This document shows, one piece after another, positions 1-64,000 of a stretch of DNA of 64,000 nt. Origin of the DNA: Candidatus Heimdallarchaeum aukensis (GTDB lineage: Archaea; Asgardarchaeota; Heimdallarchaeia; Heimdallarchaeales; Heimdallarchaeaceae); NCBI GenBank assembly GCA_021513695.1, contig CP084166.1:2432001-2496000 (forward strand), written 5' to 3'. How positions within the stretch are numbered: position 1 is the stretch's first letter; each line of letters opens with the position of its first letter. The notes beneath the pieces were generated by a model. That model saw nothing but the letters and a program-made list of their open reading frames with translations. It had not been told where the DNA came from and did no database searches. The position numbers were made by a program, and so were the translations under genes.

Positions 1-1
1 G

Positions 2-943
2 GCTTTAATACTGAAAGATGCAATTAAACCTAATATTGTTCAGAATTTCGAAGGCGTTCCTGGTTTCATTCACTGTGGACCTTTTGCAAATATTGCTCAT
101 GGTAATAGCTCAATATTAGCAACTAAATTGGCTCTCAAACTAGCTGATTATGTAATAACTGAAGGAGGTTTTGCTGCAGACTTAGGATTTGAAAAATTCT
201 GTGATATAGTTGCTAGAAAATACAATACAATTCCTTCTGCAGTAGTGCTTGTAGCATCAATTAGAGCATTACACATCCATGGTGGAGCTCCATTCGAAAA
301 AGGATTTGAAAAGAACTTAGACGCTTTAGCAAAAGGAGTTGAAAATCTTGCTAAACACATAGACAATATGAAAAACAAGTTTAAAGTTCCTCCTGTTGTA
401 GCAATTAATCGATTCCCACAAGATGATGATGAAGAAATAGAATGGCTACGTAATTGGTGTATTGAACAAGGTGCAGAATTTGCAGTCTCTGAAGTGTTCT
501 CAAAAGGAGGAGAAGGTGGTATCGATCTCGCTAAAGCAGTTCTTGCTGCAATTGAAAAGGGAGAAAAACAACTAAACTACATCTATGAACTTGATGATCC
601 TGTAAAAGTGAAAATAGAAAAAATAGCGAAACAAGTTTATGGCGCTGATGGAGTAGAATATTCGCCAAAAGCTCTTGATGACATAAAACTTATTGAAAAA
701 CTAGGTTATGCTAATTTCCCAATTTGTATGGCTAAAACTCAGTTAAGTATAACTGATAAAACAGGTCTTTTAGGAGCTCCTACTGGCTGGAAATTGAATG
801 TTGATGAAGTTAGATTGTATACTGGAGCTCAATTCATTGTTCCTGTAGCAGGAAGAATGTTCTTGATGCCTGGGTTACCTCCAGTACCTGCTGCAGAGCG
901 TATGGATATTGATGAAAACGGTCATGTAGTTGGGTTGGAGTAA
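2..943 (+). CDS. fhs: formate--tetrahydrofolate ligase, C-terminal part (5' partial; reading frame enters at the window edge)
   Basis: The frame is open from position 2 and reads ...GVPGFIHCGPFANIAHGNSSILATKLALKLADYVITEGGF... This is the conserved FTHFS core; the listed ORF 128..943 is only the first internal Met. Confidence 0.85.
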   Translation, partial: ALILKDAIKPNIVQNFEGVPGFIHCGPFANIAHGNSSILATKLALKLADYVITEGGFAADLGFEKFCDIVARKYNTIPSAVVLVASIRALHIHGGAPFEKGFEKNLDALAKGVENLAKHIDNMKNKFKVPPVVAINRFPQDDDEEIEWLRNWCIEQGAEFAVSEVFSKGGEGGIDLAKAVLAAIEKGEKQLNYIYELDDPVKVKIEKIAKQVYGADGVEYSPKALDDIKLIEKLGYANFPICMAKTQLSITDKTGLLGAPTGWKLNVDEVRLYTGAQFIVPVAGRMFLMPGLPPVPAAERMDIDENGHVVGLE

Positions 944-982
944 TCTCTAATTTTTTTCTCTATTTCTTTTTTTTAGAAAATA

Positions 983-1993
983 TTAGATGTAAAATATGTT
1001 GTTTAGAATAATATAAACAAAATAAATAATTATATTTGAAACCCACAGTCCCCATGCAAGATTTTTTTTCCATTCAAAAATATAATTTCCATCGGATAAA
1101 GGAAATAAAGGCATAGCATGGAAGACAAGAAAACCAAAAATAAATACAACTAAAGCACTTGAAAATGAATATAAAGCGATGATAAAACTAGATGCAGGAT
1201 AAAAAGCTCGCAATAATGTGAAAATAGCTGCAATAATTTCCCATCCAAGCAACCATGAAACACCAGCTAAAGCAGTTATTCCATATTCTCTCCTTACAGG
1301 GTTGATATCATTTAGATGAATAATGTTTCCTTGTGTTCTTCTGAATAATCTTTTTTTGAGGATAAGTATTGATGGAGGTAGTATGAGAACAGGAAACACT
1401 ATTGAAAGTAACGATATCAAAAATGCTTGCAACCATAAAGCATTTCTCGCACTTACTCCAGCTCTTTTACCTACAACAAAATGTATTACTTCGTGTAATG
1501 AATAAGTTAACCCAATTCCAATGAAAATAGTGGGTAAAATAATAAGAATTGTATTTCTGTAGAATTGGAGATTGACAGTGAAATATAGAGAAAGAATAAT
1601 AGAAATAAAAACTGTAGGGATTAAGATGTTAAAGAAATTCTTATCAAACGAATAAAGGGTGAAAAAAGCTGATCTCGCCAGAAATCTATCTTTTTTTTCC
1701 AAGTAAGAAGACGTTCGTTTAATTTTTTTGTTTGACATATCAATAGGAAAAACTTTCTCTTTTTTCTCTTCAGTTATAATTTTTACAGGAGTAGTAGCTC
1801 TACTGACCTTTGATTTTTTGTATTCATCAGATTGAAAATAGTTTAATTTTATACAATTATGTTGTTCTGGAAGTCGGTGTTTTGAACAATAATAATTACC
1901 ACAGAGTTTACACTTAAAAGGCAGCATCTCTTCTTCATTGTTACAATTTGGATATGAACATCTGGATTTTGGCATCTTAATCCTCCTCTTCAC
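983..1993 (-). CDS. AN1-type zinc finger fused to a polytopic membrane domain carrying an HExxH motif (putative intramembrane zinc metalloprotease, M50/S2P-like)
   Basis: The N-terminus CSYPNCNNEEEMLPFKCKLCGNYYCSKHRLPEQHNC fits the AN1 C6H2 pattern. It is followed by about 6 predicted TM helices, one carrying SLHEVIHFVVG (HExxH). Its start overlaps the next gene by 17 nt. Confidence 0.5.
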   Translation of the reverse strand: MKRRIKMPKSRCSYPNCNNEEEMLPFKCKLCGNYYCSKHRLPEQHNCIKLNYFQSDEYKKSKVSRATTPVKIITEEKKEKVFPIDMSNKKIKRTSSYLEKKDRFLARSAFFTLYSFDKNFFNILIPTVFISIILSLYFTVNLQFYRNTILIILPTIFIGIGLTYSLHEVIHFVVGKRAGVSARNALWLQAFLISLLSIVFPVLILPPSILILKKRLFRRTQGNIIHLNDINPVRREYGITALAGVSWLLGWEIIAAIFTLLRAFYPASSFIIALYSFSSALVVFIFGFLVFHAMPLFPLSDGNYIFEWKKNLAWGLWVSNIIIYFVYIILNNIFYI

Positions 1994-3221
1994 TATCGCT
2001 CTTTAGTGTGATTTCACAAATACGATGTTCTGTTTTTTCTAAAGAAATATCTGTCTTACATGTTTCAGCAATCCATTTTTCACAATCGTTACACATTATA
2101 TTATCTGGATGCTTCCAGAAACCACAGACAAGTAAAAATTTTTCTTCATCAAAATAAAAATCATTGATAAAACTACACTTGTTAAAAAGTTGAATCAGTC
2201 TTATCATTGGGTCAAGTTCATAGTAAATATCTTTTCCAATTTCCTGGTTGATTAATTCAATTGTTTTTTCTCTTTCTTTTAATCCCATTTCTCTTATTGC
2301 TTGAGTGCTAGCATGAACTGCTTGTTCTCTTCCTGCTCCTTCACGACTAATTTGAAAAAGACATTCTTGAATATAACCATACTCTGAAGCACATCGTGTT
2401 TCTTCGCAGAAAATTTTATCTTCAAAGATATGTGAAAAAATTGTTTCTAACATCCCTTCGATAAACGAACAAGTTTTTGTAGCAATAACTCCTAAAGAAT
2501 CTGTCCAAATAGAGTTTCTAACTGCTATTGAAGCTACTTTCTCTTCTGGGTCCAAATGCATCAGTGAAAATTTACCCCACCTGGCAACAATAGGCGATTT
2601 TAGAATCTCTGTAATTTTATCACGAGGTTTTTTAGCATTCTTAATGCTGATAGTTTGTATAATCCTTTTTCCTACTTCTTTGCCAATTTTATCTAAAACT
2701 TGTGATATAGGGTCTTCTTCACCTTCAAATTGCCCATAAAATATCATTTGTAAAAGTACAGTAACCTTATCTCTAAGTTCCCTTAAAGTTGTTGCCAAAA
2801 AAGGAAATTCTTCAAGGGTTGGAGAAGTATAATTAACCACATTTAACAATTCTGGTGATTCTTTTAATTTTGTGATAGATCTTTCCATTTCATCTTCAGT
2901 TGAAGAAATCATCAAATATTCTGTAATTGTTGGGTCAAAAATAACAACAGAGAGCATGAATTCTTCTTTTCCTCCCCTCGCAAGAGGATTTGGCACAGAG
3001 AAAAACATACTTGAGTAAACTACATTTACCATTGCATTGACAAAGGCTTTCATTTCTTGTAAAAAATTGAAGTCCATTAACCGTGTAAGGCTTGCAGTAA
3101 TTCTATCATCTTTTATTTCTGCTATGTGGAAAAGAAGGCGTGGACCTAATCTTTGGTCAAAGTGAAAAAGCATCACGTTTATTCTGTCTAGAAGATCTTT
3201 TGGTTCACTCATATTCTCCAA
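1977..3221 (-). CDS. V4R (4-vinyl reductase) domain-containing protein, C-terminal Cys cluster
   Basis: The middle segment KTCSFIEGMLETIFSHIFEDKIFCEETRCASEYGYIQECLFQI matches the V4R consensus (C.f..G...G ... E..C..G..C.F). The C-terminus has CNDCEK/CK cysteines. Confidence 0.45.
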   Translation of the reverse strand: MENMSEPKDLLDRINVMLFHFDQRLGPRLLFHIAEIKDDRITASLTRLMDFNFLQEMKAFVNAMVNVVYSSMFFSVPNPLARGGKEEFMLSVVIFDPTITEYLMISSTEDEMERSITKLKESPELLNVVNYTSPTLEEFPFLATTLRELRDKVTVLLQMIFYGQFEGEEDPISQVLDKIGKEVGKRIIQTISIKNAKKPRDKITEILKSPIVARWGKFSLMHLDPEEKVASIAVRNSIWTDSLGVIATKTCSFIEGMLETIFSHIFEDKIFCEETRCASEYGYIQECLFQISREGAGREQAVHASTQAIREMGLKEREKTIELINQEIGKDIYYELDPMIRLIQLFNKCSFINDFYFDEEKFLLVCGFWKHPDNIMCNDCEKWIAETCKTDISLEKTEHRICEITLKSDSEEED

Positions 3222-3256
3222 CTTTCAGATGATTAATTTCACACTTCTTTTGCAGT

Positions 3257-4297
3257 TTATAGTTTTTTTGTATAAAGATATCCTATTGCAAATGCAGGAC
3301 TAAATTCTACTGAAACAAAATCACTGCCTTTTACTATTTTAATATTTGCAAATTCTTCATCTTGTGACAAATAGTCAAATAATAAGTCTGCTCCAATTCC
3401 AAAAAGAACTATCTTATCTAACCCATATGCTTTAAGCTTTTGTTGAATTGCATTTTTAATTATGTTTAATATCTTTTGAATAAGATTATCAGTAATTTTT
3501 TGTAAAATATCCATGTTCTCCTTATAATTTGAGATACAAAACATCTTGCTTACATTTCTGTAGGCATTTTCTCTAATTTGATCAAGAGTTAAATTTGTGT
3601 CAGTTTGGGAAGTATGTAGATCATTTGAGATAAAGAAAAGATCTTCTGTTCTAGCATGAGGAAAAGAAGGAAGGTAGATTTTTTTACCATCAAAAATAAA
3701 TGGATTCTCGATATTTACTAAATTTGTTTCTAAAGTTCCAATAAACAATAGTTCATCATTTAACATTCTCTCATAATTATTTCTAGAATTTGCAGCATAT
3801 TTCCCTTCCTTTACAGGAGCTAGTGAAAAAGTTCTAGTCGAAAATTCTATAGCAAGAAAATCTTCTTTAACAAAATCATAAGCTGCTTCTGCTAAAGCTT
3901 TCCAACCAGCTGACACAACTTTGGAAGGGTTTTTCTCTGCTTCATCTGGAGATAGAAATGAATTATCCAAAGAATAATAACTTACATTATTTACGTATTT
4001 GTTAACAATTTTGCCAATAAAGGATACTGCTTCTTGATCAGAATCAAAAACAGGCTCTGCAGAAGTGGTTAATATGAAATCCCTGATTCCAAAGTCGCTA
4101 TATGAACGTAGAAGAGACTTAATAAAAGTTTCAAATTCATCTTTTTTCTTATTTAGAGAAAAAAGAATTCTCTGATAACTTAAAGGTGAATCAGGTTGGG
4201 AAGGGTCTATTACGCAAATTTTCTGTGTTGTGATTCCAATATCCAAGACTGCTATAGCATTATGTGATGTAAAAAAAGTAGAATTTGTGATATTCAT
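3257..4297 (-). CDS. ASKHA-fold (actin/sugar-kinase/Hsp70 superfamily) ATPase, hydantoinase/BadF-like
   Basis: The N-terminal AIAVLDIGITTQKI phosphate-1 motif is followed by a second glycine-rich motif IVLFGIGADLL near the C-terminus. No specific family could be assigned by eye. Confidence 0.4.
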   Translation of the reverse strand: MNITNSTFFTSHNAIAVLDIGITTQKICVIDPSQPDSPLSYQRILFSLNKKKDEFETFIKSLLRSYSDFGIRDFILTTSAEPVFDSDQEAVSFIGKIVNKYVNNVSYYSLDNSFLSPDEAEKNPSKVVSAGWKALAEAAYDFVKEDFLAIEFSTRTFSLAPVKEGKYAANSRNNYERMLNDELLFIGTLETNLVNIENPFIFDGKKIYLPSFPHARTEDLFFISNDLHTSQTDTNLTLDQIRENAYRNVSKMFCISNYKENMDILQKITDNLIQKILNIIKNAIQQKLKAYGLDKIVLFGIGADLLFDYLSQDEEFANIKIVKGSDFVSVEFSPAFAIGYLYTKKL

Positions 4298-4374
4298 TTA
4301 TATTTCTCCTTAACTTTATTTTAAAATGCTATACACGTTATTAAAAATAAGTTTTTGTTTAGTCTTTTTCATCC

Positions 4375-5019
4375 TCATCTATTTCTAAAAATCACTCCCT
4401 CTGGCTCGTCATCTTGTTGTTCTATTTTCGTTTTTTTCAGCTTTTTTTCGTTTACCTTGACATTCTTCAGATAAGTTTTATCTCCAACTAGTTTTGCTTT
4501 TGGATATATGTTTGAAATAGCTTGACAAATTTCAGCTAGTTTTCTATCCTCAATATATTCTCCTAAAAAGAATTCTTTTCCTTCTCTGGTATAAATGAGA
4601 AGCATACCTTTATTTTTATGTTTTCGAAGATCTAGCGATAACTTTCTAGGAATTCTTGACATACCATACCTTCTTATTTCAACAAGAGGTAAATTATTTT
4701 TTCTTATTCTAAATCCTGTTACAAGCATAGGAGTGGATCTATAAACTAAGTGCTTATCTTTTGTTATCTTAATAAAATCACGAGGATATGAAATCTCTTT
4801 AAACAAGCGATTAATGAAAATAATTGAAGGTATGATGATTACAACTATTGCTATAACCCAATCACCTATATTTGCTGATTTGAAATATACAACTGTTGCA
4901 ACAAACGCTCCTATCATTATAAATGTTGAAACAAGATTAAGAATGAAATCCTTCCAACCAAATCTCTTAGCTTGAACTTTAATTAATGCTTCATCTTCTT
5001 TTTTTGCCATTTTAATCAC
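4375..5019 (-). CDS. membrane-anchored bacterial-type PH (bPH_2/YdbS-like) domain protein
   Basis: Two N-terminal TM helices are followed by a domain with the YdbS-like pattern (LVYRSTPMLVTGFRIRKNNLPLVEIRRYGMSR...KGMLLIYTREG). Its start overlaps the downstream gene by 4 nt. Confidence 0.45.
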   Translation of the reverse strand: MIKMAKKEDEALIKVQAKRFGWKDFILNLVSTFIMIGAFVATVVYFKSANIGDWVIAIVVIIIPSIIFINRLFKEISYPRDFIKITKDKHLVYRSTPMLVTGFRIRKNNLPLVEIRRYGMSRIPRKLSLDLRKHKNKGMLLIYTREGKEFFLGEYIEDRKLAEICQAISNIYPKAKLVGDKTYLKNVKVNEKKLKKTKIEQQDDEPEGVIFRNR

Positions 5020-6032
5020 ATTTTCTTGTTAAAATCATTAACTAGTTTTACAATAAGGTCTAAACTTTCTTCTTCTACATCAAGAGGGATCACACAACCA
5101 GGAGCTAAAATGTTTCTCTTTATTTCCGCAGTCACTTCTAAACTTTTTATTATATTATTAATTATCTCTTCTTTATTTCCTTCGACTAATATTTCCTCGT
5201 TAATCCCTGCGAGGAAACCCCTTTTTTTTGTGATCTCACTTGCCTCTGAAAGAGATGGCCAAGTAAGCTGGTCATGCCAATTGTATGCGTGTGTTATTAT
5301 CCTCTCTGTTGCCTCTCTAAATAGAATGTTTTCTCCATGAATATGAAATACTGTTATTGGAGACTTTTTTCTTACACGTTTTATCAACTTCTCGATAAAA
5401 AACAACTCAAATTTATTTATTTCCTTATTAGTTAGTGAGCTAGGTCTTAGATGCTGTGAGGCAATAAATAAACCCTCAGCTCCAAAATCAAGAGAAGCCA
5501 TAGAAAATTCAGAAATAACCTCATAGAGAATATTTAATGCTTCAAAAATAATTTTAGGTTCTCTCTTGATGTGTTCCTCTATATTTCTATCCAATTTTGA
5601 AGCAACCATTAATGGGCTAAAAATAGTATTAATTTTGGGTAAAAATTCTAACTTTCTATTAATTAACTCGACTACGCGAAGTTGTTTACCAAATTCTCCA
5701 TCGTTCACGTCAACTTGTTCAATATTTTCCCAATCTTCGATTTTTGTTATTACTGGTTTAACACATCGCGTTGAACCACTCACAGGATCATATTCATCAG
5801 CTATTTGACATCCAAAGTCAACACAAGGATAACGTCCATGAAGAGAGATTTTCATTAAATCAAAGTTGAAACGATTGTAATAGTCAATATGTGCTTTGGC
5901 TAACTTGTCTGGGTCGAGATCGATTAAAGGAAAATGTCGCCAAAAAGAGAAAAGAATTCTTTCATCGTTTAAACCTGAAAAGGTGTCTAGAACTAGCTGC
6001 AGTTTATCCACTAGAAATCCCTCGGTTTGCAT
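5016..6032 (-). CDS. uroporphyrinogen decarboxylase (URO-D) superfamily protein, MtaA/CmuA-like methyltransferase-type
   Basis: It is about 340 aa with URO-D-like spacing of conserved aromatic and acidic residues (FWRHFPLIDLD, ITVFHIHGENILFREA, APGCVIPLDV). It is in an operon with the following PK_C-like gene, with a 22-nt overlap. Confidence 0.55.
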   Translation of the reverse strand: MQTEGFLVDKLQLVLDTFSGLNDERILFSFWRHFPLIDLDPDKLAKAHIDYYNRFNFDLMKISLHGRYPCVDFGCQIADEYDPVSGSTRCVKPVITKIEDWENIEQVDVNDGEFGKQLRVVELINRKLEFLPKINTIFSPLMVASKLDRNIEEHIKREPKIIFEALNILYEVISEFSMASLDFGAEGLFIASQHLRPSSLTNKEINKFELFFIEKLIKRVRKKSPITVFHIHGENILFREATERIITHAYNWHDQLTWPSLSEASEITKKRGFLAGINEEILVEGNKEEIINNIIKSLEVTAEIKRNILAPGCVIPLDVEEESLDLIVKLVNDFNKKM

Positions 6033-6562
6033 AATAGTTCTTTCATACGTAGGTCAAAGAATGTGCTTGTATGTGCAGGTTTAATTACCCAAGCAGTATC
6101 AGCTCCTCTTCCTGTTCCGCCTACAGAAATGACATCTTCCATTTTTATTAATCCTGCATCAGCAGCCATTAAAACTATCTCTGCTGCAACTTTTGTTCCT
6201 TGACCAAAAATGCGAAGGGTTTCAGCAATTAATTCCGAAATTTGCCAAGTACCATGCTTTTTTCGAATAGCTCTATCAATTCCCGCTAAAGCATGAGTAG
6301 CAGTTAATACTTCAACTCCTTTTTCTTTTAATGATATAATCATCTCTTCAGAGATCTCCATCTCTCCTGGAGAACGAAAACCAGCTTGATGTGTAACAGC
6401 AATAATTCTAGCATTTTTAACATTCTCAGCAGCATATAACGCAGTCTGGCCTTTTGTAGTAGCTACAATAACAGTATCAATTGAGCTTTCTTTTAGTTTC
6501 TGATTAACAATTTCGAAAACCTTCTCTGAATAATTTCCTGTTTTTTCAAAATATACTGTCAT
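6011..6562 (-). CDS. pyruvate kinase alpha/beta (PK_C-like) domain protein
   Basis: This 183-aa protein has IDTVIVATTKGQTA...ARIIAVTHQAG...VLTATHALAGI...AAEIVLMAADAG, typical of stand-alone archaeal PK C-terminal-domain proteins. Confidence 0.55.
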   Translation of the reverse strand: MTVYFEKTGNYSEKVFEIVNQKLKESSIDTVIVATTKGQTALYAAENVKNARIIAVTHQAGFRSPGEMEISEEMIISLKEKGVEVLTATHALAGIDRAIRKKHGTWQISELIAETLRIFGQGTKVAAEIVLMAADAGLIKMEDVISVGGTGRGADTAWVIKPAHTSTFFDLRMKELLCKPRDF

Positions 6563-6654
6563 TAAATAAAATAAAAAAAATTGTTTTATAAAGTTTCTAT
6601 AAAATTATTTTATTTCTGAGAAGATATATAAATAACTATTTTATTAGTTAAATT

Positions 6655-7071
6655 GTGGTAAATGTGTCGATGTCATTTGAAATTAATGAAGCAAAGTATA
6701 ATCCTTTGAAATTATCAGTAAGAAAAATAATCATACCAAAAGGCCAAGAAGAAATCATTGATAGATTAAAAGGTTGTATCTCTGCAGCATTAATAGGGTT
6801 ATCAAAAGAAGTAATTTACACACTGTTAATATTAGCAAAACGTGAATGGGAAAAAGCAAATATGAAACCATTAAATGATTTCAGATTTATGCATGTCAAT
6901 GAAAGAATCAAAGCGTTTGATGAAATGATAAAAACATTCATAGTACATTTAAACACTGTTTTGGTAAACCCATTAGATGAGAGTCAACAAGAATTTCTAA
7001 GAAAGAATGCTCTAACAAATTATAAAGATATACTAGAAACAGAAGGATACGTTGTTACCTATGAAATTTGA
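6655..7071 (+). CDS. hypothetical protein
   Basis: This 138-aa ORF has coding-like composition and no recognisable motif. Confidence 0.3.
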   Translation: MVNVSMSFEINEAKYNPLKLSVRKIIIPKGQEEIIDRLKGCISAALIGLSKEVIYTLLILAKREWEKANMKPLNDFRFMHVNERIKAFDEMIKTFIVHLNTVLVNPLDESQQEFLRKNALTNYKDILETEGYVVTYEI

Positions 7072-7167
7072 TTTAAAAAAAGTTAAGTTATTTATTGTTC
7101 CAATCTATTAAAGGAAAAATACTGAAATTTGGGAAAAGCATAAATAATAAATTTCTTTTAAACTTGT

Positions 7168-9786
7168 ATGAAACTAAAGAAATTTATGGTATTTTTAGTT
7201 ATTCTATCTATTCTAACGATAAATTTTACTCTTCTACAAGGTATGGCTGACACACCACAAAATATTCTGATTTTATCGGAAGAAATAGATGATTCTCTAA
7301 AGGATAGATTTCAACTTGATCCTTCCTTTTCTGTAACTATACAATCACAACTCACAGGTTCACTTGATGGTTATTCTGGAATAATCTTGTATGATTATGC
7401 TCCTAAAAGTTCAGAATATAACCAAATTTTATCTTTCTCTGGGGGTATTGCTAGTTTCATTGGTGCTTCATTATTGTCTAACAGCTCAATTTTACTTGGT
7501 CTAAATATGATATCGGACTCTGTTGGAGAATTAATTAATACAACAGCTCTTCCAGAACCAATAGATCAAAAATCAGAACATGAACTCATAGCAAATATTA
7601 GATGGAACTCTGTTGTTCAAATTAGAAACTTTACGAGCTTACCACTGGCAAACACAATTCTAATTGAAACTTCTTCAGAAAGTAAAACACCAAACATTCC
7701 ACTTGTTAGTACTAATAATGATAATTCACGTATAGCTATTAATTTTCTTCCCAGTGAGCAGGCAAATAGCGAATTTATCCAATGGCCCTATTTTAATTAC
7801 TTCTTAAACATAATACTTAATCTAATTACGTCACAAAAACCACAATCTTACGCAGATTGGCCTTATTCTCCTGTTCCACATAAGTCAGCAACGATAGGTT
7901 TGGGTTTAATGGTATTACTCACTTCAGCTATCACTATTGCTGTGTATATTTTTGTAAAACGCTATTCCTCTAGGAACCCTATCAAAGAAGAAGACTTAGA
8001 AGAAATAAGTAAGGAAATAAAAGAAGAAAAAGACTGGGAAGATATTGGAATGCATAGACAGTTGGCAGGTTTCTTTGTCCAACTGTTTATTGGTTTGCTT
8101 ATAATTCTCCCCAATGTTGTTATGTCTTCTCTAATTTTTCCTCTCTACATTCTTCCAAGTCCTCAAGCAGCAGGATTTTATGATTTTACAATTCGGTTTT
8201 TTGAAGTATTATGGTTGATGTTTGATATTGGTACCTCTGTTGTACTCGTGAAATTCTTTAGTCAACATAGAGTAAAAAACCCACAACAAGCAGTAAAATA
8301 TATTCAAATTTTTATTTATTATCAGATGATTAGTGGGGTACTTCAACTCTTCTTAGTTTCCTTTATTGGTTCAATTTTCTTTCCTCGTTCCTTCTTAGCT
8401 CATTTAAGCTGGCTCTTTGTGACCCATGCTTTCTTCCAGTGGCCTGCGTTTTTTGTTGTTTTCATGCTAATTTTCCAAGCAATGAATCGACATGACATGT
8501 ATCAGATTCTCAACATTCTCCTATATGGAGTATTCAATATCACAATTCAGTATGGTGTTATAGTTATTTTTAGAGTTACTCTAGGAAAAAATCCTATTTT
8601 TGGTGATGGTTTAGCTGGAGCAATTGGATACAGTGTTGGAAATTATGTGATACAAGTAGTTACATTTCTTTTAGGACTATGGATGTTTAAACGCCAAAAA
8701 TTCTCTCTCAAAAGTATATTCAGAATCGATTTTTCTATGGCCGAGATTAAGGAGTCTCTAAGTTTCGGTTTTAAGTGGATGATAGGAAATATTCTTCCTC
8801 CATTAGGTTGGTTTGCGCAAATGTTTCTCCTTTCAACTTTTCTCCCTAACTATACTGAACAACAAGGTTATTTCTCTCTTGCATGGAATTTTGCATTAAT
8901 AGTCATGATAGCTGGGTTGTTTGCACAATCAATTTTACCTGGAGTTTCAGAATCATATCATGGAAAGAAAAAAGTACTAACAAGATACTACACACTAAAC
9001 TCTTTGAAGTGGGGAGCATACTTTGACTGGTTCTTTGTTTCTGCGCTATTAGCTATTGGTCCTCGTTTCATCATAGGAGGAGCGGGAGAAGAATGGGCTT
9101 CTGCAGCAATTATTATACGGTGGATACTCTTATTCCATTTCTTTGGATATTTATCTTGGATTGGAGATTGGATGTTTGCAGGTTCTGATCGTCCTGGTTG
9201 GGCTGCAATAAGTTGGGTAATAGAACAAGTAATAAGAACAGGATTACTTGTTGCGTTCATTCCAGCATATAAATTCTTTACAATTCACTTCAATTCTCCT
9301 ATGATTGGAGTACTTTTTGCATATATTCCCGCTCTAATTATAAAGAATGCATTTATGTGGTGGGGTATACGTAGAGACGACTTTTTCAAGTTCAGATGGA
9401 AAGACCTCTGGTATCAAGGTGTAGTAACTCCTTTACTTTCTGCTCTAGCATTGTTTAGTGTACTTGAACTACTATTTACAGTAATTTGGAAAGGAGAGAT
9501 AATTACATCAGTCGTAATTCTGTTAATTGGAATAATACCAGGACTTTACCTTTTTGCGTTCTTTATGGGACTATTCGGTGGATTTGATGATAACACATTA
9601 ACAGAACTCAAGAGAAGTACAGATATGGTTAAAGGAGTAGGATTTATGGCTAGACCCCTTTACAAACTTACAGAATGGGGGACGAAGATTTCTCCACTTC
9701 ATAACAGATTCCCTATCTCTATATACAATGAGGCCATTAAAGAAGCAGAGGAATTAACAAAAGAAAAAGCTAAACTCGTAATATAG
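7168..9786 (+). CDS. large polytopic membrane protein; N-terminal signal peptide plus extracytoplasmic domain, C-terminal MOP/Wzx-like (polysaccharide-biosynthesis flippase-like) 12-14 TM core
   Basis: A signal peptide (MKLKKFMVFLVILSILTI) and a ~230-aa soluble domain are followed by many TM helices whose C-terminal half has the Polysacc_synt_C-like pattern (GFKWMIGNILPPLGWFAQ ... AAIIIRWILLFHFFGYL). Confidence 0.4.
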   Translation: MKLKKFMVFLVILSILTINFTLLQGMADTPQNILILSEEIDDSLKDRFQLDPSFSVTIQSQLTGSLDGYSGIILYDYAPKSSEYNQILSFSGGIASFIGASLLSNSSILLGLNMISDSVGELINTTALPEPIDQKSEHELIANIRWNSVVQIRNFTSLPLANTILIETSSESKTPNIPLVSTNNDNSRIAINFLPSEQANSEFIQWPYFNYFLNIILNLITSQKPQSYADWPYSPVPHKSATIGLGLMVLLTSAITIAVYIFVKRYSSRNPIKEEDLEEISKEIKEEKDWEDIGMHRQLAGFFVQLFIGLLIILPNVVMSSLIFPLYILPSPQAAGFYDFTIRFFEVLWLMFDIGTSVVLVKFFSQHRVKNPQQAVKYIQIFIYYQMISGVLQLFLVSFIGSIFFPRSFLAHLSWLFVTHAFFQWPAFFVVFMLIFQAMNRHDMYQILNILLYGVFNITIQYGVIVIFRVTLGKNPIFGDGLAGAIGYSVGNYVIQVVTFLLGLWMFKRQKFSLKSIFRIDFSMAEIKESLSFGFKWMIGNILPPLGWFAQMFLLSTFLPNYTEQQGYFSLAWNFALIVMIAGLFAQSILPGVSESYHGKKKVLTRYYTLNSLKWGAYFDWFFVSALLAIGPRFIIGGAGEEWASAAIIIRWILLFHFFGYLSWIGDWMFAGSDRPGWAAISWVIEQVIRTGLLVAFIPAYKFFTIHFNSPMIGVLFAYIPALIIKNAFMWWGIRRDDFFKFRWKDLWYQGVVTPLLSALALFSVLELLFTVIWKGEIITSVVILLIGIIPGLYLFAFFMGLFGGFDDNTLTELKRSTDMVKGVGFMARPLYKLTEWGTKISPLHNRFPISIYNEAIKEAEELTKEKAKLVI

Positions 9787-9789
9787 CCA

Positions 9790-10263
9790 CTATATTTTTT
9801 TACTTTTATTTTTTTTATATTTTAGAATTGTTTGTTTTACCCAATTTTCGACCTCTTGATCATTTAACAATTCGTCACAATAATCCCAATATTCTCCTGC
9901 TAAAAGTCCCATCAGAGCAATTTTTTTGAATTTGCTAGGTTTTTTTGGTGTCAATACAAACAAGAAAAGGTATCTTGCTGCTTTATTTCTTATTTTTTTA
10001 ATATCTACATTATCTGAAAAAATTATTTCCTCATCTCGTATAGTTACAGCAACATCAGCACTCATAGTAGTTAAATTAGCTATCTTAACTAAAGAGAGTA
10101 AAGCATAATTTCGTATCCAATCTATGCGAGAAAAAGTTAATGCATGGTGATAAAGAGAAGAAACACAACCATTTTTTATTAACTCTCGCATAGCTTGTTT
10201 CCTTGTTTTGTCTCCTGATGAAGGTCTTACAATTAACTCATCAAACTCTTTACAATTGTTCAT
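9790..10263 (-). CDS. hypothetical protein
   Basis: This 157-aa ORF is probably alpha-helical. No motif was found. Confidence 0.3.
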   Translation of the reverse strand: MNNCKEFDELIVRPSSGDKTRKQAMRELIKNGCVSSLYHHALTFSRIDWIRNYALLSLVKIANLTTMSADVAVTIRDEEIIFSDNVDIKKIRNKAARYLFLFVLTPKKPSKFKKIALMGLLAGEYWDYCDELLNDQEVENWVKQTILKYKKNKSKKI

Positions 10264-10314
10264 TGTTATTAGTTGATTTTTTAAAAAGATAAAAGTTGCT
10301 GTGGAATAGAATAA

Positions 10315-12492
10315 TTATTTTTTATATTCAAATTTTTCTGACACTCTAATGTCTCTAGATGAGAAACCTATAAGCAACTCAAATGTTCCTTCTTCTACTT
10401 TCCATTGATGTGATTGGGGGTCGTAGTATTGTAAATGTTCTCTGTTGAAATTAAACTGAATTTGTTTTTCTTCTCCTTCTTTAAGTGATATCTTAGCAAA
10501 ACCTTTTAGTTCCTTAAAGGGACGAATTAACGAGCAATCAACATCTCGAATATAAGCTTGAACCACAACTTTTCCACCTCTTTTCCCTGTGTTTCTAACC
10601 TTAAGTGTTGCTTGTATGGTTTCATTTCCTTTGAAACTTTTCTTGTTCAAAGTAAGGTTGTCACAATCAAAAGAAGTGAATGATAGACCATGACCGAACG
10701 GAAATTGGGGTTCTATATTCTGAGTATCGAAGTGTCTGTATCCTATCATTATTCCTTCCTTATAATTCATTGTTGTTGAAACAAAAAAGCGGTTTTTTTC
10801 TTTTGTATTTTGCTTTAAATGTTTAATTTTTTGATTAAGGTAGTCATCTGCATAATTTTTGACAGTAGAAAAGTCATTCCATCTCTTTGCCATTGTGAAA
10901 GGAAGTTTGCCTGAAGGGTTAACTTTTCCTAAAATAACTTCTGCTACAGGAATTGCTGCATTTTGCCCAAGGTAAAAACTGTGAATAATAGCTTCGACTG
11001 AGTTTAACCAACTTTCAGTTTCAAATCCTCCTCCAGCATTTACTACTACGATTATTTGTTTATTCAGTTCTGCTACTTTTTTGATCAATTTGGATTGATT
11101 TTGAACAAATTCCCAAGGTCTATCTAACGTTTCTGTTTCTTCCCATTCAGTAAAACCTGTACAAATAATAACTTTATCTGCTTCTTTTATTAGCTGTTGA
11201 TCCTTTTTTGTGATCTTATCTCTGTTTGACTTAATTGGAATAAAGTTGATGTTTGGAGCTAATTCCACTAGAGCTTCAAAAATACTCTTAGAATTAGGCA
11301 CATGAACATAGCATGACCCTCCTCCACTTGTGGGTGTTTTAAATGCGTTTCTTCCCAAAACAGCTATATTCTGTTCTTTCAGTGCATCAATTGGAAGACT
11401 ATTTATTTCATTTTTTAGCAAGACAATACTCTCTCTTGCAATTTCAAGGGCGATTTCATTATTTTTTTCTATCAAACTTTCAAAGTTTATTTTTTCTTTT
11501 CTCCTTCCGTATACACCCATTTCGAAAAATACTTTGAGGATATTTCTAACTTTAGAGTCAATCTCATCAAAGGAAGAAATGTTAGTACTCATGTGTTTCT
11601 TTTGTAAGTAATTAAGAATCTTTGTAACTGTGTAATGTTTAGCTTCTGGCATTTCAATATCTAAACCAGCTTCTAATGGTCCTTCAGTACTATAAACCGA
11701 ATCCCAATCAGATATTATAATTCCATCAAATTTCCACTTATTTCGCAAAATTTCAGTAAGTAGTTCTTTGTTCTCACTACAATGAACTCCATTAACTAAA
11801 TTGTATGCAGACATAATAGCTTTGGCTTTTCCTTTTTGAACAGCAGCTTTGAAAGCTGGAAAATATATCTCGTGAAGAGTTCTTTCATCAATAATAACGT
11901 TAGTTGAATGTCTTTTGTATTCGGAGTTGTTTGCTACAAAGTGCTTAACTGTTGCTATAATGCCTGTTTCTTGTAATCCTTGGACATAAGGAACAACAAG
12001 CTCAGAAGCTAAAAAAGGATCTTCTCCCATATACTCAAAATTTCTTCCATTAGTAGGAACTCGATAAATATTTACTCCTGGACCAAGTAAAACAGATATG
12101 TCTTTTGCTCTACACTCCTCACCTATTGCCTTAGCAACTTTGAAAATCAAATCTCTATTCCAACTTGCAGTCATAGCTATCAATGATGGAAAAGCCGTTG
12201 ACCTTCCATAAGTTCGAATACCAGAAGACGCATCTGTAGTCCAGACACGAGGAAGTTTTAAACGTTCAACACCAGAAATAGCAAAAATTTCTTCTCCAGA
12301 AAGAAGATTTATTTTTTCATTAAGTGTTAATTTATTTATAAGATATTCAACTTTTTCTTCTGTTGTTTCGAGTGAAAAAAATTCCTGTTTTCTAATTTCT
12401 TCATTAAGTTTAATGTCAGGTTCAAGTTTCTGGCTGAAATCAGGAGGAGAAGTAAAGATATGGTGAAGTATAACTTTTAATAATTTGTTCAT
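10315..12492 (-). CDS. glycoside hydrolase family 3 beta-glucosidase (BglX-like) with C-terminal FnIII-like domain
   Basis: It carries GH3 signatures: KHFVANNSEYKRHSTNVIIDERTLHEIYFPAFKAAV, the catalytic-Asp region GIIISDWDSV, and a C-terminal beta-sandwich. Confidence 0.85.
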   Translation of the reverse strand: MNKLLKVILHHIFTSPPDFSQKLEPDIKLNEEIRKQEFFSLETTEEKVEYLINKLTLNEKINLLSGEEIFAISGVERLKLPRVWTTDASSGIRTYGRSTAFPSLIAMTASWNRDLIFKVAKAIGEECRAKDISVLLGPGVNIYRVPTNGRNFEYMGEDPFLASELVVPYVQGLQETGIIATVKHFVANNSEYKRHSTNVIIDERTLHEIYFPAFKAAVQKGKAKAIMSAYNLVNGVHCSENKELLTEILRNKWKFDGIIISDWDSVYSTEGPLEAGLDIEMPEAKHYTVTKILNYLQKKHMSTNISSFDEIDSKVRNILKVFFEMGVYGRRKEKINFESLIEKNNEIALEIARESIVLLKNEINSLPIDALKEQNIAVLGRNAFKTPTSGGGSCYVHVPNSKSIFEALVELAPNINFIPIKSNRDKITKKDQQLIKEADKVIICTGFTEWEETETLDRPWEFVQNQSKLIKKVAELNKQIIVVVNAGGGFETESWLNSVEAIIHSFYLGQNAAIPVAEVILGKVNPSGKLPFTMAKRWNDFSTVKNYADDYLNQKIKHLKQNTKEKNRFFVSTTMNYKEGIMIGYRHFDTQNIEPQFPFGHGLSFTSFDCDNLTLNKKSFKGNETIQATLKVRNTGKRGGKVVVQAYIRDVDCSLIRPFKELKGFAKISLKEGEEKQIQFNFNREHLQYYDPQSHQWKVEEGTFELLIGFSSRDIRVSEKFEYKK

Positions 12493-12601
12493 TTATATTA
12501 TAAAAACTAAAAGAATAGTTAAGTGTTATTATTACTATAGTTTGATTATTTATTAAAAAAAAAGACAAATGTTTTTAATAAAAAGTGCAAATTAAATAAC
12601 G

Positions 12602-13675
12602 ATGATAACTCCTTCAATATTTGCATTTTCTTTCCTAATAGAATCAACATTGTTGCTAGGATTTACTACCTATATTTTCATGAAAACCTATCTACAAATC
12701 AAGCACATATCTAATCTTCTAATGAGTATTGGGACAGGATTAGTGATGATTTCCTATTTCGTATCTTTTGGAATGGATTTTATTGATCAAACTGATGTTC
12801 AATCAGCTAAAATAATTTTGTCAATTACAAACATGATAATAACCATAGGTCTATTTTTTATTGCTCTATCTTTATTCTATATAAAATCAAAATATTTCAA
12901 CATCGCAGCAATTGTAGGTTCTTTTCTTGTTGGAATTGCGTTTATTACAGTTTCAAACACTGATAATCTAAGAATGTATTACAATGAAAAAGTTAATTTT
13001 TGGATTAATGACTATACAAAATATGCTAATATATTAATGAGTTCTATTTTTCTTGTTATTTTTATTTTAATTGCTTTGTATGTTACTGAAAAAATAAGAT
13101 ACATAGTAAATAAGAAAAAATTGTTCTCTTTCACTGTTCTTGGAATTTTTATTGCTTTTATATGGTTAGCAATAATTTCTATTCCTGGAGTATATATTTA
13201 CAGAGTCTATATTCTTCCTTTAGCACTATTTTTTATTGGTTTAGATAATTTATTTAATCCTCTAAGTCTGATAGTTTCTCATAACAAGCCAAGAGAAATC
13301 TTTCTTCTTTCAAGAACAAATGTTCCCCTTGTTGGTTATGACTACAGAAAACAAGAGAAAATAAATGATTTGAGTGATATTCGAATACTTAGAGTAAGTC
13401 AGCTACTTATAGAAGAGAAAGTAGGAGAAACAAAAGATGCCCACTTCTCTGCGAAACAAGGAGAATTAATATCCATAGCTTATGAGTGCTTTATTTTAAC
13501 AACAATTGCCAAGGAAATAGACCCTAATTTAAAATCTGTGCTCTATCTAACTTTGCAGAGGTTTTGTGATTGTATAAATTATTCAGTGTTTATATCTTCT
13601 GAAGTTTTAAAGAAAGATGAAGAAGAAAAGTTTCTTATGATTCTAAAAAGCAATCTAGATGCAATATTGTATTAA
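12602..13675 (+). CDS. membrane protein, tandem paralog A (6-7 TM N-terminal domain plus cytoplasmic alpha/beta domain, possibly roadblock/LC7-like)
   Basis: It is about 60-70% identical to the next gene over its full length. The conserved core is ILPLALFF[IV]GLDNLFNPLSLIVS and IFLLS[RK]TN[VI]PLVGYDY...DIRILRVSQL[LV]IEEKVGETK. Confidence 0.5.
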   Translation: MITPSIFAFSFLIESTLLLGFTTYIFMKTYLQIKHISNLLMSIGTGLVMISYFVSFGMDFIDQTDVQSAKIILSITNMIITIGLFFIALSLFYIKSKYFNIAAIVGSFLVGIAFITVSNTDNLRMYYNEKVNFWINDYTKYANILMSSIFLVIFILIALYVTEKIRYIVNKKKLFSFTVLGIFIAFIWLAIISIPGVYIYRVYILPLALFFIGLDNLFNPLSLIVSHNKPREIFLLSRTNVPLVGYDYRKQEKINDLSDIRILRVSQLLIEEKVGETKDAHFSAKQGELISIAYECFILTTIAKEIDPNLKSVLYLTLQRFCDCINYSVFISSEVLKKDEEEKFLMILKSNLDAILY

Positions 13676-13825
13676 AAAGCAAGTACATTCTTTTTTTTAT
13701 TAAAACTAAAAAATGTCTACACTTGTTAATTGAATACATAATTGAAAAAGTTTTAAAAAATTTTAAGAACCTGAACTTGCCTATAAACAAAAAAGAGCAT
13801 AATTTTTTTAAGTTAATTTCAGCAT

Positions 13826-14905
13826 TTGATGATGATGCTAGTTTCTCTATACTCCTTATCATACTTTATCGAAGCTATTCTGTTTTATGGCTTTACATCG
13901 CTTATTTTCATTAAAAGCTACTTGAAATTAAAGCATGTTTCTAACCTATTTATGAGTATTGGAACATTTTTTGTTCTGCTTTCTTATGGTCTGTCTTTTT
14001 CATTAGCTTTTATTAGCCCAGAAAATTTAGAAAAAGCTAAAAAAATTTTGGTAAGTACAAATATGTTACTTATACTTGGTGTTTATTTAATTTCTATAGC
14101 ACTCATCTATATAAAATCAAAATTTTTCAATGTTGCGGCTATTACGAATTCTTTTTTGATAGGAGTCGCTTTTATAACTCTTTCTCACATTGAAAATTTA
14201 ACAATGACCTACAATGAAAGGGTGAAATATTGGGAAACAGACTATTCAAAACATGCGACTATATTACTATGTTCAGCTTTTTTGTTTATCGCAATTATAA
14301 TCTCTCTTTATGTGGTTGAGAAATTAAAGTATGACATTAAAAAAAGAAAATTCATTTCATTAACAACATTGGGGATATTTACTTGGTTCATATGGATATT
14401 AATAGTTCCTATTCCCAGATTATACCTATATCGGATATTTATATTGCCTTTAGCGCTTTTTTTTGTTGGTTTAGATAATTTATTCAATCCTTTAAGTTTG
14501 ATTGTATCTTCAAACAAGCCAACAGAAATCTTTCTTCTTTCAAAAACTAATATCCCTCTTGTTGGTTATGATTATAATAAAAGAAAGAAAATAGAAGATT
14601 TAAACGATATTAGAATACTTAGAGTTAGCCAACTAGTCATAGAAGAAAAAGTAGGAGAAACAAAAAATGCGTACTTTCACGCAACAGAGGGAGAATTACT
14701 CTCAATTGCTTACGGAAATTATATTTTAACAACTATCGCTAAAAAAATAGATGCTAACTTGAAAACTGTGCTTTCTCTAACTTTAAGAAAGTTTAACTCA
14801 TATATTAATGTCTCATCAGAAAAAAATGCAGAGGAGTTAAAACAGGATGAAGAAAAGATGTTTCTTACGATTCTAAATAATTATCTGGACACAATCTTAC
14901 ATTAA
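13826..14905 (+). CDS. membrane protein, tandem paralog B of 12602..13675
   Basis: See paralog A. It has the same architecture and length (359 vs 357 aa). Confidence 0.5.
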   Translation: MMMMLVSLYSLSYFIEAILFYGFTSLIFIKSYLKLKHVSNLFMSIGTFFVLLSYGLSFSLAFISPENLEKAKKILVSTNMLLILGVYLISIALIYIKSKFFNVAAITNSFLIGVAFITLSHIENLTMTYNERVKYWETDYSKHATILLCSAFLFIAIIISLYVVEKLKYDIKKRKFISLTTLGIFTWFIWILIVPIPRLYLYRIFILPLALFFVGLDNLFNPLSLIVSSNKPTEIFLLSKTNIPLVGYDYNKRKKIEDLNDIRILRVSQLVIEEKVGETKNAYFHATEGELLSIAYGNYILTTIAKKIDANLKTVLSLTLRKFNSYINVSSEKNAEELKQDEEKMFLTILNNYLDTILH

Positions 14906-15169
14906 AGAATCTTTTTTCTGCTGATTTTCTAATTTGGAAATATTTTTAAGTACTCAATAAGAACCTATTGTGATAACAATGGATCTCATCCTCTCCTTAT
15001 AGTGTGTTGCGAGGGGAACTCGCGCTAAGAAAAAATGTCATGAATTTTGATTAGATTAGCGGCGAGTAGAGAAATTGTTAGAGTTTTGTTTTTACTTAAA
15101 CTGAGCTACAATTTTACTTTTCTCATACTAGCTGTTTTCTAATCAAATTTTGTTTAATCAAAAACGGAG

Positions 15170-16162
15170 GTGAAAAAAGTGTCAAATTACACAAAATTAA
15201 AGTGGTATCGCTTTGATATTGCAAGAAGAATCAGAGCGCTTGATGGAGAAGAACTAGTTGCAGAATTGGAAAAAATAATAGAAGAAATCAAAAGAAAAAA
15301 GTTAGATCGATTAGGCGTATTTAAAGTACAGATTAGAGAATTGGAACAGCTAATAGAAAATGAAAAAGCTCAACCAAAGAGAAAAGGAAGACAATACGAC
15401 CCCTTCTTTATTCCATATGGAGGGGATGGAAGAGTTGCACTTTTTGGTTTGTCAAATGTCGGAAAAAGCTCGCTTATGAATGCTATAACTAACGCAGAAG
15501 TAGCTACAGGAAATTATTTGAACACTACGAGACAAGCATTAGCAGGGACGTGTGAATACGAGAATGTAAAAATTCAGATTATTGATTTACCCGGTTTCCT
15601 AGACTTTAAAGAGGATTGGAACATTAGTAAACAAATCTTAAGGGTTGCTCGAACTTGTGACTCTATAACACTTGTAATAGATTTGTCAATGAATGTTGAA
15701 AGACAATATAACTTTCTTATCCAACAATTAGAAAACGCTAGATTAATTAAAGATGGAGAAACAATCTACAAATTTGCCATTATTGCAACAAAAGGTGATC
15801 TTCCTTGTACAGAAGAAGCTTTCAAGAAATTGAAAACAATAACTGATTTATCCATATGCCCAATCTCAATGAAAAATAAGGATTCTTTGGACAGATTAAA
15901 GAAAATGCTCTTTGAAACATTAAATGTAGTAAGGGTCTATACCAAGAAACCTAAAAATCAACCTGATATGGAGCATCCTCTCGTTCTACCAAAAGGTTCA
16001 ACAGTTAAAGATGTAGCACTGAAATTACACAAGGATTTCCTTAAATTTTTCAAATATGCTAGAATTTGGGGTAAATCTTGCGATTTTCCTGGTCAAAGAG
16101 TAGGGGTTGAGCATATTCTTGAAGACGAGGATATAGTAGAAATTTCAACTTCACAAAAATAG
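15170..16162 (+). CDS. GTP-binding protein, DRG/Obg family with C-terminal TGS domain
   Basis: It has G1 GLSNVGKSSLMNAIT, G3 DLPGF and G4 TKGD, with a C-terminal TGS-like VRVYTKKPKNQ...VLPKGSTVKDVALKLHKDF. It starts on GTG, preceded by GGAGGTG. Confidence 0.75.
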   Translation: MKKVSNYTKLKWYRFDIARRIRALDGEELVAELEKIIEEIKRKKLDRLGVFKVQIRELEQLIENEKAQPKRKGRQYDPFFIPYGGDGRVALFGLSNVGKSSLMNAITNAEVATGNYLNTTRQALAGTCEYENVKIQIIDLPGFLDFKEDWNISKQILRVARTCDSITLVIDLSMNVERQYNFLIQQLENARLIKDGETIYKFAIIATKGDLPCTEEAFKKLKTITDLSICPISMKNKDSLDRLKKMLFETLNVVRVYTKKPKNQPDMEHPLVLPKGSTVKDVALKLHKDFLKFFKYARIWGKSCDFPGQRVGVEHILEDEDIVEISTSQK

Positions 16163-16258
16163 CCTAATTTCTACTTTTTTTTATTTCTAAAAAAAAGATT
16201 GAACGAAACTTTTAGTTCTGGATAAAATTTATAACATATTAATATCTTTTCGATTTCA

Positions 16259-16777
16259 ATGGATTCAGTAAGCCATGGAAGCGTTTCCACTCTTATCGGT
16301 TTTATTTTCATTCAATTTTATGACGTACCGTTTTTCCCCTTGCTGGCTATATTGTTTGTATGGGGAGTTTTAGTTGATTATGATCATGCAATATATTATA
16401 AGCAAAAACATCCTGAAGCAAAAATATGGAATATTCCTCAACTAATTAAGATCTATTTCAGTACTGTGGATAACAATGATGAATTTATTTATCATACATG
16501 GTTGCATGAACCATTAGGGGTATTGTTTGTAAGTGCAATAACAGTTCCAATTTTTTATTTCACTAAATATCCTGAATTTATAATTCTAGCAATAAGTTGT
16601 TACTTTTTTCATTTTTTACTAGATTTATTTTCTGGAAAGATGAAACCTTTAGCTCCCTTTAACGAAGAATTCACAATAAGATGGCAAATTCTTCCACGAA
16701 ATTCATTTACTGCTGCTTCAATATCATTGTTAGTATTTTTAGTTACATTGTCTATACAAATATTCATAGGTTTCTAA
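16259..16777 (+). CDS. membrane-bound metal-dependent hydrolase-like protein (DUF457/YdjM-like)
   Basis: This small polytopic membrane protein has the His/Asp-rich motif LVDYDHAIYY and a downstream HTWLHEP. Confidence 0.4.
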   Translation: MDSVSHGSVSTLIGFIFIQFYDVPFFPLLAILFVWGVLVDYDHAIYYKQKHPEAKIWNIPQLIKIYFSTVDNNDEFIYHTWLHEPLGVLFVSAITVPIFYFTKYPEFIILAISCYFFHFLLDLFSGKMKPLAPFNEEFTIRWQILPRNSFTAASISLLVFLVTLSIQIFIGF

Positions 16778-16823
16778 TTTTTCAAAAAAAGCTTATTTAG
16801 TTAGAAGTTAAATGTAAATTGAA

Positions 16824-19217
16824 ATGTCAACAGAATTTGTAGGTAAAGTTCCTACTAAATTGGTAAAACTAGTGCTAAATCATGTTATAAGAAAAAAACA
16901 CTTTAAAAATAATCAAGTTATTCCGCCAGAGAATTGGCATTCGTTAGGTAATTTTGTAGGAATAGATAAAGAAAAGATGGAGATAAAACTAGAAAATGGT
17001 GAAATGAAGATAGAATATATCAAGCCCCATATAGTCAAGATTTTTTATGGTCTAAAAAAAGAAAAAAAGCCGTTAAGTTTTGCTATTGAGAAAGATCTTG
17101 ATTCATTTACACAAATTTTTGTTAGCGATAGAAAAGAAGTAGTAGACATAAGCCCTAAAGGAAGTAAGAAACAACAGAGTATTTCCATTATTATTGATAA
17201 AGATAATAATCTCTGCATTTTTAAATCTCCAAGAGGAGAGATTTATTCTGAAACTATACCAATTTATTCAGAAGAAAAGTGGTATAGAAGTTTAAAGATA
17301 TCAAATAAAACAAGAGAACATTATTTTGGTTTTGGAGAAGCTACAGGAGAGTTAGATAAAGTTAATAATACTGTTGCATTTTGGAATACTGACAGTCTAC
17401 CTTATGACAATAAAAGAAAAAATCTCTATCAAAGCCAGCCAATTCAAGTTACAATTCAAGAAAATGGTTTAATTTATGCAATAATTTATGATAACCCATA
17501 CAAATCTACAATTTCTGTTGAAAAAAACGAAGCAGGTTACATAACTGAATATTCTGTCGCTGGAGGAGGAATAATTTATTACCTTATAGTCAGTTCATCA
17601 ATTTCAGGCCTGTTTTCTGAATTAACATACATTTTAGGAAAAGTACCTCTTCCTCCATTAAATTCTCTAGGTCACCATCAAAGCCTATGGTCATATAAGA
17701 ATGAAGAAGAAGTGAGAAAAGTCGCAGAAACTTTCAGAAATAAGCAAATACCTTGCGACTTTATTCATTTAGACATTGATTATATGGATGGCTATAGAAT
17801 ATTTACGTGGAATAAAGAACGATTTCCAAATATTAAAGAATTATCGTCTGAATTACTCGAAAAACACAACATTAAACTTCTCGCTATTACCGATCCAGGA
17901 ATAAAAGTTGATCCCGAATATTTTATGTATAAGGAAGGAATAAAAGATAATCATTTTGTCAAAAATGAAGATGGAAAAACACTATTCGAAGGAGAAGTAT
18001 GGCCCGGACAATGTCATTTTCCTGACTTTAGCCAGCAAAAAACAAGAGAATGGTTTGGTAGTAAGTTTAAGATTTTAGATGAGTGTGGAATAGAAGCTTT
18101 TTGGATAGATATGAATGAACCTTCAGTTTTTTCAGAATTAGGGACTATACCAGAGGCTGCAATTCATCCTTGCGATGGAAAAAACAGATCTCATGCAGAA
18201 ATGCATAATCAATATGGACACTTGATGTCAAAAGCGGTTTATGAGGGATTAAAAAAAATCAATGAAAATAAACGTGTATTCATTTTAACTCGTTCAGCCT
18301 ATATTGGAACACAAAGATATGCTGGGAGCTGGACAGGAGATAATAATGCTGAATGGGGGCACCTAAGAATGAGTTTACCTATGTTGATGAATATGGCTAT
18401 AAGTGGACAAGTAATGATTGGTCCTGATATTGGGGGTTTTCTAGGAAAACCTTCTGCAGAATTACTCATTAGATGGTACCAAGCAGGATTATTCTATCCC
18501 TTTTTCAGAAATCATAGTATAAATAAAAATTGCCGACATGAGCCATGGGTATTTGGAAAGCGTGTAGAAAAAATTATCCGCAAAACAATCCAATTAAGGT
18601 ATCAGTTATTACCCTATCTCTATACTTCGCTGGTGGAAACTTGTAAAACTGGTATACCTCTCTTTAAAGCTCTTTTCATTGATTACATAAACGACGAAGA
18701 GGTCTATAATAAACAATGGCTTAATACTGAGTATTTAGTGGGAAATTCATTACTTATTGCACCAATTCTTAAAAAATGGAGAAGAAAAAGAAAAGTATAT
18801 TTTCCTAAAGGGACAAAATGGTTTAGTTTTGATGGTAGTCAAATTTATGAAGGAGGAAAAACATATACTATCTCTATCCCTCTTGATTCCTTCAATTTTA
18901 TTTTTATAAAAGAAGGTTCTATAATTCCAATAATTGATAAGGATATTCAATCAACAGAAGAAGTGCTGAAAGAGCCATTAACTATCCTAATTTGTGGAGA
19001 AAAAGAAGCAAAAGGAGAAGTTTACCTTGATGATGGTTATACTATGAATTATGAAAAAGAAGACTTTGAAATTGCAAGATTCGAAGCAAAGCTACAAGAG
19101 AAAGAATCATGGAATATTTACCTCTCTAGAGAAGGGAAAAAGAAGAAATACATCAATGTTGAAAATGTAAAGCAGGTAGGCCATAGGACTATAGGTTTTG
19201 CAATATTTGAAGAATAA
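16824..19217 (+). CDS. glycoside hydrolase family 31 alpha-glucosidase
   Basis: It contains the GH31 catalytic nucleophile motif GIEAFWIDMNEPS and the downstream acid/base region (GSWTGDNNAEW). Its 797-aa length is typical of GH31. Confidence 0.85.
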   Translation: MSTEFVGKVPTKLVKLVLNHVIRKKHFKNNQVIPPENWHSLGNFVGIDKEKMEIKLENGEMKIEYIKPHIVKIFYGLKKEKKPLSFAIEKDLDSFTQIFVSDRKEVVDISPKGSKKQQSISIIIDKDNNLCIFKSPRGEIYSETIPIYSEEKWYRSLKISNKTREHYFGFGEATGELDKVNNTVAFWNTDSLPYDNKRKNLYQSQPIQVTIQENGLIYAIIYDNPYKSTISVEKNEAGYITEYSVAGGGIIYYLIVSSSISGLFSELTYILGKVPLPPLNSLGHHQSLWSYKNEEEVRKVAETFRNKQIPCDFIHLDIDYMDGYRIFTWNKERFPNIKELSSELLEKHNIKLLAITDPGIKVDPEYFMYKEGIKDNHFVKNEDGKTLFEGEVWPGQCHFPDFSQQKTREWFGSKFKILDECGIEAFWIDMNEPSVFSELGTIPEAAIHPCDGKNRSHAEMHNQYGHLMSKAVYEGLKKINENKRVFILTRSAYIGTQRYAGSWTGDNNAEWGHLRMSLPMLMNMAISGQVMIGPDIGGFLGKPSAELLIRWYQAGLFYPFFRNHSINKNCRHEPWVFGKRVEKIIRKTIQLRYQLLPYLYTSLVETCKTGIPLFKALFIDYINDEEVYNKQWLNTEYLVGNSLLIAPILKKWRRKRKVYFPKGTKWFSFDGSQIYEGGKTYTISIPLDSFNFIFIKEGSIIPIIDKDIQSTEEVLKEPLTILICGEKEAKGEVYLDDGYTMNYEKEDFEIARFEAKLQEKESWNIYLSREGKKKKYINVENVKQVGHRTIGFAIFEE

Positions 19218-19260
19218 TTAATTTAATTGTAATAACTAAAAAATATTAGTTTATTTACTT

Positions 19261-19587
19261 TTAGCTTTCAGGGATAGAACGAGGAATAGATGGGTCATCA
19301 GCTTCGTGATATATCTTTCCTTCTCTACCAAGGGAGATTTGCTTTTTTCCTAAATATTCTTTACACCAACCATTAACAATACTAACTACTTGTCCAACTT
19401 TGTAATCTTCTCCCGCTTTAGGACCCCAAAGAGTTAGAACAGTTGAACCAGTTTGGTCAACTAATAATAAATCCCAAGCATAAAGCCATCTTCCTCGAGA
19501 GTTAATTTTTCGTGGACCTTGTTTAGAAATTATTCTAGCTTTTATCTCGTCAAAATTGCTATTTGCTTTCAGTTCATTAATTTTCAT
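19261..19587 (-). CDS. single OB-fold ssDNA-binding protein (RPA/SSB-like)
   Basis: FDEIKARIISKQGPRKINSRGRWLYAWDLLLVDQTGSTVLTLWG matches the archaeal RPA/SSB OB-fold pattern (G.v.....r.f......l.D.TG.i..TLW). Confidence 0.6.
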   Translation of the reverse strand: MKINELKANSNFDEIKARIISKQGPRKINSRGRWLYAWDLLLVDQTGSTVLTLWGPKAGEDYKVGQVVSIVNGWCKEYLGKKQISLGREGKIYHEADDPSIPRSIPES

Positions 19588-19679
19588 AAATTTTATTTTA
19601 AATTAAGGCACATAAACTTTTTTGTACATTCTTCTTTGTCTTAGAAATAGAAAAAAAATAATAATAAAAAAATAAGAGA

Positions 19680-20354
19680 CTAGTTTCCTGTTTCAGCTAA
19701 AGCTATCTGGATTGCTCTTTCTATATTCTCATCTACTCGCAATCCTTTATTCCTATCTTGGGGGGAAACAACATTTATGATAGCGATGTCTGCTCCATTG
19801 AAGTAAGCTTCTTTTACCTTATTTACCACTAAACCTCCTGCAACTGAAATAAGTGTGTCAAATTTTGATCTTATTTTAGTTATATCTTTATATCGAATGA
19901 TACTTCTTGGATTGTCTTCTTCATCTCGTCCTTTATGAATAACTACCGCATGGGGTTTAAAACGTAAAGGCATCATTTTGCGTAGAGGGTTAGTTACTCC
20001 TAACATGTCAATAACGGCATACAAACCATTTTCTCGACAGAATTTACAGAACAAGTTTAGGGTGTCTATAGGTGCTGAACCTAATACTGTTACTGCATTT
20101 GCTCCAGCTTTTGCTGCTATCATTGTTTCACTAAAAGCACCATCTGTTAGTTTTAGATCCGCTAAAAGTAAACCTCTCCAATGTCTCCGAATATAGTGAA
20201 CACCTCTCATCCCTTCGAGTTTAATAAAAGGTGTTCCTGCCTCAATTATAATTCTTGGATCGTTAGGTATTCTAGGGAGAATAGCTCTGACTTGTGATAA
20301 GTCACCGTTAAAAGCTATCTGGACATACCTACGATGCGAATCCAAGTTTATCAT
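19680..20354 (-). CDS. 3-hexulose-6-phosphate synthase / OMP-decarboxylase-family (KGPDC/HPS) protein
   Basis: It shows a TIM-barrel HPS pattern: IIIEAGTPFI, LLADLKLTDG, GANAVTVLG, VIHKGRDEE, ISVAGGL. Confidence 0.55.
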   Translation of the reverse strand: MINLDSHRRYVQIAFNGDLSQVRAILPRIPNDPRIIIEAGTPFIKLEGMRGVHYIRRHWRGLLLADLKLTDGAFSETMIAAKAGANAVTVLGSAPIDTLNLFCKFCRENGLYAVIDMLGVTNPLRKMMPLRFKPHAVVIHKGRDEEDNPRSIIRYKDITKIRSKFDTLISVAGGLVVNKVKEAYFNGADIAIINVVSPQDRNKGLRVDENIERAIQIALAETGN

Positions 20355-20358
20355 GTTC

Positions 20359-21141
20359 TTACTCCTTTGATTTATTTACTTTGTGAATGATATCAGTTAT
20401 TTCTTCAGTTAAACCTCCAGGCATGAAAATAACAACTTTCTCACTGGGGTCTTGGGCTATATCTCTTATGGTTTGCAATGTCCTAAGTTGTAAACCACCT
20501 TTTGTTTTAGTTAAAATTGTAGCAGCTTCAGATAGCTTTTTAGCTGCGATGAATTCACCTTCAGCTTTAATAATAACTGCACGTTTATCTCTTTCTGCTT
20601 CAGCTTGGATAGCAAAAGCTCTTTTCATTTCAGCTGGAAGTTCAATTTCTTGCATTTTAATTGCTTCAATATCTACTCCCCATTCACTTGTTTCTTTATC
20701 AACGATTTTCTTGATGTCTGCAGCTATTTGATCTCTCTCAGTTAAAACTTGGTCTAATTCCATTGTTCCAATGGTGTCTCTTAATGCAGCTTGTGTGTAT
20801 TGCTGAACTGCATAACGATAGTTAGCTATTTTTATCACTGCATCCTCCGGTCTTTCTACTTTGAAATAGACTACAGCATTAGTCAGAACAGGAATATTGT
20901 CCTTTGTCATAACTTCTTGTCGAGGAATATCTTGGGTAATTATTCTTAAATCAACTTTTACTCCTTTCTCTAATATAGGGATAACATACACGAGTCCTGG
21001 TCCTATCGTTCGTACATACTTACCAAGTCTAAAGACTACTATTCTTTCATATTCATAGGCTAATTTCAAACCAGAGATAAAAAATAAGCCAATTAAAACC
21101 ACGGCTACACTAATAATAACAATAAGCACTTCTTCTTCCAT
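20359..21141 (-). CDS. SPFH/band-7 (stomatin/prohibitin-like) membrane protein
   Basis: An N-terminal TM helix is followed by an SPFH core (YERIVVFRLGKYVRTIGPGLVYVIP...TKDNIPVLTNAVVYFKV) and a coiled-coil tail. Confidence 0.8.
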   Translation of the reverse strand: MEEEVLIVIISVAVVLIGLFFISGLKLAYEYERIVVFRLGKYVRTIGPGLVYVIPILEKGVKVDLRIITQDIPRQEVMTKDNIPVLTNAVVYFKVERPEDAVIKIANYRYAVQQYTQAALRDTIGTMELDQVLTERDQIAADIKKIVDKETSEWGVDIEAIKMQEIELPAEMKRAFAIQAEAERDKRAVIIKAEGEFIAAKKLSEAATILTKTKGGLQLRTLQTIRDIAQDPSEKVVIFMPGGLTEEITDIIHKVNKSKE

Positions 21142-21434
21142 TTTCTATCAACTCTTTAGTCTAAGTTCTTTACATTAATCCTCAATTTTAAATCTATCCA
21201 AATAAAGTTCAATTTTTCTGATGTTCCAGCTGTGTCTTTAATTAGAATTAATATTTTTACCTACTTTCTAAAATCCAAAAATCGTTAATTTGCAAATGCT
21301 TTTAAATGAGAACAGTTTTACGTAACTTGAAGTTTTAAAATAATTCCTTATTTGTTTCAAAATAATGCAATTGTTTTAAACACTATGAAACACTAACTAC
21401 GATACAACACGATGTTAGATAAAACCAGTATACG

Positions 21435-22727
21435 GTGATAAAAATAAAATTCAACGAATTACCATTGACACATGAAACCATGCTAGCGATAGAAAAAATT
21501 GGTTTCACAACATTAACAGATATTCAAGAACAAGCTATTCCTCAGATACTTGAAAGAAATGACACTCATGTTTTAGCTCAAGCAAAAACAGGAACAGGAA
21601 AAACACTTTCTTTTGCAATTCCTTTGGTAGAAAAACTTGATCCAAAGAAGAAAATTGTTCAAGCAGTAATTATTGTTCCAACAAGAGAGCTGTGTAAACA
21701 AGTTCATTCAGTTATTAAAGAAGTATCAAGATATAGACGCTTTAAAACAGTAGAAGTCTATGGAGGAGTATCTATAAACAGACAAATAGAAAAAATAGAA
21801 TCAGGGGCACAGATTGTTATAGCTACCCCGGGGAGACTAATTGATCTTTACTATAGAGAGGTAATAAATCTAGATAAAGTAAGATTTGCCGTTTTAGATG
21901 AAGCAGATAAAATGTTAGATATGGGATTTTTCCCAGATATAGAGTTTATCTTGTTTGAAGCAATGAAAAATGCTAGACCACATTTAATGCTATTTTCAGC
22001 AACAATTATAGACACAATAAGAGAAATCGCTTTTGATTTCACTATTGGTCAAAAGTTATTGGAAATTGACGTATCTCATGACTCATTAACAGTTGAAAGT
22101 TGTGAACAATATTATTATAAAGTAAATGACCAAAGATACAAATATTCTACATTCAAACAGATTCTAAAAAAAGAGAACCCTAAATTTAGTATTATTTTTG
22201 TAAATACCAAAAAAATGGCAAACATTTTAGCAAAAAGATTACGACATGAAAAGGATTTATCTCTAAGAGTAGACATGCTACACGGTGATATGACACAAAG
22301 ACAAAGGGAGATAGTTACTAATCGTTTTAGAAAAAAACAATTAAATTGCTTGATTGCAACAAATGTAGCAGCAAGGGGATTAGATTTTCCACATATTACT
22401 CATATTTTCAATTATGATATACCTGACACAGTAGAAAACTATGTTCATAGGGTAGGTAGAACATCAAGAATGGGTTCATCTGGGACAGCTATTTCTTTAG
22501 TAGTTGATGATGGTAAACAATTAAGCCAGTTATATGCGATAGAACAATTTATTGATCTAGAAATAAAGAGACAACACATAAAATTCTCAAAAAGTGAACA
22601 TTCGGCTTCTAGTAATAGAGAAAAAAAACATAATGAAAATTCTAGTAATAGGTATAAAAATAAAAGTTCTAAAAAATCCAAATCTCCCTATTACAAAAAG
22701 GTCTATTCACAGATTGAAAGAAACTAG
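21435..22727 (+). CDS. DEAD-box ATP-dependent RNA helicase
   Basis: It has the Q motif (TDIQEQAIP), motif I AQAKTGTGKT, motif II VLDEADKML, SAT, and motif VI HRVGRTSRMG, with a basic C-terminal tail. Confidence 0.9.
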   Translation: MIKIKFNELPLTHETMLAIEKIGFTTLTDIQEQAIPQILERNDTHVLAQAKTGTGKTLSFAIPLVEKLDPKKKIVQAVIIVPTRELCKQVHSVIKEVSRYRRFKTVEVYGGVSINRQIEKIESGAQIVIATPGRLIDLYYREVINLDKVRFAVLDEADKMLDMGFFPDIEFILFEAMKNARPHLMLFSATIIDTIREIAFDFTIGQKLLEIDVSHDSLTVESCEQYYYKVNDQRYKYSTFKQILKKENPKFSIIFVNTKKMANILAKRLRHEKDLSLRVDMLHGDMTQRQREIVTNRFRKKQLNCLIATNVAARGLDFPHITHIFNYDIPDTVENYVHRVGRTSRMGSSGTAISLVVDDGKQLSQLYAIEQFIDLEIKRQHIKFSKSEHSASSNREKKHNENSSNRYKNKSSKKSKSPYYKKVYSQIERN

Positions 22728-22782
22728 TTATTCTACTTTTTCTATTTTATTTTTTTAAATAGTCTTTAGGAACTCATTAATT

Positions 22783-23601
22783 TTATTTTTCCAATTGCGA
22801 TGTCAAGATTAGCAAATCTTTTTGGAATTTTTGGTATTTGTTATCACTTTTTTCTGAATCAGAGATAAGAGAAAGGATTTTTTGAAGATTCATTCTATGT
22901 ATCTCCTTCTCTTCAGGAGTAAACTTAGAGAAATCTACTTTTCCTGATTTCAACCCTTGTAAGTAATCCAAGTTTCTTTTTATTAAACTCCTGTCTTTTT
23001 GTATTTCATCGTGACCTGTGATTAACCACCTATAGTCAAAAGAAAGATATTTTTCTAATGTGTCGACATAAGATTCAAAATCTAAATTGTTAATGTAAGG
23101 AAAGGGATATTCAACATTATCTCCAACAAACAGAGCTTTATCCTGAATGTCAAAACAAGAAGCCGATTCTGCTGTATGTCCTGGACTACTAAAAAAGACT
23201 ATTTGATCCTCAGGGAAAAAAAGTTTTGAATGAAACAGAAGGTTGGGTTTAACTAATGAGACTTTTCCCTTCTGATGTTTTCCATATTTATTCAATTCTT
23301 TTTCTGCTTTTGTTCTGAACACTTTCTCAAAATGTTCTTGGGCTATAATTATTTGTTCTGTAAAAAAGCAGTTTCCCCAAATATGGTCATAATCTGCGTG
23401 AGAATTAAAAATAATAACCTTTCTAGGAAAAACCTTTTTTTGTTCTTTCAGATGTTTAAAGACACTTTCCATTGATTCTGGACCCAAAAACGTATCACAA
23501 ATGAATGTATGTTTCTTTCCAATAATCACGAAAACATTTGTTCTATATGGTTCTGAAAAGGTGAATAAAATCCCCCTTTTTCCTATCTCTTGAATTTCCA
23601 T
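22783..23601 (-). CDS. metallo-beta-lactamase-fold hydrolase
   Basis: It has the HxHxDH motif (NSHADYDHIWGN) with downstream His/Asp ligands (SPGHTAES, VGDNV, ITGHDE). Confidence 0.7.
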   Translation of the reverse strand: MEIQEIGKRGILFTFSEPYRTNVFVIIGKKHTFICDTFLGPESMESVFKHLKEQKKVFPRKVIIFNSHADYDHIWGNCFFTEQIIIAQEHFEKVFRTKAEKELNKYGKHQKGKVSLVKPNLLFHSKLFFPEDQIVFFSSPGHTAESASCFDIQDKALFVGDNVEYPFPYINNLDFESYVDTLEKYLSFDYRWLITGHDEIQKDRSLIKRNLDYLQGLKSGKVDFSKFTPEEKEIHRMNLQKILSLISDSEKSDNKYQKFQKDLLILTSQLEK

Positions 23602-23816
23602 TATTATAACACAAATTAATGTTCTCTTTAATTTTTCTTTTTAGTAATAAAAAAATTGTTCATTACTAAGAAATGCTAAAAAGCAATTTATAGTTTCAAT
23701 TATTTTATGATTTTTGGCTTTATTGACGTTTTTATGTCAGTTTTATAAGAGTTGTTCGAGTTTTTGCAAAAACGAAAATAGTTATAAGATGGTCGGTGTC
23801 ATCTCCTATGACGTAA

Positions 23817-24113
23817 ATGATAGAACGAATGCGCTTTTGTGCACAAGCATTAATATCTGCTTTAGAGAATAATCAAACTCCTACAACTTGTCTAGATGAA
23901 TTTATTAGTTCGGTAAGAGATGCTTGGATAAAATTTGAACAGGGTCAAATAACAGTAGCAATAAATCAACTTCCAAGACCGATGTACATGTTTGTTATAG
24001 AAGAATTACCAAAAGTGATTAATGACCCTTCACAAAAAGAAAAAATAATTAAAGAATTAAAACTTTTTTTGAATACAATTGATTTAATTATTCAACCTAA
24101 AGAAATTAATTAA
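23817..24113 (+). CDS. hypothetical protein
   Basis: This 98-aa ORF has no motif. Confidence 0.3.
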   Translation: MIERMRFCAQALISALENNQTPTTCLDEFISSVRDAWIKFEQGQITVAINQLPRPMYMFVIEELPKVINDPSQKEKIIKELKLFLNTIDLIIQPKEIN

Positions 24114-24145
24114 GACAGTTTAAACACTTTCAATAATTTTTTTGA

Positions 24146-24190
24146 ATCTATTCAAAATCTATTCAAAATCTATTCAAAATCTATTCAAAA
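24146..24190. repeat. 11-bp tandem repeat (atctattcaaa) x4, intergenic
   Basis: Four direct head-to-tail copies are visible in the sequence immediately downstream of 23817..24113. Confidence 0.8.
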
Positions 24191-24280
24191 TAAGCTTAAA
24201 AAATAAAAAAAATGATTGTTAGTTCCTTAAAACAATGTTTTAAGTTATTCTTATTCTATAATAAAAAAGATGATTTGTTA

Positions 24281-24415
24281 TTAATAACGATTATATCTTC
24301 TATTATTTTGTCTATGTTTTCTATAACAATCTTGACAATAGACGGGTCTTTCACCATCTGGTTTGAAAGGTACCTGTGCATTTTTTCCACAGTCATCACA
24401 AACGATGTCAAACAT
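24281..24415 (-). CDS. small zinc-ribbon protein (44 aa; CxxC-x17-CxxC), not in the ORF track
   Basis: My translation of the minus strand gives MFDIVCDDCGKNAQVPFKPDGERPVYCQDCYRKHRQNNRRYNRY, with ATG at 24415 and TAA at 24281-24283. The listed plus-strand ORF 24212..24493 is probably its antisense shadow. Confidence 0.45.
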   Translation of the reverse strand: MFDIVCDDCGKNAQVPFKPDGERPVYCQDCYRKHRQNNRRYNRY

Positions 24416-24896
24416 TTCACGATTGTCTATGTAATTTTCTCTACTCAATATATTTCACCGATTATTGATTGGTTATACTTGAAAGTTCATTAGGATCCAA
24501 AAAATAGTTGAGACTAATTTAATGATTCTAAAAGTGAACTACAAATATACTAAGTTAATGAAATATATGTAGTATTTAAATTCTAGGTTTGAACTCAAGA
24601 ATTATTTATTTGATTTAAACTCAAAGTAAAAAGTCCTTCTAAACTTTCAAAGTTACTCTTATTGTTATTCTTAATGCTTTATTTTTCTTTTTTATCTGTT
24701 TTCTAGTCATATAATTTTTTTATCAAGACACATTTGTATTTGAAAAAAGAGAACTTTTTTTACATTAGTAGGAGAACTAACATTTTATTGATAAATTCTT
24801 GGATTATATATTAGCAAAAAATAATTATAAAAAAAACAGATTTTTCTACAATTTTCTTTAAATTTCAAAATCTATTTAAGTGAAAATGCATTCTTT

Positions 24897-25166
24897 TTGT
24901 TAGTACAATTGGTGAGTAAAGTGGATAGTTCTGATTCTTCTATTATAGTTGAAAAAATTAAAAAAGAAATAAATAGTTATGAATCTTCGAGGGCGAAAGG
25001 AAAAAAACTTATTTTTGAGAAATCTACTCCTGAACTTCTAAATAGTTTAGTACAGTTTCTAAATGATTTTTTTGATAAGTATTCTAAAACAGAAAAAGTA
25101 GAAGAAATTAACGAATTTGTCGATCATCTATATTCTACATTAAGGTGGAAGAAAAATGATTACTAG
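24897..25166 (+). CDS. small hypothetical protein, first gene of a three-gene operon (overlaps the next start by 11 nt)
   Basis: This 89-aa charged alpha-helical protein is translationally coupled to the Rad50-like ATPase gene. Confidence 0.35.
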   Translation: MLVQLVSKVDSSDSSIIVEKIKKEINSYESSRAKGKKLIFEKSTPELLNSLVQFLNDFFDKYSKTEKVEEINEFVDHLYSTLRWKKNDY

Positions 25167-26982
25167 TGTAAGCGTGAAAAATTGGAAAAAGTTTGATCAA
25201 CAAAAAGAATGGACTTTTGATAAAGGAATCCAACTTATTTATGGTCCTAACACAAGCGGTAAATCTTCTCTCCTCGAAGCTATCTATTTTGCTTTTTTTG
25301 GAGTAAATGAGAAGGTAGATGGAAACCCTACTTATAATTCGAATGAATCTGCAATTGTAACTGTTGATTTCATCTCTGATACTGGAGATAAGTATAGAAT
25401 AATCAGGAGTTATAAGAAAATTAAAAGAAAAGAAGAATCTTTTACACTTTACAAATTGGTTGATGGAAAAGAGGAGTTTTTCTCTGAAAACCCTCAAGAT
25501 GCAATTAAACTCTACGGAAAATTTGAAGATATTTTTACTCACATAATTTTTCTAAAAGAAGGAGAAATATACAGAACGCTATCGCGGATGAAAAGTAACT
25601 TAGATGAAGAACTATCCTATTTGTTGAACTTACAACGATTTGACGTTCTTCGTGAGAAATTGAGAGAAACAAGACTTAAGGTAATTAAGAAACAGAAAGA
25701 AAGTGTAAAGAAAGATCCAGCGTATTTGTCTGAAAAAGAGATAAACGAGTTTAAAGAGAAGTTGCATAGTCTAAATAATGAAAAAGAGAAGTTGGAAGGA
25801 AAGAAAAAGAAAGTAATCCACGATAAGAAACTTGCTGAGAAAAGATTTTCATTAAATAAAAAGTTGAAAGAGCTTGATTCTGAAAAACAAAAATATGGTG
25901 AAACAATAAAAAATATTAGAACCAAGTATGAAAATAAAGAATCTTTGATTGATTTTTTGAACAATGAAATTGCGGTATTAGAAAATAAAAATGAACAGTT
26001 AGATATAAAATGTTCTAAACTTAGCAGCGAAAAAGCTGAAAAAGAAGGAGAAAAAAGGAGACTAAATAAATTAATTAATGAAATTAACTCATTCAAATCT
26101 TCTGGAACTACCACATGTCCTACTTGTTATCAAAAAGTCGACCCTATGATTCTTCAAGAAGCTATTGAGGGTTTCAGCAAAAAAGTTAAAGATTTAGAAA
26201 ATGCATTGTTTCAACTTAATTCTTCCATAAATGAAATTAATGAAGAAAAGAGAATAATCTCTCAAAAGATAAGGGAAATTAAAGAAGACTTATTTGATCT
26301 TGAAAATGCTAAAAAAGGAATCAGTTTCATTCAACAGGAGATAAATGAGATAAACAATTATCTAAACTCACTTCCCCACACTGAAAATATTGAAAATTAT
26401 TCAATGCAGATAGAAGATCTAGAAGACGAAATAAGTAACATTAATGTGGAAATAAGAACAGTAGAGAAAAAGTTGAGTTCAAGTAAACAAGAAGGGATAA
26501 TGATTGACGAGTTAGAATTTCAAGAAAAGTTTATTGAATTAGTTGAAAATAAACTGAGTGAATATAAAGATGAGTTGCTTGAAAGAAAATTAAATGAAAT
26601 TAAAGGAGTAATAAAAGAAAAATGGGCAGAAATATGGGATAAAGAAATTTGGTCCATAGAATTTGATGACAATTTAGTTCCTACAATTAGCTTTAAGTAT
26701 AAAGGAACAACTATTCAACAAAATTTGCGCAGTTTTTCAGCGAGTGAAAAAATACTTTTAAGTGTCATTTTACGCGCTGCTTTAATTGATAAACTTTTAA
26801 GCGTAAAAACAATGATTCTAGATGACCCCTCAATCTTTTTAGACCAAGAAAGTGTTAAAATTGCTGCTCGATTCTATCGTGAACTTATAGATAATAAACA
26901 TGTGGATCAGATAATTATGACCACATTTGATGAATCTTTCAAAGAATTATTAAAACCTGAAAAAGTGATAAACCTTGAGTAA
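25156..26982 (+). CDS. Rad50/SbcC-like SMC-family ATPase with central CxxC zinc hook
   Basis: It has Walker A GPNTSGKSS, a long coiled coil with CPTC at its midpoint (about residue 310 of 608), an ABC signature-like FSASEKILLSVIL and Walker B/D-loop TMILDDPSIFLD. The H-loop His appears to be missing (QIIMTTFDE). Confidence 0.75.
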   Translation: MITSVSVKNWKKFDQQKEWTFDKGIQLIYGPNTSGKSSLLEAIYFAFFGVNEKVDGNPTYNSNESAIVTVDFISDTGDKYRIIRSYKKIKRKEESFTLYKLVDGKEEFFSENPQDAIKLYGKFEDIFTHIIFLKEGEIYRTLSRMKSNLDEELSYLLNLQRFDVLREKLRETRLKVIKKQKESVKKDPAYLSEKEINEFKEKLHSLNNEKEKLEGKKKKVIHDKKLAEKRFSLNKKLKELDSEKQKYGETIKNIRTKYENKESLIDFLNNEIAVLENKNEQLDIKCSKLSSEKAEKEGEKRRLNKLINEINSFKSSGTTTCPTCYQKVDPMILQEAIEGFSKKVKDLENALFQLNSSINEINEEKRIISQKIREIKEDLFDLENAKKGISFIQQEINEINNYLNSLPHTENIENYSMQIEDLEDEISNINVEIRTVEKKLSSSKQEGIMIDELEFQEKFIELVENKLSEYKDELLERKLNEIKGVIKEKWAEIWDKEIWSIEFDDNLVPTISFKYKGTTIQQNLRSFSASEKILLSVILRAALIDKLLSVKTMILDDPSIFLDQESVKIAARFYRELIDNKHVDQIIMTTFDESFKELLKPEKVINLE

Positions 26983-28579
26983 AACTAAATTTTTATTCGT
27001 TTTTGACACTTCTTTTTTTTGGTCTCTTTTAAATGTTAATCGGCATCAATTGATCCAAGATATTAAAGAAGTATTTGACTATGTTCCAAATATTCAATAT
27101 ATTGCTCCCAAAGTGATTTTAAAGGAACTATCTGGAAAATATAAAGATAAATGTCCTTTTCTAGAGCGGCATATTCAATTTACAGACATTGAAATTACAG
27201 AGGAGGAATTAAAAGAACTTAAAAAATTGAATAGTTCCTTGCCTAATCATGCATTTGAGAGAAAGGAAAAAGGTGATTACATAATAATTAACACTGCAAA
27301 AAAGTATGATGATTCAGAAGCAGTCAAATTTGTTGTAAGTAATGACGAGGGAATTCATCTGTTTCTTGATCAAGCTATCCCAGAAGAGAAAATAAAACCA
27401 ATCTGGGTAGCTAGATTTTTATCCTTTTTAGCCAAACAATCCTTAACTAAAAACCAAAAACGAAGGTTTACTCAAGCATCTGAAATGCTAGAAGAATATA
27501 TTGATACTTATCGTATAAAATCAAAGAGAGGAGAAACACCCTTTTACGATATAGAAAAAATACTAATGTCAGCTAAATTTTTACCTGCTGAAGAACAAAT
27601 TAATAGATTGCAAGAAGCTCTAGAAAATCAGATAATTACAGGAGAAAAAAGTGATACACTTCCTTCTTTTATTAATCAAATAGGCTCAAAACTGCATCAA
27701 ATCTTTTCCTATATAGATTTAGGTGAAACAAATGTTATTGAATCTCAACTCGAATCTGTAGAAGTAATAATTATGAATTTAAGTTTAGAGCAACGAGAGA
27801 CAGTTTACAAAATTATCAGTTTTTACCTGATTACAATTTTAAATCGGTTAGCTTCAATTTATGACCAAAATGGAGCTTTTTCTGGAATTGTTTCTGCATT
27901 AGAAAGAGCAAAGTTTTACTTAAAATATGTTGATGAATATGAAGACAAAAGTCAACTTTATGCAATTTTAAGTTGGATACACCTATTAAATAATTCAAAC
28001 GATTTATCACGGTATTATTTTTCAAAGGTAACAGATAAAAACTTTGAACTAGCAAAGAAACTAACAGCGTTGTTGGAACTGTATGATACTCCATTGGCAA
28101 AGATCGATACAAGATTGTATGAACTAGTTCCATCAGAAACTTGGAAAAACCTTAACGAAACACTAGCTATCTGTCCCAATAGACTACTACGAGAGAAAAT
28201 AGCCTATATTGTGAATACCTTTGAAATAAAACCCTCATTTGTTTTTGATGCAAGGCATTTTAATTTAAAAAATATGGAAATAAAAGAAAACTCTTTGCTT
28301 TCATTTCTAAAAGAGCAGTTTAGAATATTGAATATAATAAAAAAAGAAAGTTCAGTAGTAATTGAGTGTCATGACAGTAAAATAGGTCAAATTGAACTTC
28401 GTTTGCCTATCATCAGGACTATACTTAAAGTGTCACCTGGTGATTTAATAAGCTTTAGAGGGGGAACAATAGCAAAAATAAAGAAACCAAGTCCTGGAAA
28501 AAAACATTCTGCAACAATATATTTCAGTAAATTAGAAGAAGATGATTGTATTATTTCAAAAGATAGTAAACTGATTTAG
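26975..28579 (+). CDS. PIN-domain protein (N-terminal ~130 aa) with a large uncharacterised C-terminal region
   Basis: It starts on TTG and overlaps the upstream stop by 8 nt. It has PIN-like acidic residue spacing: FVFDTSFF (D8), ILKELSG (E~50), KGDYIIINTAKKY (D~102), VVSNDEGIHLF (D~124). Confidence 0.5.
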   Translation: MSKTKFLFVFDTSFFWSLLNVNRHQLIQDIKEVFDYVPNIQYIAPKVILKELSGKYKDKCPFLERHIQFTDIEITEEELKELKKLNSSLPNHAFERKEKGDYIIINTAKKYDDSEAVKFVVSNDEGIHLFLDQAIPEEKIKPIWVARFLSFLAKQSLTKNQKRRFTQASEMLEEYIDTYRIKSKRGETPFYDIEKILMSAKFLPAEEQINRLQEALENQIITGEKSDTLPSFINQIGSKLHQIFSYIDLGETNVIESQLESVEVIIMNLSLEQRETVYKIISFYLITILNRLASIYDQNGAFSGIVSALERAKFYLKYVDEYEDKSQLYAILSWIHLLNNSNDLSRYYFSKVTDKNFELAKKLTALLELYDTPLAKIDTRLYELVPSETWKNLNETLAICPNRLLREKIAYIVNTFEIKPSFVFDARHFNLKNMEIKENSLLSFLKEQFRILNIIKKESSVVIECHDSKIGQIELRLPIIRTILKVSPGDLISFRGGTIAKIKKPSPGKKHSATIYFSKLEEDDCIISKDSKLI

Positions 28580-28732
28580 CATTGTTTCTATTCATTCACT
28601 ATCGAATTATTTTACTTTGGAAAGAATAAGATGTAATGCAATAAATTATGCAGACTTAAAAAATAACATGCGTGTTTGCAATCATTTAAAATATACTTAT
28701 ATACTCTCTTTAAAAGAACACATGATGCATAT

Positions 28733-31075
28733 ATGCGGATAAAAGTTAGGAATATATTATTAATCTTTTTAATAGTTGTTGGAAGTATATACGTTTCCAA
28801 CATAGCAAATTCTAATATTGAAGGAACAAATATTATAATAACGGAAGTATTATATGATGCTCCTAATTCTGATTCGACTGAAGAGTGGATAGAATTATAC
28901 AACCCTACAGATCAAATTATTTCTATAGACAATTGGATAATTGAAGACAATTATGACTCTTTTACTCTTACAGGAACTTTAGATGCCTATGGATATTTTG
29001 TTATTGCTAAACAATCCTCTGCGTTCAATAGTTTATACGGCTTTAACCCTGATTTGGATGGGATGACGTTAGCTTTGAGTAACTCTGGAGATCAAGTAAG
29101 ACTCAGTGATAATACAGGAGCTGAAGTAGATTTTGTGGCTTGGGAAAATTATGTAAGCGGATGGTCTGTTTCTGCAGTAGATGCTACAATCAGAAGAATA
29201 ACAGCAACAGATACTGATTCTGGTTCTGATTGGGAAAATAGTGGCAGTTTGGGTGATCCTGGAACAGGAAGTTATAGTTCGGGGGGAGAAGATACCACCC
29301 CTCCTACAGTCACTATTACAAGTCCAATAGATGGAGCTACAGTCTATGGGACTGTTCAAATAACTGTTGATGCCACGGATGCAAATGGTATCTCAAGTTA
29401 TGAGATCTACATCGATAATGTTCTAAGAGCTACTTCGTCTTCTTATTCTTGGGATACAACGGTAGAAGAAGATGGAAGCCACACGATCGTTGCTAAAGCC
29501 CAAGACCCATCTGGAAATTGGGGTGAAGATACTATTACCGTTAACGTCGACAACACGAACCCTCCTCCTTCTCCTCCAAGTGATTATGCTAAAATAATGA
29601 CATATAATATAGAACAGAGTGGACTTGATCCAGATTGGAAACAAGTAGTAAAAGAAGAAAATCCCGATATTGTTATTTTCGTAGAAACAGGAACTTGGGA
29701 TGATAACAATAACGAGCTTCTAAATCAGTATGTTAATGAGTTTAATAGTTATTTTGTCGATGAAGCACCCTATGTAGGATATACAGCTCAGGATATAACT
29801 TATTCTACAAGTGGAGAAGCAATAATGAGCAGATATCCCATAATAGAGAATACTCAGATACCAATTGTATCATTAGATGATGGTTCCAGTTATGATGTTA
29901 CCCATGATTTTATGTCGTGGAAGGTAAATATCAGTGGAACACCAGTATATATTATTGGTGCTCATCTTAAGGCAAGCTCAGGCTCTGATAATGAATGGAG
30001 AAGAGAACGTGAACAAGAAGGAATCATTAATTATATGGATAGTTTGGGAGAAGTACCTATAATCTACATGGGTGATCTTAACTCTTTTTCTCCAGAAGAT
30101 ACAGGAGACTTAGCACCTTTAGGAGATTTAGGTTATGGTCCAATGACAATGACTATTTGGCCTGATGATCCAACTTATGGACAATATTCTTCGCAAAATC
30201 ATCTTTTCACTGATGTTTTCAGAACCCTCAATCCTACAGAACCAGGATACACCTATGGACACCAAGATCCTCAATACAAATCAAGAATCGATTATATAGT
30301 AGTGAATGATCACTTGGATGACTTCTTAATCAATTCAACCGTGGGAGATACACCTACAGCTGATACTGGTTCTGATCATTACTGTGTGGATATGTTCATT
30401 GATGTTGCAGCTCTTAATAATGGTGCTCCACCTGATACAACTCCACCTGCAAAGGTTACAGATCTAACTGCTACGCCCATTAGTTCCTCTCAAATTGATT
30501 TATCTTGGACCGCAAACACTGAAGGAGATCTAAGCTACTATAAAATTTATAGAGATGGAGTATTTATTGCTCAAACAACTACAACAGATTACAGTGATAC
30601 AGGATTAGAACCTTCTACAACTTATACATATGAGGTTTCTGCAGTAGATACAAGCAATAACGAAGGAGTGAAATCTGACCCTGTTTCTGCTACAACGGAT
30701 TCAGTAACAACAGAAACAATACATGTAGATAGTATTGTAACAGGACTGTATGTTGGTAGAAAAGATCCTGTTTTTACTGAAACAAATTCCTTCCAGCCTA
30801 AAGATATAGTGATAATACGTGTAAAAATAGTTGATTCCAATGGTATAGCTGTTGAAGGAGTCTCTGTAACTATAACAATTACTGACTCTGAAGGAGATGT
30901 AGTAACACTAACATCAACAACTGACAGCCAAGGTATCGCAGAGTTTTCCTACAGATTAAGTCCAAGAGCTCCTCTAGGTACATATACAATAAATGTAACT
31001 GATGTAAGCTTAAGTGGATATACTTATGATCCTACAGCAAATGTAGTTTCAAGTGTTGATTTTACAGTTAGTTAA
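28733..31075 (+). CDS. secreted nuclease: lamin-tail domain (LTD) + endonuclease/exonuclease/phosphatase (EEP) domain + fibronectin-III + Ig-like domains
   Basis: The signal peptide MRIKVRNILLIFLIVVGSIYVS is followed by the LTD motif ITEVLYDAPNSDSTEEWIELYNPTD...GYFVIA. The EEP motifs are MTYNIEQ, IVIFVETG, GAHLKA and SDHYCV. The FN3 domain has DLSW...YKIYRDG. The listed ORF start 28676 is probably too far upstream, and I place the start at 28733. Confidence 0.8.
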   Translation: MRIKVRNILLIFLIVVGSIYVSNIANSNIEGTNIIITEVLYDAPNSDSTEEWIELYNPTDQIISIDNWIIEDNYDSFTLTGTLDAYGYFVIAKQSSAFNSLYGFNPDLDGMTLALSNSGDQVRLSDNTGAEVDFVAWENYVSGWSVSAVDATIRRITATDTDSGSDWENSGSLGDPGTGSYSSGGEDTTPPTVTITSPIDGATVYGTVQITVDATDANGISSYEIYIDNVLRATSSSYSWDTTVEEDGSHTIVAKAQDPSGNWGEDTITVNVDNTNPPPSPPSDYAKIMTYNIEQSGLDPDWKQVVKEENPDIVIFVETGTWDDNNNELLNQYVNEFNSYFVDEAPYVGYTAQDITYSTSGEAIMSRYPIIENTQIPIVSLDDGSSYDVTHDFMSWKVNISGTPVYIIGAHLKASSGSDNEWRREREQEGIINYMDSLGEVPIIYMGDLNSFSPEDTGDLAPLGDLGYGPMTMTIWPDDPTYGQYSSQNHLFTDVFRTLNPTEPGYTYGHQDPQYKSRIDYIVVNDHLDDFLINSTVGDTPTADTGSDHYCVDMFIDVAALNNGAPPDTTPPAKVTDLTATPISSSQIDLSWTANTEGDLSYYKIYRDGVFIAQTTTTDYSDTGLEPSTTYTYEVSAVDTSNNEGVKSDPVSATTDSVTTETIHVDSIVTGLYVGRKDPVFTETNSFQPKDIVIIRVKIVDSNGIAVEGVSVTITITDSEGDVVTLTSTTDSQGIAEFSYRLSPRAPLGTYTINVTDVSLSGYTYDPTANVVSSVDFTVS

Positions 31076-31217
31076 AGATATTCCCCTTTTTTCTTTTTTA
31101 TTATTTAGCAGAATTTGCTGAAGAATATGCTCAAATTTAAAAATTTGAAACCCACTTTCTTGATTACCTTCAAATTTGTACAGTAAAATATTTAGATTAT
31201 AAAACAAGAGAAATTTT

Positions 31218-32669
31218 ATGGTTTCAATAACATTTTATGGTGCAATTAATGAAATAGGTGGAAATAAAATTCTTATAGAAGGAACCGAGACAAGAGTTTT
31301 CCTAGATTTTGGATTATGTTTTAATCGCTACGGGAATTATTTTTCGCCATATATTACTCCTCGACAAGGATTAAAATTAAAAGATTTTATAGAATTAAAG
31401 CTTTTACCTGATCTTGAAGGTTTATACAGACAAGATTTTGAACAACGTTTTCGAGAAAGTTCTAAAGAACCATTATTTGATGGTGTAGTGCTTTCTCATC
31501 CACATATTGATCATGCAGGATTTATTCCTTTTATACGTTCTGACATTCCTTTTTATGCTTCTGAGGGCTCATTAGCTATACTAAAGGCAATAGAACAGAC
31601 AAGTCAAGGATTTTACGAATTTTTAAAACTTAAAGAGAAGTTCAAAATAAGAGAAAGTAAAAGAGAAAAAGGTAAATATGTACGAGATAAAGATTCAAGT
31701 GTTCAAAGAGAAATTACTACTTTTAAATCAAGTTTTAAAATAGGTGAGTTCACCTTTCATCCTTTTTCTGTTGATCATTCTATTGTTGGTGCAACAGCTT
31801 ATGTAATTGAAACCTCTGAAGGAGCAGTTGTTTATACTGGAGATATACGTTTTCATGGAAGAAAATATGACTTAAGTTGGAAGTTTGTAGAAGAAGCAAG
31901 TAAATATGATCCAATCCTAATGATAACGGAAGGAACAAGAATTCACGAACAGACAACTGTGACAGAACTGCAACTAGAAGATAATTTAAAACGTATAATT
32001 AAAGAAATAAGCGGATTAGTAGTTGCTTCTTTTCCTGTAAGAGATTTTGATAGAATGCAATCTTTTGTTAATGCAGGAAAAGAAAATGGTAGAGAACTTG
32101 TAATAAGTACACGTCAAGCTTTTGCTTTGGATGTTTTAGAAAAAGAAAAAATAGATGATGTTCCTAATCTTGACGAAGTAAGAGTTTTTCTCCCCAGTAA
32201 AAGTTGGGGAATATATGATAATCCTAACTATCCCATTGAAATTCAAATGCAAGATTATTCCACATGGGAAAGAAAAATAATTGAAAAGTCATCTACAATT
32301 ACTGCTAATGAAATAAGAGAAGAGCAAGAAAGTTATATATTGAGAGTAGAACCTACAGAATTAAAATATTTGCTTGATATTAATCCAAAGATTGGTTCAA
32401 GATACATTCGCTCTTTGACAGAACCTGTTGATGAAGAAATGGAAATACAGCAACAAAAAATGGATAATTGGTTAAAATTCTTCAGTCTTTATCCTTACAA
32501 ACAACTACATTGCTCTGGTCATACATCTAGAAAAGAATTATTAGAAATGATAAATAAGATTAACCCCAAAAAAATTGTTCCAATACATACAGAGAATGCA
32601 AAAGATTTTATGAGTGCATTTGAGAAAGTTATGATAGTAGAAGAAGGAGTGAAAATAACTTTAAAATAG
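31218..32669 (+). CDS. beta-CASP family MBL-fold ribonuclease (archaeal RNase J / aCPSF-like)
   Basis: It has the MBL motif VLSHPHIDHAG, a beta-CASP-sized insertion and the C-terminal motif HCSGHTS (motif C His). Confidence 0.65.
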   Translation: MVSITFYGAINEIGGNKILIEGTETRVFLDFGLCFNRYGNYFSPYITPRQGLKLKDFIELKLLPDLEGLYRQDFEQRFRESSKEPLFDGVVLSHPHIDHAGFIPFIRSDIPFYASEGSLAILKAIEQTSQGFYEFLKLKEKFKIRESKREKGKYVRDKDSSVQREITTFKSSFKIGEFTFHPFSVDHSIVGATAYVIETSEGAVVYTGDIRFHGRKYDLSWKFVEEASKYDPILMITEGTRIHEQTTVTELQLEDNLKRIIKEISGLVVASFPVRDFDRMQSFVNAGKENGRELVISTRQAFALDVLEKEKIDDVPNLDEVRVFLPSKSWGIYDNPNYPIEIQMQDYSTWERKIIEKSSTITANEIREEQESYILRVEPTELKYLLDINPKIGSRYIRSLTEPVDEEMEIQQQKMDNWLKFFSLYPYKQLHCSGHTSRKELLEMINKINPKKIVPIHTENAKDFMSAFEKVMIVEEGVKITLK

Positions 32670-32783
32670 ATTTGATTGAACTTTTCTTAATAATTTTTTT
32701 CTTTTCGTTTTTAATATTCTTTTAAAAGATCTTCTATTAAATTTCTGCAAAAAAGTAATAAATGAGAAGTAATTTTTTCTTAT

Positions 32784-34310
32784 ATGACAAACCAATATGA
32801 TATTATTGTTGTTGGTTCCGGATTAGGGGGTTTAGTTGCAGGAGCTAAGCTAGCTAAGGAAGGAAAAAAAGTATTATTGATTGAACAACATTCCGTTGTG
32901 GGAGGTTGTTCTACAACCTTTACTCGAAAGGGATTTACAGTTGACGTTGGTTTGCACCAAATCGACGGAATAGATGAATATGATGAAAAGATGCATTATT
33001 TCGAGGAACTAGGCGTTTATGAAAGTATTGAGTTTGTTAAACATGGTGATGAGTTCTATCGATTTGTTAATGATAGGGTAGATATTATTGTCCCTGATAA
33101 TGTCGAAAAAGCAATTAAAGTTTTAACAGAACATTTTCCAGAAGATGAAAAAGGAATTAATAATTACTTCGAGACTTTGCTTGCACTATACAAAGAGATA
33201 CACTCTCTCCCCAAAAGGAAACTGAAATTTTTCCTAATTATGCCGTTATTTCCTCTGCTATATCCCTCAATTGTTAAGTGGTCTAAAAAAACTGTAGGAG
33301 AATTCATTGATAGTCTAGAAATAAAAAATGAAGATCTGAAATTGGTATTACTTGGAAATATTCAATATTATTCTGATGATCCATATAAATTATCAATGCT
33401 TTACTATTCTGCGGCACAAGGATCATATTATGTAAAAGGAGCTTATTATCTGAAAGGAGGATCACAAAAACTATCAAATCATTTTGCTAAAGTAATTACT
33501 GACAATAATGGTGAAATAATCCTTTCTCATATGGTAGATAAAATAATTGTCAAAGGAAAAAGAGCTATAGGTGTGGAATATTACCCAAAAAGAAACCCAG
33601 AAGAAAGAAAACAAGCATTTGCAAAACATATTGTTGCTAATGCAGCAGTACCTAATGTTATAAAAATGTTGCCTGAAAAACAAAAGAAGGTTTTGGAAAA
33701 AATTTTCGGTGGCATGGAAATTGCACAATCACATTATTCTCTTTATCTTGGATTCAGTAAACCATTGAAAGAAATTGGCAATAAATGCTACGCAACAATG
33801 ATATGGCCACCAGATATTAAAACACCCGCAGATATAAGAAAAAGTCTAGAGTGGTCTTTCACTAAAAGAAGAATGAGTATAACTGATTACAGTCAATTAG
33901 ACAGTGGAATGGCCGTTCTTGGAAAAAGTGTAGCAATTATCTCTGGAACAGATATACTAGAAGACTGGGAGAAACTTCCTGAAGAAGAGTATAAGAAAAG
34001 AAAAGAGCAAGCCACTGAAGAGCTAATTGAGAGGTTGGAAAAATTAATTCCTGGAGCAAAAGATCACATTGAATGGAAAAACTTTGCTACTCCTAGAACC
34101 ATTAAGCATTTCACTTTAAATCCAAATGGGACATCTTATGGATATTCTCAACTTCCTTCACAATCAACAAATAAAAGACCAGGAAATAAATCTCCAATAA
34201 AGGGTCTATGGTTTGCAAGTGCATGGGTTTTCCCAGGTGGAGGGTTTACGCCTTCAATGACTTCAGGATATAATTGTGCACTTAAAATTTTAAAAGAGAT
34301 GAAAAAATAA
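32784..34310 (+). CDS. FAD-dependent oxidoreductase, phytoene desaturase (CrtI)/amine-oxidase family
   Basis: It has an N-terminal dinucleotide fold YDIIVVGSGLGGLVAGAKLAKEGKKVLLIEQHSVVGGCSTTF and a CrtI-like C-terminal FAD motif GLWFASAWVFPGGG. Confidence 0.7.
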   Translation: MTNQYDIIVVGSGLGGLVAGAKLAKEGKKVLLIEQHSVVGGCSTTFTRKGFTVDVGLHQIDGIDEYDEKMHYFEELGVYESIEFVKHGDEFYRFVNDRVDIIVPDNVEKAIKVLTEHFPEDEKGINNYFETLLALYKEIHSLPKRKLKFFLIMPLFPLLYPSIVKWSKKTVGEFIDSLEIKNEDLKLVLLGNIQYYSDDPYKLSMLYYSAAQGSYYVKGAYYLKGGSQKLSNHFAKVITDNNGEIILSHMVDKIIVKGKRAIGVEYYPKRNPEERKQAFAKHIVANAAVPNVIKMLPEKQKKVLEKIFGGMEIAQSHYSLYLGFSKPLKEIGNKCYATMIWPPDIKTPADIRKSLEWSFTKRRMSITDYSQLDSGMAVLGKSVAIISGTDILEDWEKLPEEEYKKRKEQATEELIERLEKLIPGAKDHIEWKNFATPRTIKHFTLNPNGTSYGYSQLPSQSTNKRPGNKSPIKGLWFASAWVFPGGGFTPSMTSGYNCALKILKEMKK

Positions 34311-34359
34311 AATTTTTTAAAAAAACTTTATTTACTTTTTTATTTTTTTTATTATAAAA

Positions 34360-35373
34360 TTAGTAGTCTTCGAATTTTAGTTTATATACTGTTAAGAAGT
34401 TATTTTCGCTTAGAAAACTGATTATTTCAATAAAATCGGCGAAGTTATCGACAGAATTTTGATCAATATATATATCTTTTATCGTTTTTGTAATGTTGTT
34501 TAAGCATAATTCTAATATTGTTCTTTGCTTTTTCACATCAAGAATATCGTTACTGTCCATTTTTTGATAACTTGTTTCAATATATTTAATGTAGTTCTGA
34601 ATCTGTTCTTCGTTACTTATTGGTAGTGATATTGTCATATTGAGAATGAGAGCTTGTTTTAATAAAGACATTTCATCAGGTTTTGTAGTGATATTAATGT
34701 CCAAGTAATCTGCAATATATGGCATTATTTCTTCATCTAATGTTACAACACTTTCTAATTCATTAGCTAGTTCCTGTATCCATCTACGTACGTCATCATA
34801 GGGAAAAGTACGAATTTTCTCTTTTTCCTTTTTCCTTCTCCACTGATTATAAACTTCTTGTGCAGTTTTCTTCTTGAGATATAAGTCGACTTCAACAAAA
34901 CCTAATCTAGATATTACATGTATTTGTTTGTCTCCTTCTTGTTTTGCAATTTTAAAAATTGTGTTTCTTAATCTGTCTTTGATTGTTAAGCCTTCTATTT
35001 TCTGAAAAGTAGACAAAAATGTTTTTACTACTTTTTCAACAAAAGTCTTTGATTGAGGTAGTGGAATATTGAAGAGAACAAAAGGATTTTCTCCATTATT
35101 TTTTTCTGTAAGATCTCTATCTGGTTCGTAACCAGCATGAGTGGCTTTTACACGTGCTTGAGAACGAACAACAAGATTGTTATCAATAAAGCAAATAATA
35201 GACGAAAATTCATCATTGATACAACGATGAATGTCAATATACTGAGTAAGTGCACCCTCTTTATTACTTTTAATTAGGAGTTTAGGAATTATTAATTTCC
35301 TTCTCTTTTGACAGTAGTTACATTGATAATGAATTAAGGTAATTGTTTTTGAAGCTTGATTCAATATTATCAA
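34360..35373 (-). CDS. hypothetical protein (N-terminal CxxC pair)
   Basis: This 337-aa ORF has HYQCNYCQK...HRC near the N-terminus and no other motif. Confidence 0.3.
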   Translation of the reverse strand: MIILNQASKTITLIHYQCNYCQKRRKLIIPKLLIKSNKEGALTQYIDIHRCINDEFSSIICFIDNNLVVRSQARVKATHAGYEPDRDLTEKNNGENPFVLFNIPLPQSKTFVEKVVKTFLSTFQKIEGLTIKDRLRNTIFKIAKQEGDKQIHVISRLGFVEVDLYLKKKTAQEVYNQWRRKKEKEKIRTFPYDDVRRWIQELANELESVVTLDEEIMPYIADYLDINITTKPDEMSLLKQALILNMTISLPISNEEQIQNYIKYIETSYQKMDSNDILDVKKQRTILELCLNNITKTIKDIYIDQNSVDNFADFIEIISFLSENNFLTVYKLKFEDY

Positions 35374-35538
35374 TCAATTCTATATGACATTTATTTAAAA
35401 TTTTTTGGAAACTTTCAGCTTCATAACTTTTTATGACAAAAAAGCACTAGTTCATATAAAATCTCTCAATAAGTTTGGACGAAACGTGTTCTTGCAATAA
35501 TTGGAAAGAATTTTAAAAGATTAATTCTGTTCTTGTTT

Positions 35539-35676
35539 ATGTTTTGCCCTAGATGCAGAAAAGTTGAAAAAAAGATAATAAAGATGCAAGCTGTTAAACG
35601 AAAGGGTGGTTTTCACAAACATACAAAGTACATATGTCCTTCTTGTGGGCTTGTTCGTATGAAACAGAATAAATAG
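35539..35676 (+). CDS. small zinc-ribbon protein (45 aa; CPxC-x25-CPxCG), not in the ORF track
   Basis: My translation is MFCPRCRKVEKKIIKMQAVKRKGGFHKHTKYICPSCGLVRMKQNK. It forms a local GC-richer island in an AT-rich intergenic region. Confidence 0.35.
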   Translation: MFCPRCRKVEKKIIKMQAVKRKGGFHKHTKYICPSCGLVRMKQNK

Positions 35677-35740
35677 ATTTTAAGAACTATTTAAGAATAA
35701 GAAAAAAAGAGAAAAATTATTCTTTTTGAATTTTTTTTAT

Positions 35741-36469
35741 TTATCTTATAACTTTTCTGAACCAGTCTGGCATTATATATCCTAGATAGCCACTAGCCAA
35801 ACCAGCCAAGGCAAAGAACCACGATAAATAATAAAATGGAGAGTAACCTTTTCCTGTTCCTGAAACTATTGCAAGATCAATTCCAAATGATAGAAATAGT
35901 AACAAGATAAAAATCCCATATAGTGAAATTAGTAAGAAACCAGTTCGAGGAATAATCTCTTTTGTTTTCTTTCTCTCTTTTAAAGAAAGCCAGATAAGTA
36001 TTACCATTATTATTATTGAATTGAAAGCATGATAGAGAACAATTAAGAAAGCGTTTGCATAGCTCCCTTGTCTGATACTGATTTTTGGAATAAATAGCCC
36101 AATTGAAATACTGTTTAATATAGTTATAGGAATAAGGTACTTTAATTGATTTTTAAGAAATATTCCGTTTATAAAAGCAAAAAGAAAAACGTTAGATAGA
36201 GCCGTGAAAGTGTAAGCTAGTAAGATAAAAAAGTCTGCATAAGAAGTGACTTCAGGATCAATATCTACACTAAATTGTAACCATTTTCCTATTGCTGTGA
36301 GCAACATTCCTGTTGCATAAGTTGTAAAGCAAATAGCTAAATGAGCTGTTGCTTCTCTTTTTCTTTTTATATATCTCTGCCAGACACTAAAAACTAATAT
36401 AAACATTAAAGTAGCTACTATTGTTTCTACTATTGGTGCAAGAATAGGAACATTATTACGTGAAAGCAT
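35741..36469 (-). CDS. polytopic membrane protein (about 7 TM), hypothetical
   Basis: Its hydrophobicity pattern indicates 7 TM helices. It is in an operon with the roadblock-like gene upstream on the same strand. Confidence 0.4.
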   Translation of the reverse strand: MLSRNNVPILAPIVETIVATLMFILVFSVWQRYIKRKREATAHLAICFTTYATGMLLTAIGKWLQFSVDIDPEVTSYADFFILLAYTFTALSNVFLFAFINGIFLKNQLKYLIPITILNSISIGLFIPKISIRQGSYANAFLIVLYHAFNSIIIMVILIWLSLKERKKTKEIIPRTGFLLISLYGIFILLLFLSFGIDLAIVSGTGKGYSPFYYLSWFFALAGLASGYLGYIMPDWFRKVIR

Positions 36470-36480
36470 ATTATTTCATT

Positions 36481-36924
36481 TTACCAAAGCGAATCTCTTA
36501 AACGTTTTGTAGCTTCGGAGGTACTAAGAATTTGTTCACAATTATCTATAAACTCATCTGTAAGCTTATTTAGTATCATTTCTTCATTTCTGAGAAGGTT
36601 AGCATCAACAACATCTTTTATTTCAAAAGAGACTCTTGTGGTAAACCGTGTTAATTCTTCTCTTAATGAGATTTTATCACTTTCAATACATGGATCAATA
36701 ACAACGATTACTGCAAAACTAGTAGCTACTTCAAGCAGAATATCGTAAGCCTTAGTGGAAACTTCTGTAGCTTCTCCTATTTTCATATCTTTCAGCAAAC
36801 TTTGAATAGCAGAGATAACTCCTGAAAATAGAGTGGCTCGAGTTATGTCACTAGAATTCTCTTCTTTTTCTCTAAAGAAGAGAGGAATTCCAGAACGATC
36901 TATAATGTAAATTGCATGTATCAT
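36481..36924 (-). CDS. roadblock/LC7 (MglB/longin-like) domain protein
   Basis: IHAIYIIDRSGIPLFF ... ATLFSGVISAIQSLL ... SFAVIVVID matches the roadblock/LC7 alpha-beta pattern. Confidence 0.4.
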   Translation of the reverse strand: MIHAIYIIDRSGIPLFFREKEENSSDITRATLFSGVISAIQSLLKDMKIGEATEVSTKAYDILLEVATSFAVIVVIDPCIESDKISLREELTRFTTRVSFEIKDVVDANLLRNEEMILNKLTDEFIDNCEQILSTSEATKRLRDSLW

Positions 36925-37017
36925 TATTTCAAAATATCATAGTAAAGGTAACATTTGAATTTTCCTATACATAAATTATAACCAAGTCAATTTTTGGACT
37001 ATCACTAGTTATATAAA

Positions 37018-40000
37018 GTGTGGAGAATGCAAACACATATAATGAGAAAATTTGTTTTTGTTTTTAACTTTATAATTATAATCATTTTTAGCAGTTTAAA
37101 TCCTTCAGTAAATGCTGTGAAAAATGATTATTATACAAAATCTTCTATTGAGGGAGAAACAGTTTCTATTACTTTCTCCGTTACAACACCATATGAAGTG
37201 TCTTCTTTAGAAATACAAATTTTATATCTAATAGACCCCTATTATTATTATAGTTATCAACTGTCAAAAAATAGTCAAGATCCAAACGTTTTCGAAATAA
37301 GTTTAGAGCTGACTGAAGGAAAACTTTTACGATATCGTTATAGTTTAGGTGGAAATCAATGGGAATATCTTTCAGATAAAAATCCTTCATTCAGAACAAT
37401 AGTTATCTCTAAAGGCAATACAAACATCGAAGATAATATTGTGGGTTTTTGTCCTTCTTTTGACCCTTCTACTATTACACGATTAAACGTGACTGGTAGA
37501 GTAGTGGAGCAGGAAACTGATAAACCCATAGAAGATGGTTTTGTTGCTATTGGTGGTGTCATAACTCCTTTAAGAGCTAATGGTTCTTTCTATGCACAGA
37601 ATGTTTTTTCTGGTTATCAACACATACTCGTTTTTTCTTATTCTCATCTGAATTTACAATCAATACAAAATTTGTCTCCAGATACAGACGATGATCCTTT
37701 AGAAATTGATTTAGGGACTTTTAGTCTTGAAAAAACTAGACTTATAAGAGTCACTTTTATTGTAAAAACACCTGAGAATACACAAGACAAACAAGTAAAA
37801 ATAGTAGGCGATCTTCCTCAACTAGGTTATATTTATCCTTATATGGTCTCAACCAGAAATATTCTATTACAACATGTCAAAGATAATTGGTTTATTCAAA
37901 CATTAGAAATTCCAGAACATGTTCCGTTTAACTATTTTTACACTTTAGGTTCATATAACACATATTATGAGGTTGATTCACCCAATCCAAATCCTTTTGT
38001 CCGTTCAATTTATCCAGAAAACAATTCAGTAATAGTTGATGAAGTAGGTGCATGGAAAAATAATGGTTATGTTCATATGAAATTTACAGTAAATGTGCCG
38101 GAAAATACTCCTCAAGAATTTGGAGTCTCGCTCGTAACTAGTAATTCTTTCCTCAAAATGAATAAATTTAGTTCAACAGAATGGTACACAGAACTTGACT
38201 ATCCCGAAGGTTGGGAGTTTAATTATTATTATGCTGTAGGACAAGTAGATCATTCAATTTGGGAGAGTGAATATAATAATTCCAATCCTAGAACTAAGAC
38301 TGCCTCAGAAGGAGAATTTGTGGATACAGTTTCTAAATGGAATTACATTAAAACTCCTCAAACATCTACAGAAAGCAGTGTAAATGTAAGTTTAGTTTTT
38401 ACTGTTCCTTCTTATACTCCAGACGTCTCACTTTATCTAGCAGGAGAACTGTTTGATAATTGGGTAAATCCGCAAGGACAATTATTGCAGAAACTTGACG
38501 CCCACTCTTATCGTACATTCATAGTTTTAAACAAAGATATTGAAACAAGTTTTACTGTAACTAGAGGAACATGGGCTAGTTCTGCAGAAAAAAACTTTAC
38601 TCTTATCCCCAAATTTGAGGGAGAAGAATTTTACTTTTCAGTTGATTCGTGGATAGATCTCTCTTCTCCTTGGAATAGAACTTCATTAATTACTGGAGTT
38701 ATGCCTATAGATTATTGGTCTTCTGATATGCGCACATCTTTAGATCCAGCATTTAAACACTTTGCAGAACTAGGTGGAAAATGGATAGAATATAGCCCTA
38801 TCTGGAATTATGATAGATTGAAACCCTTTCCTTATTTATCCTCTACGACAGGAGTATATACCCCTGATGAAGATCTGGCTTTTATAGTAGAAACAGCAAA
38901 AAAGTATGGTTTGAGAGTAGGTATATCTCTTCAGATAAATACAGAACAAACAGCAGATTCTTCTCAATGGGGAGATTTTACAGCTGAAAAAATTGATGTT
39001 TTGCTTGAAGGATTAAGAACATTCTATTTCCATTATGCAGAACTATCACAGAAATTAGGGATAGAATTCATGACCTTTGCACGTCTAAGTGGAGACTGGA
39101 TAAATGATGCTTATGATACATTTATGATTAACTTAATTCCAGAAATTAGAGAAATATATTCTGGAATGCTCACAACTCACCAAGGTTGGACAGATGATTT
39201 TCAATACTATGGATTACTTGATTTCATAGGTTTTTATTTCTGGGAATCAGTGTTAGCTGGCACTCCTGACCCTACAGTAGACGAATTAACTACTGCATTT
39301 GAAGAAGTTATTGATACACACTATAGGCCCTTTTATGTGAAGTATCAGAAACCAATTATCTTCACTCAAGTGGCTTATGCAGCAATGGAGGAAGCCAACG
39401 GCCAACCCACTATTCCGAGTATTTACGAGGGAACAACTGTTGAATATAGACCTGATATTCAAGCTAGAATCTACGAAGCACTATACAGAGCAATAGCTAA
39501 CAGAACATGGATTGAAGGACTATTTAGTTTTGGCTGGAAATATTGGCCTTCTCATTTTCCAGAATATTCAATCAGCTACACTCCTGCAGAAACAGTTGTT
39601 GCTAAATGGTCAAATATGGTTAACTACGGAAATGGTGTGATTGTTAATAATGAAAACAAAGTAAAAGTAGAACAAGAAGACTTTATTCTTCACCTTGAAG
39701 AATCAGGTTTTTACACTGATATAAGATTAAGAGATTCAGAAGGAAACAACTGGTCTTCTTGGAATATATATCAAACTACAATTGATCTCTCTACTATTCT
39801 CCCGGAGATAAGTACTGAAAAACAGTATGTAATCTGGTTACAAGCAAAAAATTCGACTTTTACAAGTAATCCTACAGCTGTTAAGGTTATAGTAGATTCT
39901 ACAGCTCCTAAAATAAGCACTCAACCAACAAGTTACAATTTTAATCTTAGTAGTTTTAACAGTCTTGGAAAAATAGTGGAAGAAACTAGTTTAAACTTGT

Positions 40001-40884
40001 TAACTTTTGTATTTGATGACACTAGCTCAATTAATGTTGAAGCTCAGGTTACAGGGGCAGAGAATTATACAATAAATACAACAGGAAACGTTTTCACGCT
40101 ACCTATAATATTGTTTACTGAAGGAGATTGGAAAATAAAGTTGAATGTCTATGATGAGTATAATCACTTAACAACTACGACTTTTGAGTTTAGCATTTTT
40201 TCTATAGAATCGACCACTCCTCCGAAATTTACTTCCATTCCCGATGATCTTATTTTTGAAGAAGGTTCGACTGGGCACACTTTAACTTGGATAGTTACAG
40301 ACACCAATCCTTCAACTTATACTATTTATTCAAACGGCACTGAAGTTACCAGCGGTTCTTGGTTATCTGATCAAGCTATTAGTTTCTCTGTAGATGATTT
40401 AACTATAGGTTCTTACAATATTACTATTTTAGTTAAAGATTCGACAGAATTGTCTGCAACTGACACTACATGGGTGGTCGTAAATAAGCCAGAACCACCG
40501 AAATTTACCTCTACTCCTGATGATCTTACTTTTGAAGAGGGTTCGACTGGGCACACTTTAACTTGGATAGTTACAGATACTAATCCTTCAACTTATACTA
40601 TTTATTCAAACGGCACTGAAGTTACCAGCGGTTCTTGGTTATCTGATCAAGTTATTAGTTTTTCTGTAGAAGATTTAGGCGTTGGTTCCTATAATATTAC
40701 TATTTTAGTTACGGATACAACTGGATTATCTACGACTGACACTGTAAATGTGACTGTATTGTCGTCAGACAACAATAGTAGTGGTGATACAACTAAAAAC
40801 CCATTTTCGCTATTTTCACTAATTATATCTTTGCTTGGAATAAGTTTTGTTGCTTTATGGGTGATAAAAAGGAAAAAAAGCTAA
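37018..40884 (+). CDS. large cell-surface protein: signal peptide, beta-rich domains, clan GH-A-like TIM-barrel glycoside-hydrolase domain, two near-identical 92-aa tandem repeats, Ser-rich linker and C-terminal TM anchor with basic tail
   Basis: The GH-A-like region (GLRVGISLQ, GIEFMTFARLSGDW, IIFTQVAYAA, WIEGLFSFGWKYW) is homologous to 42497..43666. The C-terminus is PFSLFSLIISLLGISFVALWVIKRKKS. Confidence 0.6.
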   Translation: MWRMQTHIMRKFVFVFNFIIIIIFSSLNPSVNAVKNDYYTKSSIEGETVSITFSVTTPYEVSSLEIQILYLIDPYYYYSYQLSKNSQDPNVFEISLELTEGKLLRYRYSLGGNQWEYLSDKNPSFRTIVISKGNTNIEDNIVGFCPSFDPSTITRLNVTGRVVEQETDKPIEDGFVAIGGVITPLRANGSFYAQNVFSGYQHILVFSYSHLNLQSIQNLSPDTDDDPLEIDLGTFSLEKTRLIRVTFIVKTPENTQDKQVKIVGDLPQLGYIYPYMVSTRNILLQHVKDNWFIQTLEIPEHVPFNYFYTLGSYNTYYEVDSPNPNPFVRSIYPENNSVIVDEVGAWKNNGYVHMKFTVNVPENTPQEFGVSLVTSNSFLKMNKFSSTEWYTELDYPEGWEFNYYYAVGQVDHSIWESEYNNSNPRTKTASEGEFVDTVSKWNYIKTPQTSTESSVNVSLVFTVPSYTPDVSLYLAGELFDNWVNPQGQLLQKLDAHSYRTFIVLNKDIETSFTVTRGTWASSAEKNFTLIPKFEGEEFYFSVDSWIDLSSPWNRTSLITGVMPIDYWSSDMRTSLDPAFKHFAELGGKWIEYSPIWNYDRLKPFPYLSSTTGVYTPDEDLAFIVETAKKYGLRVGISLQINTEQTADSSQWGDFTAEKIDVLLEGLRTFYFHYAELSQKLGIEFMTFARLSGDWINDAYDTFMINLIPEIREIYSGMLTTHQGWTDDFQYYGLLDFIGFYFWESVLAGTPDPTVDELTTAFEEVIDTHYRPFYVKYQKPIIFTQVAYAAMEEANGQPTIPSIYEGTTVEYRPDIQARIYEALYRAIANRTWIEGLFSFGWKYWPSHFPEYSISYTPAETVVAKWSNMVNYGNGVIVNNENKVKVEQEDFILHLEESGFYTDIRLRDSEGNNWSSWNIYQTTIDLSTILPEISTEKQYVIWLQAKNSTFTSNPTAVKVIVDSTAPKISTQPTSYNFNLSSFNSLGKIVEETSLNLLTFVFDDTSSINVEAQVTGAENYTINTTGNVFTLPIILFTEGDWKIKLNVYDEYNHLTTTTFEFSIFSIESTTPPKFTSIPDDLIFEEGSTGHTLTWIVTDTNPSTYTIYSNGTEVTSGSWLSDQAISFSVDDLTIGSYNITILVKDSTELSATDTTWVVVNKPEPPKFTSTPDDLTFEEGSTGHTLTWIVTDTNPSTYTIYSNGTEVTSGSWLSDQVISFSVEDLGVGSYNITILVTDTTGLSTTDTVNVTVLSSDNNSSGDTTKNPFSLFSLIISLLGISFVALWVIKRKKS
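40222..40773 (+). repeat. 276-bp direct tandem duplication (2 copies, about 93% nt identity) inside the CDS 37018..40884
   Basis: Copy 1 starts ccgaaatttacttccattcccgatgatctt at about 40222. Copy 2 starts ccgaaatttacctctactcctgatgatctt at about 40498. The encoded repeats are PKFTS.PDDL.FEEGSTGHTLTWIVTDTNPSTYTIYSNGTEVTSGSWLSDQ.ISFSV.DL..GSYNITILV.D. Confidence 0.85.
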
Positions 40885-41101
40885 GCCTATTTCTCTAATT
40901 TTTTTACATCTAAATAGTTATAGGATTTGGTTTCGCTTTTTCTATTTTTTTGTATAACTCTTTTGTAATATCCTCTCTCCACTTAAAAAAAGTAAAACTA
41001 TCATCAGCATTTTTGATTTGATTTTACAATATCTTTTATGTATTCATAAGAAAAAATGTTACAAACAATTAATCTTTTAAATAAGTATTAGTTTAAATTT
41101 T

Positions 41102-42166
41102 TTGATGAAGGAAGGACTACTCAAATACTACTTCGCAAACATACAACAAAACCTTTCAAATGTAAAAGATTATTTTCAACCTTATCTAGTTGAATTTAGA
41201 GATCATGTAGAAAAAACAAAATTTGAAGGAAAAGCAATATATATGCTGGATTTTCTTTTTATTCTATATTTATTTGTTATAGCACTGTTGGGTAGAGTAT
41301 TTGTAGTAAGAATAAATATTATGACCATTTTATTAATATTTGGTATACTAATTATTTCAGTTATAATGTACAAAGTAGAGCCTATCAAATTTAAGAAACC
41401 ATTTTCTTTATTGCTAGACTTTAGTCCTTTTATTTTTATTTGGCTGAGTTATGATTCTCTGGCAATTGTACAAGAAAAACTCATTTATCCAAGAGTGCAT
41501 ACAACTGAATTATATAACCTCGATATGAAGCTTTTTTCTTGGATGCTTAGAGGATTATCACCTAATGAATGGTTTGCAACTACTTTCTCCTCTTTAACTG
41601 TGGATGTGTTTTTTGGCTTTACTTATATTCTCCATACAGTAATCCCGTTTATTATTATTGTTTTAATGCTCCTTGGAAAAGATAGAAAAAATATACGGTT
41701 TACAGTTTTGTCATTTTCAATTGTTTCACTGATCTCGTTTATCACCTATGTTGTTTTTCCTGCAGCAGCTCCGTGGTATATAGCACAATATGGGTTTAAT
41801 TCTCCCTCTCCAAACATTTCCTACAGTGAAAGTGTGACTGCAGGTTTAAGTAGAATAGATGAGTTATTAGGAATAAGTTTGTTTCAAACAGTTTATAGCT
41901 TTGAAAGTAACTCTTTTGCAAGTTTACCAAGCGTGCATGCAGCTTATGCTATGTCAGCAGCTCTTTGCGCATATAATAAGTGGAAGAAAAAATCCTTGAT
42001 ATTTACTGCTCCTTATGTTTTTGCTATTCTCTTTGGAGCAATTTATTTCTATCACCATTTTGTGATTGATTTAATAGTTGGAGTAGCATATTCTCTTATT
42101 GCTCATTTCCTAACCCAAAAAATTGTTAAAAAAGCTAGTAATAATGAAAAATTATTCCTAAAATAA
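41102..42166 (+). CDS. PAP2-superfamily membrane phosphatase / phosphotransferase-like protein
   Basis: The polytopic membrane protein has PAP2 motif 2-like SLPSVHAAYA and motif 3-like YFYHHFVIDLIVG. Confidence 0.5.
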   Translation: MMKEGLLKYYFANIQQNLSNVKDYFQPYLVEFRDHVEKTKFEGKAIYMLDFLFILYLFVIALLGRVFVVRINIMTILLIFGILIISVIMYKVEPIKFKKPFSLLLDFSPFIFIWLSYDSLAIVQEKLIYPRVHTTELYNLDMKLFSWMLRGLSPNEWFATTFSSLTVDVFFGFTYILHTVIPFIIIVLMLLGKDRKNIRFTVLSFSIVSLISFITYVVFPAAAPWYIAQYGFNSPSPNISYSESVTAGLSRIDELLGISLFQTVYSFESNSFASLPSVHAAYAMSAALCAYNKWKKKSLIFTAPYVFAILFGAIYFYHHFVIDLIVGVAYSLIAHFLTQKIVKKASNNEKLFLK

Positions 42167-42227
42167 GTTAAAGAAAGAAGAATACCAATAAAGTTAAAAA
42201 ACACCAATAAATAAAAAAATGGTTTAA

Positions 42228-42386
42228 ATGGAAAGTTTAATTTTGTTTGAGTTATCAAGAGAAGAAGCAATTACTTTGCACAAATTTCTTTTAAGAATTA
42301 ATAAACAAGGATCTATTATTTTTCAAAATCAGAAAGAAAAAGAGCTAATCTCAGAGCTAAGCAATCTATTAGAACAAGAGCTTAAG
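42228..42386 (+). CDS. small hypothetical ORF (52 aa), not in the ORF track
   Basis: My translation is MESLILFELSREEAITLHKFLLRINKQGSIIFQNQKEKELISELKQSIRTRA. It has no motif and low support. Confidence 0.2.
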
Positions 42387-42496
42387 TAAGATTCATTTTT
42401 ATTTTGTTAAGAGCAGTTGTTAATTTCTTGAGCTTAATTGCTGATTTTTTAAATACGAAACAACTTTTATTTGTAAAAAGTTTCTAAATAATATGT

Positions 42497-43666
42497 ATGC
42501 AAAAAAGAAAGCCTTTTTCTTATGTCTTAATTATAATTTTACTTTCTTATAGTAATCCTACTTGCCAAATAAGTAAAAAAGTCTTATCCTTAAATGAGAA
42601 TAATTCCTTTCAACTGCTATCAAGTATACAGAAAGGTTTTTCTTTTACTCCTTGGGAAGAAAACTCCCTGAAAAAAATAGAAGCAAATAATTCGCTGTTA
42701 GAACTTAAAGAGACTGGAACAGAATGGGTAGTACTTTGTTTCTGGTATTTTCAAGATGAAAGAACTTCTACAGTTATAGAACCTGATTATAATCTATATA
42801 GTGTAAATATTTCAGATGTTATTTCTTACATTGACATAATTCACGAACAGAATATGAAGGTTGTATTAAAGCCGATGCTAGACCTTAGAACAGGAGAGTG
42901 GAGAGCTTATATAGAACCTTCTGAAGAATGGTTTAAAGCATACACCGAATTTATAACTTTCTGGGCTGAAATAGCACAAAGTAAAGGAGTAGAATTTTTT
43001 GTTGTTGGTTGTGAACTTGACGGCACAATTTCAGATACAAATAATTGGATAAAAACGATAAATGCTGTAAGAGAAGTTTACAAAGGACCAATAACTTATG
43101 CTGCAAACTACGATATTTACGAACAAATAGAATTTTGGGACTATTTAGATTATATTGGTATAAATGCTTATTTTCCTTTGTCAGATACAACTAATCCCAC
43201 TCTTGAACAATTAAAACTAGGGTGGGACAGTTATATTCCCCAACTACATTCATTTTCAATCCAACATAACAGAAGTATAATCTTTACAGAAATAGGTTAT
43301 AGAAGCTTAAACGGAGCGAACAAGGATCCTTGGAATTGGGAAAGAAAAGGGATCAAGGATGAAAGAGAGCAATATCTTTGTTACGAAGCAACTTTTGAGA
43401 CAATAGCAAATTTATCTTGGATAGCTGGTCTTTATTGGTGGAATTGGGAAGTTAACCCTGAAGATGAAAGTGCAACTGGTTATAGCCCCCACAATAAACT
43501 AGCAGAAAAAATTTTGAAACATTGGTATAAAGGAGAACCTCTTAAAGATCTTCCTAAAAGGAATGTCTATGTGTGGGTGATTACAGGTTCTGTGTTAATA
43601 ATGGCTGCTTTTTTTGTTGTTTTTCTCAAATATAGACGTAAACTATCTTTGTCTAAAAAAACATAA
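42497..43666 (+). CDS. secreted clan GH-A-like glycoside hydrolase (GH113/GH5-like TIM barrel) with C-terminal TM anchor
   Basis: It has a signal peptide, a candidate acid/base site VVGCELDG and the candidate nucleophile IIFTEIGY. Its C-terminal anchor is VITGSVLIMAAFFVVFLKYRRK. It is a paralog of the domain in 37018..40884. Confidence 0.5.
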   Translation: MQKRKPFSYVLIIILLSYSNPTCQISKKVLSLNENNSFQLLSSIQKGFSFTPWEENSLKKIEANNSLLELKETGTEWVVLCFWYFQDERTSTVIEPDYNLYSVNISDVISYIDIIHEQNMKVVLKPMLDLRTGEWRAYIEPSEEWFKAYTEFITFWAEIAQSKGVEFFVVGCELDGTISDTNNWIKTINAVREVYKGPITYAANYDIYEQIEFWDYLDYIGINAYFPLSDTTNPTLEQLKLGWDSYIPQLHSFSIQHNRSIIFTEIGYRSLNGANKDPWNWERKGIKDEREQYLCYEATFETIANLSWIAGLYWWNWEVNPEDESATGYSPHNKLAEKILKHWYKGEPLKDLPKRNVYVWVITGSVLIMAAFFVVFLKYRRKLSLSKKT

Positions 43667-43812
43667 TAAAAATATGGAAATTGTTAGTCAGTAAAAGAAA
43701 ATGTAAAATATTTATTCCTTTTTCTGATTTATTAGGAGCTCTTTAGAAAGCCTTTTATTACAAGTATTTTTTTTCTGTCATCAGATTATTGTTTATTAAA
43801 GAAGGCTTGTGA

Positions 43813-44568
43813 ATGGACTATTGGCTACTACTATTACTTACAGGTTTGATAGGTTTATTTTCAGGATTGCTCAGTGGGATGTTAGGAATAGGGGGAGGTT
43901 CAGTAAGAATACCTCTACTTTATCTTATTGGGATCCCTTTAATTAATGCTTATGGAATAAATTTGATTACAATTCCTCTAACATCTGTTTATGGAGTTTT
44001 TTTACATCGAAAAAATATAAAAGTTAAACAAGGCACATCCTTAATTATTGGCGGTATAGGTGGAACTGTTGCAGGAACTTTATTAGCCTTGCATTATTCA
44101 ATGGACACGCTAATTCTCGCTGTATTATTTGTCATTGTTTCAATACTTACAGTTATGGGATTAAATATGTACAAATTTGCGCCTAACCTTGCAGAAAAAT
44201 TCAATCCTACTCCCCTATCATTAATTGGTGGAGGAGCGATTATAAACTTTATTACTGGTTTAAGAGGAGGATCAGGGGGTTCATTATTTCCTCCCTTTCT
44301 TCGTTCGTTAAAATTTGATATTAGAGATGCAATAGGAACTTCTTTATTTGCAACAATTTTTACTTCCACAATTGGAGCATTAATATTCTGGAAAAGTGGA
44401 GATATTCTTTGGATAGAGAGCTTAGTTGTATTTTTAGGTTCTTTTATTGGCGTGAGAATAGGTAAATTAGCATCAATTAATACAAAATCTCGTATGCTTG
44501 AAATAATACTCTCCATAGTAGTAGTCATTTTCGCTTTTGTCACTTTGATAAAAGCATTGTTAAGCTAA
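43813..44568 (+). CDS. TauE/SafE family (DUF81) sulfite/anion exporter-like membrane protein
   Basis: It has two internal repeats, each with the glycine-rich motif (GMLGIGGGSVRIP and GGSGGSLFPP), and 7-8 TM helices. Confidence 0.75.
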   Translation: MDYWLLLLLTGLIGLFSGLLSGMLGIGGGSVRIPLLYLIGIPLINAYGINLITIPLTSVYGVFLHRKNIKVKQGTSLIIGGIGGTVAGTLLALHYSMDTLILAVLFVIVSILTVMGLNMYKFAPNLAEKFNPTPLSLIGGGAIINFITGLRGGSGGSLFPPFLRSLKFDIRDAIGTSLFATIFTSTIGALIFWKSGDILWIESLVVFLGSFIGVRIGKLASINTKSRMLEIILSIVVVIFAFVTLIKALLS

Positions 44569-44662
44569 AATATGTATAAGCAAAAATTACGCGAAATTGA
44601 AATAAATCTCAAATTTCTTGATTTTAGAATAATTATTTAAAGGTTTAATCTTTTTTTGAATT

Positions 44663-45448
44663 ATGTCATTTGATAGGAAAACAATTTTGAAGCATAGGCG
44701 AATTTTAAAAGTTTTTGACGAAGATATTGAAAAATTTCCAGAAGGATTTCAAACGGATCAACAAAAAGGCGTTCCCAATCCACCTTTAGAAAAACCATAT
44801 CCCAAAGATGGAAAAATAATAGACCTAGTTCAAATAGAAAATATTACCCTGGGTAAAAATTATAGTTTAATTGACCTTCTGAAAAAAAGAAAAAGTCACA
44901 GATCTTATACAGATGAACCATTGTCGATTGAAGAGTTATCCTATTTACTGTGGGCAACCCAAGGAGTATTAGAATTAACTAAACACCACGGAGCAGGAAC
45001 AAGAAGAGTTGTTCCGTCTGGAGGTATGCGTCATCCTTACGAGACTTACCTAATTATCAATAGAGTAGATGGATTAACACCTGGGATTTATAGATATCTT
45101 CCTATAGAGCACAGATTGCTCTTTATCAAAGAAAAAACAGAGATAAACGAAAACAAATTGAACAAGTTAGTGGGTCAGAAATTTATCTTGAAAGGAGCCA
45201 TAATCTTTCTCTGGGCTGCTATACCTTACAGAATGGAGTGGAGGTACAGTATAACTTCAACTAAAGTAATAGCAATAGAAGCAGGACATATATGTCAGAA
45301 TCTATATCTCGCTTGCGAATCAATCGATATTGGAGCTTGCGCTATTGCTGCTTATAACCAACAAGTAGCTGATGAATTGTTAGAGTTAGACGGTGAAGAT
45401 GAATTTGTTGTTTATTTAGCCCCTGTCGGAAAGATAAAGAAAAATTAG
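44663..45448 (+). CDS. SagB-type dehydrogenase domain protein (nitroreductase superfamily)
   Basis: It has KRKSHRSYTDEPLSIEELSYLLWATQG, the SagB-type signature RRVVPSGGMRHPYETY and the C-terminal core AIEAGHICQNLYLACE. Confidence 0.7.
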   Translation: MSFDRKTILKHRRILKVFDEDIEKFPEGFQTDQQKGVPNPPLEKPYPKDGKIIDLVQIENITLGKNYSLIDLLKKRKSHRSYTDEPLSIEELSYLLWATQGVLELTKHHGAGTRRVVPSGGMRHPYETYLIINRVDGLTPGIYRYLPIEHRLLFIKEKTEINENKLNKLVGQKFILKGAIIFLWAAIPYRMEWRYSITSTKVIAIEAGHICQNLYLACESIDIGACAIAAYNQQVADELLELDGEDEFVVYLAPVGKIKKN

Positions 45449-45749
45449 GCCTAAAATTCTTTTTTTTACATACTATCAAAATCAGAACTTTATTTAGAAA
45501 CAGTTTTTACTTGAGATAAGAAAAAATTTTTAACTCTGGTTATGAAAAGTCATTTACTTTATGTTAAAAAATAGTATTCTGACTATAAAAATGTAGTTCT
45601 GCCTTAAGATATTTGCATATAACGAGGAAGAAAACATCTACAATCATCTTCAAAATTTTTGTAAACTTGACAAAATTGCAGTTAATAATAACAAATGAAA
45701 TAAGTATAATAAAAGAAAAAGAAAGAAATTTTTGCTAATAGCCACTTTA

Positions 45750-46502
45750 CTAAATAGTGATATTGTGAGTTTCTTTACTCAAATTGTAAAATCCCTTCGC
45801 TAAAAGAACTTGAGAAATAAATAGTATAATTCCGGCGATTAAAATCCAGATTAGAAAAGAATCGTTGAAAGTGCCAGTAAAAGCCTCTGTAATCATTTCT
45901 TCTAAAAACTTAACTCCACCATAAGCATAAAGGAAAAAAGCTGCAACTACACCTGTCCTAGAATATAAAATAAGATTGGTAAACTCACCATTGTAGAACT
46001 GATGCTTGCTCAATAGGCTAAATAACCTCTTTATTTCCATAAATCCTAAAGTAAGAAAAATAAATGGGACTAGAAATATGCTAAGAAAGAAAGGTAAAAG
46101 AAATACAGCAAAAATAGCTAGGGGGAAAAGAAAAGTAACGACTAATTCACTGATTACGCCAATTTTAATATATTTACTAACGTCTTTAGTTGCACTAGTC
46201 TGTAAATTTTCAACAGAAGAAAACTCAGAAGCAAGGTAATCATAACCTCGAGAGAGTTTAAAAAAGTAAATAGACTTGAAAACCACAAGAAACATGTAAA
46301 TAAGCAAAACTAATACAAGCGAAACAAAATAAAAATCCCAAATTTCAAGATTGTAAATTGCAAAGAAACCAAGATAAAAAAGTATAGTGGCTACAAGAAC
46401 AACAATACCTATTAAAATATAGGCGATTCCTAAAACCAAAGATGATCTGGAAATTTTTTGTTTAGCAATTTCCAACATGTTTTGATGGTTATCAGAATAC
46501 AT
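45750..46502 (-). CDS. polytopic membrane protein, paralog of 49517..50653
   Basis: The shared core is KDVSKYIK...PFIFLTLGF...LYSR...F.G.FD.SFLIW.LIAGI. Confidence 0.4.
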   Translation of the reverse strand: MYSDNHQNMLEIAKQKISRSSLVLGIAYILIGIVVLVATILFYLGFFAIYNLEIWDFYFVSLVLVLLIYMFLVVFKSIYFFKLSRGYDYLASEFSSVENLQTSATKDVSKYIKIGVISELVVTFLFPLAIFAVFLLPFFLSIFLVPFIFLTLGFMEIKRLFSLLSKHQFYNGEFTNLILYSRTGVVAAFFLYAYGGVKFLEEMITEAFTGTFNDSFLIWILIAGIILFISQVLLAKGFYNLSKETHNITI

Positions 46503-46822
46503 AACAATACACTAAAACTAATTTAGCATTCGCTAAAATAAAAACCTTCTCTAATTATGTTTGACATCAACAGAAGCTATAGAAAATTGTTTATAGCTAG
46601 TATATAAACTCTTCAAGTTTCTTCAGATAACCTGATTTCTTTACGCATAACTGTGAAACAATTAAAATGAAAACTTTCCTGAAAAAGTAATAGAAAAACT
46701 AACTGACAAAGTATACTTAATGCTCCTATAGTTTTCTCGTTTTCCTTTCCATTACGCAAATTAAAATCAACTTTGTTATATTCATTTTATTTCTCACTTT
46801 TGTAAAATTGAGTGTTGTATTT

Positions 46823-47533
46823 TTACACGCAGTTTCTTAAGTATCTCTTAAACCTATTAGAATTGACGGTTTTTAAGTCAAAGTATTCAGGATCAAAATC
46901 TTCTCCATACCAATGCATTAATTCTATGTCTTTGCTCTGAGGATCTTTAAGCATTTTAAGAAATTCCATATAAGCACCTGGTCCTCCACAATCTTCTGGT
47001 GGGCATGCTCGCTTACCGGCTATACAGTTTGGATAATGAGTATTGTTTTCACGTGGTAAAATCTTTTCTAGTTTAACTTCATGCTCAAACCAATCACCAA
47101 AATCGTAAATATATATTGCCACATTATTATCAGTGGAAAACCAATCTGATATCTTTTCTTTTCGCTCATCAAAAACTGGTTCGCTATTCTCCATAATCAT
47201 TTTGTGCATATGCAAAAAAATATTTTTTTGTTCTTCAGTTAAATTCTGTTTTTCAGCAATTCGCTTGAATCCTTGTTCAAAACTGAAGCTATCAAATGCT
47301 TCTTCATCAGGATCAGTTACTACTCGTGCTTCTTTGCCAGTTTTTGGGTGAACTATCTGAAACTCATGAAGATGATAACAATTCCACCCCATAGCAGCTT
47401 GAATTGCAGCATGTAGCTCAAAAAAAGTATAGCTTTCTGGAACTTGTATTCGACGCCAGATAGGAGGTTCAATATCTATCAATCTAATCTTAAATTGATA
47501 TACTTTTTTAAACGATTTAGAGACCATCGACAT
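46823..47533 (-). CDS. plasmid pRiA4b ORF-3-like (DUF1590) family protein
   Basis: It has the N-terminal family signature VYQFKIRLIDIEPPIWRRIQVPESYTFFELHAAIQAAMGWNCYHLHEF and the C-terminal CPPEDCGGPGAYMEFL. Confidence 0.7.
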   Translation of the reverse strand: MSMVSKSFKKVYQFKIRLIDIEPPIWRRIQVPESYTFFELHAAIQAAMGWNCYHLHEFQIVHPKTGKEARVVTDPDEEAFDSFSFEQGFKRIAEKQNLTEEQKNIFLHMHKMIMENSEPVFDERKEKISDWFSTDNNVAIYIYDFGDWFEHEVKLEKILPRENNTHYPNCIAGKRACPPEDCGGPGAYMEFLKMLKDPQSKDIELMHWYGEDFDPEYFDLKTVNSNRFKRYLRNCV

Positions 47534-48289
47534 AAAAAAAAATTCTTAACTATTTTAAAGTTTCGAGACGAAAATCAAGGTCTGTTCATTCAGTAACATA
47601 AATCAGACTTTGTGTAATAGAAAAATGTGAGAGTGCTTCATAAATTTTCTCCAAGATGAAGAAGTAACGGGTTGATGAAAGCAGTTAAAATTATAGTAAG
47701 AATGGCAGAATGAGAGATCAAAGCTGTATCATCTTAGACCAAATCTTCTCATTTCTCTAATAAAAAAGTATCATCTTAAAAAATGTTTTTTGTTGAAATA
47801 ATTAAGTAACAGAGCCCAAACTTCTCTGTTTTTAAAAAAAAGAAAAAAGTTATTTTATCTTTCTTCTTAGTCTACTTCGGGTAATTGATAATAGTCCAAT
47901 AAGTGTTAAGGCACCCATGAAATACTTTTTTACGTAAAAAGCTAAATTTTTAGTTTGTGGAGTTATTAGACCAATAACAACCAGAAACACATTTGCATTA
48001 ATAAAGAATACACGATATTGGGGAGTGTCACAACTTTTCTGCTGTCTTTATATATTCAATTCTCATTTATCTAGTGTCTTGATCTATATGCTTAAAGACG
48101 TAAGTTTCATTCCTACGACACCCGGTCTTCCATGTGGGAGTGATGAGTGCCCGGGCTCAGGAGATGAACCCCTTAGAGAACTCACTTAAGACTGTGTCTT
48201 TCATGTTCTCTTAACCCAGTCCTCACAACTTTCGCTATGTTTGTTGACTGGTTGGGTAGAGTCCTGAAGAAATTAAGTAAAATTTCAAC

Positions 48290-49141
48290 TCATGAGAAGA
48301 AACCTGTAAAGTCTCCCATTGAGATCTCAACTTCTTTTTCGTTAGAAGAATGTCCTCTTTCTTCGTCTTCTGTTTCTTCATCTATCTCTTTTTCTCCTTC
48401 CGATTCTATCTTAACTTTCATAGCTAAAGCAGAATTGGGTTCTATGTATGGGAATTTGTGTATTCCTATATCTATCTTTAATTCTACAGGAGTGATAAGA
48501 GAATCATTTACTATTGCAAATTCGCCACTAGCGTAAATCCTGCTGGTGAAAACTCCGTCTGATGTTTCAATATTAAGTATATGGACTAAATTTCCTGAAA
48601 TGTTATCAGTGGTATATTCTATAGGTAGGAAATTGTCGAAAAGATATGTTTGGACAAGCTGATCTACTGATTCATTGTACATTCCGTCAGCGTCTGTATC
48701 GATATATTCAACAATATTAGAGATTTTGACCTTAAATTCTAATTCTATTTCTTGAGTGCTAGTGTCTGAAGAAAATTCTAGTTTGAACTCTATGTCATTA
48801 CCATCAGAGTTACTAGGAACTTCAAGTTCTATTTTAAATTCGTTTTCTGTATCTCCAAATTCTCTTCTAGATTTAATCTCAGCACTATGTGTAGAAACCT
48901 CTATCTCTACTTCTCGCTCGTTAATCTTTTCTTCTTCATCGTCTATACCGTCGTCATCTTCATCGTGATCCTCTTCTGTTTCTATTTCAGTTTCTTCTTC
49001 ATCTTCAGGGGGATCAGTTTCATCTTCATCGTCATCTTCATTGGCAATTACAGGTACAACTATTAGAAAACTAGTTACCATTAAGAATATAATTACGCCA
49101 CTTACAAGAATTCGTTTCTGAATTTTTTGACTGATTTTCAT
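48290..49141 (-). CDS. secreted or membrane-anchored highly acidic protein (N-terminal signal anchor followed by a D/E-rich low-complexity segment)
   Basis: KRILVSGVIIFLMVTSFLIVVPVIA is followed by NEDDDEDETDPPEDEEETEIETEEDHDEDDDGIDDEEE. The antisense ORF 48237..48536 is judged to be a shadow. Confidence 0.45.
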   Translation of the reverse strand: MKISQKIQKRILVSGVIIFLMVTSFLIVVPVIANEDDDEDETDPPEDEEETEIETEEDHDEDDDGIDDEEEKINEREVEIEVSTHSAEIKSRREFGDTENEFKIELEVPSNSDGNDIEFKLEFSSDTSTQEIELEFKVKISNIVEYIDTDADGMYNESVDQLVQTYLFDNFLPIEYTTDNISGNLVHILNIETSDGVFTSRIYASGEFAIVNDSLITPVELKIDIGIHKFPYIEPNSALAMKVKIESEGEKEIDEETEDEERGHSSNEKEVEISMGDFTGFFS

Positions 49142-49516
49142 TTTTGTTTGACCTCCATTTTTTTCTGAACTAAAATTGGAAACAAATTATATATTGTTTA
49201 AGTCATACTAAAGTAGAGGTCGCCAGTTAGGGACTTTTTAGAAAGCAAATAATTCACCTTTTTCAGAATTTTTTGACATATATTTTTCTGTAACTTTTTG
49301 GTTTTAGGACCTATTTCTTATCTTAAACAAATAACCTAATTGTCAACAATAAAAACAAAACTCTGAAATCCTCTATTAACTGCCTTTATATGTTTTTAGA
49401 GCAATTTGTTAACATATAAATTGGTGAATAATCTGTGATTTAATTATCAATCGAAGAAAAATCAGGAAAACTTAGGAAAATAGGAGAGATAGCTCAAATA
49501 TTCTTTACTTCTTCAT

Positions 49517-50653
49517 CTATCTATTTACAAAGGATTTTCCGCAATTAGAGCAAAATCTAGCATCTATATCATTTTGAAATCCACAATTAGGACAATATTT
49601 GAATAATGGACGGTTAGGTATAACATTTCTATAAGCATTTCTGTTAGCATTATTTCTGTTAGCATTATTTCTGTTAGCATTTAGAGGATTAACTTGGTCG
49701 ATTTTTTTATCCCTTACTTCTAAAACCATTGAGTTAGGATTCCCAGAAGTAGGATTTTTCTTGAAAGCAATCCGAGTCTCATTATCAGCATAGATAACTT
49801 CTTCTGAGATAGCTGGATTTGGGTTATCAGTTCGTAAATTATTAGGTTGTACAAAGCTGCTTTGCATAGTAGAAGTTCCAAAAGTAAGACCTATCTTCTT
49901 TGCATCACTACTTAAACCATAAAAACCACCTACAAAGAAAATATAGCCTATAAGAGCAGAAATACCAGCAATTAAAAACCAAATCAAGAATGAAGCATCG
50001 AAATAACCAGTTAAGAAACCTTCAAGAATAGCACTTATCATTTTAATTGATCCAAAAACGCTAGAAAAAACAGAAATAATAATAATGTATCGAGAGTATA
50101 AGAGCCAATTAGTATACTGATCATAGAAAAGATTCATTTGTTTTAATTGATCAAAAGTGGAAGAAAGAGCTTTAAAACCTAAAGTGAGAAAAATAAAAGG
50201 AAGAAGAATTAATATTAATAAGATAAATGTAAAAGAAGGTAAAAAGAAAATCAAAGGAAACAAAAAAGGAGAAATAAAGGCTATAATCATCTCAGAAAAC
50301 ATACTCACTTTAATGTATTTGCTCACATCTTTAGCAGAATTAGTGTGAAAATTGTAGTAAAAAGAAAGCTCAGTAGAAAGGTCATTAAAACCACCTGCAA
50401 GTTTGAAAAAGAAAATATAACGAAAGATAACAAGAATAATAGGAAAAATAGAAACTAAAAAAAGAGAAACAAGACGATTATCAAGTTTTAAAAATTTAAC
50501 AAAAAGAGCAAAGCCCGTGTATAAAAATAAATAAGAAATGAATCCAGATAAAGCAATAATAATATAAATTATTCCTAAAGCTTTAGAAGAGCTAGATATT
50601 TTGTTTTTTATTATAGATAGTCTGCTTTGAGCTGTGTTTAGATGCATTTTCAA
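49517..50653 (-). CDS. polytopic membrane protein (paralog of 45750..46502) with C-terminal NANRN repeats and double zinc ribbon
   Basis: It shares the membrane core with 45750..46502. Its C-terminal tail is NANRNNANRNNANRNAYRN followed by YCPNCGFQNDIDARFCSNCGKSF. Confidence 0.5.
   Translation of the reverse strand: MKMHLNTAQSRLSIIKNKISSSSKALGIIYIIIALSGFISYLFLYTGFALFVKFLKLDNRLVSLFLVSIFPIILVIFRYIFFFKLAGGFNDLSTELSFYYNFHTNSAKDVSKYIKVSMFSEMIIAFISPFLFPLIFFLPSFTFILLILILLPFIFLTLGFKALSSTFDQLKQMNLFYDQYTNWLLYSRYIIIISVFSSVFGSIKMISAILEGFLTGYFDASFLIWFLIAGISALIGYIFFVGGFYGLSSDAKKIGLTFGTSTMQSSFVQPNNLRTDNPNPAISEEVIYADNETRIAFKKNPTSGNPNSMVLEVRDKKIDQVNPLNANRNNANRNNANRNAYRNVIPNRPLFKYCPNCGFQNDIDARFCSNCGKSFVNR
49630..49685. 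repeat. 15-nt tandem repeat (tctgttagcattatt) about x3 inside the CDS, encoding NANRN repeats on the minus strand
   Basis: The direct repeats are visible at 49633-49683. Confidence 0.7.
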
Positions 50654-51112
50654 ACCCTCAAGGAAATTTCAAAAACAAAATAAAAATTTTTTTTTAAAGA
50701 AAAAACAAGTTTAAATTTAAAATCTAAATAGAATTAAAAGAACAAAAAACCAAGAGTTAGAATTAAAAAAATTGAGCTGTAAAGTATCTGTTTAACATTA
50801 AACCTAGAATTAAAAAAGGTAACATAGAATATGATTGTATTTTGAGACCTTATTACAACATTAAGATAAAAGTGGTTTAATTTTTTTCATTTTTTACTTT
50901 TTTTTTTATTTTTTTCATTCTTAAGATTTTGATTTTTTGTTGTAACTGTATTCACTTTTTATTTGTAAACATTTATATGTCTTAGATAATAATAAATAGT
51001 TACAATGTTCATTTATAACATAAATCTTTTTGTTTATTTGAACATGGGTCTAGTAATAGAATAGCATGATTTAGTTTGGTGATTATATGAAAAAAATTCA
51101 GTTTTTTTTGTT

Positions 51113-51676
51113 TTGTTGATAGTTTTGTCTGCTTTTACAGCACGACAAGTTTTTTCATCTACTGATGAAAATGAAACAGATGTTCAAGAATATTTCTTTG
51201 ATTTAACCTTAATTTTTGTTGAAGATACTACTTTTGAGGATTATGCTCCATATATACAAAAATATCTCAAAGAGATAGGTATTAATGTATCAATTCTTCC
51301 TCAGAATTATTGGGATTTTTATTTTTCTGTTGTTTATGATCGCGATTTTGAGATTGCTTTAGCTGGTTATTCTAACTCTCCTGATGCATATCTCGATGAT
51401 TTGTTAATTGAAGATTCTAACAGTAACTATTGTTCATTTAATAGTTCAATTCCTTATTATAATGAAACAAATGATTATATTGAAAAAATTAAGACTACAG
51501 TCGATCCTGATACTAAGCTAACTTATTATTACAAATTACAAGAATTAGTAATGGACAAGGTTTTACCAGTTATTCCTCTCTTTACTTCAAATGAGTATAC
51601 TATTGCTTGGTCAAACTTGAAAGGTTACGATATGTCTTGGGGATTAGTAAACAGTTTACATTACATGGTTTTGTAA
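51113..51676 (+). CDS. short ABC-transporter family-5 solute-binding-protein-like ORF: signal peptide fused directly to the C-terminal lobe. The N-terminus is probably disrupted by a frameshift in an 8-T homopolymer (ATG at 51087).
   Basis: IGINVS...RDFEIALAGYSNSPDAYLDDLL...YNETNDYIEKIKTT.DPDTKLTYYYKLQELVMDKVLPVIPLF matches the SBP_bac_5 C-terminal third. The ATG at 51087 followed by T8 at 51102-51109 would give MKKIQFFFVLLIVLSAF... if one T were added. Confidence 0.45.
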   Translation: MLIVLSAFTARQVFSSTDENETDVQEYFFDLTLIFVEDTTFEDYAPYIQKYLKEIGINVSILPQNYWDFYFSVVYDRDFEIALAGYSNSPDAYLDDLLIEDSNSNYCSFNSSIPYYNETNDYIEKIKTTVDPDTKLTYYYKLQELVMDKVLPVIPLFTSNEYTIAWSNLKGYDMSWGLVNSLHYMVL

Positions 51677-51697
51677 AGTCAAAACTTAAAATTTTTA

Positions 51698-52723
51698 TTT
51701 TATATAAAGCATGTCCAAAAATTAATTTTTATTAATGTGGGGGTTTATGTCGGAATTATGAGTTTCTTTCAGATCATAGACCCCCACAAACTAAGAGAAT
51801 TCATAATTATGAATGAACCTTTCCTTAAGAAATTGGTGGATGAGAAAACGAGAGAAAGCAAGAAAGGAAGAAAAAAATAGCAGAAAGATGGGTAATATTA
51901 GCAATAACAATCATTGCAAGAATAGAAGGGATAGCCTGGAGGAAGTTAGAAGAAAAGTTGCCTCTATGCGATTTTTTGATAGAAGAGGGGTGGATGAGGA
52001 AGATTCCTTCTAAATCTACTTTTCATGCAGTGTGGGAAGCAACAGAAATTAAAATTTTAGAGCAGTGGATAATAGATTTAGGGGGAGAAATAGTGAGAAA
52101 AAAAGGGTTGAAAGCTATGGCAGTGGACAGTTCAGGGTTTAAAATTCGTTAAGCTTCTGTTTGGCGTTTTCTCAAGTGGTCAAGAGGGACACTAAAGAAA
52201 TCCTCCCAACTAAACTTTTCTGGAAGATACACCTTATAGTTGGTTTACCCTCCAGAGCTGTAGTCTCTCTAGCTCATTCAGCTAGTAACACTCACGATAG
52301 TAAAGTCTTCGGTTTACTATGGCAGAAACTTCCTTCTGCACTCTTAAGACCGTTCTTGAGATTCTATGATGACTGCGCCTACTGGACAGAAAATATCGTC
52401 GGTCTTCTTAGCCAACATTCTTTTTTCCCTGTTATTCCCCCAAAAAGTAATGCTCGTTATCCCTCTCCTCCTCCCCTCGGACCAATAGTTCAAGCTCATC
52501 GTCTCTACCCTGGTCTCTATCGTCGTAATCATCACCCCGAGTATCGTAGTAGTATTGAACATGTCTTTGGTCTTCTCAAACTCTCTCTTCCGCCCATCCT
52601 TGATCGTTTACCCTCTACTATTCTTTCTACGCTTTACAGTTCTCTTCTCTGTTACAACTACCTTTTACTCCTTCGGACCGTTTAGTAGGTGAAAAAGAAT
52701 TTTTGGACATGCTTTATATAAAA
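51698..52723. mobile_element. insertion sequence, IS4/IS5 superfamily (IS5-like), 1026 bp, with perfect 26-bp terminal inverted repeats; the transposase is degraded
   Basis: The left end 51698-51723 is ttttatataaagcatgtccaaaaatt. The right end 52698-52723 is its exact reverse complement. The interior is markedly GC-richer than the flanks, and it carries the transposase C-terminal motif YRSSIEHVFGLLK (IS5 Y-R-IE-F-LK). Confidence 0.75.
51813..52685 (+). pseudogene. IS5-family DDE transposase split over three ORFs in frames 0/+1/0 (51813-52013, 51958-52152, 52161-52685)
   Basis: ORF2 has the DDE D1 region MAVDSSGFKI. ORF3 has the C-terminal YRSSIEHVFGLLK. Two opposite frame shifts argue for decay rather than programmed frameshifting. 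Confidence 0.65.
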
Positions 52724-52783
52724 CGAAATTATCGACACTTTTGTATGCAATATTTTATAATTTGTTATTTTTTGTTTTAGTTA

Positions 52784-54421
52784 ATGAGTGAAAAAGTAAC
52801 AAAAAAGAAATTACGTGAATTAACACTTTGGGGAAAGGAAGAACCTGAAAAGCTTAGTGAAGGATTAGTAAAAGAGCTTAGTTTACTTATTCCTTCTTGG
52901 AAAATTAAGGAATTAAAAGAAGAAGAATTAGAACAAGAAGTGAGTATACCTCCTAACAGTTTGTCAGAAAAACAAATAGCAGAGTTAAAAGAAATTGTAG
53001 GAGAGAATAATCTAAATTTGGATGCTATTACTAGAATCATGTATTCTCATGGAGGAGCAGGAGAAGATTTAATTAGAGTTAGAACAGCTAATTTTTCTTT
53101 GTTAACTGAAGCAGTTGTTCATCCAGAAACAGAAGAACAAATTATCGCTGTGATGAAATTCTGTGAAAAAAACAATCTTTCTCTGATAGTAGTGGGAGGA
53201 AGAACAGGAGTTACACGGGCTACAAATCTATCAAAAAAAGGAATAACAATAGATTTACGTCCACATTTTACAAAAATAATTCACTTTGATAAAGAACAGT
53301 TATTAGTTAGAGTTCAAACAGGAATCTTGGGGCCAGAGTTGGAGGATTATTTACAGAGAAGAGGATGTACTCTAGGTCATTTTCCCCAATCTTTTGAACA
53401 ATCTTCTGTTGGAGGATGGATCGCTTCAAGAAGTGCAGGACAAAATTCTTCTTTAGTAGGAAAAATAGAAGATATGGTTATTAGCCTTCGAGTTTGCACT
53501 CCTCAGGGTATAGTAGAATCACACCTTTCTCCTGCTAGAGCTACTGGTCCCCAGTGGTTCAGATATTTTATTGGCAGTGAAGGAACATTAGGAATTATTA
53601 CTGAAGCTGTGCTTAAAATCAGGACCGATGAAACAAGAAACAGAAAATTTGCTAGTTTTATGTTTCCTTCTTTTCAAGATGGAATAAACGCAATGAGAGA
53701 AATATATCAAGGAGAATTTATTCCAGCTATCGGTAGACTTTCATGTGGAAATGAAACACAAGCCTATTTGCTCTTAAATAGGGAAGGAAAGGTGAGATTA
53801 AAAGATAAACTAATAGAATTTATATTGAAAACCCTCAAATTTTACCCAATGCGACGAGCAGTATTTCTTACTGTCTTTGAAGGAAGTAAAGAATATGTAA
53901 AAAAAGCCAAAAAGAGAGTAAAAAAGATAGCTTTAAGACATAAAGGATTGCCTGCTGGAGGGAGTTATTCTAAAAAATGGTTTGAAGATCGATTTGAACA
54001 TCCACATTTAAGAGACAGCTTGCTAGATAAAGGACTTATAGTAGATACTCTTGAGACAGCTAGTACTTGGGATAATGTTCCTATATTAGAGAAAAAAGTG
54101 AAAGAAGCAGTAAAAGATATTTGCCCACTAACTATTGCTCATCTTTCTCATAGTTATCCATCTGGTTCAGCAATATACTTTACTTTCTTCATACCTTTAC
54201 AGAAAAACAAAGGATTAGAACAAATTAGAGAGTTGCAGAAGAGAGTAATTACTACTTTTCAAAAAAATGGAGGAGTAGTTTCTCACCACCATGGTATAGG
54301 TAAAGCATTCAAAGAGTGGGGAAAGAAAGAGTGGGGAGAAACAGCTTTAAAAATGGCTGAAGGAGTAAAAAAAGAACTAGATCCTGATAATATTCTTAAT
54401 CCTGATAATTTTCCTTTTTAA
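52784..54421 (+). CDS. FAD-linked oxidase (FAD_binding_4 + FAD-oxidase_C), GlcD/D-lactate dehydrogenase / alkyl-DHAP-synthase-like, with ~105-aa N-terminal extension
   Basis: It has the FAD-binding PCMH domain VVHPETEEQIIAVMKFCEKNNLSLIVVGGRTGV...GITIDL and the C-terminal motif VSHHHGIGK, which is typical of this family. Confidence 0.7.
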   Translation: MSEKVTKKKLRELTLWGKEEPEKLSEGLVKELSLLIPSWKIKELKEEELEQEVSIPPNSLSEKQIAELKEIVGENNLNLDAITRIMYSHGGAGEDLIRVRTANFSLLTEAVVHPETEEQIIAVMKFCEKNNLSLIVVGGRTGVTRATNLSKKGITIDLRPHFTKIIHFDKEQLLVRVQTGILGPELEDYLQRRGCTLGHFPQSFEQSSVGGWIASRSAGQNSSLVGKIEDMVISLRVCTPQGIVESHLSPARATGPQWFRYFIGSEGTLGIITEAVLKIRTDETRNRKFASFMFPSFQDGINAMREIYQGEFIPAIGRLSCGNETQAYLLLNREGKVRLKDKLIEFILKTLKFYPMRRAVFLTVFEGSKEYVKKAKKRVKKIALRHKGLPAGGSYSKKWFEDRFEHPHLRDSLLDKGLIVDTLETASTWDNVPILEKKVKEAVKDICPLTIAHLSHSYPSGSAIYFTFFIPLQKNKGLEQIRELQKRVITTFQKNGGVVSHHHGIGKAFKEWGKKEWGETALKMAEGVKKELDPDNILNPDNFPF

Positions 54422-54559
54422 TACTTTTTTCTCTACTTAACACATCTAATTTTAATATTAAGAAAATAGGGTTCGTTTATAATATAAATTAATAGATTAA
54501 AAATAGCGCTCGCTTGAAAAATTAGCTGTTATGAATTAGAAAAAACTAAATAACCTTTT

Positions 54560-56212
54560 ATGCAATGCGAAATTATGCATAGAAATAGACAAATACAAAA
54601 ACTTCAGACAGAAATTTTTGATATTATCGTCATCGGTGGAGGGATAAATGGGTTAGGAGTAGCTCGTGATGCAGCTTTAAGAGGGTTAAAGGTTGCTTTA
54701 ATTGAAAAAGGAGATTTTGGTTCAGGAACAAGCTCAGCTAGTGCTAAGTTAATCCATGGAGGATTGAGATATTTAGAAACTTATCAGTTTAAAATAGTAT
54801 TAGAAAGTGTGAAAGAACGTAATATCCAATTAAAGGTCGCTCCTCATATAGTAAAACCTATTCATTTTGTTATTCCCACTTTTAAGGGTGATAGAGTAAA
54901 GAAATGGTTGATATTGTTAGGTTTATATGTTTATGACCTTTTTTCTATGTTTAAGAGACCTAGACATAAAAATCTAAGCAAAAAAAGGATTTTGGAACTA
55001 GTTCCATGGCTAAAAAAGGAAAAACTGAACGGTGGAGGGTTATATTGCGACGCTATAACCGATGATGCTAGATTGTGTTTGATTAATGCCCAAGCTGCTT
55101 ATGAAAATGGTGCAGTTATATTAAATTATATTCAAGCAAAGGACATAGTAAGAGAAAAGGATAATTGGTTGGTTTGTGCAAAAGATAAGATAGAAAATAA
55201 AGAAATAGAAATAAGAGGACGTACTGTTGTTTCTGTTGCTGGAGTATGGACAAAAAATCTTCTCTATAAAGAGGAAAAAGTACCAAGTATTTTATTTTCA
55301 AAAGGTTCACATTTGGTTTTTCCACAAAAATTCAAAGACTTTGGAATAACTTACAGTTATCAATCTAGAAAAGGAGGAGGATATATTATTCCATGGAAAA
55401 ATGTGACCCTTATAGGTACAACAGATAATATTTGTGACAATATTGAGGAAGCTAATCTAACACCAAAAGAAGATATTGAATTCCTTCATAAGGAAGTAAA
55501 CAGACTATGTGGTAAGAGTTCGTTCTTCGCTAAGGATCAAATACAAGCAACTTTTGCTGGAATAAGACCTCTCTTTATTGATAAAAAGGAGAAAGAAAAA
55601 GAGATAACTGATATATCTCGTGAATACAAAATTACAGAATTAGAAAAAGGGTTAATCGTTGTTATAGGTGGAAAACTCACTACATATAGATTACTCGCTA
55701 AAAAAGTAGTAGATAAAATAACAAAGAAACATTTGAAAATTAGAAGAAAATGTTTAACTCATAAAGCAAAGTTACCAGGGTCAGACGTGGAAAACTATGA
55801 AAAAGAAGAAAAAAGAATTCTTAAAGAATTAGAGTCAATGAATATAGAACCAATTTGCGCTTCACACTTAATAAACACGTACGGTACAAGAGTAGATAAA
55901 ATAATAGAAATAGCAAAAGAAAAACCATCTTTAAAGGATAGAATCTCACAAAATAAACCAATCATTAAGGCAGAAATAGAATATATGCTTGCTAATGAGT
56001 TTGTTGAAACACTAGAAGATATAATGATTAGACGTACATGGTTAAACCTTGAACAAGATCACGGTTTTGATTGTCTTGATTATATTTCCAATTGTTTAAG
56101 AAAAGAATACGAGAAAAAGCATTCAAAAGAAAAAGCTACAGAGATGATTAATCAGCAACTTATAAGCTATAAGGAATATATATCAAAAATGGAGAAAAGA
56201 ATAAATTATTGA
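54560..56212 (+). CDS. FAD-dependent glycerol-3-phosphate dehydrogenase (GlpA/GlpD family)
   Basis: FDIIVIGGGINGLGVARDAALRGLKVALIEKGDFGSGTSSASAKLIHGGLRYLE is the GlpD/GlpA N-terminus. GTTDN and a C-terminal helical domain are also present. Confidence 0.75.
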   Translation: MQCEIMHRNRQIQKLQTEIFDIIVIGGGINGLGVARDAALRGLKVALIEKGDFGSGTSSASAKLIHGGLRYLETYQFKIVLESVKERNIQLKVAPHIVKPIHFVIPTFKGDRVKKWLILLGLYVYDLFSMFKRPRHKNLSKKRILELVPWLKKEKLNGGGLYCDAITDDARLCLINAQAAYENGAVILNYIQAKDIVREKDNWLVCAKDKIENKEIEIRGRTVVSVAGVWTKNLLYKEEKVPSILFSKGSHLVFPQKFKDFGITYSYQSRKGGGYIIPWKNVTLIGTTDNICDNIEEANLTPKEDIEFLHKEVNRLCGKSSFFAKDQIQATFAGIRPLFIDKKEKEKEITDISREYKITELEKGLIVVIGGKLTTYRLLAKKVVDKITKKHLKIRRKCLTHKAKLPGSDVENYEKEEKRILKELESMNIEPICASHLINTYGTRVDKIIEIAKEKPSLKDRISQNKPIIKAEIEYMLANEFVETLEDIMIRRTWLNLEQDHGFDCLDYISNCLRKEYEKKHSKEKATEMINQQLISYKEYISKMEKRINY

Positions 56213-56355
56213 AAAGATAAACTTAATTTTGCACAAAGTAACTGTAATCCAATCTTGTTGTCAGTACGACAGAAGTAAATCAGTTTTATATAGTAAATTG
56301 AAATGTTTACTGATGTTTACTATATCTTTATTAAGTCATTAGCATAAATTTCTCT

Positions 56356-56901
56356 TTGATGAAAAAAGCAGTATATTTAACTAAGTTTGTATTTATAGTT
56401 TTAATTCTATCTTATTCAGCAATAATCACCTTTTCAGAAAATACAAATGAAAATGATTATTTCTTTTCTATAAACTTACTATCTCCTAATCCTTCTTGCT
56501 GTCCTAATGAATATGCCTACCAAATGGAAGAAGAATTACCAAAAATTGGTATTAATATTAGTCACCATGAATCAACCGGTTGGGGTAATATTATGCCCAG
56601 AACATGGGGTTATCCCGTTGGTGAAGAAGGTAAGTTTGATTATATACCCACCTATGAAGAAGGAGGATACGATATCCTCTTTGTAGGTTGGTGTTGGAAA
56701 CTAGATTGGGATCCAACAGGACTGTTTGATTCACCAAGTATAGTGCCGAACGGAGATAATGTATACCAATATAACAATCCTGAATTTGATACAAAGCTTG
56801 TTGAGTATACGACTGAACTAAATGATGAAGAACGTATTGAAAAAGCAAAAGAATTACAAGCTATTATTTATGAAGACCTGCCAGCTATAACCATGACTTA
56901 A
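56356..56901 (+). CDS. short SBP family-5-like ORF (signal peptide + C-terminal lobe), paralog of 51113..51676, truncated right after the conserved EDLPAI region
   Basis: The signal peptide MMKKAVYLTKFVFIVLILSYSAIITFS is followed by IGINIS...YDILFVGW..DWDPTGLFDS...NVYQYNNPEFDTKLVEYTTELNDEERIEKAKELQAIIYEDLPAI. Confidence 0.45.
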   Translation: MMKKAVYLTKFVFIVLILSYSAIITFSENTNENDYFFSINLLSPNPSCCPNEYAYQMEEELPKIGINISHHESTGWGNIMPRTWGYPVGEEGKFDYIPTYEEGGYDILFVGWCWKLDWDPTGLFDSPSIVPNGDNVYQYNNPEFDTKLVEYTTELNDEERIEKAKELQAIIYEDLPAITMT

Positions 56902-57417
56902 TGCACTTAAGGCGAAGCCATAAGGTTTTTTGAATTTAAATTCTACTGTATCATTATCTATCGCCTTAATTGAATCGTTATTTTCGAACAAGCTTGTTAG
57001 TTCTTTGTAAAATGGTGTGTTTAGCGCTTTTGTCATAAACAGTTCATACGTATAATCTACATCATAAGCTGTTACTTTATCCCCATTAGAGAAATAGGCG
57101 TTGGGATTAATATCTACTCTAATTACTTTCTTATCTTCGCTAATGGTGTAATTTTTAGCTATAACTGGTTCCATCAGATGAGTTTCCTGAGAACGTTCAA
57201 AAAGTCCATAATAGACACAATTCATCCATAGTTTATCATAATATGATTCTTGTATAAAAATGCTGTATTCTGTTAACTCTGCGGGGATAGTCCAACTAAT
57301 ATTATCTCCACCTATTTTTTCCCAATTTTCTGAACGATGAGCACTGTTAATTAATAAAGTAGGATCAATACCTTTGACACTCTTATTGCACAGATAAATT
57401 TCTTCGAAGTAAAGCAT
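56854..57417 (-). pseudogene. N-terminal lobe fragment of an ABC family-5 solute-binding protein, encoded on the opposite strand and lacking a signal peptide
   Basis: GLFERSQETHLMEPVIAKNYTISEDKKVIRVDINPNAYFSNGDKVTAYDVDYTYE and SIKAIDNDTVEFKFKKPYGFALSALS align with the DppA/OppA N-terminal domain. Confidence 0.55.
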
Positions 57418-57420
57418 GGT

Positions 57421-58128
57421 ATAATAAACAAAAAACTAGTAAGTCAATATATAGAAGAAAATGGATACAAACTTACAGTCCTAGATCAAGCTCTGGTAAC
57501 AAGCACAGGACCATACATGCTAAATGTTTCTGAGTTTAATACAAGTAAAAGTATAGTAACACTCAGACCAAATCCATATTGGTCTATTACAGAAAAAAAA
57601 CCAGTAAACAAACTAATATTCCAGTACATAAGTGGTAAAGATACAGCAATTAGTGCTTTAGCAAATGGTACAATAGATATAGTTGATTCAAGTTATTGCA
57701 CAAAAGAAACAGATTTTGAAAATGTAGAAGTGAATATCCTAATAGCTAAAAGTATGAATACAGAAGAAATGGCTATAAATATGAAACACCCAATAATAGG
57801 AACAGGAGAACTTACACCTCTAGGAACGGCAGAAGCAGCAAAAAAAATACGCCAAGCGATAAGTCATGCAGTACCAAGAGAAACACTAGTAGAAAAAATA
57901 TTTTATGGAACAGCTATCCCAGGAGTGACTCCAATGCCAGAAGGATGTATAGGTTTTGATTCGTCATTAGAACCCTTTACTTATGACATATATCTAGCTA
58001 TTCAACTAATTGAGGAAGCAGGATTTACAAGAAATATTACAACAGACACAACAGGAAATGCTACATTAATAGTAGTAACATTGATTTCTATTTGTTATGC
58101 TGTAATCTTAAAAAGGAAAAAGAAATAA
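57421..58128 (+). pseudogene. middle-domain fragment of an ABC family-5 solute-binding protein ending in a C-terminal TM anchor; no in-frame start before 57517
   Basis: The open frame from about 57358 reads ...KKLVSQYIEENGYKLTVLDQALVTSTGPYMLNVSEFNTSKSIVTLRPNPYW...IRQAISHAVPRETLVEKIFYGTAIPG...PFTYDIYLAIQLIEEAGFT. It ends ATLIVVTLISICYAVILKRKKK. Confidence 0.5.
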
Positions 58129-58262
58129 ATTAAATCCTTCTATTAGATAACACAGCAATGAAACAATATCTCATATATATAAAGGGATTTAGGGATATTA
58201 TTCATAATTTCATATTTTCCTCTTCTATAAATATGCTCTATGTTTGTTGAACAATAAATCTA

Positions 58263-58988
58263 CTAATCATCATCTTGTAATTTTTTTTCATCTTTTTTTC
58301 TTACCCTATCTGTGAATTTAGCCAATCTGTTGTATATAAAATTGCCAAAAAGTTTCTCGATTATTGCTGGAGGAAGACCTTCTTTTTTCCTATTTAGTAT
58401 AAGTTGAGAATAGATATCATCAAAAGAATTAACAAAACCTTTATCCTCAACTATCCAGTGTTGTAAGACAACAAGGTCGTTTTTCCCATCCCAGTCAATG
58501 GTGGGAATTTGCTCTTTTGTTATTTTACCTTGTTTAAGCAAAGATTCATACAAAGCTTTGTCTAAAAGTGATTCACAAGAAATCCACAGGTTGTCCAAAA
58601 AACATTCACACCAAAAGTGGCTAGCTTGATTAGAAATTTTATTGTAAACAAAATTAGGAACAAGTGGTTTTAGAAATTCCTTTAAAGCTGATGATACTCT
58701 GAGCCTAGAAGGAATACCAACAGCTCGAAGAAAAGCCATATGAAGAGAAGTCTTATTTGCACATTCACCATAACCTTTTTTCAAAGTCCTAGAAGCTCGA
58801 GCATCAACATTTGAAATGCCAAACTTAATATTATCTCTTACCCAATAAAAAATCCTTAAAGCTTTATCAAGTTGAGTAGTTGCTCCCTCTACAATCTCAA
58901 TAACTTTATCTTGGATAACAGGATTGTTAAAATCACAACTTCGTGTGGGTTGGAGAAAAAGTTCTAGATCATTGTTAATTTTATGCAT
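58263..58988 (-). CDS. transglutaminase-like cysteine protease superfamily protein
   Basis: The core GYGECANKTSLHMAFLRAVGIPSRL has the Cys nucleophile. Downstream His (QASHFWCE) and Asp residues follow. Confidence 0.7.
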   Translation of the reverse strand: MHKINNDLELFLQPTRSCDFNNPVIQDKVIEIVEGATTQLDKALRIFYWVRDNIKFGISNVDARASRTLKKGYGECANKTSLHMAFLRAVGIPSRLRVSSALKEFLKPLVPNFVYNKISNQASHFWCECFLDNLWISCESLLDKALYESLLKQGKITKEQIPTIDWDGKNDLVVLQHWIVEDKGFVNSFDDIYSQLILNRKKEGLPPAIIEKLFGNFIYNRLAKFTDRVRKKDEKKLQDDD

Positions 58989-59247
58989 ATCTAGTCATCT
59001 TTTCTGTAAAAAAGTATGCGTTCCTATTCTTATATCTTTTGAAAAATTTAAAGATGTTTGGAAGGTTTAAAGAGACGCAAGCCTAAAAAAATTCTTCTGT
59101 GCTAATTTAAATTAAAATAAGAAGTCTTCTATAAATTTTTTTTGCCAATGGGTACTTTTCCGATTATCTCTCTTCGATAGCTGAAGTTTAAGTATTAAGT
59201 TTAAATTGATAAAATTGAAAAGAAAAAATGGAAAATACTATAAACAT

Positions 59248-59376
59248 TCATCTTTTATTTTTAGCTGCTGCACGTTGAGCTCTGGATTTAAAAGCTTGGT
59301 TTTTTCCTGTCTTATCTGCATGGCTTTGTATTCGTCTCGCAGCTTTACTGGTCATAGGTTTTGTTTTCTTTGTCAT
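59248..59376 (-). CDS. small lysine/arginine-rich ORF (42 aa), not in the ORF track
   Basis: My translation is MTKKTKPMTSKAARRIQSHADKTGKNQAFKSRAQRAAAKNKR. It is GC-richer than its surroundings, and the listed plus ORF 59206..59406 is its probable shadow. Confidence 0.25.
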   Translation of the reverse strand: MTKKTKPMTSKAARRIQSHADKTGKNQAFKSRAQRAAAKNKR

Positions 59377-59462
59377 GTTATCACCTTTTTAATAATGTCT
59401 TTGTAAAAAAAGTAAAAAAATATTCTCTCTTAAAGTAAAAATTGCTTTTTTATTATAAAAAT

Positions 59463-60110
59463 TTAATTTGCAATTGTAAAGTATTTAGCAGCGAATCTGC
59501 CTGCATTTGTTAATTTAATAATATTATTTCTTCCTTCTTTTTTATTTTCAATGAGATTCTCTTTTTCAAGTTTATTTATATAATAACTTACAAGTTGAGG
59601 TCTTATATTCAGAACATCACTGATCTCTGAATTAGCTGAACAAATTTTTCCTCCTCTTTCAAGTATGAGTGTAAGTATTTTTTTGGCATTATCTTTTATG
59701 TCATCTAATTGGACTTTTGGAATGGGAAGCTTAATTATTCTATCACTTAATGGATCATTATTTTTTGGTTCTTTAATATAATAAATCTCTGAACCAGAAA
59801 AAAATCCTGCTATTACACCAGCTGATGACATGATTTTTGTACCTCCTGTAATGTTTATGTGGATTCTATTACCAATGTTCTTCTTGATAATACTAAGAAT
59901 TTTAACTACAACATCTTCTAAATCAAATTTATCAACTTCAACTAATGTACAATTAATAAATAGTTTTTCAGTTAGTGCTCTAATTGAATTAGCCTCTGTT
60001 TTTGATCCTTCATTGTAAAGAAGAAATATATCATCAATTTGATATGCATTTATTCCTTCAATTATTGGTTTTGGTGTCAATCCAACTGTCATAATATGTA
60101 CATTTCGCAT
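59463..60110 (-). CDS. Csa3-like CARF-domain + winged-HTH transcriptional regulator
   Basis: It has an N-terminal Rossmann-like CARF core (MTVGLTPKPII...IFLLYNEGS...RIHINITGGTKIMSSAGVIAG) and a C-terminal wHTH (ISDVLNIRPQLVSYYINKLEKENLIENKKEGRNNIIKLTNAG). It is divergent from the viperin gene. Confidence 0.55.
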   Translation of the reverse strand: MRNVHIMTVGLTPKPIIEGINAYQIDDIFLLYNEGSKTEANSIRALTEKLFINCTLVEVDKFDLEDVVVKILSIIKKNIGNRIHINITGGTKIMSSAGVIAGFFSGSEIYYIKEPKNNDPLSDRIIKLPIPKVQLDDIKDNAKKILTLILERGGKICSANSEISDVLNIRPQLVSYYINKLEKENLIENKKEGRNNIIKLTNAGRFAAKYFTIAN

Positions 60111-60216
60111 GATTTAGATAATGAAAAAATATTTAAAAATATATGGTTGTATAATACAAAATTTTTTTTAATTATAAAAATAAAATTTTTAATATTGGGT
60201 TATTATAACATTATCT

Positions 60217-61095
60217 ATGAATTCCGGATTAATCGATAGGGAAACAATAAGAATGCAATCTCGTAAGTTAGTAAGTGTTAACTGGCATCTGTGGCCAAGA
60301 TGCATGAATAATTGTTCTTTTTGTTTTGGAAGATTTAATGAGATTAAAACGACCTTAAATAGAGAAAATGCGCTAAGAATTTTAAGAATCCTAGTAGATA
60401 GTGGAACTGAAAAAATTTCTTTTACAGGAGGAGAACCATTATTATGCCCTCATTTGGGAGAGTTGATAAAAGAAAGTCATAATTTAGGCTTAACAACAAT
60501 GTTGATAACAAGTGGTACAATTCTAAATACAAAATTTATTGAAGAACATCATAGGTATTTAGATTGGATCGCCTTGAGTGTTGATAGTTCAAATGAGCAT
60601 ATCCAAAAACAATTAGGAAGAGGAAACGGAAATCATGTTCACAAGATTAAAAAATTATCAAAAGATATACATTCCTATAATATCAATTTAAAAATTAATA
60701 CAGTAGTAACAAAACTTAACTGGAATGAGGACATGACTGAATTTATAGAAGAAATTGCCCCTGTTAGATGGAAAGTTTTTCAAGTCCTAAAGATTGTGGG
60801 ACAAAATGATGGTACAATAGATCAGTTGCTTATTTCTGAAGAAGAATTCAATGTTTTCGTTAAAACCCACAATCATCTGAAACCAGTAGTAGAATCTAAT
60901 AAAGATATGAAAGGCTCTTATATAATGTTAGATGCATTAGGTAGATTCTTTCAAAATTCTAATGGTTACTTACAATATAGTCAATCTATATTGGAAATTG
61001 ATCCAATAAAGGCTATTATACAGGTGGGTTGGGATTATAACAAATTTATAAAAAGAGGTGGATTATACAATTGGAATATAAAAGGGGGAGGTTAA
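60217..61095 (+). CDS. prokaryotic viperin (pVip; radical SAM ddh-nucleotide synthase homolog of RSAD2)
   Basis: It has VNWHLWPRCMNNCSFCFG (CxxxCxxC), KISFTGGEPLL, LDWIALSVDSSNE...GRGNGNHV, INLKINTVVTKLNWNEDMTEFIEEIAPVRWKVFQVL, DMKGSYIMLDALGRFF and KRGGLYNWN. This is a near motif-for-motif match to eukaryotic viperin. Confidence 0.85.
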   Translation: MNSGLIDRETIRMQSRKLVSVNWHLWPRCMNNCSFCFGRFNEIKTTLNRENALRILRILVDSGTEKISFTGGEPLLCPHLGELIKESHNLGLTTMLITSGTILNTKFIEEHHRYLDWIALSVDSSNEHIQKQLGRGNGNHVHKIKKLSKDIHSYNINLKINTVVTKLNWNEDMTEFIEEIAPVRWKVFQVLKIVGQNDGTIDQLLISEEEFNVFVKTHNHLKPVVESNKDMKGSYIMLDALGRFFQNSNGYLQYSQSILEIDPIKAIIQVGWDYNKFIKRGGLYNWNIKGGG

Positions 61096-61101
61096 ATATC
61101 T

Positions 61102-63888
61102 ATGTCAGTTCTTTATTATGAAAACCTGGAGGAAAAATTACCCGAAAAAGTAGTAGAATCAATTATGTGGTCTACTTTGCACGGTATTAAACCTTATTTA
61201 GAGTTTATTGATAGAATTGTCCGTTCTGCTATTGAAGAAAGAATTAGTATAGAAATAGAAAAGTATGATATAACTGAATTAATTTTAGAAGAGACAGAAA
61301 TTAACAAAAATATAGATAAAATTAATGAAGAAGTTATTGCGGATTATAAAGTATTACTGAAAGAAAAGAGATTAAGTAGGCAATTAAGAAAAGTTATTAA
61401 ATTAGTTGAAAAAGGTGTTGGTGTCTTATATCGCTTTGTTGAACCAAATAATGATATGGAATTGGAAAATTATGACCTAATCAAAGAACGTTTTTTGGAT
61501 GCTGATAAAGTTTTTCCACACAGAAAACTTGAATATCAGCATACTATTCGTGTTTTAGATACTTATCCTCCTCTTGATTTACTTGTGTTAAAAAAGAAGG
61601 ATATTAAAAAAAGCAAGCAGAAAATGAGAATATACCAAAGAGCAAATCTTTATCAGTATGGTGTAATAAAAGAATCGCTGGAACAACTATTAAACAGACC
61701 TTTAAAGCACAATAGAAATTTAATAAGATTATTTGAAAATGTCAAACATGTCCGTTTTGGTGATGTAATTCCTCACAAAATAAAAGAAGATGAGTGGTTA
61801 TTTCTTACGGATAAAAATCGTGTAGGAAGCCAAGATCAAAGAAAATTTGTTCAAATTGCCTTGGGGACGCCTGATCTGGCAATATTAGAAGGGCCTCCAG
61901 GTTCAGGAAAAACTACAACTATTTGTGAATTAATTTATCAAGGATTAAGACGTGGTTTAAAAATTCTATTGGTTGCATCAACTCATGTGGCTGTAGATAA
62001 TGTTTTAGAAAAATTAATGGATGAAAATTCTCCTATCTATGATGAAATAAAAAAAGTAGTCTTACCTGTTCGAATTGGAAAAACAGATAGAATATCTGAT
62101 CTAGCTACCATGTATCAAGTAGACACCTACTGGGAATCTGAAAAGGAGAAATTAAAAGATAAATTGCGTAAATTAAAAAATAAAACAGAATCTCAAAAAA
62201 TGCTGTTAGATCTATTAGATGATAAGGAAAAAGGCACATCTGATTATATGAAAAGAGTTTTCATAAAAGCTGCTAATTTAGTATGTGGAACAACAATAGG
62301 TATTCTTCGACATCCTGAAATAGAAAAAAGAAAAAAAGATAGAAAAATTACATCTACGAAACCTTATGACCTTCTTATTTTAGATGAAGCTAGTAAAACA
62401 ACCTTTCAAGAGTTTATTGTACCTGCTTTGTTAGCTAAGAAATATATTATAGTTGGGGATATTAGACAATTACCTCCTTATGTTGATGAGGATGGTATAA
62501 TTAGTAATATCCCCTCGATAACAGATTTAGAAAGCAAATTTGCTACATTGATTCATAATCTTAAAGAAGCTCAGAAGCGCAATTTATTCCCTGTTAAATG
62601 TATATTACAAATAAGTAATGACCTAAAAGATAATGATTTAGAAATAATTGAAAAGTTTACGATTAATAATGTACCATTTTATTATCTAAAAAAAGAGAAG
62701 AAAGTAGACTTATACAAACTTATGGGTTCCTCTTTGTTAATAGGAACGAAAGAAAATTTACAAAAACAAGAATCTCTGTTACCTTTAGGAATAAATTGTG
62801 TGTGCGAAGGAAACTCCTCTGCATTAGTTCCATTAAATGAATCTAAGACATTTGTAGATTTTACAATTTGGAAGAGAAAACATAATGCGATTTCATCTTT
62901 GAGGCAACCAATAAACTTACGATTTTACAATGATGAATCTTTAACTGAAGCAATAGGCTGGCGCTTAATAAGGGATTTTGAATTAAGATATGTTGATAAT
63001 GATAGATATTGGAAACAAATAGAAACATTTATCCCAGAGTACTGGGATGAAAAAAGAAAGAGAGATTTTATTAACAGACTATTTCAAATAAAGAGGTTAG
63101 CTTTTCCATCGATAATTGAATTATTGCAAAAAGGTTTCCAAAGAAGCAAAAAACAAAAAGAATTAGATATCGGTTTGATTATAACTGATGGATTACCTAA
63201 AAAAATATTACAAGAACGCCATGTTATATTAAAATATCAACAAAGGATGCATCCTGAGATATCTGCATTTCCTAGAAACAATTTTTATAATAATGAAGCA
63301 CTCCGTGATCTGCCTGAAATTGAGAAAAACAGAGTTTTTGAATATCCAAATTATAAAAATAGAACAATCTGGGTAGATGTTCGGTTAAACAAAGAAGAAC
63401 AAAAAGAAATGAAAAAAAATATGAATAGAAATAAAAAAGAGGCTAAAGTAATTATTGATGAGCTAAAAGATTTACTTGATTGGATGTCTAAAAATAGGAA
63501 ACGTGATGGAAAACCATGGATTATAGCTATTCTTCCGTTTTATAAAGGTCAAGAAAAACTAATTAGAAAAAAACTTCAATCTTATTTTAAAAGTAAACGA
63601 GTAAGAACATTTTATTGTATAGAAAAAAATGCAATAGTTGAGCTTTGTGCTGTTGATAGGTTCCAAGGGCATGAAGCTGATATTATTTTTCTATCTTTTG
63701 TAAGGAATCGTAGCACTGGTATTGGTTTTTTGGATACTCCAAATAGACTTAATGTTGCGCTAACAAGAGCTAAATATCAGTTGGTGATAGTAGGAGACAA
63801 ACAATACTTCGAAAAATTTCAAAAGAGATCAGAAATCTTGCAAAAACTTGCAGAAGAAACACCTCTAAAAGCAAAGTATAGGATCTGA
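61102..63888 (+). CDS. Upf1/MOV10-like superfamily-1 helicase (AAA_11/AAA_12, COG1112-type) with ~260-aa uncharacterised N-terminal domain
   Basis: It has Walker A GPPGSGKTTT, motif II ILDEASK, motif III IIVGDIRQLPP, motif IV-like QRMHPEISAFPRNNFY, motif V VDRFQGHEADIIFLSFVRN and motif VI LNVALTRAKYQLVIVGD. A strong SD (GGGGGAGGT) lies within the viperin stop region 6 nt upstream. Confidence 0.8.
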   Translation: MSVLYYENLEEKLPEKVVESIMWSTLHGIKPYLEFIDRIVRSAIEERISIEIEKYDITELILEETEINKNIDKINEEVIADYKVLLKEKRLSRQLRKVIKLVEKGVGVLYRFVEPNNDMELENYDLIKERFLDADKVFPHRKLEYQHTIRVLDTYPPLDLLVLKKKDIKKSKQKMRIYQRANLYQYGVIKESLEQLLNRPLKHNRNLIRLFENVKHVRFGDVIPHKIKEDEWLFLTDKNRVGSQDQRKFVQIALGTPDLAILEGPPGSGKTTTICELIYQGLRRGLKILLVASTHVAVDNVLEKLMDENSPIYDEIKKVVLPVRIGKTDRISDLATMYQVDTYWESEKEKLKDKLRKLKNKTESQKMLLDLLDDKEKGTSDYMKRVFIKAANLVCGTTIGILRHPEIEKRKKDRKITSTKPYDLLILDEASKTTFQEFIVPALLAKKYIIVGDIRQLPPYVDEDGIISNIPSITDLESKFATLIHNLKEAQKRNLFPVKCILQISNDLKDNDLEIIEKFTINNVPFYYLKKEKKVDLYKLMGSSLLIGTKENLQKQESLLPLGINCVCEGNSSALVPLNESKTFVDFTIWKRKHNAISSLRQPINLRFYNDESLTEAIGWRLIRDFELRYVDNDRYWKQIETFIPEYWDEKRKRDFINRLFQIKRLAFPSIIELLQKGFQRSKKQKELDIGLIITDGLPKKILQERHVILKYQQRMHPEISAFPRNNFYNNEALRDLPEIEKNRVFEYPNYKNRTIWVDVRLNKEEQKEMKKNMNRNKKEAKVIIDELKDLLDWMSKNRKRDGKPWIIAILPFYKGQEKLIRKKLQSYFKSKRVRTFYCIEKNAIVELCAVDRFQGHEADIIFLSFVRNRSTGIGFLDTPNRLNVALTRAKYQLVIVGDKQYFEKFQKRSEILQKLAEETPLKAKYRI

Positions 63889-63892
63889 AATT

Positions 63893-64000
63893 ATGAAAAT
63901 ACTATTAAGAAAAAAAATATCTATAGAATCGTATTGTGTGCAAATGAGCGTTTTTGTTAGCGAAGAACGACCAGAAATAATCCCACTATTAAAAGGAGTG
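63893..64000 (+). CDS. hypothetical protein, 3' partial at the window edge
   Basis: An ATG at 63893 opens MKILLRKKISIESYCVQMSVFVSEERPEIIPLLKG..., which runs off the window. Confidence 0.25.
   Translation, partial: MKILLRKKISIESYCVQMSVFVSEERPEIIPLLKGV

Follow-up and report, generated by a model that had tools for sequence, protein, structure and literature searches.

What is the function of a Rad50-like zinc-hook ATPase that is encoded together with a PIN-domain protein? This question arises from a 64,000-nucleotide stretch of the genome of Candidatus Heimdallarchaeum aukensis (GCA_021513695.1, CP084166.1:2432001-2496000), referred to here in its entirety as the window. The original prediction, made from the sequence alone, described a translationally coupled operon of three genes with overlaps of 11 and 8 nt and a TTG start codon, and all of its coordinates were recovered.

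A coupled three-gene module

The genes and an upstream element are as follows (positions refer to the window).

24897..25166, + strand: gene A; TAG stop at 25164-25166
25156..26982, + strand: gene B; ATG start at 25156, TAA stop at 26980-26982
26975..28579, + strand: gene C; TTG start at 26975
24865..24880, + strand: promoter-like element TCAAAATCTATTTAAG, ∼20–45 nt 5′ of gene A, with TATA-like TATTTAAG inside

Genes A and B overlap by 11 nt and genes B and C by 8 nt. The TTG start of gene C, with the same 8-nt overlap (TTGANTRA), is also seen in H. endolithica and at two other loci (L006, L011); at a further locus (L008) the corresponding overlap is 14 nt. Comparison with H. endolithica gave dN/dS values of 0.09 (B) and 0.10 (C), indicative of strong purifying selection, and orthologues at 35–43% identity are present in several metagenomes. 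These data argue against the ORFs being chance occurrences. The 400-bp spacer 5′ of gene A has mostly diverged between the two organisms, except for an exact 12-mer of the upstream element, which H. endolithica retains in the corresponding position (L002 9711-9722). The TCAAAATCTATTTAAG element may well serve as a promoter.

Counted from the TTG at 24897, gene A encodes a small, acidic/neutral protein of 89 aa, which is probably helical. Its true start is probably the GTG at 24921, with GGTGAG just before it. The dN/dS of gene A is 0.2–0.5, and the protein matched no family in Pfam, NCBIfam, PADLOC or PHROG. Orthologues lie directly 5′ of the ATPase gene at L001 (32% identity) and at L008, L010, L011 and L012 (41–49%), and small proteins of 77–89 aa occupy the same position in deep branches (L014, L015, L017).

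An LTD-EEP nuclease gene had been pointed out just downstream of the operon. That gene is real (28676-31075) but unlinked to the module: a T-rich spacer of ∼100–150 nt separates it from gene C, and only a 116-aa MG2 fragment of the LTD-EEP protein is left in H. endolithica. The nuclease is thus outside the three-gene system.

Protein B is a Rad50-like ATPase with replaced catalytic residues

Protein B (608 aa) is a coiled-coil ABC ATPase of the Rad50 superfamily. We read its motifs from an alignment with haloarchaeal Rad50 and compared eight ATPases across the clade.

25243..25269, + strand: Walker A GPNTSGKSS (aa 30–38); G, N, G, K, S and S invariant in the clade and in Rad50
25636..26100, + strand: coiled-coil arm 1 (aa 161–315); lag-7 autocorrelation 0.35, 49% charged, 2.6% Pro + Gly
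26116..26139, + strand: zinc hook CPTCYQKV (aa 321–328; C321, C324); matches Rad50 CPECGQPV column for column
26146..26640, + strand: coiled-coil arm 2 (aa 331–495); heptad autocorrelation 0.35 at lag 7, 0.25 at lag 14
26734..26751, + strand: signature motif FSASEK (aa 527–532); Rad50 counterpart LSGGER
26809..26844, + strand: Walker B/D-loop MILDDPSIFLD; catalytic Glu replaced by Asp (D557); Rad50 ILDEP
26908..26934, + strand: H-loop region QIIMTTFDE; His replaced by F591

The alignment located everything that had been reported for this protein, namely the Walker A, CPTC hook, SASEK and Walker B/D-loop motifs, the coiled coil, and the lack of the H-loop histidine. Hydrophobic lag-7 autocorrelation is 0.05–0.07 in the heads, compared to 0.35 in each arm. 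Residues C, P, C and Q of the hook (CPxCxQ) are invariant in all partner ATPases. Three catalytic residues are replaced throughout the clade: the Q-loop Gln by Glu (E135 in B), the Walker B Glu by Asp (hhhhDD in 8/8 ATPases compared), and the H-loop His of Rad50 by Phe or Tyr in every member. The changes at E135 and D557 had escaped the original prediction.

To which family does B belong? Pfam searches returned AAA_29, AAA_23 and SMC_N. In PADLOC, a check proposed along with the prediction, the best model was LmuB (PDLC03859; 1.8e-32, aa 2–601 versus model positions 5–594 of 611), a result to be read with the caveat that no curated cutoff exists and that the ASRP, Rad50 and SbcC models score B similarly. 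The same LmuB model is best, end to end, for the deep-branch partner ATPases (91–114 bits with B included). In NCBIfam, the best model for B was ASRP (NF045487), aligned over the full length, with 101 bits where the cutoff is 300; close relatives of B score 100–111 bits, and the deep-branch partners 73–83 bits, which is under their Rad50 score. As the cutoff is not reached, we do not assign B to the ASRPs. The NCBIfam Rad50 models gave 53–91 bits versus cutoffs of 700–1087, about ten-fold short. Together with its length of 608 aa and the replaced Q-loop, Walker B and H-loop residues, these missed cutoffs rule out B as a bona fide Rad50. No second Rad50-like gene was found in the window.

The only PDB sequence matches of B at E ≤ 0.001 are Rad50, and a profile of the clade ATPases matched M. 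jannaschii Rad50 at 3e-43, with LmuB, DdmC and SbcC all absent from the best 60 of its 91 solved-structure matches. In sequence, the solved structure nearest to the ATPase clade is, by a wide margin, that of archaeal Rad50, which suggests a derivation separate from Lamassu.

The similarity to Rad50–Mre11 (SbcCD) extends to the hook, where the CPxCxQxV pattern is the same, and to the pairing of an ATPase and a (predicted) nuclease in one operon. However, Rad50 proteins are about 880–1300 aa in length and have Gln, Glu and His in place of E135, D557 and F591. Moreover, no Mre11/SbcD phosphoesterase is adjacent: neither A nor C has a Metallophos match, in line with the earlier statement that the partner of B is not calcineurin-like. 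The partner is indeed a PIN protein, as had been predicted, but its description as standing in place of Mre11 holds only as an analogy, because B is no true Rad50.

Protein C carries a conserved PIN active site

Protein C (534 aa) combines a PIN domain, helical repeats and a β-barrel.

26975..27439, + strand: PIN domain, predicted nuclease (aa 1 to ∼155); D11, E51, D101, D124
27449..27574, + strand: long helix (aa 159–200) with YRxxxxR (R180, R185); helix 159–182 in the model
27587..28222, + strand: helical-repeat, TPR-like region (aa 205–416)
28319..28558, + strand: C-terminal β-barrel (aa 449–528) with conserved KPxPG motif

The PIN fold of the N-terminus was confirmed; it is not the other Rossmann-like fold that had been named as the alternative. 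Of the acidic residues foreseen, E51, D101 and D124 stood, while the first is D11 rather than D8. The account of ∼400 aa beyond the PIN domain, with no function assigned, also held. In 13–15 C-family sequences, down to ∼20% identity, the three Asp residues (D11, D101, D124) are invariant, E51 nearly so; judged by this conservation, the PIN active site is under selection. Residues R180 and R185 are likewise invariant in the 13–15 members over the same range, and the YRxxxxR helix may contact nucleic acid or a partner.

Protein C resembles PIN_4, PIN_5 (HARP) and VapC in its fold and its four acidic residues, and the HARP/PIN_4 motifs FxFDTS, xE, D[YF]xII and V[ST]xDEG align with it. It differs from these families in the fusion of its PIN domain to about 380 aa of helical repeats and β-barrel, in having its own YRxxxxR helix after the PIN domain, and in its genetic coupling to a Rad50-like ATPase. 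The window protein reaches no Pfam PIN cutoff, and indeed gave no Pfam PIN match at E ≤ 1. Its orthologue P0019 has a PIN score of 25.5 versus a cutoff of 21.9, and PIN_4 was matched by 4 of 13 C-family N-terminal domains (best 2.6e-6).

Distribution and neighbourhoods

At least 11 loci share the order small protein, ATPase, PIN protein. Throughout the window clade and three deep branches, C always lies downstream of a B-type ATPase. B and C have diverged together, with identity to the window proteins falling to 23–25% for B and 18–23% for C in some branches. The co-occurrence search suggested with the prediction thus found the three-gene linkage kept to ∼20% identity, contrary to the possibility, also raised there, that the ATPase has no conserved linkage to the PIN gene.

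The family is rare. Among 1.84 billion (1.84e9) representative proteins, C has 19 relatives at E ≤ 1e-3, and members occur in Heimdall-, Frey- and Sigynarchaeota with a tiny, patchy spread. We found no relatives on viral contigs and no plasmid or viral copies of the module; Sph1/2 were not recovered by tblastn against plasmids.

Where flanks are informative, they differ between loci and are common only to the window and H. endolithica. In these two, the module lies in shared synteny among genes of housekeeping or metabolic kind, such as those for a DEAD helicase, an MBL protein and glycosidases. The window locus is not a defence island. Other contexts are of a different kind. DISARM DrmA/B/C (8e-233, 4e-68, 2e-34) are encoded 1.2 kb from P0032, a relative that lacks the ATPase and that also has a HEPN+MNT pair in its vicinity; on the flanks of the L015 module are genes for a PLD nuclease (DrmC-like, 9e-16), MNT+HepT and a TnsA-like protein; and the L009 relative adjoins a Mrr_cat-like protein.

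Cellular roles and addiction as alternatives

One family of archaeal proteins to consider here is the ASRPs, which are ∼600 aa long, bear a hook and are present in Heimdallarchaeota (PMC9389158). B shares with them (ClsN, Sph1/Sph2) terminal Walker A/B motifs, an antiparallel coiled coil and a central zinc hook, as well as a patchy spread, which for ASRPs has been suggested to reflect extrachromosomal origin. Asgard genomes with ASRPs also have canonical Rad50–Mre11 (PMC9389158). In Sulfolobus, the ASRP ClsN (coalescin) is an essential chromosome organiser (PMC11344861), and hence there is precedent for a cellular role of short hook ATPases. Given this, the module could be a housekeeping genome-maintenance complex, in which B is an ASRP/coalescin- or Rad50-like DNA tether and C is its nuclease, playing the part of Mre11 beside Rad50. 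Repair, replication restart or chromosome organisation would then employ the PIN domain as a structure-specific (flap/end) nuclease. The full-length ASRP match, the heads nearest to those of archaeal Rad50, the housekeeping neighbourhood and the strong purifying selection are all consistent with this idea. We nevertheless consider it unlikely. Rad50-type repair needs ATP hydrolysis, and the Gln, Glu and His are replaced clade-wide. The spread is very sparse for a core function, and the flanks vary at most loci, with some in defence or mobile-element contexts. The ASRP score is one third of the cutoff and falls below that of Rad50 in the deep branches. ASRP genes were reported to have no conserved neighbour (PMC9389158), compared to two conserved partners in the B clade, and nothing at this module indicates an essential, chromosome-organising role like that of ClsN. 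Finally, the nearest PIN structures are RNases (VapC, Dis3, HARP, Nob1, Nmd4), not FEN.

These RNase neighbours raise the idea of a role in RNA processing or surveillance, with C as a PIN_4/HARP-like endoribonuclease whose TPR and OB-like modules would bind RNA or protein, and with B as a scaffold or regulator without DNA sensing. By structure and sequence, the PIN neighbours include HARP RNase P, the Rrp44/DIS3L PIN, Nob1, Nmd4, SMG6, Utp23/24 and VapC; family members without the ATPase exist; and a DEAD-box helicase and a β-CASP RNase are found in the window neighbourhood. However, a zinc-hook Rad50-like ATPase occurs in no known RNA-processing pathway, the helicase and RNase are not kept in other lineages, and a core RNA-processing enzyme would not be so sparsely distributed, making this an improbable explanation.

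A toxin–antitoxin-like addiction or selfish module, in which A and/or B would hold a PIN toxin in check and thereby stabilise a genomic island without invader sensing, is less probable still: PIN (VapC-like) domains are classic toxins, the small 5′ protein and tight translational coupling resemble a toxin–antitoxin layout, the module changes genomic context, and HEPN/MNT pairs lie nearby at some loci, but a coiled-coil ATPase of 608 aa whose hook and Walker A are conserved would be superfluous in a simple pair, A is unlike known VapB-type antitoxins (no family matches in Pfam, PADLOC or NCBIfam), and plasmid or viral copies were not found.

A proposed Lamassu-like sensor–effector system

We favour a fourth explanation, to which we give a probability of about 0.5: that the module is a Lamassu-like sensor–effector conflict system derived from archaeal Rad50. 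The parts list resembles that of Lamassu, ABC-3C and DdmABC, systems directed against phages and plasmids, which Lamassu counters by abortive infection. Their Rad50-like ATPase, of ∼600 aa, bears short coiled coils and a CxxC hook. Protein B has the size (about 600–1000 aa) and coiled coil of LmuB, and its CPTC (321–324) corresponds to the CxxC hook present in many, though not all, LmuB proteins. In LmuB, the Walker B motif is hhhhDD or hhhhD[QSTE] and the catalytic Glu is absent (PMC12663957; bioRxiv 10.1101/2025.03.14.643221), with hhhhDD the reported consensus of 'long' LmuB (PMC12663957); B, with MILDDP, likewise lacks this Glu. A small protein gene lies directly 5′ of the ATPase gene, and C is analogous to the larger Lamassu effector in having an N-terminal (predicted) nuclease and a non-catalytic C-terminal part.

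Several differences set the module apart. PIN is not among the effectors described in the Lamassu literature examined. The order is lmuA–lmuC–lmuB in Lamassu versus small protein–ATPase–effector at every locus here. Protein C has no similarity to LmuA detectable with the PADLOC sequence models; across C and its distant relatives, the sole match was PDC-M07B (4.4e-4), over the PIN region. A and the deep-branch small proteins lack a PADLOC LmuC match and share only position with LmuC, although such sequence tests are weak because LmuC families are very diverse. In B, the H-loop His and Q-loop Gln are replaced as well. The host is an Asgard archaeon, and published archaeal Lamassu systems come from seven Euryarchaeota and Thaumarchaeota genomes. 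With its gene order and without PADLOC matches to LmuA and LmuC, the module does not qualify as a Lamassu system. The link to Lamassu- and ABC-3C-like systems drawn in the prediction is supported by the LmuB match of B and the kept linkage; it needs correcting for A and C, for which homology to LmuC or LmuA was not detected.

That the proteins form a complex, what triggers it, what the nuclease cuts and that the module acts in defence are all inferred, along the following lines. B would dimerise via its zinc hook and bind ATP, hydrolysing it slowly or not at all; we propose that it would then be a nucleotide-dependent switch or DNA-structure sensor, not a motor. The helical repeats and β-barrel of C, which are non-catalytic, would dock on B together with A and hold the PIN domain inactive. 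Upon meeting its trigger, which would most probably be the DNA ends or replication intermediates of an invader, B would release or re-arrange C, whose PIN domain would then cleave RNA or DNA and so halt either the invading element or the infected cell.

A conflict system is suggested by the Lamassu-like parts, with LmuB the best PADLOC model for B and the deep-branch ATPases; by a unit kept in at least 11 loci with differing flanks; by the tiny and patchy spread; by the DISARM/HEPN+MNT, PLD/MNT+HepT/TnsA-like and Mrr_cat-like neighbours (P0032, L015 and L009, respectively); and by the conserved acidic site and dN/dS of ∼0.1. Arguing against it are the housekeeping or metabolic neighbours in the window and H. 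endolithica, the missing LmuA/LmuC matches, the different gene order, an effector not reported for Lamassu, the proximity of the ATPase to Rad50, the lack of viral copies, and the precedent of ClsN. If the module is indeed a sensor–effector conflict system, it would represent an Asgard system that works like Lamassu/ABC-3C and has been assembled from different, unrelated partner parts.

Organization of the operon and its start codons

The original prediction described a three-gene operon, and all three ORFs were found in the window exactly where it placed them:

24897-25166, + strand: A, small protein
25156-26982, + strand: B, 608-aa Rad50-like zinc-hook ATPase
26975-28579, + strand: C, 534-aa PIN protein

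Both predicted overlaps are also present. The ATG of B (25156) falls ahead of the last base of A (25166), giving an overlap of 11 nt, and the TTG start of C (26975) precedes the end of the B stop codon (TAA, 26980-26982), giving an overlap of 8 nt. We regard this TTG start as real, because the strand FLFVFDTS, which is conserved and carries the first catalytic Asp, follows it directly and because the same junction, TTGANTRA, recurs in H. endolithica and at loci L006 and L011. For A, the probable true start is GTG 24921, with GGTGAG ahead of it; this codon is preferred since A orthologues start near residue 12.

NCBI assigns proteins with 99-100% identity to C and B to a Candidatus Heimdallarchaeaceae archaeon (Asgard). 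The closest complete relative of the window is Ca. Heimdallarchaeum endolithica (CP084167), with 83% protein identity for B and C each. Values of dN/dS against this genome are 0.09 (B), 0.10 (C) and 0.2-0.5 (A, which is short), indicating that all three are functional genes. Compared with the window, the H. endolithica locus (L002) has a one-base deletion in a T7-T8 homopolymer in A (9913-9916) and another in C (~11860-11875). Through this apparent frameshift its C gene is called as a truncated 519-aa protein that lacks catalytic D11. Pseudogenisation was rejected, as both frameshifts are single-base homopolymer losses in otherwise well-conserved genes; the published complete genome was probably misassembled at these two sites. 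A second paralogue of the module (A-B-C) in the window was likewise rejected, because tblastn searches of the window with all three proteins returned those genes alone.

C carries an N-terminal PIN domain

No family library (Pfam, PADLOC, NCBIfam) names the window C protein, PHROGs gave no match for A or C, and 1.84 billion representative proteins, searched exhaustively with a profile, yielded 19 C relatives only. In alignments of 13-15 sequences, extending to ~20% identity, residues D11, D101, A108, V121, D124, G126, F148, R180 and R185 are invariant, and E51, E98 and E125 are nearly so. Pfam PIN_4 was matched by 4 of the 13 N-terminal domains of the family (best 2.6e-6), with others matching PIN_12, PIN_5, PIN or DUF4411, and the full-length orthologue P0019 scored above the PIN_4 gathering score (25.5 versus 21.9). 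The structure predicted for whole C from three sequences was poor in the PIN region; that of the isolated N-terminal domain, from a 15-sequence alignment, reached a pLDDT of 91.6 and a pTM of 0.90, and Foldseek matched it to HARP and Rrp44 with probability 0.99-1.0. The agreement of the relatives' Pfam matches, the domain model and Foldseek shows that C was correctly read as a PIN protein, although the first acidic residue is D11 rather than the D8 originally proposed. The PIN core leads into a long helix bearing an invariant YRxxxxR motif. Beyond it, a moderate-confidence model has TPR-like helical repeats over ~210 aa, then a C-terminal beta-barrel, for which one OB-fold match was obtained.

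B is a divergent Rad50-superfamily ATPase

Pfam matches B in the N-terminal P-loop region only (AAA_29, AAA_23, SMC_N). Several full-length models score B at about 100 bits, and no curated cutoff is reached; it is therefore a divergent Rad50-superfamily protein that scores alone assign to neither ASRP (archaea-specific SMC-related proteins), LmuB (the Lamassu ATPase) nor Rad50.

Scores of B against family models
PADLOC, LmuB PDLC03859: 111 bits, 1.8e-32, end to end
NCBIfam, ASRP: 101 bits (cutoff 300)
NCBIfam, Rad50 models: 53-91 bits (cutoffs 700-1087)
PHROGs, SbcC-like phrog_77: 102 bits

Rad50 heads were the only solved structures matched by the single B sequence at E<=0.001. A profile of six B-clade members matched M. 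jannaschii Rad50 at 3e-43, followed in the PDB ranking by P. furiosus, T. maritima and eukaryotic Rad50 and then by SMC and RecF. LmuB, DdmC and SbcC were absent from the best 60 of 91 PDB matches, a result whose weight depends on the Lamassu entries in the PDB set. From these comparisons B looks to be derived from archaeal Rad50. This Rad50-like head and the ASRP resemblance support a cellular role in genome maintenance, of the ASRP/coalescin or Rad50-Mre11 kind.

Motifs of B, assigned by alignment with haloarchaeal Rad50 (B; Rad50 where compared)
Walker A: GPNTSGKSS
Q-loop: KEGE; RQGE
Hook: C321-P-T-C-Y-Q-K-V; CPECGQPV
Signature: FSASEK; LSGGER
Walker B: ILDDP; ILDEP
D-loop: FLD, retained
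H-loop region: QIIMTTFDE; QILLVSHDE

In this alignment the ATP-binding residues of B are retained, and three residues required for hydrolysis (the Q-loop Gln, Walker B Glu and H-loop His of Rad50) are replaced, a loss that argues against genome maintenance. Lag-7 hydrophobic autocorrelation is 0.35 in the two arms of the coiled coil (aa 161-315 and 331-495), compared to 0.05-0.07 in the heads.

A more distant ASRP-like ATPase, P0013 (L004 1888-3952), is 19-21% identical to B. It shares the hook and the Walker B DD, carries Tyr in the H-loop and has no PIN partner. An unrelated 68-aa ORF ends 1 nt before its start, and ATPases of this kind may more widely be preceded by a small protein gene. 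In tblastn of B and P0013 against plasmids, the Halobacterium ASRPs Sph1/Sph2 were not recovered; the search returned canonical SbcCD, SMC proteins and generic members of AAA.

A, B and C are linked across Asgard lineages

We defined the window clade of the module as the loci with a B protein 43-83% identical to that of the window.

Loci of the window clade and of the deep C-family branches
H. endolithica (L002): A-B-C
L001: A-B-C (identities 32%, 43%, 42%)
L006, Heimdallarchaeota C4.bin.14: B-C, cut by contig end
L008: A-B-C
L010: A-B, cut by contig end
L011: A-B-C
L012: A-B-C, B split
Deep branches: C relatives P0025 (L014), P0028 (L015 and L016) and P0034 (L017)

Each of three deep C-family branches, with only 18-23% identity to C, has an ATPase and a small protein encoded ahead of it in the same order. 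The ATPases (SMC_N, 608-611 aa) are 23-25% identical to B, and all have a CP[TS]CxQ hook, a Q-loop Glu, a hhhhDD Walker B and an H-loop Phe or Tyr. LmuB PDLC03859 is the best PADLOC model for every one of them, and in NCBIfam they score slightly higher against Rad50 than against ASRP. The small proteins are 77-89 aa long and overlap the ATPase genes by 8, 11 and 4 nt. Conservation of linkage and order in both the window clade and the deep branches indicates that B and C have co-diverged as a unit. The named family members belong to Heimdallarchaeota, Ca. Freyarchaeum deiterrae and Sigynarchaeota, so the family is present in several Asgard lineages yet rare, and such rarity of the module also counts against genome maintenance.

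Some C-family members occur without the ATPase: P0032 (L018), P0027 (L020) and a P0033-like protein (L009). In further proteins, of 589-729 aa (P0020, P0021, P0023 and a 589-aa H. endolithica protein), the PIN-plus-YRxxxxR-helix unit forms the C-terminal domain. Their N-terminal 380-490 aa matched no Pfam family. The H. endolithica representative (L007 8843-10612) is encoded 17 kb from the module and is missing from the window.

Genomic context of the module

Flanking genes vary by lineage (LRR protein and flavodoxin; SHOCT-like; Fer4; MarR and abhydrolase; DNA_alkylation and MFS). In the window and in H. endolithica the neighbors are housekeeping and glycosidase genes, and this housekeeping setting of the window locus supports genome maintenance; the mobile and defense contexts at other loci count against it. 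Genes flanking the module at L015 encode a PLD nuclease resembling DrmC (9e-16), an MNT+HepT pair and a TnsA-like protein. The relative at L009 adjoins an Mrr_cat-like protein that scores just under the cutoff (20.8 versus 21 bits). In the complete Freyarchaeum genome, P0032 is encoded 1.2 kb from a DISARM core (DrmA 8e-233, DrmB 4e-68, DrmC 2e-34), with a HEPN+MNT pair nearby. This core occupies L018 7791-13746 (Ca. Freyarchaeum deiterrae CP147778), and together with the HEPN+MNT pair and the ATPase-less PIN-TPR member it looks like an Asgard defense island. A search of viral contigs for relatives found none.

Several further features surround the operon in the window:

24145-24191: perfect 11-bp tandem array AATCTATTCAA, 4.3 copies
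24281-24448, - strand: zf_Tbcl_2 protein, 55 aa, treble-clef zinc finger (1e-20), divergent from the operon
24865-24876: exact copy of the array 12-mer TCAAAATCTATT, just upstream of A
28676-31075: LTD-EEP protein, large, secreted or membrane-anchored, with LTD, Big_7, EEP nuclease/phosphatase, fn3 and MG2 domains
31218-32669: beta-CASP/MBL RNase, intact, 483 aa

The array sits between the 3' ends of a 98-aa gene and the zf_Tbcl_2 gene. Its 12-mer has just one further exact copy, the one near A, and this copy, unlike the array, is conserved in H. endolithica. It might represent a regulator site, a TATA-like site or a coincidence. The conserved element upstream of A reads TCAAAATCTATTTAAG. The zf_Tbcl_2 gene is kept in H. 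endolithica but at none of the remaining module loci with a recovered upstream flank.

At the LTD-EEP position H. endolithica has only a 116-aa MG2 fragment, showing that the region directly downstream of C is variable between close relatives. LTD-EEP was rejected as a module component, being fragmentary there and absent from all other module loci. The H. endolithica beta-CASP/MBL RNase (L002 14224-17265) is in pieces of 146 and 249 aa, split by a TnpB/Cas12f-like gene (434 aa, Cas12f1-like_TNB).

Comparison with Lamassu and possible function

In published Lamassu work (including PMC12663957), LmuB is a Rad50-like protein of ~600 aa, frequently with a hook. Its Walker B lacks the catalytic Glu, reading hhhhDD in long forms and hhhhD[QSTE] in short forms (PMC12663957; bioRxiv 10.1101/2025.03.14.643221). 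The gene for LmuC, a small protein, directly precedes that for LmuB, LmuA joins an N-terminal effector domain to a C-terminal docking/oligomerisation domain, and the system is proposed to originate from SbcCD (published Lamassu work). The module shares this sensor-effector logic. However, for A and C no LmuC or LmuA homology was detected, the genes are arranged in another order, and PIN is missing from the Lamassu effector lists consulted (the ABC-3C list being second-hand, via a review). Given these differences and the apparent descent of the ATPase from archaeal Rad50, we consider the module a Lamassu-like new variant rather than a member of Lamassu.

Because its logic is that of Lamassu, a sensor-effector conflict system is the best single explanation of the module, with a probability of roughly one half; in this reading the complex, its trigger, the nuclease substrate and the phenotype are inferred. 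A role in genome maintenance, the main rival, is considered less probable; for ASRP genes, conserved neighbors are reported to be lacking (PMC9389158). Roles in RNA processing or as a toxin-antitoxin-like module are less likely still. A bolder version of the conflict-system reading is conceivable, if rather doubtful: an undescribed Asgard-wide immune or conflict system whose origin would be separate from that of bacterial Lamassu yet follow the same path. On this view an archaeal Rad50 would have become shorter, given up the residues for hydrolysis and acquired a PIN nuclease and a tiny adaptor as new partners. Short archaeal SMC-like proteins with a hook (ASRP, among them the chromosome organiser coalescin) might then in general derive from conflict modules of this sort, and the module would show for a second time, by convergence, how DNA-repair machinery can become an immune sensor.

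To our knowledge, there is very little experimental knowledge of defense and genome maintenance in Asgard archaea. The compact three-gene unit yields well-defined predictions for point mutants (in B, K36; in C, D11, D101 and D124) that are directly testable in a heterologous host. A conflict function would bring a PIN nuclease class and phylum-level Asgard hosts into Rad50/SMC-like sensor-effector systems, would be a second example of Rad50 turned into a slow-ATPase switch, and would supply a concrete genetic partner for some of the poorly understood ASRP/coalescin-like ATPases.

Follow-up and report, generated by a model that had tools for sequence, protein, structure and literature searches.

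A dead, full-length IS5-type insertion sequence of Heimdallarchaeum with a conserved hairpin around its transposase start

A GC-rich stretch of DNA bracketed by an exact inverted repeat in an Asgard archaeal genome raises the questions of where the element came from, whether it can still move and what the hairpin around its translation start might do. The stretch lies within a 64-kb segment of the Candidatus Heimdallarchaeum aukensis genome (contig CP084166.1, positions 2,432,001 to 2,496,000), hereafter the window, and the IS5-type element copy inside it is referred to as the window copy. The window copy is most readily understood as a dead, full-length IS5-type element endemic to Heimdallarchaeum, with a hairpin that would act on translation of the transposase and with mobility that would depend on help in trans. 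We put the probability of this reading at about 0.85. The window copy is an ordinary dead insertion sequence, of a kind common in Heimdallarchaeum genomes.

The extent of the element follows from comparison with other copies. The 26-nt sequence TTTTATATAAAGCATGTCCAAAAATT occurs at exactly two sites in the window, 51698-51723 on the forward strand and 52698-52723 on the reverse strand, and 100 shuffles gave an expectation of 0 matches. The first-pass annotation had read this repeat as the terminal inverted repeats (TIRs) of a 1026-bp element. The exact repeat is real, but only 17 bp of it are TIR. With boundaries set from the copies in the Ca. H. endolithica PR6 genome plus the window copy, the true element span is 51707-52714, a full-length element of 1008 bp with 17-bp TIRs (Table 1). 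The other 9 of the 26 repeat bases are located outside the element, six of them being the palindromic TATATA of the target duplication and three being flanking T/A bases, which fit the symmetric T-rich/A-rich target preference of the element. The TIR tip GGACATGCTT is retained also in relatives at 40-60% protein identity, and conservation between subfamilies peaks within the first 100 nt of the element (0.80-0.86 identity). The window copy stands alone in the window, as searches with the TIR (up to 3 mismatches), blastn and tblastn returned no further copies or solo ends there. An Rfam scan of 51500-52900 yielded only two chance-level matches far under the gathering scores.

Table 1. Positions of the features of the window copy, numbered from the first letter of the window.
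Feature	Position	Strand	Description
Target-site duplication, left	51701-51706		TATATA, identical to the right copy, flush with the element end
Left TIR	51707-51723	+	AAGCATGTCCAAAAATT, 17 bp; similarity among copies at different loci begins exactly here
A/T-rich TATA-box-like stretch	51725-51734	+	TTTTTATTAA; candidate archaeal promoter ~27 nt before ATG 51758
Leader hairpin	51736-51788	+	arms 51736-51749 / 51775-51788; 25-nt loop containing ATG 51758
Transposase pseudogene (DDE_Tnp_1)	51758-52685	+	three frames; stop TAG 52683-52685
Lesion 1	51872-51878	+	A7 run from a 1-nt deletion; frame shifted, then TAG 51879-51881
Catalytic codons of the pseudogene	D 52126-52128, D 52371-52373, E 52557-52559	+	from motifs and alignment
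Lesion 2	52150-52152	+	in-frame TAA; CAA/CAG (Gln) in all relatives; private to the window copy
Lesion 3	52205-52209	+	5-nt insertion CCCAA before CTAAAC; tandem-duplication-type frameshift leading to TAG 52237-52239
Right TIR	52698-52714	-	AATTTTTGGACATGCTT on the + strand
Target-site duplication, right	52715-52720		TATATA

The corrected ends also expose the target-site duplication that had earlier been described as not clearly assignable. Ends and target duplications were derived from 30 copies. Among the PR6 copies plus the window copy, duplications are mostly 6 bp (n=14) or 8 bp (n=5) long, with the remainder at 5, 7 or 9 bp (n=6) or showing none (n=6). The family prefers A/T-rich targets composed of a T-rich stretch, TAnAnA and an A-rich stretch. 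The window copy was inserted at TATATA in the spacer between the fragment of an SBP gene and an FAD-oxidase gene, the product of which is exactly UJG40380.1 of Ca. H. aukensis. The element starts 24 nt past the stop codon of the SBP gene fragment and its target duplication is intact, hence the SBP gene was not truncated by the element. The window copy has changed nothing about its neighboring genes. Two 187-aa SBP-like ORFs (51113-51676 and 56854-57417) were considered as composite inverted duplicates around the operon and rejected, as their sequences are unrelated.

The element belongs to a family with many intact members. The PR6 genome of Ca. H. endolithica contains at least 31 loci, 22 intact and 9 degenerate. 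The 22 intact copies are 1004 bp long with a single 307-aa ORF and 17-bp TIRs. The search for additional copies suggested in the first-pass annotation was hence productive, with at least 30 others bounded by the same repeat, including the 22 with an intact 307-aa transposase. The window copy is 88-94% identical to every other copy across its full length. Subfamilies within Heimdallarchaeaceae share common ends at ~70-90% DNA identity, and the 90%-identity protein cluster of the transposase holds 70 sequences. An E-value of 1e-30 or lower was reached by only 15 of 1.84 billion cluster representatives, and the close relatives all stem from Heimdallarchaeaceae genomes or sediment metagenomes. By its profile matches the family is a small and divergent IS5-affiliated clade, so far limited to these two sources.

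Assignment to IS5 draws on both anatomy and protein profiles. The ~1 kb length, single transposase ORF, short TIRs and flanking target duplication resemble the IS5 family as defined in ISfinder, and the DDE triad with the R-x3-E-x6-K signature resembles DDE_Tnp_1 (PF01609). The conceptual protein of the window copy scores 36.5 bits against the Pfam DDE_Tnp_1 model (cut-off 23), and its 174-aa C-terminal ORF alone still scores 28.0 bits. The residues D124, D204 and R262-x3-E266-x6-K273 are invariant in an alignment of 8 proteins at 41-73% identity. The window copy has AVDSSGF, YDDCAYW and YRSSIEHVFGLLK, which cover the D, D, E and R-x3-E-x6-K residues. Both the IS4/IS5 transposase hallmarks recognized at first reading and the expectation of a profile match in the interior are thus borne out. 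Placement within IS5 is looser. The match to NCBIfam NF033579 (transpos_IS5_2) spans model positions 26-286 of 289, yet intact relatives reach 69.7-79.1 bits and the window copy 59.9 bits, roughly half of the 140-bit cut-off. The NCBIfam models IS5_3, IS5_4, IS1182 and IS4_1 all score under NF033579 (cut-offs 110-140 for the IS5 models). Among annotated plasmid records the best match is a transposase of the ISAae1 family (Aquifex), at 26.8% identity (E = 2e-5), and no closer named element was found. Unlike the IS5 family reference, the Heimdallarchaeum element ends begin with AAGC. Target duplications in IS5 subgroups measure 4 bp for IS5, 2-4 bp for IS427, 3 bp for IS1031, 2-3 bp for ISL2, 8 bp for ISH1 and 9 bp for IS903. 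The modal 6-bp duplication matches none of these lengths; ISH1 would accommodate the 8-bp minority. The arrangement of the IS1/IS3/IS427/IS1031 type, in which two ORFs overlap at a slippery site, does not occur in the intact copies; these, like the distant relatives, carry one ORF of 307-317 aa.

The base composition of the element had suggested a foreign origin. The GC excess itself stands: the window copy has 39.6% GC and the window as a whole 31.1%, and single 200-nt segments go as high as 47%. Family elements range from 39.6 to 41.9% GC against 31% in both host genomes, a difference that would be accounted for if the element had recently been acquired horizontally from a donor richer in GC. 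However, the close relatives are confined to the Heimdallarchaeaceae and sediment metagenomes described above, the subfamilies diversified within Heimdallarchaeaceae while keeping the same ends, and the 15 representatives retrieved reveal no GC-rich donor lineage. In addition, ORFs of relatives at 40-46% protein identity (L084, L085, L087 and L088) have 32-44% GC. We consider a recent import improbable and regard the family as resident and diversified in Heimdallarchaeaceae; a foreign origin does not follow from the GC content. Old copies are slightly below young copies in GC.

Near the left end of the element, a conserved hairpin surrounds the start codon of the transposase. The 14-bp-stem hairpin reported in the first-pass annotation is present, with 13 Watson-Crick pairs and one G.U pair. 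The hairpin region has a predicted RNA fold of -26.8 kcal/mol (z = -4.64), which 0 of 200 shuffles equaled, and the hairpin is the dominant structure predicted for the leader region. Its right arm falls within the transposase ORF, at codons 6-10 (I-D-P-H-K). The hairpin is kept in relatives down to 40% protein identity with stems of 8-14 bp and compensatory base changes, which argues that it is functional. Arms differ between five diverged lineages and are complementary in each, as in the window copy (TGTGGGGGTTTATG/CATAGACCCCCACA), L089 (GTGGGGATTTA/TAAATCCCCAC), L084 (GTGAGGGT/ACCCTCAC), L087 (TGAGGGTC/GACCCTCA) and L088 (AAGGATTAAT/ATTAATCCTT), and a G-C pair is replaced by A-U in L024 and L073. 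Across the 14 pairs of the outer helix, 86.7% of cells are paired and 6 pairs are altered on both sides. When the inner helix is included (21 pairs in the whole structure), the share of paired cells is 83.9%, compared to 34-54% with slid partners. The covariation score was matched in 0 of 500 shuffles. When the upstream sequence was shuffled 5000 times for each lineage, a stem as long as the observed one arose in 0-185 of these trials. Part of the right-arm conservation is due to the protein, since this arm is also under coding constraint (D/N-P-H).

We suggest that the likeliest role of the hairpin would be the occlusion of transposase translation. The left arm sits between the TATA-like box and the start codon. 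The box is a candidate archaeal promoter, though such a string carries little weight where the genome is A/T-rich. A native transcript would probably begin inside the loop and would be near-leaderless, free of the left arm and translatable. Read-through transcripts from the upstream gene would instead carry both arms, fold and bury the start codon. IS10 and IS50 reportedly have such a 'protection from impinging transcription', and by analogy the hairpin scheme would represent this classical form of protection. An in-frame GTG at 51737 falls in the left arm and is sometimes chosen as the start by gene callers. If this start were real, both arms would be part of the native mRNA, and the hairpin would brake translation constitutively, like that of IS200, instead of telling native and read-through transcripts apart. 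The arrangement resembles that of IS200, IS10 and IS50 in that the transposase start is enclosed by an inverted repeat located immediately inward of the left end, and in that the candidate promoter adjoins or lies between the arms. The left-end stem-loop in the 5'UTR of IS200 tnpA was experimentally shown to sequester the ribosome-binding site (PMC4513863). The Heimdallarchaeum hairpin differs from these bacterial hairpins in its archaeal host, in translation that may be leaderless with no evident Shine-Dalgarno sequence at a usable distance, and in a right arm that lies within the coding sequence.

The repeat might alternatively be no RNA structure, reflecting chance complementarity or a palindromic DNA site bound by a protein such as the transposase or a repressor. 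It lies 29 nt from the element end, a zone often bound by transposases, and a DNA inverted repeat co-evolving with a dimeric protein would likewise produce paired changes. Yet arm sequences are nearly wholly different among lineages, as a comparison of L088 with the window copy illustrates, and complementarity is retained. G.U pairs are tolerated (U-G 8 times at pair 13/47), which is consistent in RNA and mismatched in DNA. The hairpin always encloses the start codon, and the right end of the element has no equivalent repeat. A protein-binding site or a chance match hence has little probability compared to an RNA hairpin.

The transposase gene of the window copy has decayed. Its conceptual product shares 92% identity with P0001, an intact 307-aa transposase from Ca. 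H. endolithica. In tblastn, frame 2 yields aa 1-40, frame 1 yields aa 29-152 and frame 3 yields aa 150-282. The spread over three frames had been recognized, though the frame order 0, +1, 0 assigned at that time does not hold, as the three frames all differ. The inference of an inactive transposase is upheld by the lesions themselves. The relatives have AAAAAGAA or AAAGAGAA at the site of lesion 1, and no copy other than the window copy has the A7 run. Together, the 1-nt deletion, the premature stop and the duplicated 5 nt mean that the window copy cannot make transposase. An intact 307-aa transposase of the same family (P0165) is encoded in the same Ca. H. aukensis genome and the ends of the window copy are intact; the copy would be mobile only if this transposase acts in trans.

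Lesions in a repeated element might also be sequencing or assembly errors that mask an intact copy. The 1-nt deletion falls in a homopolymer, a typical site of errors, and the element is a multi-copy repeat in which an independent short-read assembly breaks at the right end (the Logan contig begins at window position 52686). However, lesion 3 recurs in independently assembled sequences, comprising all 9 degenerate copies of the PR6 genome, the metagenome copies L073 and L074, a JGI metagenome protein (P0015) and a second H. aukensis gene (P0167). The divergence from all other copies throughout its length furthermore identifies the window copy as an old, diverged copy rather than a mis-polished young one. 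Errors as the source of the lesions are thus very improbable. Least credible is a copy still functional through programmed -1 ribosomal frameshifting or transcriptional slippage, as known for frame changes in IS1, IS3 and some IS5-group elements (IS427/IS1031): the first frame change does need -1, A AAA AAA followed by TAG at 51871-51881 is a textbook slippery heptamer and a slip there would restore ...GRKK-IAERW..., but the ORF runs uninterrupted and without the A-run in the 22 intact PR6 copies as well as in relatives of 40-60% protein identity, frameshifting cannot get past the in-frame TAA at 52150, the stretch from the 5-nt insertion to TAG 52237 has no X XXY YYZ site, and every copy bearing that insertion has further, different lesions.

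The 5-nt duplication recurs at one fixed site in copies of very different age and exists in two allelic forms, CTAAA-CTAAA and CCCAA-CCCAA. A single origin is not supported, as the carriers are not one clade in a rough neighbor-joining tree and two forms exist, though recombination among copies may play a part. The site could be a slippage-revertible frameshift hotspot, acting as an ON/OFF throttle on transposase supply. That the hairpin is a riboregulator and the 5-nt site a switch, both as real regulatory devices, is an unlikely combination. Synonymous sites of the ORF are purine-rich in the first half and pyrimidine-rich in the second half. This switch in composition might stem from an antisense transcript across the 3' half. 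Additional constraint on the 3' half by an overlapping gene or RNA was dismissed, as a sliding identity profile between subfamilies reveals no excess conservation there; the sole antisense ORF measures 72-82 aa. Long-range 5'-3' RNA pairing was likewise rejected as the source of the switch, since the whole-ORF fold of an intact copy does not improve on within-half shuffles (z = -0.9).

Wu et al. (2022; PMC8813620) counted 11 transposase/integrase families in Ca. Heimdallarchaeum genomes, 7 of which have multiplied, with as many as 27 copies in a genome. The at least 31 PR6 loci and the size of the transposase cluster make it very likely that the element is one of the multiplied families counted there. 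That study does not include element-level anatomy, and the ends, target duplication, subfamilies, lesions and hairpin are resolved here. The analyses provide the first element-level anatomy of one multiplied transposase family in two closed Heimdallarchaeum genomes, covering ends, target duplication, target preference and young versus old subfamilies. Such anatomy aids annotation and helps to account for assembly breaks in Heimdallarchaeum genomes. If the riboregulator is real, an Asgard archaeal insertion sequence would translate only its own near-leaderless transcript, with read-through transcripts silenced. The covarying start-codon hairpin offers a clean and testable case of transposase cis-regulation in an Asgard archaeon, a group in which the rules of translation initiation are poorly known.

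The start region of the IS5-type transposase in the window is enclosed by a leader hairpin that, on the sequence comparison, is kept by compensatory change across lineages. The 14-bp stem noted in the first-pass annotation was found at the arms claimed for it, with an RNA fold of -26.8 kcal/mol (z = -4.64) equalled by none of 200 shuffles. DNA of relatives at 40-60% protein identity was fetched for comparison, and every lineage has a stem of 7-14 bp in which the 5' leader pairs with the codons of (I/L)-(D/N)-P-(H/Y) at residues 6-10. The hairpin contains a start codon, mostly an ATG in the loop; among the diverged lineages, the codon is GTG in L085, again within the loop, and in L084, where it falls in the left arm. 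Arms differ in sequence from one lineage to the next. In a MAFFT alignment of 21 sequences, where the diverged L088 lies two columns out of register and was counted against the structure, 86.7% of the cells of the outer helix are paired and 6 of its 14 pairs have changed on both sides. Outer and inner helix together (21 pairs) reach 83.9% of cells paired, compared to 34-54% with partners slid by 1-3 columns, and the covariation score of the whole structure was matched in none of 500 shuffles. When the right arm was fixed at the Pro codon and the sequence upstream was shuffled, stems as long as the observed one arose in 0-185 of 5000 trials per lineage. Between subfamilies, conservation of the element is highest over its first 100 nt. 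The hairpin region matched no Rfam family.

Features of the element and its surroundings, with hairpin arms of related lineages (left / right)
Feature	Window position	Strand	Details
Leader hairpin arms	51736-51749 and 51775-51788		13 Watson-Crick pairs and one G.U; TGTGGGGGTTTATG / CATAGACCCCCACA
L089 arms			GTGGGGATTTA / TAAATCCCCAC
L084 arms			GTGAGGGT / ACCCTCAC
L087 arms			TGAGGGTC / GACCCTCA
L085 arms			ATGAGGG / CCCTCAT
L088 arms			AAGGATTAAT / ATTAATCCTT
L024 (PR6) and L073 (metagenome) arms			single G-C pair changed to A-U via synonymous His codon
TATA-like stretch	51725-51734		TTTTTATTAA; between terminal repeat and left arm, ~27 nt upstream of ATG 51758
Target duplication	51701-51706 and 52715-52720		TATATA, flanking the element
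1-nt deletion	51872-51878		AAAAAGAA to seven-A run; puts TAG 51879-51881 in frame
Nonsense codon	52150-52152		TAA; CAA or CAG in all relatives
5-nt insertion	52205-52209		CCCAA, before CTAAAC; leads to TAG 52237-52239
Codons of D124, D204, E266	52126-52128, 52371-52373, 52557-52559		catalytic, still recognisable
SBP_bac_5 fragment	51113-51673	+	profile positions 291-358
SBP_bac_5 fragment	56857-57417	-	profile positions 3-92
SBP_bac_5 fragment	57517-58125	+	profile positions 124-287
Csa3/CARF-domain regulator-like gene	59463-60110	-	Pfam marks, Logan contig annotation
Radical-SAM gene	60217-61095	+	Pfam marks, Logan contig annotation
AAA_11/AAA_12 (Upf1-like) helicase gene	61102-63888	+	928 aa; Pfam marks, Logan contig annotation

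The spacing between the TATA-like stretch and the ATG is what is usual in archaea between TATA box and start. Native mRNA would then begin within the loop, nearly leaderless and without the left arm. If a transcript entered from outside, it would include both arms and its start region would be buried; the co-oriented solute-binding-protein (SBP) fragment, with its stop codon at 51674-51676, could be the source of such a transcript in the window. We suggest that the hairpin probably serves to discriminate native from incoming transcripts, which would correspond to the way IS10 and IS50 are described as protected from impinging transcription. Should translation really begin at the in-frame GTG at 51737, the hairpin would act as a constitutive brake instead. 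Burial of the start region also resembles IS200, where a left-end stem-loop was shown experimentally to sequester the ribosome-binding site (PMC4513863). A four-codon upstream ORF (51747-51761, ATG TCG GAA TTA TGA), preceded by GGGGGT, overlaps the transposase ATG with its stop (ATGA); the arrangement recurs in the copies of Ca. Heimdallarchaeum endolithica PR6 and in a sister subfamily, and is missing from L089.

The element is part of a small, divergent, IS5-affiliated clade, seen so far in Heimdallarchaeaceae and sediment metagenomes only. Pieces of one protein are spread over all three forward frames, and the conceptually joined protein passes Pfam DDE_Tnp_1 (36.5 bits, cut-off 23), which bears out the initial call of an IS4/IS5-type transposase. 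Among NCBIfam models the IS5 model NF033579 scores best (59.9 bits, cut-off 140); both the window copy and four intact relatives align to it nearly full-length, yet their scores are about half the cut-off. Among the named elements found, the nearest is ISAae1 of Aquifex (26.8% identity). A search of 1.84 billion cluster representatives gave 135 at E <= 1e-3 and 15 at E <= 1e-30, many of them fragments. Among eight aligned proteins (41-73% identity), D124, D204 and E266 are invariant, the last in R262-x3-E-x6-K273.

The conceptual protein shares 92% identity with P0001 of PR6 (CP084167.1), an intact transposase of 307 aa and the representative of 70 sequences clustered at 90% identity. The adjoining FAD oxidase (52784-54418) is an exact match to UJG40380.1 of Ca. 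H. aukensis, which assigns the window to that genome. Species-representative genomes were scanned and gave 31 loci, every one in PR6, whose match to the window is confined to the element (88-94% identity) and does not extend into the flanks. Of these, 22 measure exactly 1004 bp, carry a 307-aa ORF and have 96-100% mutual identity; nine are degenerate (1007-1025 bp). Scanning metagenomes with the terminal repeat recovered the sister subfamily, with DNA ~74% identical and the same ends. Wu et al. 2022 reported 11 transposase/integrase families in the two Heimdallarchaeum genomes, of which 7 were multiplied to as many as 27 copies, without an element-level description (PMC8813620). H. aukensis has an intact 307-aa family member as well, the transposase P0165, and the window copy, its ends being perfect, could be mobilised in trans. 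The Logan contig SRR15988954_5786, which comes from an independent assembly of short reads from this organism, starts at window 52686, 29 nt inside the element's right end, which fits repeat-induced contig breaks at a multi-copy IS. On a metagenome contig, L051:640-1028 is 94.6% identical to window 47915-48302 and an end of this IS lies ~600 bp away; no IS occupies the corresponding place in the window, indicating an insertion polymorphism in a related population.

Element boundaries were set by aligning 30 copies from different loci, which share their ends, according to where similarity starts and stops. The termini are AAGCATGTCCAAAAATT ... AATTTTTGGACATGCTT, and the window element spans 51707-52714 (1008 bp). 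The perfect 26-bp inverted repeat of the first-pass annotation was thereby redrawn. The string TTTTATATAAAGCATGTCCAAAAATT does occur in exactly two inverted copies in the 64-kb window (51698-51723 and 52698-52723), with no chance matches expected, but its outer bases are the TATATA duplication plus T/A flank. TATATA is its own reverse complement and therefore appears as a prolongation of the terminal repeat, and the outermost TTT/AAA bases fit the target preference across copies (T-rich, then T-A-n-A-n-A, then A-rich). Preference and palindrome together account for the apparent repeat and yield the target duplication, which had been thought unassignable. The intact duplication speaks against recombination of this copy with another since insertion. 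Flanking direct repeats are 6 bp in 14 copies, 8 bp in five, 5, 7 or 9 bp in six, and absent in six; they are 88% A+T. Their lengths are bimodal in PR6 loci L003-L032, with 8 bp at L004, L006, L007, L013 and L028, and the 8-bp class is not explicable as 6-bp duplications lengthened by chance.

Around the element, a single SBP gene looks to have been scrambled into three pieces about the FAD-oxidase/G3P-dehydrogenase block. With an intact target duplication and a position 3' of the first fragment's stop codon, the IS probably did not bring this about. Further along, the Csa3/CARF, radical-SAM and helicase genes may form a defence or signalling island.

The GC excess, initially read as foreign origin, is real: GC is 36-47% inside the 26-nt repeats against ~30% outside, and 39.6% in the delimited element against 31.1% for the whole window. 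Recent import does not follow from it, because the family diversified within this archaeal lineage, no GC-rich donor lineage is visible, and old copies are slightly GC-poorer (37.9-40.7%) than young ones (40.8-41.9%), as decay toward the host's 31% would produce. The purine fraction of third codon positions drops between the halves of the transposase ORF: it is 0.67 over the N-terminal half and 0.25 over the C-terminal one (PR6 locus L003:2501-3421), and in the L089 subfamily (L089:97-1047) the two values are 0.70 and 0.19. Among relatives at 40-46% protein identity, L084, L085 and L088 remain near 0.5 throughout and L087 shifts weakly (0.58 to 0.41), so amino-acid composition is not the reason. 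No specific long-range RNA pairing was found as a source and no extra conservation of the 3' half; an antisense transcript over that half is one candidate. GC skew in the window goes from +0.5 (51800-52100) to -0.45 (52400-52600).

Called against intact copies, the window transposase carries three lesions. It is thus decayed, as first suspected, although the frames are not 0, +1, 0: residues 1-40, 29-152 and 150-282 fall in three different frames by tblastn. The A7 run followed by a stop would make a textbook -1 slippery site, but programmed frameshifting is rejected because the transposase is encoded by one uninterrupted ORF lacking the run in intact copies as well as in distant relatives, and no frameshift could bypass the in-frame TAA.

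The 5-nt insertion is common to all nine degenerate PR6 copies, the metagenome loci L073 and L074, the metagenome protein P0015 (JGI), the H. aukensis protein P0167 and the window copy. Over 152 residues P0167 has 95% identity to the intact aukensis protein, compared to 84% for the window copy, and the same frameshift is thus present in a much younger copy. The inserted forms are CTAAA-CTAAA, CCCAA-CCCAA or CCCAA-CTAAA, with single-unit alleles CTAAA, CCAAA and CCCAA, and carriers are not one clade in a rough neighbour-joining tree. Three explanations could account for this distribution: recurrent duplication at a hotspot, spread of frameshifted copies mobilised in trans, or recombination among copies. 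Further 4-8 nt insertions resembling tandem duplications occur in overlapping subsets of old copies at reference positions ~720, 771, 812 and 860. Fixed-site units in old copies (L024, L026-L032, L073, L074 and the window) are CTAAA/CCCAA, TGTTATT, ACCAA, TCTA and GTTTA, distributed reticulately; a mutational hotspot, reversible slippage or recombination among copies are possible sources. All carriers of the 5-nt insertion have additional lesions and are therefore relics rather than poised switches. The element is in itself ordinary, and its wider interest is limited to the covarying start-codon hairpin and the recurrent 5-nt frameshift.

Follow-up and report, generated by a model that had tools for sequence, protein, structure and literature searches.

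The locus lies at positions 56356 to 58128 of a 64,000-nucleotide stretch (hereafter the window) of the published closed genome of Ca. Heimdallarchaeum aukensis PM71, and it holds three adjacent open reading frames (ORFs), all of them present where a preliminary description of this DNA had placed them: ORF A (56356-56901, + strand), ORF B (56854-57417, - strand) and ORF C (57421-58128, + strand). GenBank lists the three pieces as 'ABC transporter substrate-binding proteins', one of the coding sequences (CDS) being UJG40383.1. They are the pieces of one 590-codon gene for a solute-binding protein (SBP), whose central ~0.5 kb is inverted.

ORF A makes up the 5' third of the gene (56356-56895 as gene part) and matches positions 1-175 of an HMM of the full-length homologs (E 3e-84). 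It starts at TTG 56356 or, more likely, at ATG 56359, carries a signal peptide (~56356-56436) with a hydrophobic N-terminal segment (residues 5-29), and continues into a body equivalent to the C-terminal lobe of canonical family-5 SBPs. Past the left junction it gains 'T*' (56896-56901). Alone it has no Pfam match; it is collinear with positions 154-1569 of an intact relative, L001 (91.7% nucleotide identity). ORF B covers the inverted middle third (56896-57414), matches family HMM positions 175-350 (E 8e-70) and, as had been proposed, contains the N-lobe (Pfam SBP_bac_5 positions 3-92, E 5e-19, 69 bits). It has no signal peptide, its ATG is supplied by the CATG at the right junction, and it extends 12 codons into the antisense of ORF A. 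In the inverted piece itself lie the codons for the last part of the C-lobe equivalent, for the fused old C- and N-termini, and for the N-terminal lobe. ORF C, the 3' third, matches family HMM positions 351-591 (E 9e-91) and SBP_bac_5 positions 102-287 (E 8e-27, 94.7 bits). It too is without a signal peptide, and its first start codon is ATG 57517. Its layout runs from the middle domain to the ...EEAGF helix, through a short Thr-rich linker, to a transmembrane (TM) anchor (its helix spans residues 569-585, nt 58060-58110) and a KRKKK tail ahead of the stop. The antisense overlap reported at 57358-57417 is real, the + frame of ORF C being open from 57358, and ORF A and ORF B also overlap in antisense at 56854-56901. 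The peptides INNSL and IINKKL, which had been described as similar sequences at the two sides, carry no real signal: FINNSL* is the readout of ORF B into the antisense of ORF A, and IINKKL is genuine SBP sequence.

BLASTN against L001 (~92% nucleotide identity) resolves the region into three collinear blocks without indels, namely window 55509-56895 (+), 56890-57420 (inverted) and 57415-59098 (+), which overlap by exactly 6 nt at either junction. The inverted piece aligns in reverse to L001 2094-1564 (92.7% nucleotide identity, no gaps), and likewise to L002 and L005. The flipped segment is 519 bp long, has exact limits at 56896 and 57414, and lies inside the one SBP gene. Virtual re-inversion of this segment yields a single uninterrupted ORF of 590 aa, with no stops and with zero bases lost or gained. 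Re-inversion had been expected to join the N-terminal and middle fragments; these are indeed joined, together with the third piece. The three fragments tile the family HMM, in the ranges given above, without gap or overlap. Homologs span 100% of the reconstructed protein at full length, and its hydrophobic segments lie at residues 5-29 and 565-588. A full-length collinear match to the family profile, combined with an N-terminal signal peptide and a C-terminal TM anchor, is obtained only after re-inversion. Counting the breakpoint pairs that give an open frame proved uninformative: about one-third of all pairs qualify, ORF A and ORF C being in the same frame. Positions 56356 to 58128 of the window hold one gene broken by a single inversion, with exact limits and a frame restored by re-inversion.

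Sequence comparison identifies the whole family as a large, archaeal circular permutant of family-5 (cluster C) SBPs. Its members are ordered as signal peptide, C-lobe, N-lobe (with the old termini fused), middle domain and C-terminal TM anchor; the order N-lobe, middle, C-lobe that is canonical for cluster C is not found. Among 268 collected proteins, 198 align collinearly with the reconstructed gene; they come mainly from Heimdallarchaeia, others being from Bathyarchaeia. Aligned to PDB chain 8efz_A, the family profile has its two parts in exchanged order (positions 235-558 on residues 32-323, positions 101-199 on residues 384-483), and the BLASTP segments against canonical-order Asgard relatives are swapped as well (with P0171, for example, 219-557 to 38-382, and 36-205 to 401-565). 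The new termini fall in the loop that leads from the ...AGF/Y helix to the first strand of the C-lobe. Because the ancestral gene was circularly permuted, the combination of signal peptide and C-lobe in ORF A is the true 5' end. The reconstructed protein matches PF00496 with 172.3 bits against a cut-off of 32.4; this match ends at position 287 of the 368 in the profile, immediately ahead of the C-terminal TM helix, and no NCBIfam equivalog reaches its cut-off. The AF2 model of a 90%-identical ortholog (P0001; pLDDT 91.9, pTM 0.86) predicts the three-domain fold of cluster C. In a Foldseek search of the PDB with this model, the top matches were all cluster C SBPs over ~360-400 columns, the best being NikZ (4oet), OppA, DppA and MppA, all with probability 1.00. 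Compared with the known family-5/cluster C SBPs (OppA, DppA, NikA/NikZ and MppA; PF00496), the protein shares sequence membership and, going by the model, the fold, but it differs in its permuted lobe order, its C-terminal TM helix anchor and the lack of an adjacent Opp/Dpp-type permease. Close relatives with canonical order, of which MCY3415103.1 is an example, generally show 30-44% identity, with one permuted/canonical pair at 60-63%, and tandem-fused forms exist. One of the intact permuted members is UJG43104.1 of H. endolithica. A neighbour-joining tree suggests that permutation at the same loop took place more than once in archaea (Heimdallarchaeia, Bathyarchaeia), with at least two events. 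A paralog of the family, P0002, is also found in H. aukensis.

Our literature search on circular permutation of OppA-type or archaeal SBPs returned nothing relevant except the cluster B protein TpMglB-2, and we found no structure or paper describing the permuted archaeal family. TpMglB-2 (Tp0684) represents 'cluster Bc', the circularly permuted glucose-binding proteins (Brautigam et al. 2016, PMC4990184); permutation was found there in membrane-tethered proteins, and tethering was proposed by the authors as a possible driver. Both cases are natural circular permutations of an ABC-type ligand-binding protein in which the bilobed fold is kept. TpMglB-2, however, belongs to cluster B and not C, has another cut point and is bacterial, and it has a crystal structure and binding data, whereas the archaeal family is known from a predicted model. 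The archaeal family offers natural material on the effects of permutation and membrane tethering in a Venus-flytrap protein, and may be of use in biosensor design.

Five relatives with 88-93% amino acid identity all carry the unflipped, intact gene: L001, L002, P0122 (93%), P0123 and the Ca. H. endolithica ortholog P0121, the last at the syntenic locus. Since all five are uninverted, the flip in H. aukensis is the derived state. The same arrangement kept as separate genes in relatives, which had been named beforehand as evidence against a broken gene, occurs in none of them. Searched for either junction, JGI metagenome contigs and GTDB species genomes yielded only the intact copy of H. endolithica; a search for the inverted junctions in other public assemblies gave, besides this intact allele, chance matches in unrelated bacteria. 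The re-inverted gene shows a dN/dS of 0.22-0.25 against its orthologs, with no raised ratio, and the codon changes specific to H. aukensis (15 synonymous to 8 non-synonymous) resemble those of the sister lineage (15 to 7). No stops, frameshifts or secondary lesions were found in the 1773 nt. Given this dN/dS and the lack of secondary lesions, the inversion is recent, as the preliminary description had supposed. The frame is disrupted relative to the intact orthologs, as in a pseudogene; marks of relaxed selection (raised dN/dS, secondary lesions) are absent, which fits a very recent event.

The left breakpoint falls in the hexamer ACCATG (56890-56895, + strand letters; junction sequences of the window, L001 and L002) and can be resolved only to within these 6 bp. 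The right one falls in CATGGT, its reverse complement (57415-57420; BLASTN blocks and junction sequences). Short inverted repeats had been predicted at about 56850 and 57420. None of at least 10 nt (7-nt seed) links the two junctions; what was found is the 6-bp pair, with no imperfect extension. Microhomology of at least 6 bp has a probability of 0.003 under random breakpoints and thus exceeds chance. The event looks homology-guided but not site-specific. Two other causes of the inversion were considered and set aside. A CATG-specific restriction cut followed by inverted re-ligation would fit the palindrome CATG in both junctions, yet the shared sequence reaches 6 bp, which leaves the cut model without specific support, and CATG is not avoided in the window (observed/expected 0.89); such a cut would be a variant of the spontaneous model given below. 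An insertion sequence (IS) element, described below, is 4.2 kb distant and has no sequence in common with the junctions.

We consider it likely that a one-off, recent inversion between short inverted repeats made a young pseudogene. The ancestral gene encoded a 590-aa, membrane-anchored, extracellular, circularly permuted family-5 (cluster C) SBP, and a single inversion of its central 519 bp occurred between the pre-existing coding repeats ACCATG ... CATGGT. The first piece retains the promoter and signal peptide and halts two codons beyond the junction; the second, on the opposite strand, is left with a fortuitous ATG and no signal peptide; and the third lacks both a signal peptide and any start codon before ATG 57517. 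The event was probably spontaneous, through recombination or replication template switching at short inverted repeats, rather than programmed by an enzyme, and the flip is probably fixed in the population, with the fragments presumably non-functional. Spontaneous inversions between short inverted repeats are known from E. coli genetics, and experiments in bacteria have described them with somewhat longer repeats; they are likewise precise and reciprocal, with endpoints in a few bp of inverted homology and no mobile element. The three CDS entries of the closed genome should accordingly be annotated as one pseudogene. This correction bears on comparisons of gene content, since the lineage serves in arguments about eukaryogenesis.

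The same geometry could also arise if a recombinase reversibly flipped the 519-bp segment, switching a surface protein between off (three fragments) and on (590 aa) by phase variation, with the sequenced population mostly off. Intragenic invertons of this kind are defined by both orientations coexisting in reads and are attributed to invertases (Chanin et al., bioRxiv 10.1101/2023.03.11.532203); they include cases, one of them archaeal, in which the flip creates a premature stop. As in those systems, the inversion here lies wholly inside a coding sequence, is flanked by inverted repeats and brings in a premature stop; it is also perfectly reciprocal, leaves all three frames intact and uses junction microhomology that is non-random, and a reversible switch would show the same lack of decay and clean junctions. 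The gene codes for a surface-exposed protein and borders a defence island whose members include pVip, an MkoA-like helicase and a CARF regulator, in a region that shows IS-mediated rearrangements. However, the repeat is just 6 bp long, short of the ~10 bp or more that a recombinase site would have and of the 11 bp in the validated example quoted in that study, and the same gene contains 601 other 6-bp inverted pairs. Recombinase domains are missing from window positions 34-64 kb (~22 kb upstream and ~8 kb downstream), except for a degenerate, broken IS transposase, so that no invertase is nearby, although an enzyme encoded elsewhere in the genome might act in trans. A single orientation is seen in each of two assemblies of the same culture, where an 18-kb de Bruijn contig crosses both junctions unbroken, and all five relatives have the ancestral orientation; a minority of the cells may nevertheless carry the segment unflipped. 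Truncated homologs ending near profile positions 180 and 350 looked suggestive of recurrent flips in other family members, but they are accounted for without flips, either by a split on the same strand (P0267, which is followed by a 435-aa SBP gene) or by the end of the contig (P0241). Reversible switching is therefore an improbable explanation, to which we would give some small weight. A true inverton at this site would be the first one from an Asgard archaeon, acting on only a 6-bp repeat and switching a permuted surface binding protein at the border of a defence island.

The flip might also be absent from the cells and stem from assembly or amplification. The H. aukensis Nanopore library was made with multiple displacement amplification (MDA), chimeric MDA molecules typically have inverted junctions, and the closed genome was built from a metagenome, all of which could point to chimeras or mis-assembly. 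Against this, the contigs of the published genome came from unamplified Illumina PE150 data (MDA is not reported for these libraries), and the assembly was polished at 346x. The preliminary description had called for assembly support for the orientation, and the same flip recurs in two independent Logan re-assemblies, one Illumina-like and one Nanopore-like; as both stem from one enrichment culture, they do not count as independent in the biological sense. The Illumina-like assembly (L003, SRR15988954) shows 100% identity over 6.5 kb, both junctions included, and the Nanopore-like assembly (L004, SRR15988958) agrees apart from six 1-nt homopolymer deletions, a Nanopore error signature. Moreover, a 6-bp repeat cannot confuse a de Bruijn graph with k of at least 21, and two exactly reciprocal chimeric junctions would have to dominate the consensus. 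Since the flip recurs in two re-assemblies, an assembly artefact is unlikely, and we regard an inversion absent from the cells as very improbable. The locus is a clean natural case in which an Asgard archaeon shows a precise inversion at 6-bp inverted repeats and its sister genomes still have the ancestral state; it also offers a test case for whether archaeal intragenic inversions are reversible.

It is harder still to believe that the three ORFs are genuine, separately expressed genes whose products act alone or reassemble, or that signal peptide plus C-lobe forms a genuine short family. All three frames are open, an ATG is present in ORF B, GenBank lists the pieces as proteins, and a second ORF with similar N-terminal architecture lies 5 kb upstream. 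Yet a signal peptide is present in ORF A only, which would leave B and C on the wrong side of the membrane; the ATG of ORF B and the stop of ORF A are by-products of the junctions; and the limits of ORF B are found in no other database protein. There are hundreds of full-length homologs with the fused architecture, and the intact orthologs already contradict separate genes. For a pseudogene made by inversion, ORF A may still yield a secreted 179-aa fragment with residual function.

The upstream ORF (51113-51676, + strand), which had been cited as a second case of the short architecture, is an eroded, frameshifted remnant by its sequence and not a short family. The remnant spans 51087-51676 and, through its match to positions 10-193 of the family profile, is assigned as a second, divergent member of the permuted family that retains the signal peptide and C-lobe equivalent only. 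Its start codon, ATG 51087, does not share the frame of the body, owing to a frameshift in a T8 run within the signal peptide. Against Pfam it matches positions 291-358 with 30.4 bits, below the cut-off of 32.4, and among 5.8 billion proteins it has no homolog but itself. The IS element begins 20 nt past its stop codon (51696-52725, + strand; terminal inverted repeats of ~24-32 bp; DDE_Tnp_1, E 2e-6), with the DDE transposase broken into three ORFs. H. endolithica holds a copy of the IS and a 198-bp remnant.

Genes for Opp/Dpp-type permeases (BPD_transp_1) are adjacent neither to the broken gene nor to two other loci of the family (L007 and L008). The neighbours of the broken gene code for a G3P dehydrogenase, an FAD oxidase and a transglutaminase-like protein, and those at the other two loci for one ABC ATPase with a Zn ribbon and two multi-TM proteins without a Pfam match. 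Orphan SBP genes are common, so the absence of permease neighbours is compatible with a role in transport.

Three adjacent ORFs, previously described as pieces of one broken family-5 solute-binding protein (SBP) gene, were observed at 56356-58128 and together tile a single family profile. ORF A (56356-56901, plus strand) starts with a hydrophobic signal segment and has no Pfam match alone, ORF B (56854-57417, minus strand) matches positions 3-92 of the Pfam SBP_bac_5 profile, and ORF C (57421/57517-58128, plus strand) matches positions 102-287 and ends in a TM helix followed by KRKKK. On a family HMM built from 94 full-length homologs, the tiling is exact: positions 1-175 (A), 175-350 (B) and 351-591 (C). 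ORFs A and B overlap in antisense at 56854-56901, and the antisense overlap noted earlier between the frame of ORF C and the 5' end of ORF B is also present, the plus frame of C being open back to 57358. The Ca. Heimdallarchaeum aukensis protein UJG40383.1, encoded in a closed genome of 3,081,793 bp, has the same sequence as ORF B.

Reverse-complementing the segment between the two junctions yields a single 1773-nt ORF of 590 codons, and the gene is uninverted in all relatives found (n=5), which bears out the proposal of the preliminary description that an inversion broke it. The re-inverted ORF reads ...EDLPAITM followed by LYFEEIYLCNKSVKGIDP... across the left junction and ...FALSALSH followed by GIINKKLVSQY... 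across the right one, and the palindrome CATG is present in both (at 56892 and 57415). BLASTN against an ENA metagenome contig with an intact gene (L001, ~92% nucleotide identity to the window) gave three gap-free blocks, namely 55509-56895 (plus), 56890-57420 (inverted) and 57415-59098 (plus). These share 6 nt at each end, thus placing the breakpoints inside ACCATG (56890-95) and CATGGT (57415-20), a 6-bp inverted repeat that pre-exists in the uninverted relatives; zero bases were gained or lost. Since microhomology of at least 6 bp at random breakpoints in this sequence has P = 0.003, the repeat probably guided the event. The repeat is no long recombination site: no inverted repeat of at least 10 nt linking both junctions was found. 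Inverted pairs of 6 bp occur 601 further times within the gene.

For the H. aukensis genome, Wu et al. (2022, PMC8813620) ran metaSPAdes on Illumina PE150 reads, used Nanopore reads of MDA-amplified DNA for scaffolding and polished the result at 346x. The inverted arrangement recurs in two independent Logan assemblies of sequencing runs belonging to that project, one (L003, SRR15988954) with 100% identity across 6.5 kb, and the other (L004, SRR15988958) with six single-base homopolymer deletions, a Nanopore signature, as its sole differences. Based on this agreement, and because no de Bruijn assembler can be misled by a repeat of 6 bp and random MDA chimeras would not create a reciprocal pair of junctions in the consensus of an Illumina library prepared without amplification, we regard the inversion as a true state of the dominant population.

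The five uninverted relatives share 93% (P0122, continuous over both junction positions), 90% (P0008, on L002), 90% (P0001, on L001), 89% (P0123) and 88% (P0121) amino acid identity. The last of these, UJG43104.1, is the syntenic Ca. H. endolithica ortholog, with a DAO_C fragment on one side and a transglutaminase-like gene on the other, and its intact allele was all that a pattern scan for either junction returned from GTDB species genomes and JGI metagenome contigs. The re-inverted gene contains no stops or frameshifts and has a dN/dS of 0.22-0.25 against its orthologs. Its aukensis-specific codon changes (15 synonymous to 8 non-synonymous) are in the same ratio as those of the sister lineage (15 to 7). 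Together these values indicate purifying selection on the gene until very recently.

The most economical explanation is that the segment between the 6-bp repeats underwent one illegitimate inversion, either through recombination or through template switching during replication. An intragenic inverton that is programmed and reversible (Chanin et al., bioRxiv 10.1101/2023.03.11.532203) would also flip a segment within a gene, but it is improbable here, as the repeat is short, a recombinase is absent from window 34-64 kb and the flip does not recur in relatives. In the inverted state, ORF A keeps the promoter and signal peptide and stops two codons beyond the junction; ORF B gains its ATG from the CATG palindrome, lacks a signal peptide and lies antisense to the original transcription; and ORF C, also devoid of a signal peptide, has its first start codon at 57517. 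As these ORFs cannot be reassembled into a three-domain binding protein outside the cell, the locus is most likely a pseudogene. While a broken gene is in itself ordinary, the exact anatomy of the event and the membership of the gene in a permuted family are the gain.

Sequence comparisons place the gene in a circularly permuted, widespread archaeal family of OppA/DppA-type binding proteins, which explains why it starts with the C-lobe. A word-indexed search with the reconstructed protein found 409 homologs at E <= 1e-3; the best 120 of them are nearly all 587-637 aa, most spanning 93-100% of the query, and those with a named source are all from Heimdallarchaeia or Asgard archaea. An exhaustive profile search gave 579 cluster representatives at E < 1e-30. 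In all members tested, SBP_bac_5 positions 3-287 fall on residues ~260-566, the match stopping just short of the C-terminal TM helix. Solved cluster C SBPs match the family profile in swapped order, e.g., 8efz_A, whose residues 32-323 pair with profile positions 235-558 (i-E 6e-22) and residues 384-483 with positions 101-199 (i-E 4e-8). Among 268 proteins collected, 198 are collinear with the reconstructed gene and 35 closely related ones run in canonical order, from the signal peptide through N-lobe, middle, C-lobe and Ser/Thr linker to the TM helix, the remainder being partial or differently arranged. BLASTP against the canonical relatives gives two swapped HSPs, which for P0171 are 219-557 to 38-382 (34% identity, E 1e-57) and 36-205 to 401-565 (35%, E 2e-21). 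The chain is cut in the loop that connects the ...E(D/E)AGF helix with the YFFSI strand, and the fused old termini read ...SENW-EKIGGDNISWTIP....

A confident AlphaFold2 model of a 90%-identical ortholog (pLDDT 91.9, pTM 0.86) matches no PDB entries other than cluster C SBPs, in each case over ~360-400 columns at TM 0.4-0.5, as expected if this connectivity is absent from every solved chain. No NCBIfam model reached its cut-off on the family, and our literature search found no published description of this permutation; the nearest precedent, TpMglB-2, is circularly permuted too, but belongs to cluster B (PMC4990184).

The permuted topology was also seen in Bathyarchaeia (P0260 cluster, 39 members). 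When blocks are compared in swapped order, the canonical-order P0261 (14 members) is 60-63% identical to P0260. An NJ tree groups 34 of the 35 canonical-order sequences in one clan and puts P0261 among the permuted ones. Based on this position and identity, permutation at the same loop seems to have occurred at least twice, or to have been reversed. A further set (P0225, P0237 (Promethearchaeota), P0206 (Thorarchaeota), P0249 and P0264) includes 1200-1700-aa proteins with tandem SBP-unit repeats, as well as single-unit proteins with other cut points (profile 385-562 then 32-347; or 216-355, 384-560, then 29-195). These forms resemble the intermediates that circular permutation by duplication and fusion would be expected to leave. 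A 306-aa Heimdallarchaeaceae protein (P0230, MHA1954099.1), of a type found as two sequences on two contigs, covers profile 1-179 and 468-590; it lacks the N-lobe and keeps the signal peptide, the C-lobe equivalent, the last part of the middle domain and the TM anchor, so that it may be either a variant arisen by in-frame deletion or a genuine short form. Two further Heimdall genomes (L007 7166-11782, L008 7139-11779) have an intact permuted SBP after a conserved trio of a 322-aa multi-TM protein without Pfam match, an ABC ATPase whose C-terminus carries a zinc ribbon, and a TM protein of 157 aa. These genes are no Opp/Dpp permease set, and they may represent a non-canonical partner system.

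The ORF at 51113-51676, of like architecture to ORF A, matches SBP_bac_5 positions 291-358 (slightly under the gathering score) and positions 10-193 of the permuted family profile. An index of 5.8 billion proteins contained no homolog besides itself. Its proper ATG (51087) is out of frame due to a T8 run, and it ends at the expected N-lobe start, 20 nt upstream of an IS element. It is a decayed remnant, and the short family of signal peptide plus C-lobe once considered for it is not upheld. The IS element (51696-52725, TIRs of ~24-32 bp) carries a DDE_Tnp_1 transposase split into three ORFs (51813-52013, 51958-52152 and 52161-52685), and the H. endolithica locus contains, at another position, a copy with 90% identity.

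A large stretch (50917-55509, against L005 8930-9126) is missing from Ca. H. endolithica and L001. Both lack the SBP remnant, the IS, a FAD-linked oxidase (52784-54421) and most of a glycerol-3-phosphate dehydrogenase-like gene (54560-56212), retaining only the DAO_C fragment beside a 198-bp IS remnant. The pattern suggests that an IS mediated a deletion in the sister species, which would make the neighbourhood a rearrangement hot spot. Segment 47680-49468, also missing from the syntenic H. endolithica region, encodes a 283-aa protein (48290-49141, minus strand) that has a signal/TM segment and an exceptionally acidic stretch rich in Asp and Glu. The broken gene is followed immediately downstream by a defence island (59463-63888) with a CARF/Csa3-like regulator (59463-60110, minus strand), a prokaryotic viperin pVip (60217-61095, E 1.5e-85) and an MkoA-like helicase (61102-63888), followed in L003 by a 366-aa protein and a PLD-domain protein. 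At 37018-43666, a PAP2 phosphatase gene is flanked by two GH113-family glycoside hydrolase genes, the larger of which (1288 aa, with a CBM20-like domain) is kept beside this region in H. endolithica.

Follow-up and report, generated by a model that had tools for sequence, protein, structure and literature searches.

The window, as we call the whole 64-kb stretch of DNA from Candidatus Heimdallarchaeum aukensis that was analysed, carries near its end a gene for a CARF and winged helix-turn-helix (wHTH) protein and, divergent from it across a short spacer, the first genes of an operon beginning with a viperin and a Upf1-like helicase (Table 1). The helicase ATG (61102) stands 6 nt past the viperin stop codon (TAA, 61093–61095), and a GGAGG sequence at 61087–61091 lies within the final sense codons of the viperin gene, adjoining its stop. 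The operonic coupling of the two genes put forward in a preliminary description of this DNA is borne out, as are the coordinates and lengths that it gave for the three ORFs. The same description had regarded them as a two-gene effector pair, which is not the case: the operon runs beyond the window end (64000) and has at least four more same-strand genes after the one that crosses the edge. Contig L001, which is identical to the window across their overlap, supplies the rest of the operon. There the helicase is the first member of a helicase–X–PLD trio, being followed by gene X, a phospholipase-D (PLD) nuclease with two HKD sites, a small CARF_m1 protein, a PIN-like protein and an unassigned 273-aa protein, with successive intergenic gaps along the operon of 6, 4, −4, 46 and 10 nt.

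Table 1. Features of the viperin–helicase locus and its continuation on contig L001.
Feature	Position	Strand	Basis
CARF+wHTH regulator, 215 aa, UJG40385.1	59463..60110	-	Pfam, PADLOC, CARF motifs
Divergent promoter/operator region (putative), 106 nt	60111..60216	.	Intergenic alignment; TATA-box and operator roles inferred
Box 1, AT-rich	~60146-60162		GTTGTATAATACAAAAT
Box 2, AT-rich	~60165-60181		TTTTTAATTATAAAAAT; palindromic in relatives as CTTTTATTATAAAAG
Box 3, AT-rich, 22-31 nt before viperin ATG	~60186-60195		TTTTTAATAT
Viperin (pVip) = AsgVip01, UJG40386.1, 292 aa, first operon gene	60217..61095	+	NCBIfam, PADLOC, identity
Upf1-like SF1B helicase, UJG40387.1, 928 aa	61102..63888	+	Pfam, PADLOC, PDB matches
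Gene X (366 aa, K9W45_11170), first 36 codons in window	63893..64000	+	ORF running past window edge
PLD nuclease, CARF_m1, PIN-like and 273-aa genes	L001 12305-16442	same strand as operon	Contig L001 gene list

Neither the 64-kb window nor L001 has a CRISPR array, cas10 or other cas operon, and no cyclase or cyclic oligoadenylate (cOA) synthase (Cas10, CD-NTase) was detected among the ORFs of the window or the genes of the 17.7-kb extended contig. The only cas-named PADLOC matches in the window (Cas3, 2.7e-13; Cas3g; type IV DinG, 8e-13) are generic helicase matches, in agreement with the earlier statement that the window holds no CRISPR array or cas gene. The host genome has CRISPR-Cas loci elsewhere (PMC8813620).

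Identity of the encoded proteins

The first operon gene encodes a viperin and not MoaA or another radical SAM enzyme, as had been supposed from its motifs. Its translation contains CMNNCSFC, FTGGEP, APVRWKVFQ and KRGGLYNW; it matched NCBIfam viperin_w_prok (NF038283) with 286 bits (cut-off 180), PADLOC pVip (1.5e-85) and Pfam Radical_SAM (1.3e-20), and it scored far below the cut-off of the MoaA family (66 vs 284 bits). Comparison with the PDB gave 1e-54 for viperins vs 1e-6 for MoaA. The window protein has exactly the sequence given for AsgVip01 in Supplementary Tables 3 and 4 of Shomar et al. (100% identity) and is therefore no new candidate. AsgVip01 is a promiscuous producer of several ddh-nucleotides, as the preliminary description had expected of the window protein, and by itself protects E. 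coli against T7 (Shomar et al., bioRxiv 10.1101/2023.09.13.557418), so that no partner is needed. The protein shares with the pVip family (AsgVip01; Bernheim et al., 2021) the CxxxCxxC motif, the C-terminal motifs typical of viperins and a promiscuous pocket of the Asn type. Shomar et al. handled it as a single-gene system and considered only nucleotide kinases as neighbours (bioRxiv 10.1101/2023.09.13.557418), whereas the context found here, with helicase–X–PLD and CARF genes, is absent from their description.

For the helicase, Pfam AAA_11 and AAA_12 matched, the best PADLOC match was MkoA (5.4e-89), and the motifs GPPGSGKTT, DEAS, QLPP and VALTRAK are present in the translation. UPF1 was the top sequence match in the PDB (1e-31), followed by IGHMBP2, DNA2, Sen1 and ZNFX1, and a Foldseek search with a moderate model of the protein (pLDDT 65.6) again placed UPF1 and IGHMBP2 on top. 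These matches uphold the earlier assignment to the Upf1-type SF1 helicases. The alignment with the MkoA model PDLC03920 begins at profile position 460 of 1112, and no kinase family was among the Pfam matches of the 928-aa protein. The protein corresponds to the helicase part of Mokosh MkoA with the kinase domain missing.

Gene X matched no Pfam, NCBIfam or PADLOC family and gave a weak N-terminal wHTH alone. The 510-aa PLD protein carries a pair of PLDc_2 domains and an HxK motif twice (LHAKFLLVD, LHAKFILS), and its PADLOC matches to DrmC models (3e-27) are stronger than that to MkoB (2.8e-9). The small CARF protein downstream of it matched CARF_m1 (3e-10), and the PIN-like assignment of the next protein comes from a local HMM match (2e-7, with a target set of nine sequences), a DTN motif and the UniRef name.

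The divergent regulator scored over the cut-offs of the Pfam families HFX_2341_N (64 bits), CARF_Card1 (32) and Csa3_N (30.5), its wHTH matched DUF6293_C (31.7 bits vs 27) and HTH_24 (24.4 vs 21.9), and PADLOC CARF3 aligned along its full length (3.4e-55). It narrowly misses NCBIfam Csa3 TIGR01884 (55.1 vs a cut-off of 60.2 bits), and it is a relative, not a curated member, of the NCBI Csa3 family. With this restriction the proposed Csa3-type CARF+wHTH identity stands, and profile matches have now upheld all three protein identities. The CARF signature N-I-T-G-G-T-K aligns with ITGGRK and ISGGTK of solved CARF proteins, and this signature is kept in 14 orthologues, with a second pocket motif, TVGLTPKP, conserved in orthologues too; a single-sequence structure model (pLDDT 44) was too poor to add anything on the CARF fold. 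In the spacer between regulator and viperin, the three boxes of Table 1 are kept in an alignment of eight intergenic regions from distant loci, whose regulators are 39–54% identical (tblastn) to that of the window. The boxes may represent TATA boxes and a putative operator. Control of the operon by the CARF protein and its sensing of a cyclic oligoadenylate, which the preliminary description had brought in, are inferences.

Conservation of the gene linkage

In the 51 loci that extend 3 kb or more past the helicase, PLD follows it in 50, almost always with a gene of about 370 aa between them; helicase–X–PLD is a Mokosh-like trio of wide occurrence. Upstream of the helicase, where 35 loci offered at least 2.5 kb, viperin was found in 12 and CARF-wHTH in 11. 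Both were present in 10, that is, in 10 of the 13 loci having either, and the co-occurrence of the three genes in related genomes is confirmed. Viperin and regulator are facultative additions to the trio, in about one third of informative loci. The gap between viperin and helicase is −8 to +16 nt in 13 of 20 distinct viperin-linked loci. In a neighbour-joining tree of 76 helicases, viperin occurs in 21 of the 27 determinable loci of the upper clades and in none of about 20 loci of the other clade. The linkage is therefore conserved and not due to chance, because of both these co-occurrence counts and the branch-wise distribution of viperin. The reverse test used six viperin relatives on long contigs, picked regardless of helicase, and helicase–X–PLD lay directly downstream in three; for six further viperin relatives, the contigs are equal in size to those of close helicase relatives. 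Viperin is missing from most helicase–X–PLD loci, as is the helicase from half of the viperin relatives sampled, and the parts are therefore separable.

Every branch examined shows some CARF sensor: Csa3-like, RtcR-like or a CARF_m1/PIN pair. In the viperin-free branch an RtcR-like CARF-AAA+ regulator is found instead, and in bacterial loci, including one on a Vibrio plasmid, an RtcR_PspF1 CARF-AAA+-HTH protein (1e-152 to 1e-197) is the fourth gene. CARF_m1+PIN pairs were seen in five other loci (L005, L007, L033, L075, L091). CARF-wHTH is present without viperin in a Methanolobus locus, and loci that have CARF-wHTH or CARF_m1/PIN but no viperin include L028, L033, L042, L057 and L094.

A literature search found no paper describing the linkage of viperin, helicase–X–PLD and CARF genes, in line with the earlier view that the architecture is undescribed.

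Proposed model and alternative explanations

Considering these results, we think it rather probable that the locus forms a single antiviral operon of Ca. Heimdallarchaeum aukensis in which several layers of defence are regulated together. The Csa3-like CARF+wHTH factor, divergent from the shared 106-nt promoter region, would switch the operon upon a nucleotide-derived signal. In the first layer, AsgVip01 turns CTP, UTP and GTP into chain terminators of the 3'-deoxy-3',4'-didehydro type, on which viral polymerases stall; this step has been shown experimentally for the identical protein (Shomar et al., bioRxiv 10.1101/2023.09.13.557418). In the second, the Upf1-type 5'-3' helicase, the wHTH-containing X and the two-HKD PLD nuclease would form a Mokosh-like trio which, by homology with Mokosh, may recognise viral RNA or replication intermediates and degrade them. 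The split CARF_m1 sensor and PIN-like RNase of the third layer might act as a ligand-activated back-up RNase. The trio would be the ancestral core and the slot between regulator and helicase a variable position, stably occupied by viperin in one major branch of helicases.

The same arrangement might reflect a defence-island neighbourhood only, in which viperin, helicase–X–PLD and CARF_m1/PIN are independent modules that travel together and the CARF-wHTH protein regulates itself or one module. We regard this as unlikely, although it is the alternative to be taken most seriously: AsgVip01 is active in E. coli by itself, every module is also found apart from the rest (L089, L090, L092, L094 and the bacterial clade), and unrelated genes (NYN, DUF559, kinase) can fill the slot before the helicase. 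However, mere neighbourhood accounts poorly for a fixed position on the same strand, with start and stop overlapping or nearly so in most loci, for co-inheritance along helicase branches at 36–60% identity, and for a linkage that survives local rearrangement (L010, L013). For a gene present at most about once per genome, adjacency in 12 of 35 loci also far exceeds random placement.

A tighter connection than common regulation can be imagined, in which ddh-terminated RNAs or stalled polymerases are the substrate of helicase and PLD, or a ddh-nucleotide is the CARF ligand. The stable co-inheritance of viperin with a helicase clade would suit such mechanistic coupling, as would the fact that Upf1-family helicases act on aberrant RNPs, the presence of two CARF sensors with no cyclase nearby in the window and extended contig, and the frequent joint occurrence of viperin and CARF-wHTH given above. 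Against it, CARF-wHTH and CARF_m1/PIN proteins also occur in the viperin-free loci already listed, so the ligand cannot generally be the viperin product; we consider the coupling improbable. Hardly better placed is the wider conjecture that three eukaryote-like immune parts, viperin, Upf1/MOV10-type helicase and PLD6-like nuclease, make up a single composite and hitherto unrecognised immune pathway in Asgard and other archaea, with ddh-terminated transcripts or stalled polymerases destroyed by helicase–X–PLD while CARF sensors tune expression and trigger the PIN RNase. Quite doubtful as it is, it would, if true, be a prokaryotic forerunner of nucleotide-analogue immunity tied to aberrant-RNA surveillance. 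That helicase–X–PLD and its CARF regulators might serve RNA or DNA quality control or repair, with viperin merely adjacent, seems to us very improbable indeed. Upf1, IGHMBP2, Sen1 and DNA2 are housekeeping helicases, and the bacterial regulator is RtcR-like, RtcR being a controller of RNA repair genes (PMC9650030). Yet in HMM comparison the helicase matches a defence protein, MkoA, best, the neighbours in the family are methyltransferases, R-M genes, NYN, PIN, SIR2, a NucC-like nuclease and toxin-antitoxin genes, its distribution is patchy and includes plasmids, and the enzyme with which it is associated is a proven antiviral.

To our knowledge, viperins have so far been treated as stand-alone enzymes, at most kinase-assisted, and we know of no sensing or regulatory logic for Mokosh-type helicase/PLD systems. 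Here a whole branch of the helicase family has viperin hard-wired as the first gene of a helicase–X–PLD operon, which raises the questions of synergy between chain-terminator production and nucleic-acid degradation, of induction or activation of Mokosh-like systems by nucleotide signals, and of CARF signalling outside CRISPR loci in archaea. The host is among the closest known archaeal relatives of eukaryotes, in which viperin, Upf1/MOV10-like helicases and PLD6-like nucleases all serve in immunity or genome defence, so that the cluster also bears on how eukaryotic innate immunity arose.

Relation to known systems

Like Csa3 (CARF3), the window regulator joins an N-terminal CARF domain with signature motifs to a C-terminal wHTH and lies divergently beside its presumed target operon, but it adjoins no cas gene in the 64-kb window or L001, and its best Pfam family is HFX_2341_N/DUF6293, with a score below the NCBI Csa3 cut-off. 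Csa3 binds cA4 (PMC8844856, PMC8699464). In contrast to cOA signalling of the type III CRISPR or CBASS-like kind, no cyclase or synthase is encoded with the CARF sensors of the window or L001. [quoted passage not shown]

The pairing of a Upf1-like helicase with a PLD-family nuclease is also shared with eukaryotic MOV10L1/PLD6 of the piRNA pathway, a parallel that Cury et al. pointed out for Mokosh, and of the solved structures UPF1 and ZNFX1 are among those closest to the window helicase. The likeness to all of these is at domain level, with 14–16% identity in structural alignments, and orthology is not claimed.

Another of the closest known systems is Mokosh type I, with which the window family shares a Upf1-like, COG1112-type helicase and a separate PLD nuclease gene with intact HKD sites. 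By definition, Mokosh type I carries a serine/threonine kinase domain on its helicase (Millman et al., 2022); the window helicase has none. For defence, Mokosh depends on the ATPase site of the helicase as well as on the PLD site (Millman et al., preprint). Mokosh type I consists of two genes, whereas the window family has the conserved gene X between helicase and PLD, a PLD nearer to DrmC than to MkoB in the window operon, and attached CARF regulators. In DefenseFinder tables for Asgard archaea, a Mokosh_TypeI call has MkoB and MkoA separated by two gene positions, in keeping with the three-gene layout of helicase, X and PLD.

Layout of the operon and identity of its genes

The regulator, viperin and helicase ORFs of the preliminary description were present exactly at the positions, on the strands and with the sizes reported there, and all three are annotated in GenBank on the 3.08-Mb contig of Candidatus Heimdallarchaeum aukensis. 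The divergent spacer between regulator and viperin is 106 nt long, and the viperin stop codon TAA (61093-61095) is directly preceded by GGAGG (61087-61091), with the helicase ATG at 61102. The viperin-helicase operon proposed earlier is borne out by this tight spacing, but the pair is only the start of a longer operon. A 17.7-kb Logan contig (L001) has the same sequence as the window over the overlap and reaches 6.3 kb beyond it, with four same-strand genes 3' of the helicase at gaps of 4, -4, 46 and 10 nt; because these lie on L001, only the first two operon genes had been seen. The nine proteins of the locus have consecutive accessions.

Features of the defence locus and of viperin loci with other single partners (window positions unless a contig or locus is named)
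Feature	Position	Strand	Description
Regulator, CARF-wHTH	59463-60110	-	215 aa, UJG40385.1
Viperin	60217-61095	+	292 aa, UJG40386.1
Helicase	61102-63888	+	928 aa, UJG40387.1
X	starts at 63893	+	366 aa, without known family
PLD	after X, L001	+	510 aa, two PLDc_2 domains, two HxK motifs
CARF_m1	after PLD, L001	+	179 aa, stand-alone CARF
PIN-like protein	after CARF_m1, L001	+	366 aa
K9W45_11190	L001 15621-16442	+	273 aa, last same-strand gene
DUF6602/PD-DExK NucC-like nuclease	L001 16488-17264, ~5.9 kb past window end	-	convergent with operon end
Viperin relative, other single partner	L089 8001-10141
Viperin relative, other single partner	L090 8001-10033
Viperin relative, other single partner	L092 8001-9826

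The viperin motifs quoted earlier were all found in the translation, and the assignment to viperin held: the protein scored 286 bits against a cut-off of 180 for NCBI NF038283, was far under the cut-off of the NCBI MoaA model, matched the PADLOC pVip models at 1e-82 to 1e-85, and in PDB sequence matches reached solved viperins at ~1e-54 vs 1e-6 for MoaA. Residue for residue, it is AsgVip01 (Shomar et al., Supplementary Tables 3 and 4). AsgVip01 alone protects E. coli from T7, and it yields multiple ddh-nucleotides with a promiscuous Asn-type pocket (Shomar et al., bioRxiv 10.1101/2023.09.13.557418; assembly GCA_021513695). The chemistry and antiviral effect of the identical protein have been shown in the literature, so this viperin is already characterised. 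The only neighbours examined in that study were nucleotide kinases (Shomar et al., bioRxiv 10.1101/2023.09.13.557418).

The 928-aa helicase contains AAA_11 and AAA_12, and its closest solved relatives, both in sequence and in the fold of a model of moderate quality (pLDDT 65.6, pTM 0.37), are UPF1, IGHMBP2, DNA2, Sen1/SETX and ZNFX1. The fold search with this model confirmed a Upf1-like core and returned nothing reliable for the N-terminal 240 residues. Membership of the PLuB or IGHMBP2 family was rejected, both matches being far under their cut-offs. A helicase search of the genome-contig collection gave a single distant match, in Chryseobacterium. For X, the homologue search returned X alone, Pfam, NCBIfam and PADLOC gave nothing beyond a weak N-terminal wHTH, and there was no PDB sequence match; the family is small, with 195 representatives at E<=1e-3 among 1.84 billion. 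The PIN-like protein, named a PIN-domain protein in UniRef, gave a specific but weak match (19 bits, including the DTN motif) to an HMM made from the PIN-like proteins that are paired with CARF_m1 in other loci. Pfam, NCBIfam and PADLOC gave nothing for K9W45_11190, and none of the other 93 loci showed a detectable relative of it. The convergent DUF6602/PD-DExK protein is similar to nucleases of the CRISPR-associated and NucC types (PADLOC 1e-23) and may belong to the same island as an additional effector.

The regulator exceeded the Pfam cut-offs for HFX_2341_N, CARF_Card1, Csa3_N, Cas_APE2256 and a DUF6293-type winged helix and matched the PADLOC CARF3 model end to end (3.4e-55). Its earlier description as a Csa3-type CARF-wHTH protein is thus supported for the domain architecture, but the NCBI Csa3 cut-off was slightly missed (55.1 vs 60.2 bits). 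The CARF signature N-I-T-G-G-T-K aligns with ITGGRK and ISGGTK of solved CARF proteins, and 14 orthologues retain both pocket motifs; the single-sequence AlphaFold model (pLDDT 44) was discarded. Eight divergent intergenic regions, taken from loci whose regulators are 39-54% identical to that of the window (tblastn), share three AT-rich boxes. The third, TTTTAATAT, lies 22-31 nt 5' of the start of the first + strand gene; the middle box is a palindrome (CTTTTATTATAAAAG in L005, a relative's locus). These boxes may represent two promoters of the TATA type plus a candidate operator.

Conservation of the neighbourhood

Close helicase relatives (43-60% identity) show a CARF-wHTH gene on the - strand facing a + strand series of radical-SAM protein, helicase, a protein of ~370 aa and PLD, so the expected co-occurrence of regulator, viperin and helicase was recovered in related genomes. 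A Heimdallarchaeota contig that begins at the helicase continues with a 378-aa protein and PLD. Module proteins were further searched by tblastn on 85 loci of the wider family (80 from metagenomes, the window's own contig and four relatives' contigs). Downstream sequence of 3 kb or more was available for 51 loci; PLD was located 3' of the helicase in 50 of these and X was detectable in 40, an ORF of its size being almost always there. Upstream sequence of 2.5 kb or more was available for 35 loci, of which 12 had viperin there, 11 CARF-wHTH and 10 both.

Rearranged loci keep viperin, helicase and regulator linked: L010 has an inverted viperin and a regulator that runs in the same direction as the helicase, and in L013 every gene is co-directional. 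Of 20 distinct viperin-linked loci, 13 have a distance of -8 to +16 nt from viperin stop to helicase start. When 76 helicases were placed on a neighbour-joining tree, 21 of the 27 determinable loci in its upper clades carried viperin, against none of ~20 loci in the lower clade. The slot between regulator and helicase varies in content, holding viperin, NYN plus viperin (L003, L087), NYN only (L042), DUF559 (L028), viperin plus NMP kinase (L053, L061, L064) or viperin plus a small CARF protein (L083).

The reverse sample comprised six viperin relatives (48-62% identity) on long contigs, taken in rank order regardless of helicase. Helicase, X and PLD followed directly 3' of viperin in three of the six (L087, L088, L091), and in the other three (L089, L090, L092) the partner was a 374-aa unknown, a SIR2_2 protein or an NYN RNase. 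In this clade, viperin seems to be paired with a variety of second effectors. Six more viperin relatives are on contigs of exactly the same size as those of close helicase relatives.

The clade without viperin has, after PLD, a fourth gene encoding a CARF-AAA+-HTH protein that matches RtcR_PspF1 at 1e-152 to 1e-197. A RefSeq example of this bacterial four-gene form is Vibrio rumoiensis plasmid 2 (L093, NZ_AP018688.1, 512-7340), annotated as helicase, hypothetical protein, PLD-like protein and sigma-54-interacting regulator (RtcR_PspF1-type CARF); the system is plasmid-borne in a cultured Vibrio, under generic RefSeq names only. Methanolobus sp. T82-4 carries helicase, a 386-aa protein and PLD with a convergent HFX_2341_N/HTH protein and without viperin. 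Split CARF_m1 plus PIN pairs occur at varying positions in L005, L007, L033, L058, L075, L085 and L091. The locus of the closest relative, L003, retains a 31-aa CARF_m1 remnant (15459-15551, 48% identical) 3' of PLD, which suggests that the pair was lost there by deletion. A CARF protein is carried by every branch of the helicase-X-PLD family examined, an association that appears undescribed.

Relation to known systems and proposed mechanism

The best defence-library match of the helicase was Mokosh MkoA (PADLOC, 5.4e-89), from profile position 460 on only. Mokosh type I consists of a helicase gene, whose product has a Ser/Thr kinase domain besides the COG1112 helicase, and a separate PLD gene, and its defence requires the ATPase and PLD sites alike (Millman et al. 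preprint); MkoA and MkoB have been likened to MOV10L1 and PLD6 of the piRNA pathway (Cury et al.). The present locus shares the helicase and PLD features but lacks the kinase domain and the two-gene layout. In an Asgard DefenseFinder table, MkoB and MkoA of one Mokosh_TypeI call stand two gene positions from each other, so loci of the helicase-X-PLD layout have probably been labelled Mokosh already. The DrmC models fit the PLD better than MkoB does. Its identification as DISARM DrmC was rejected, with 70.9 bits against a cut-off of 133 and no other DISARM genes present.

The claim of a new module needs re-scoping: the underlying observation is confirmed and its interpretation partly supported. 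The parts are known, the viperin being the tested AsgVip01, the helicase/PLD system Mokosh-like and the CARF regulator Csa3-like. What appears undescribed is their conserved assembly into one operon. Our literature search found no paper linking viperin to Mokosh, a helicase or CARF, and the 2014 CARF paper mentions of the RtcR-like family only that restriction-modification genes are often near.

Gene order, spacing and conservation are established by the present analysis. By homology, helicase-X-PLD would act as a nucleic-acid-degrading effector, the CARF-wHTH protein would control transcription from the shared promoter in response to a ligand, and CARF_m1/PIN would be a ligand-activated RNase. 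A supply of the viperin product to the helicase module or to one of the CARF sensors is speculation, and we consider it improbable.

Remainder of the window

The remaining window is housekeeping in character (glycoside hydrolases, FTHFS, oxidases). No cas10 or cyclase gene was found in the 64-kb window, nor any CRISPR array, tRNA or Rfam element, and the only cas-named PADLOC matches were generic helicases (Cas3, Cas3g, type IV DinG), in agreement with the earlier remark that array and cas genes are absent here. CRISPR-Cas systems occur elsewhere in the host genome (Wu et al., PMC8813620). Among the ORFs of 1-52000, single-protein PADLOC matches to LmuB (1.8e-32), SngC (8.7e-26), PsyrT (3.1e-22) and DpdF (1.4e-20) probably reflect generic SMC and DEAD-helicase similarity.

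An SBP_bac_5 ABC-type substrate-binding gene shortly before the defence locus is split into three ORFs (56356-58128). Its middle piece (56854-57417) has the reverse orientation, suggestive of an internal inversion or a pseudogene. A 276-bp tandem repeat (40222-40743; 1.9 copies, 89% matches) lies within a 1288-aa ORF (37018-40884), and intragenic repeats of this kind have been noted in Heimdallarchaeum genomes (Wu et al.). Three short consecutive + strand ORFs of 66, 64 and 174 aa at 51813-52685, with a low GC content (0.26), look like degraded-gene fragments, possibly of a mobile element.
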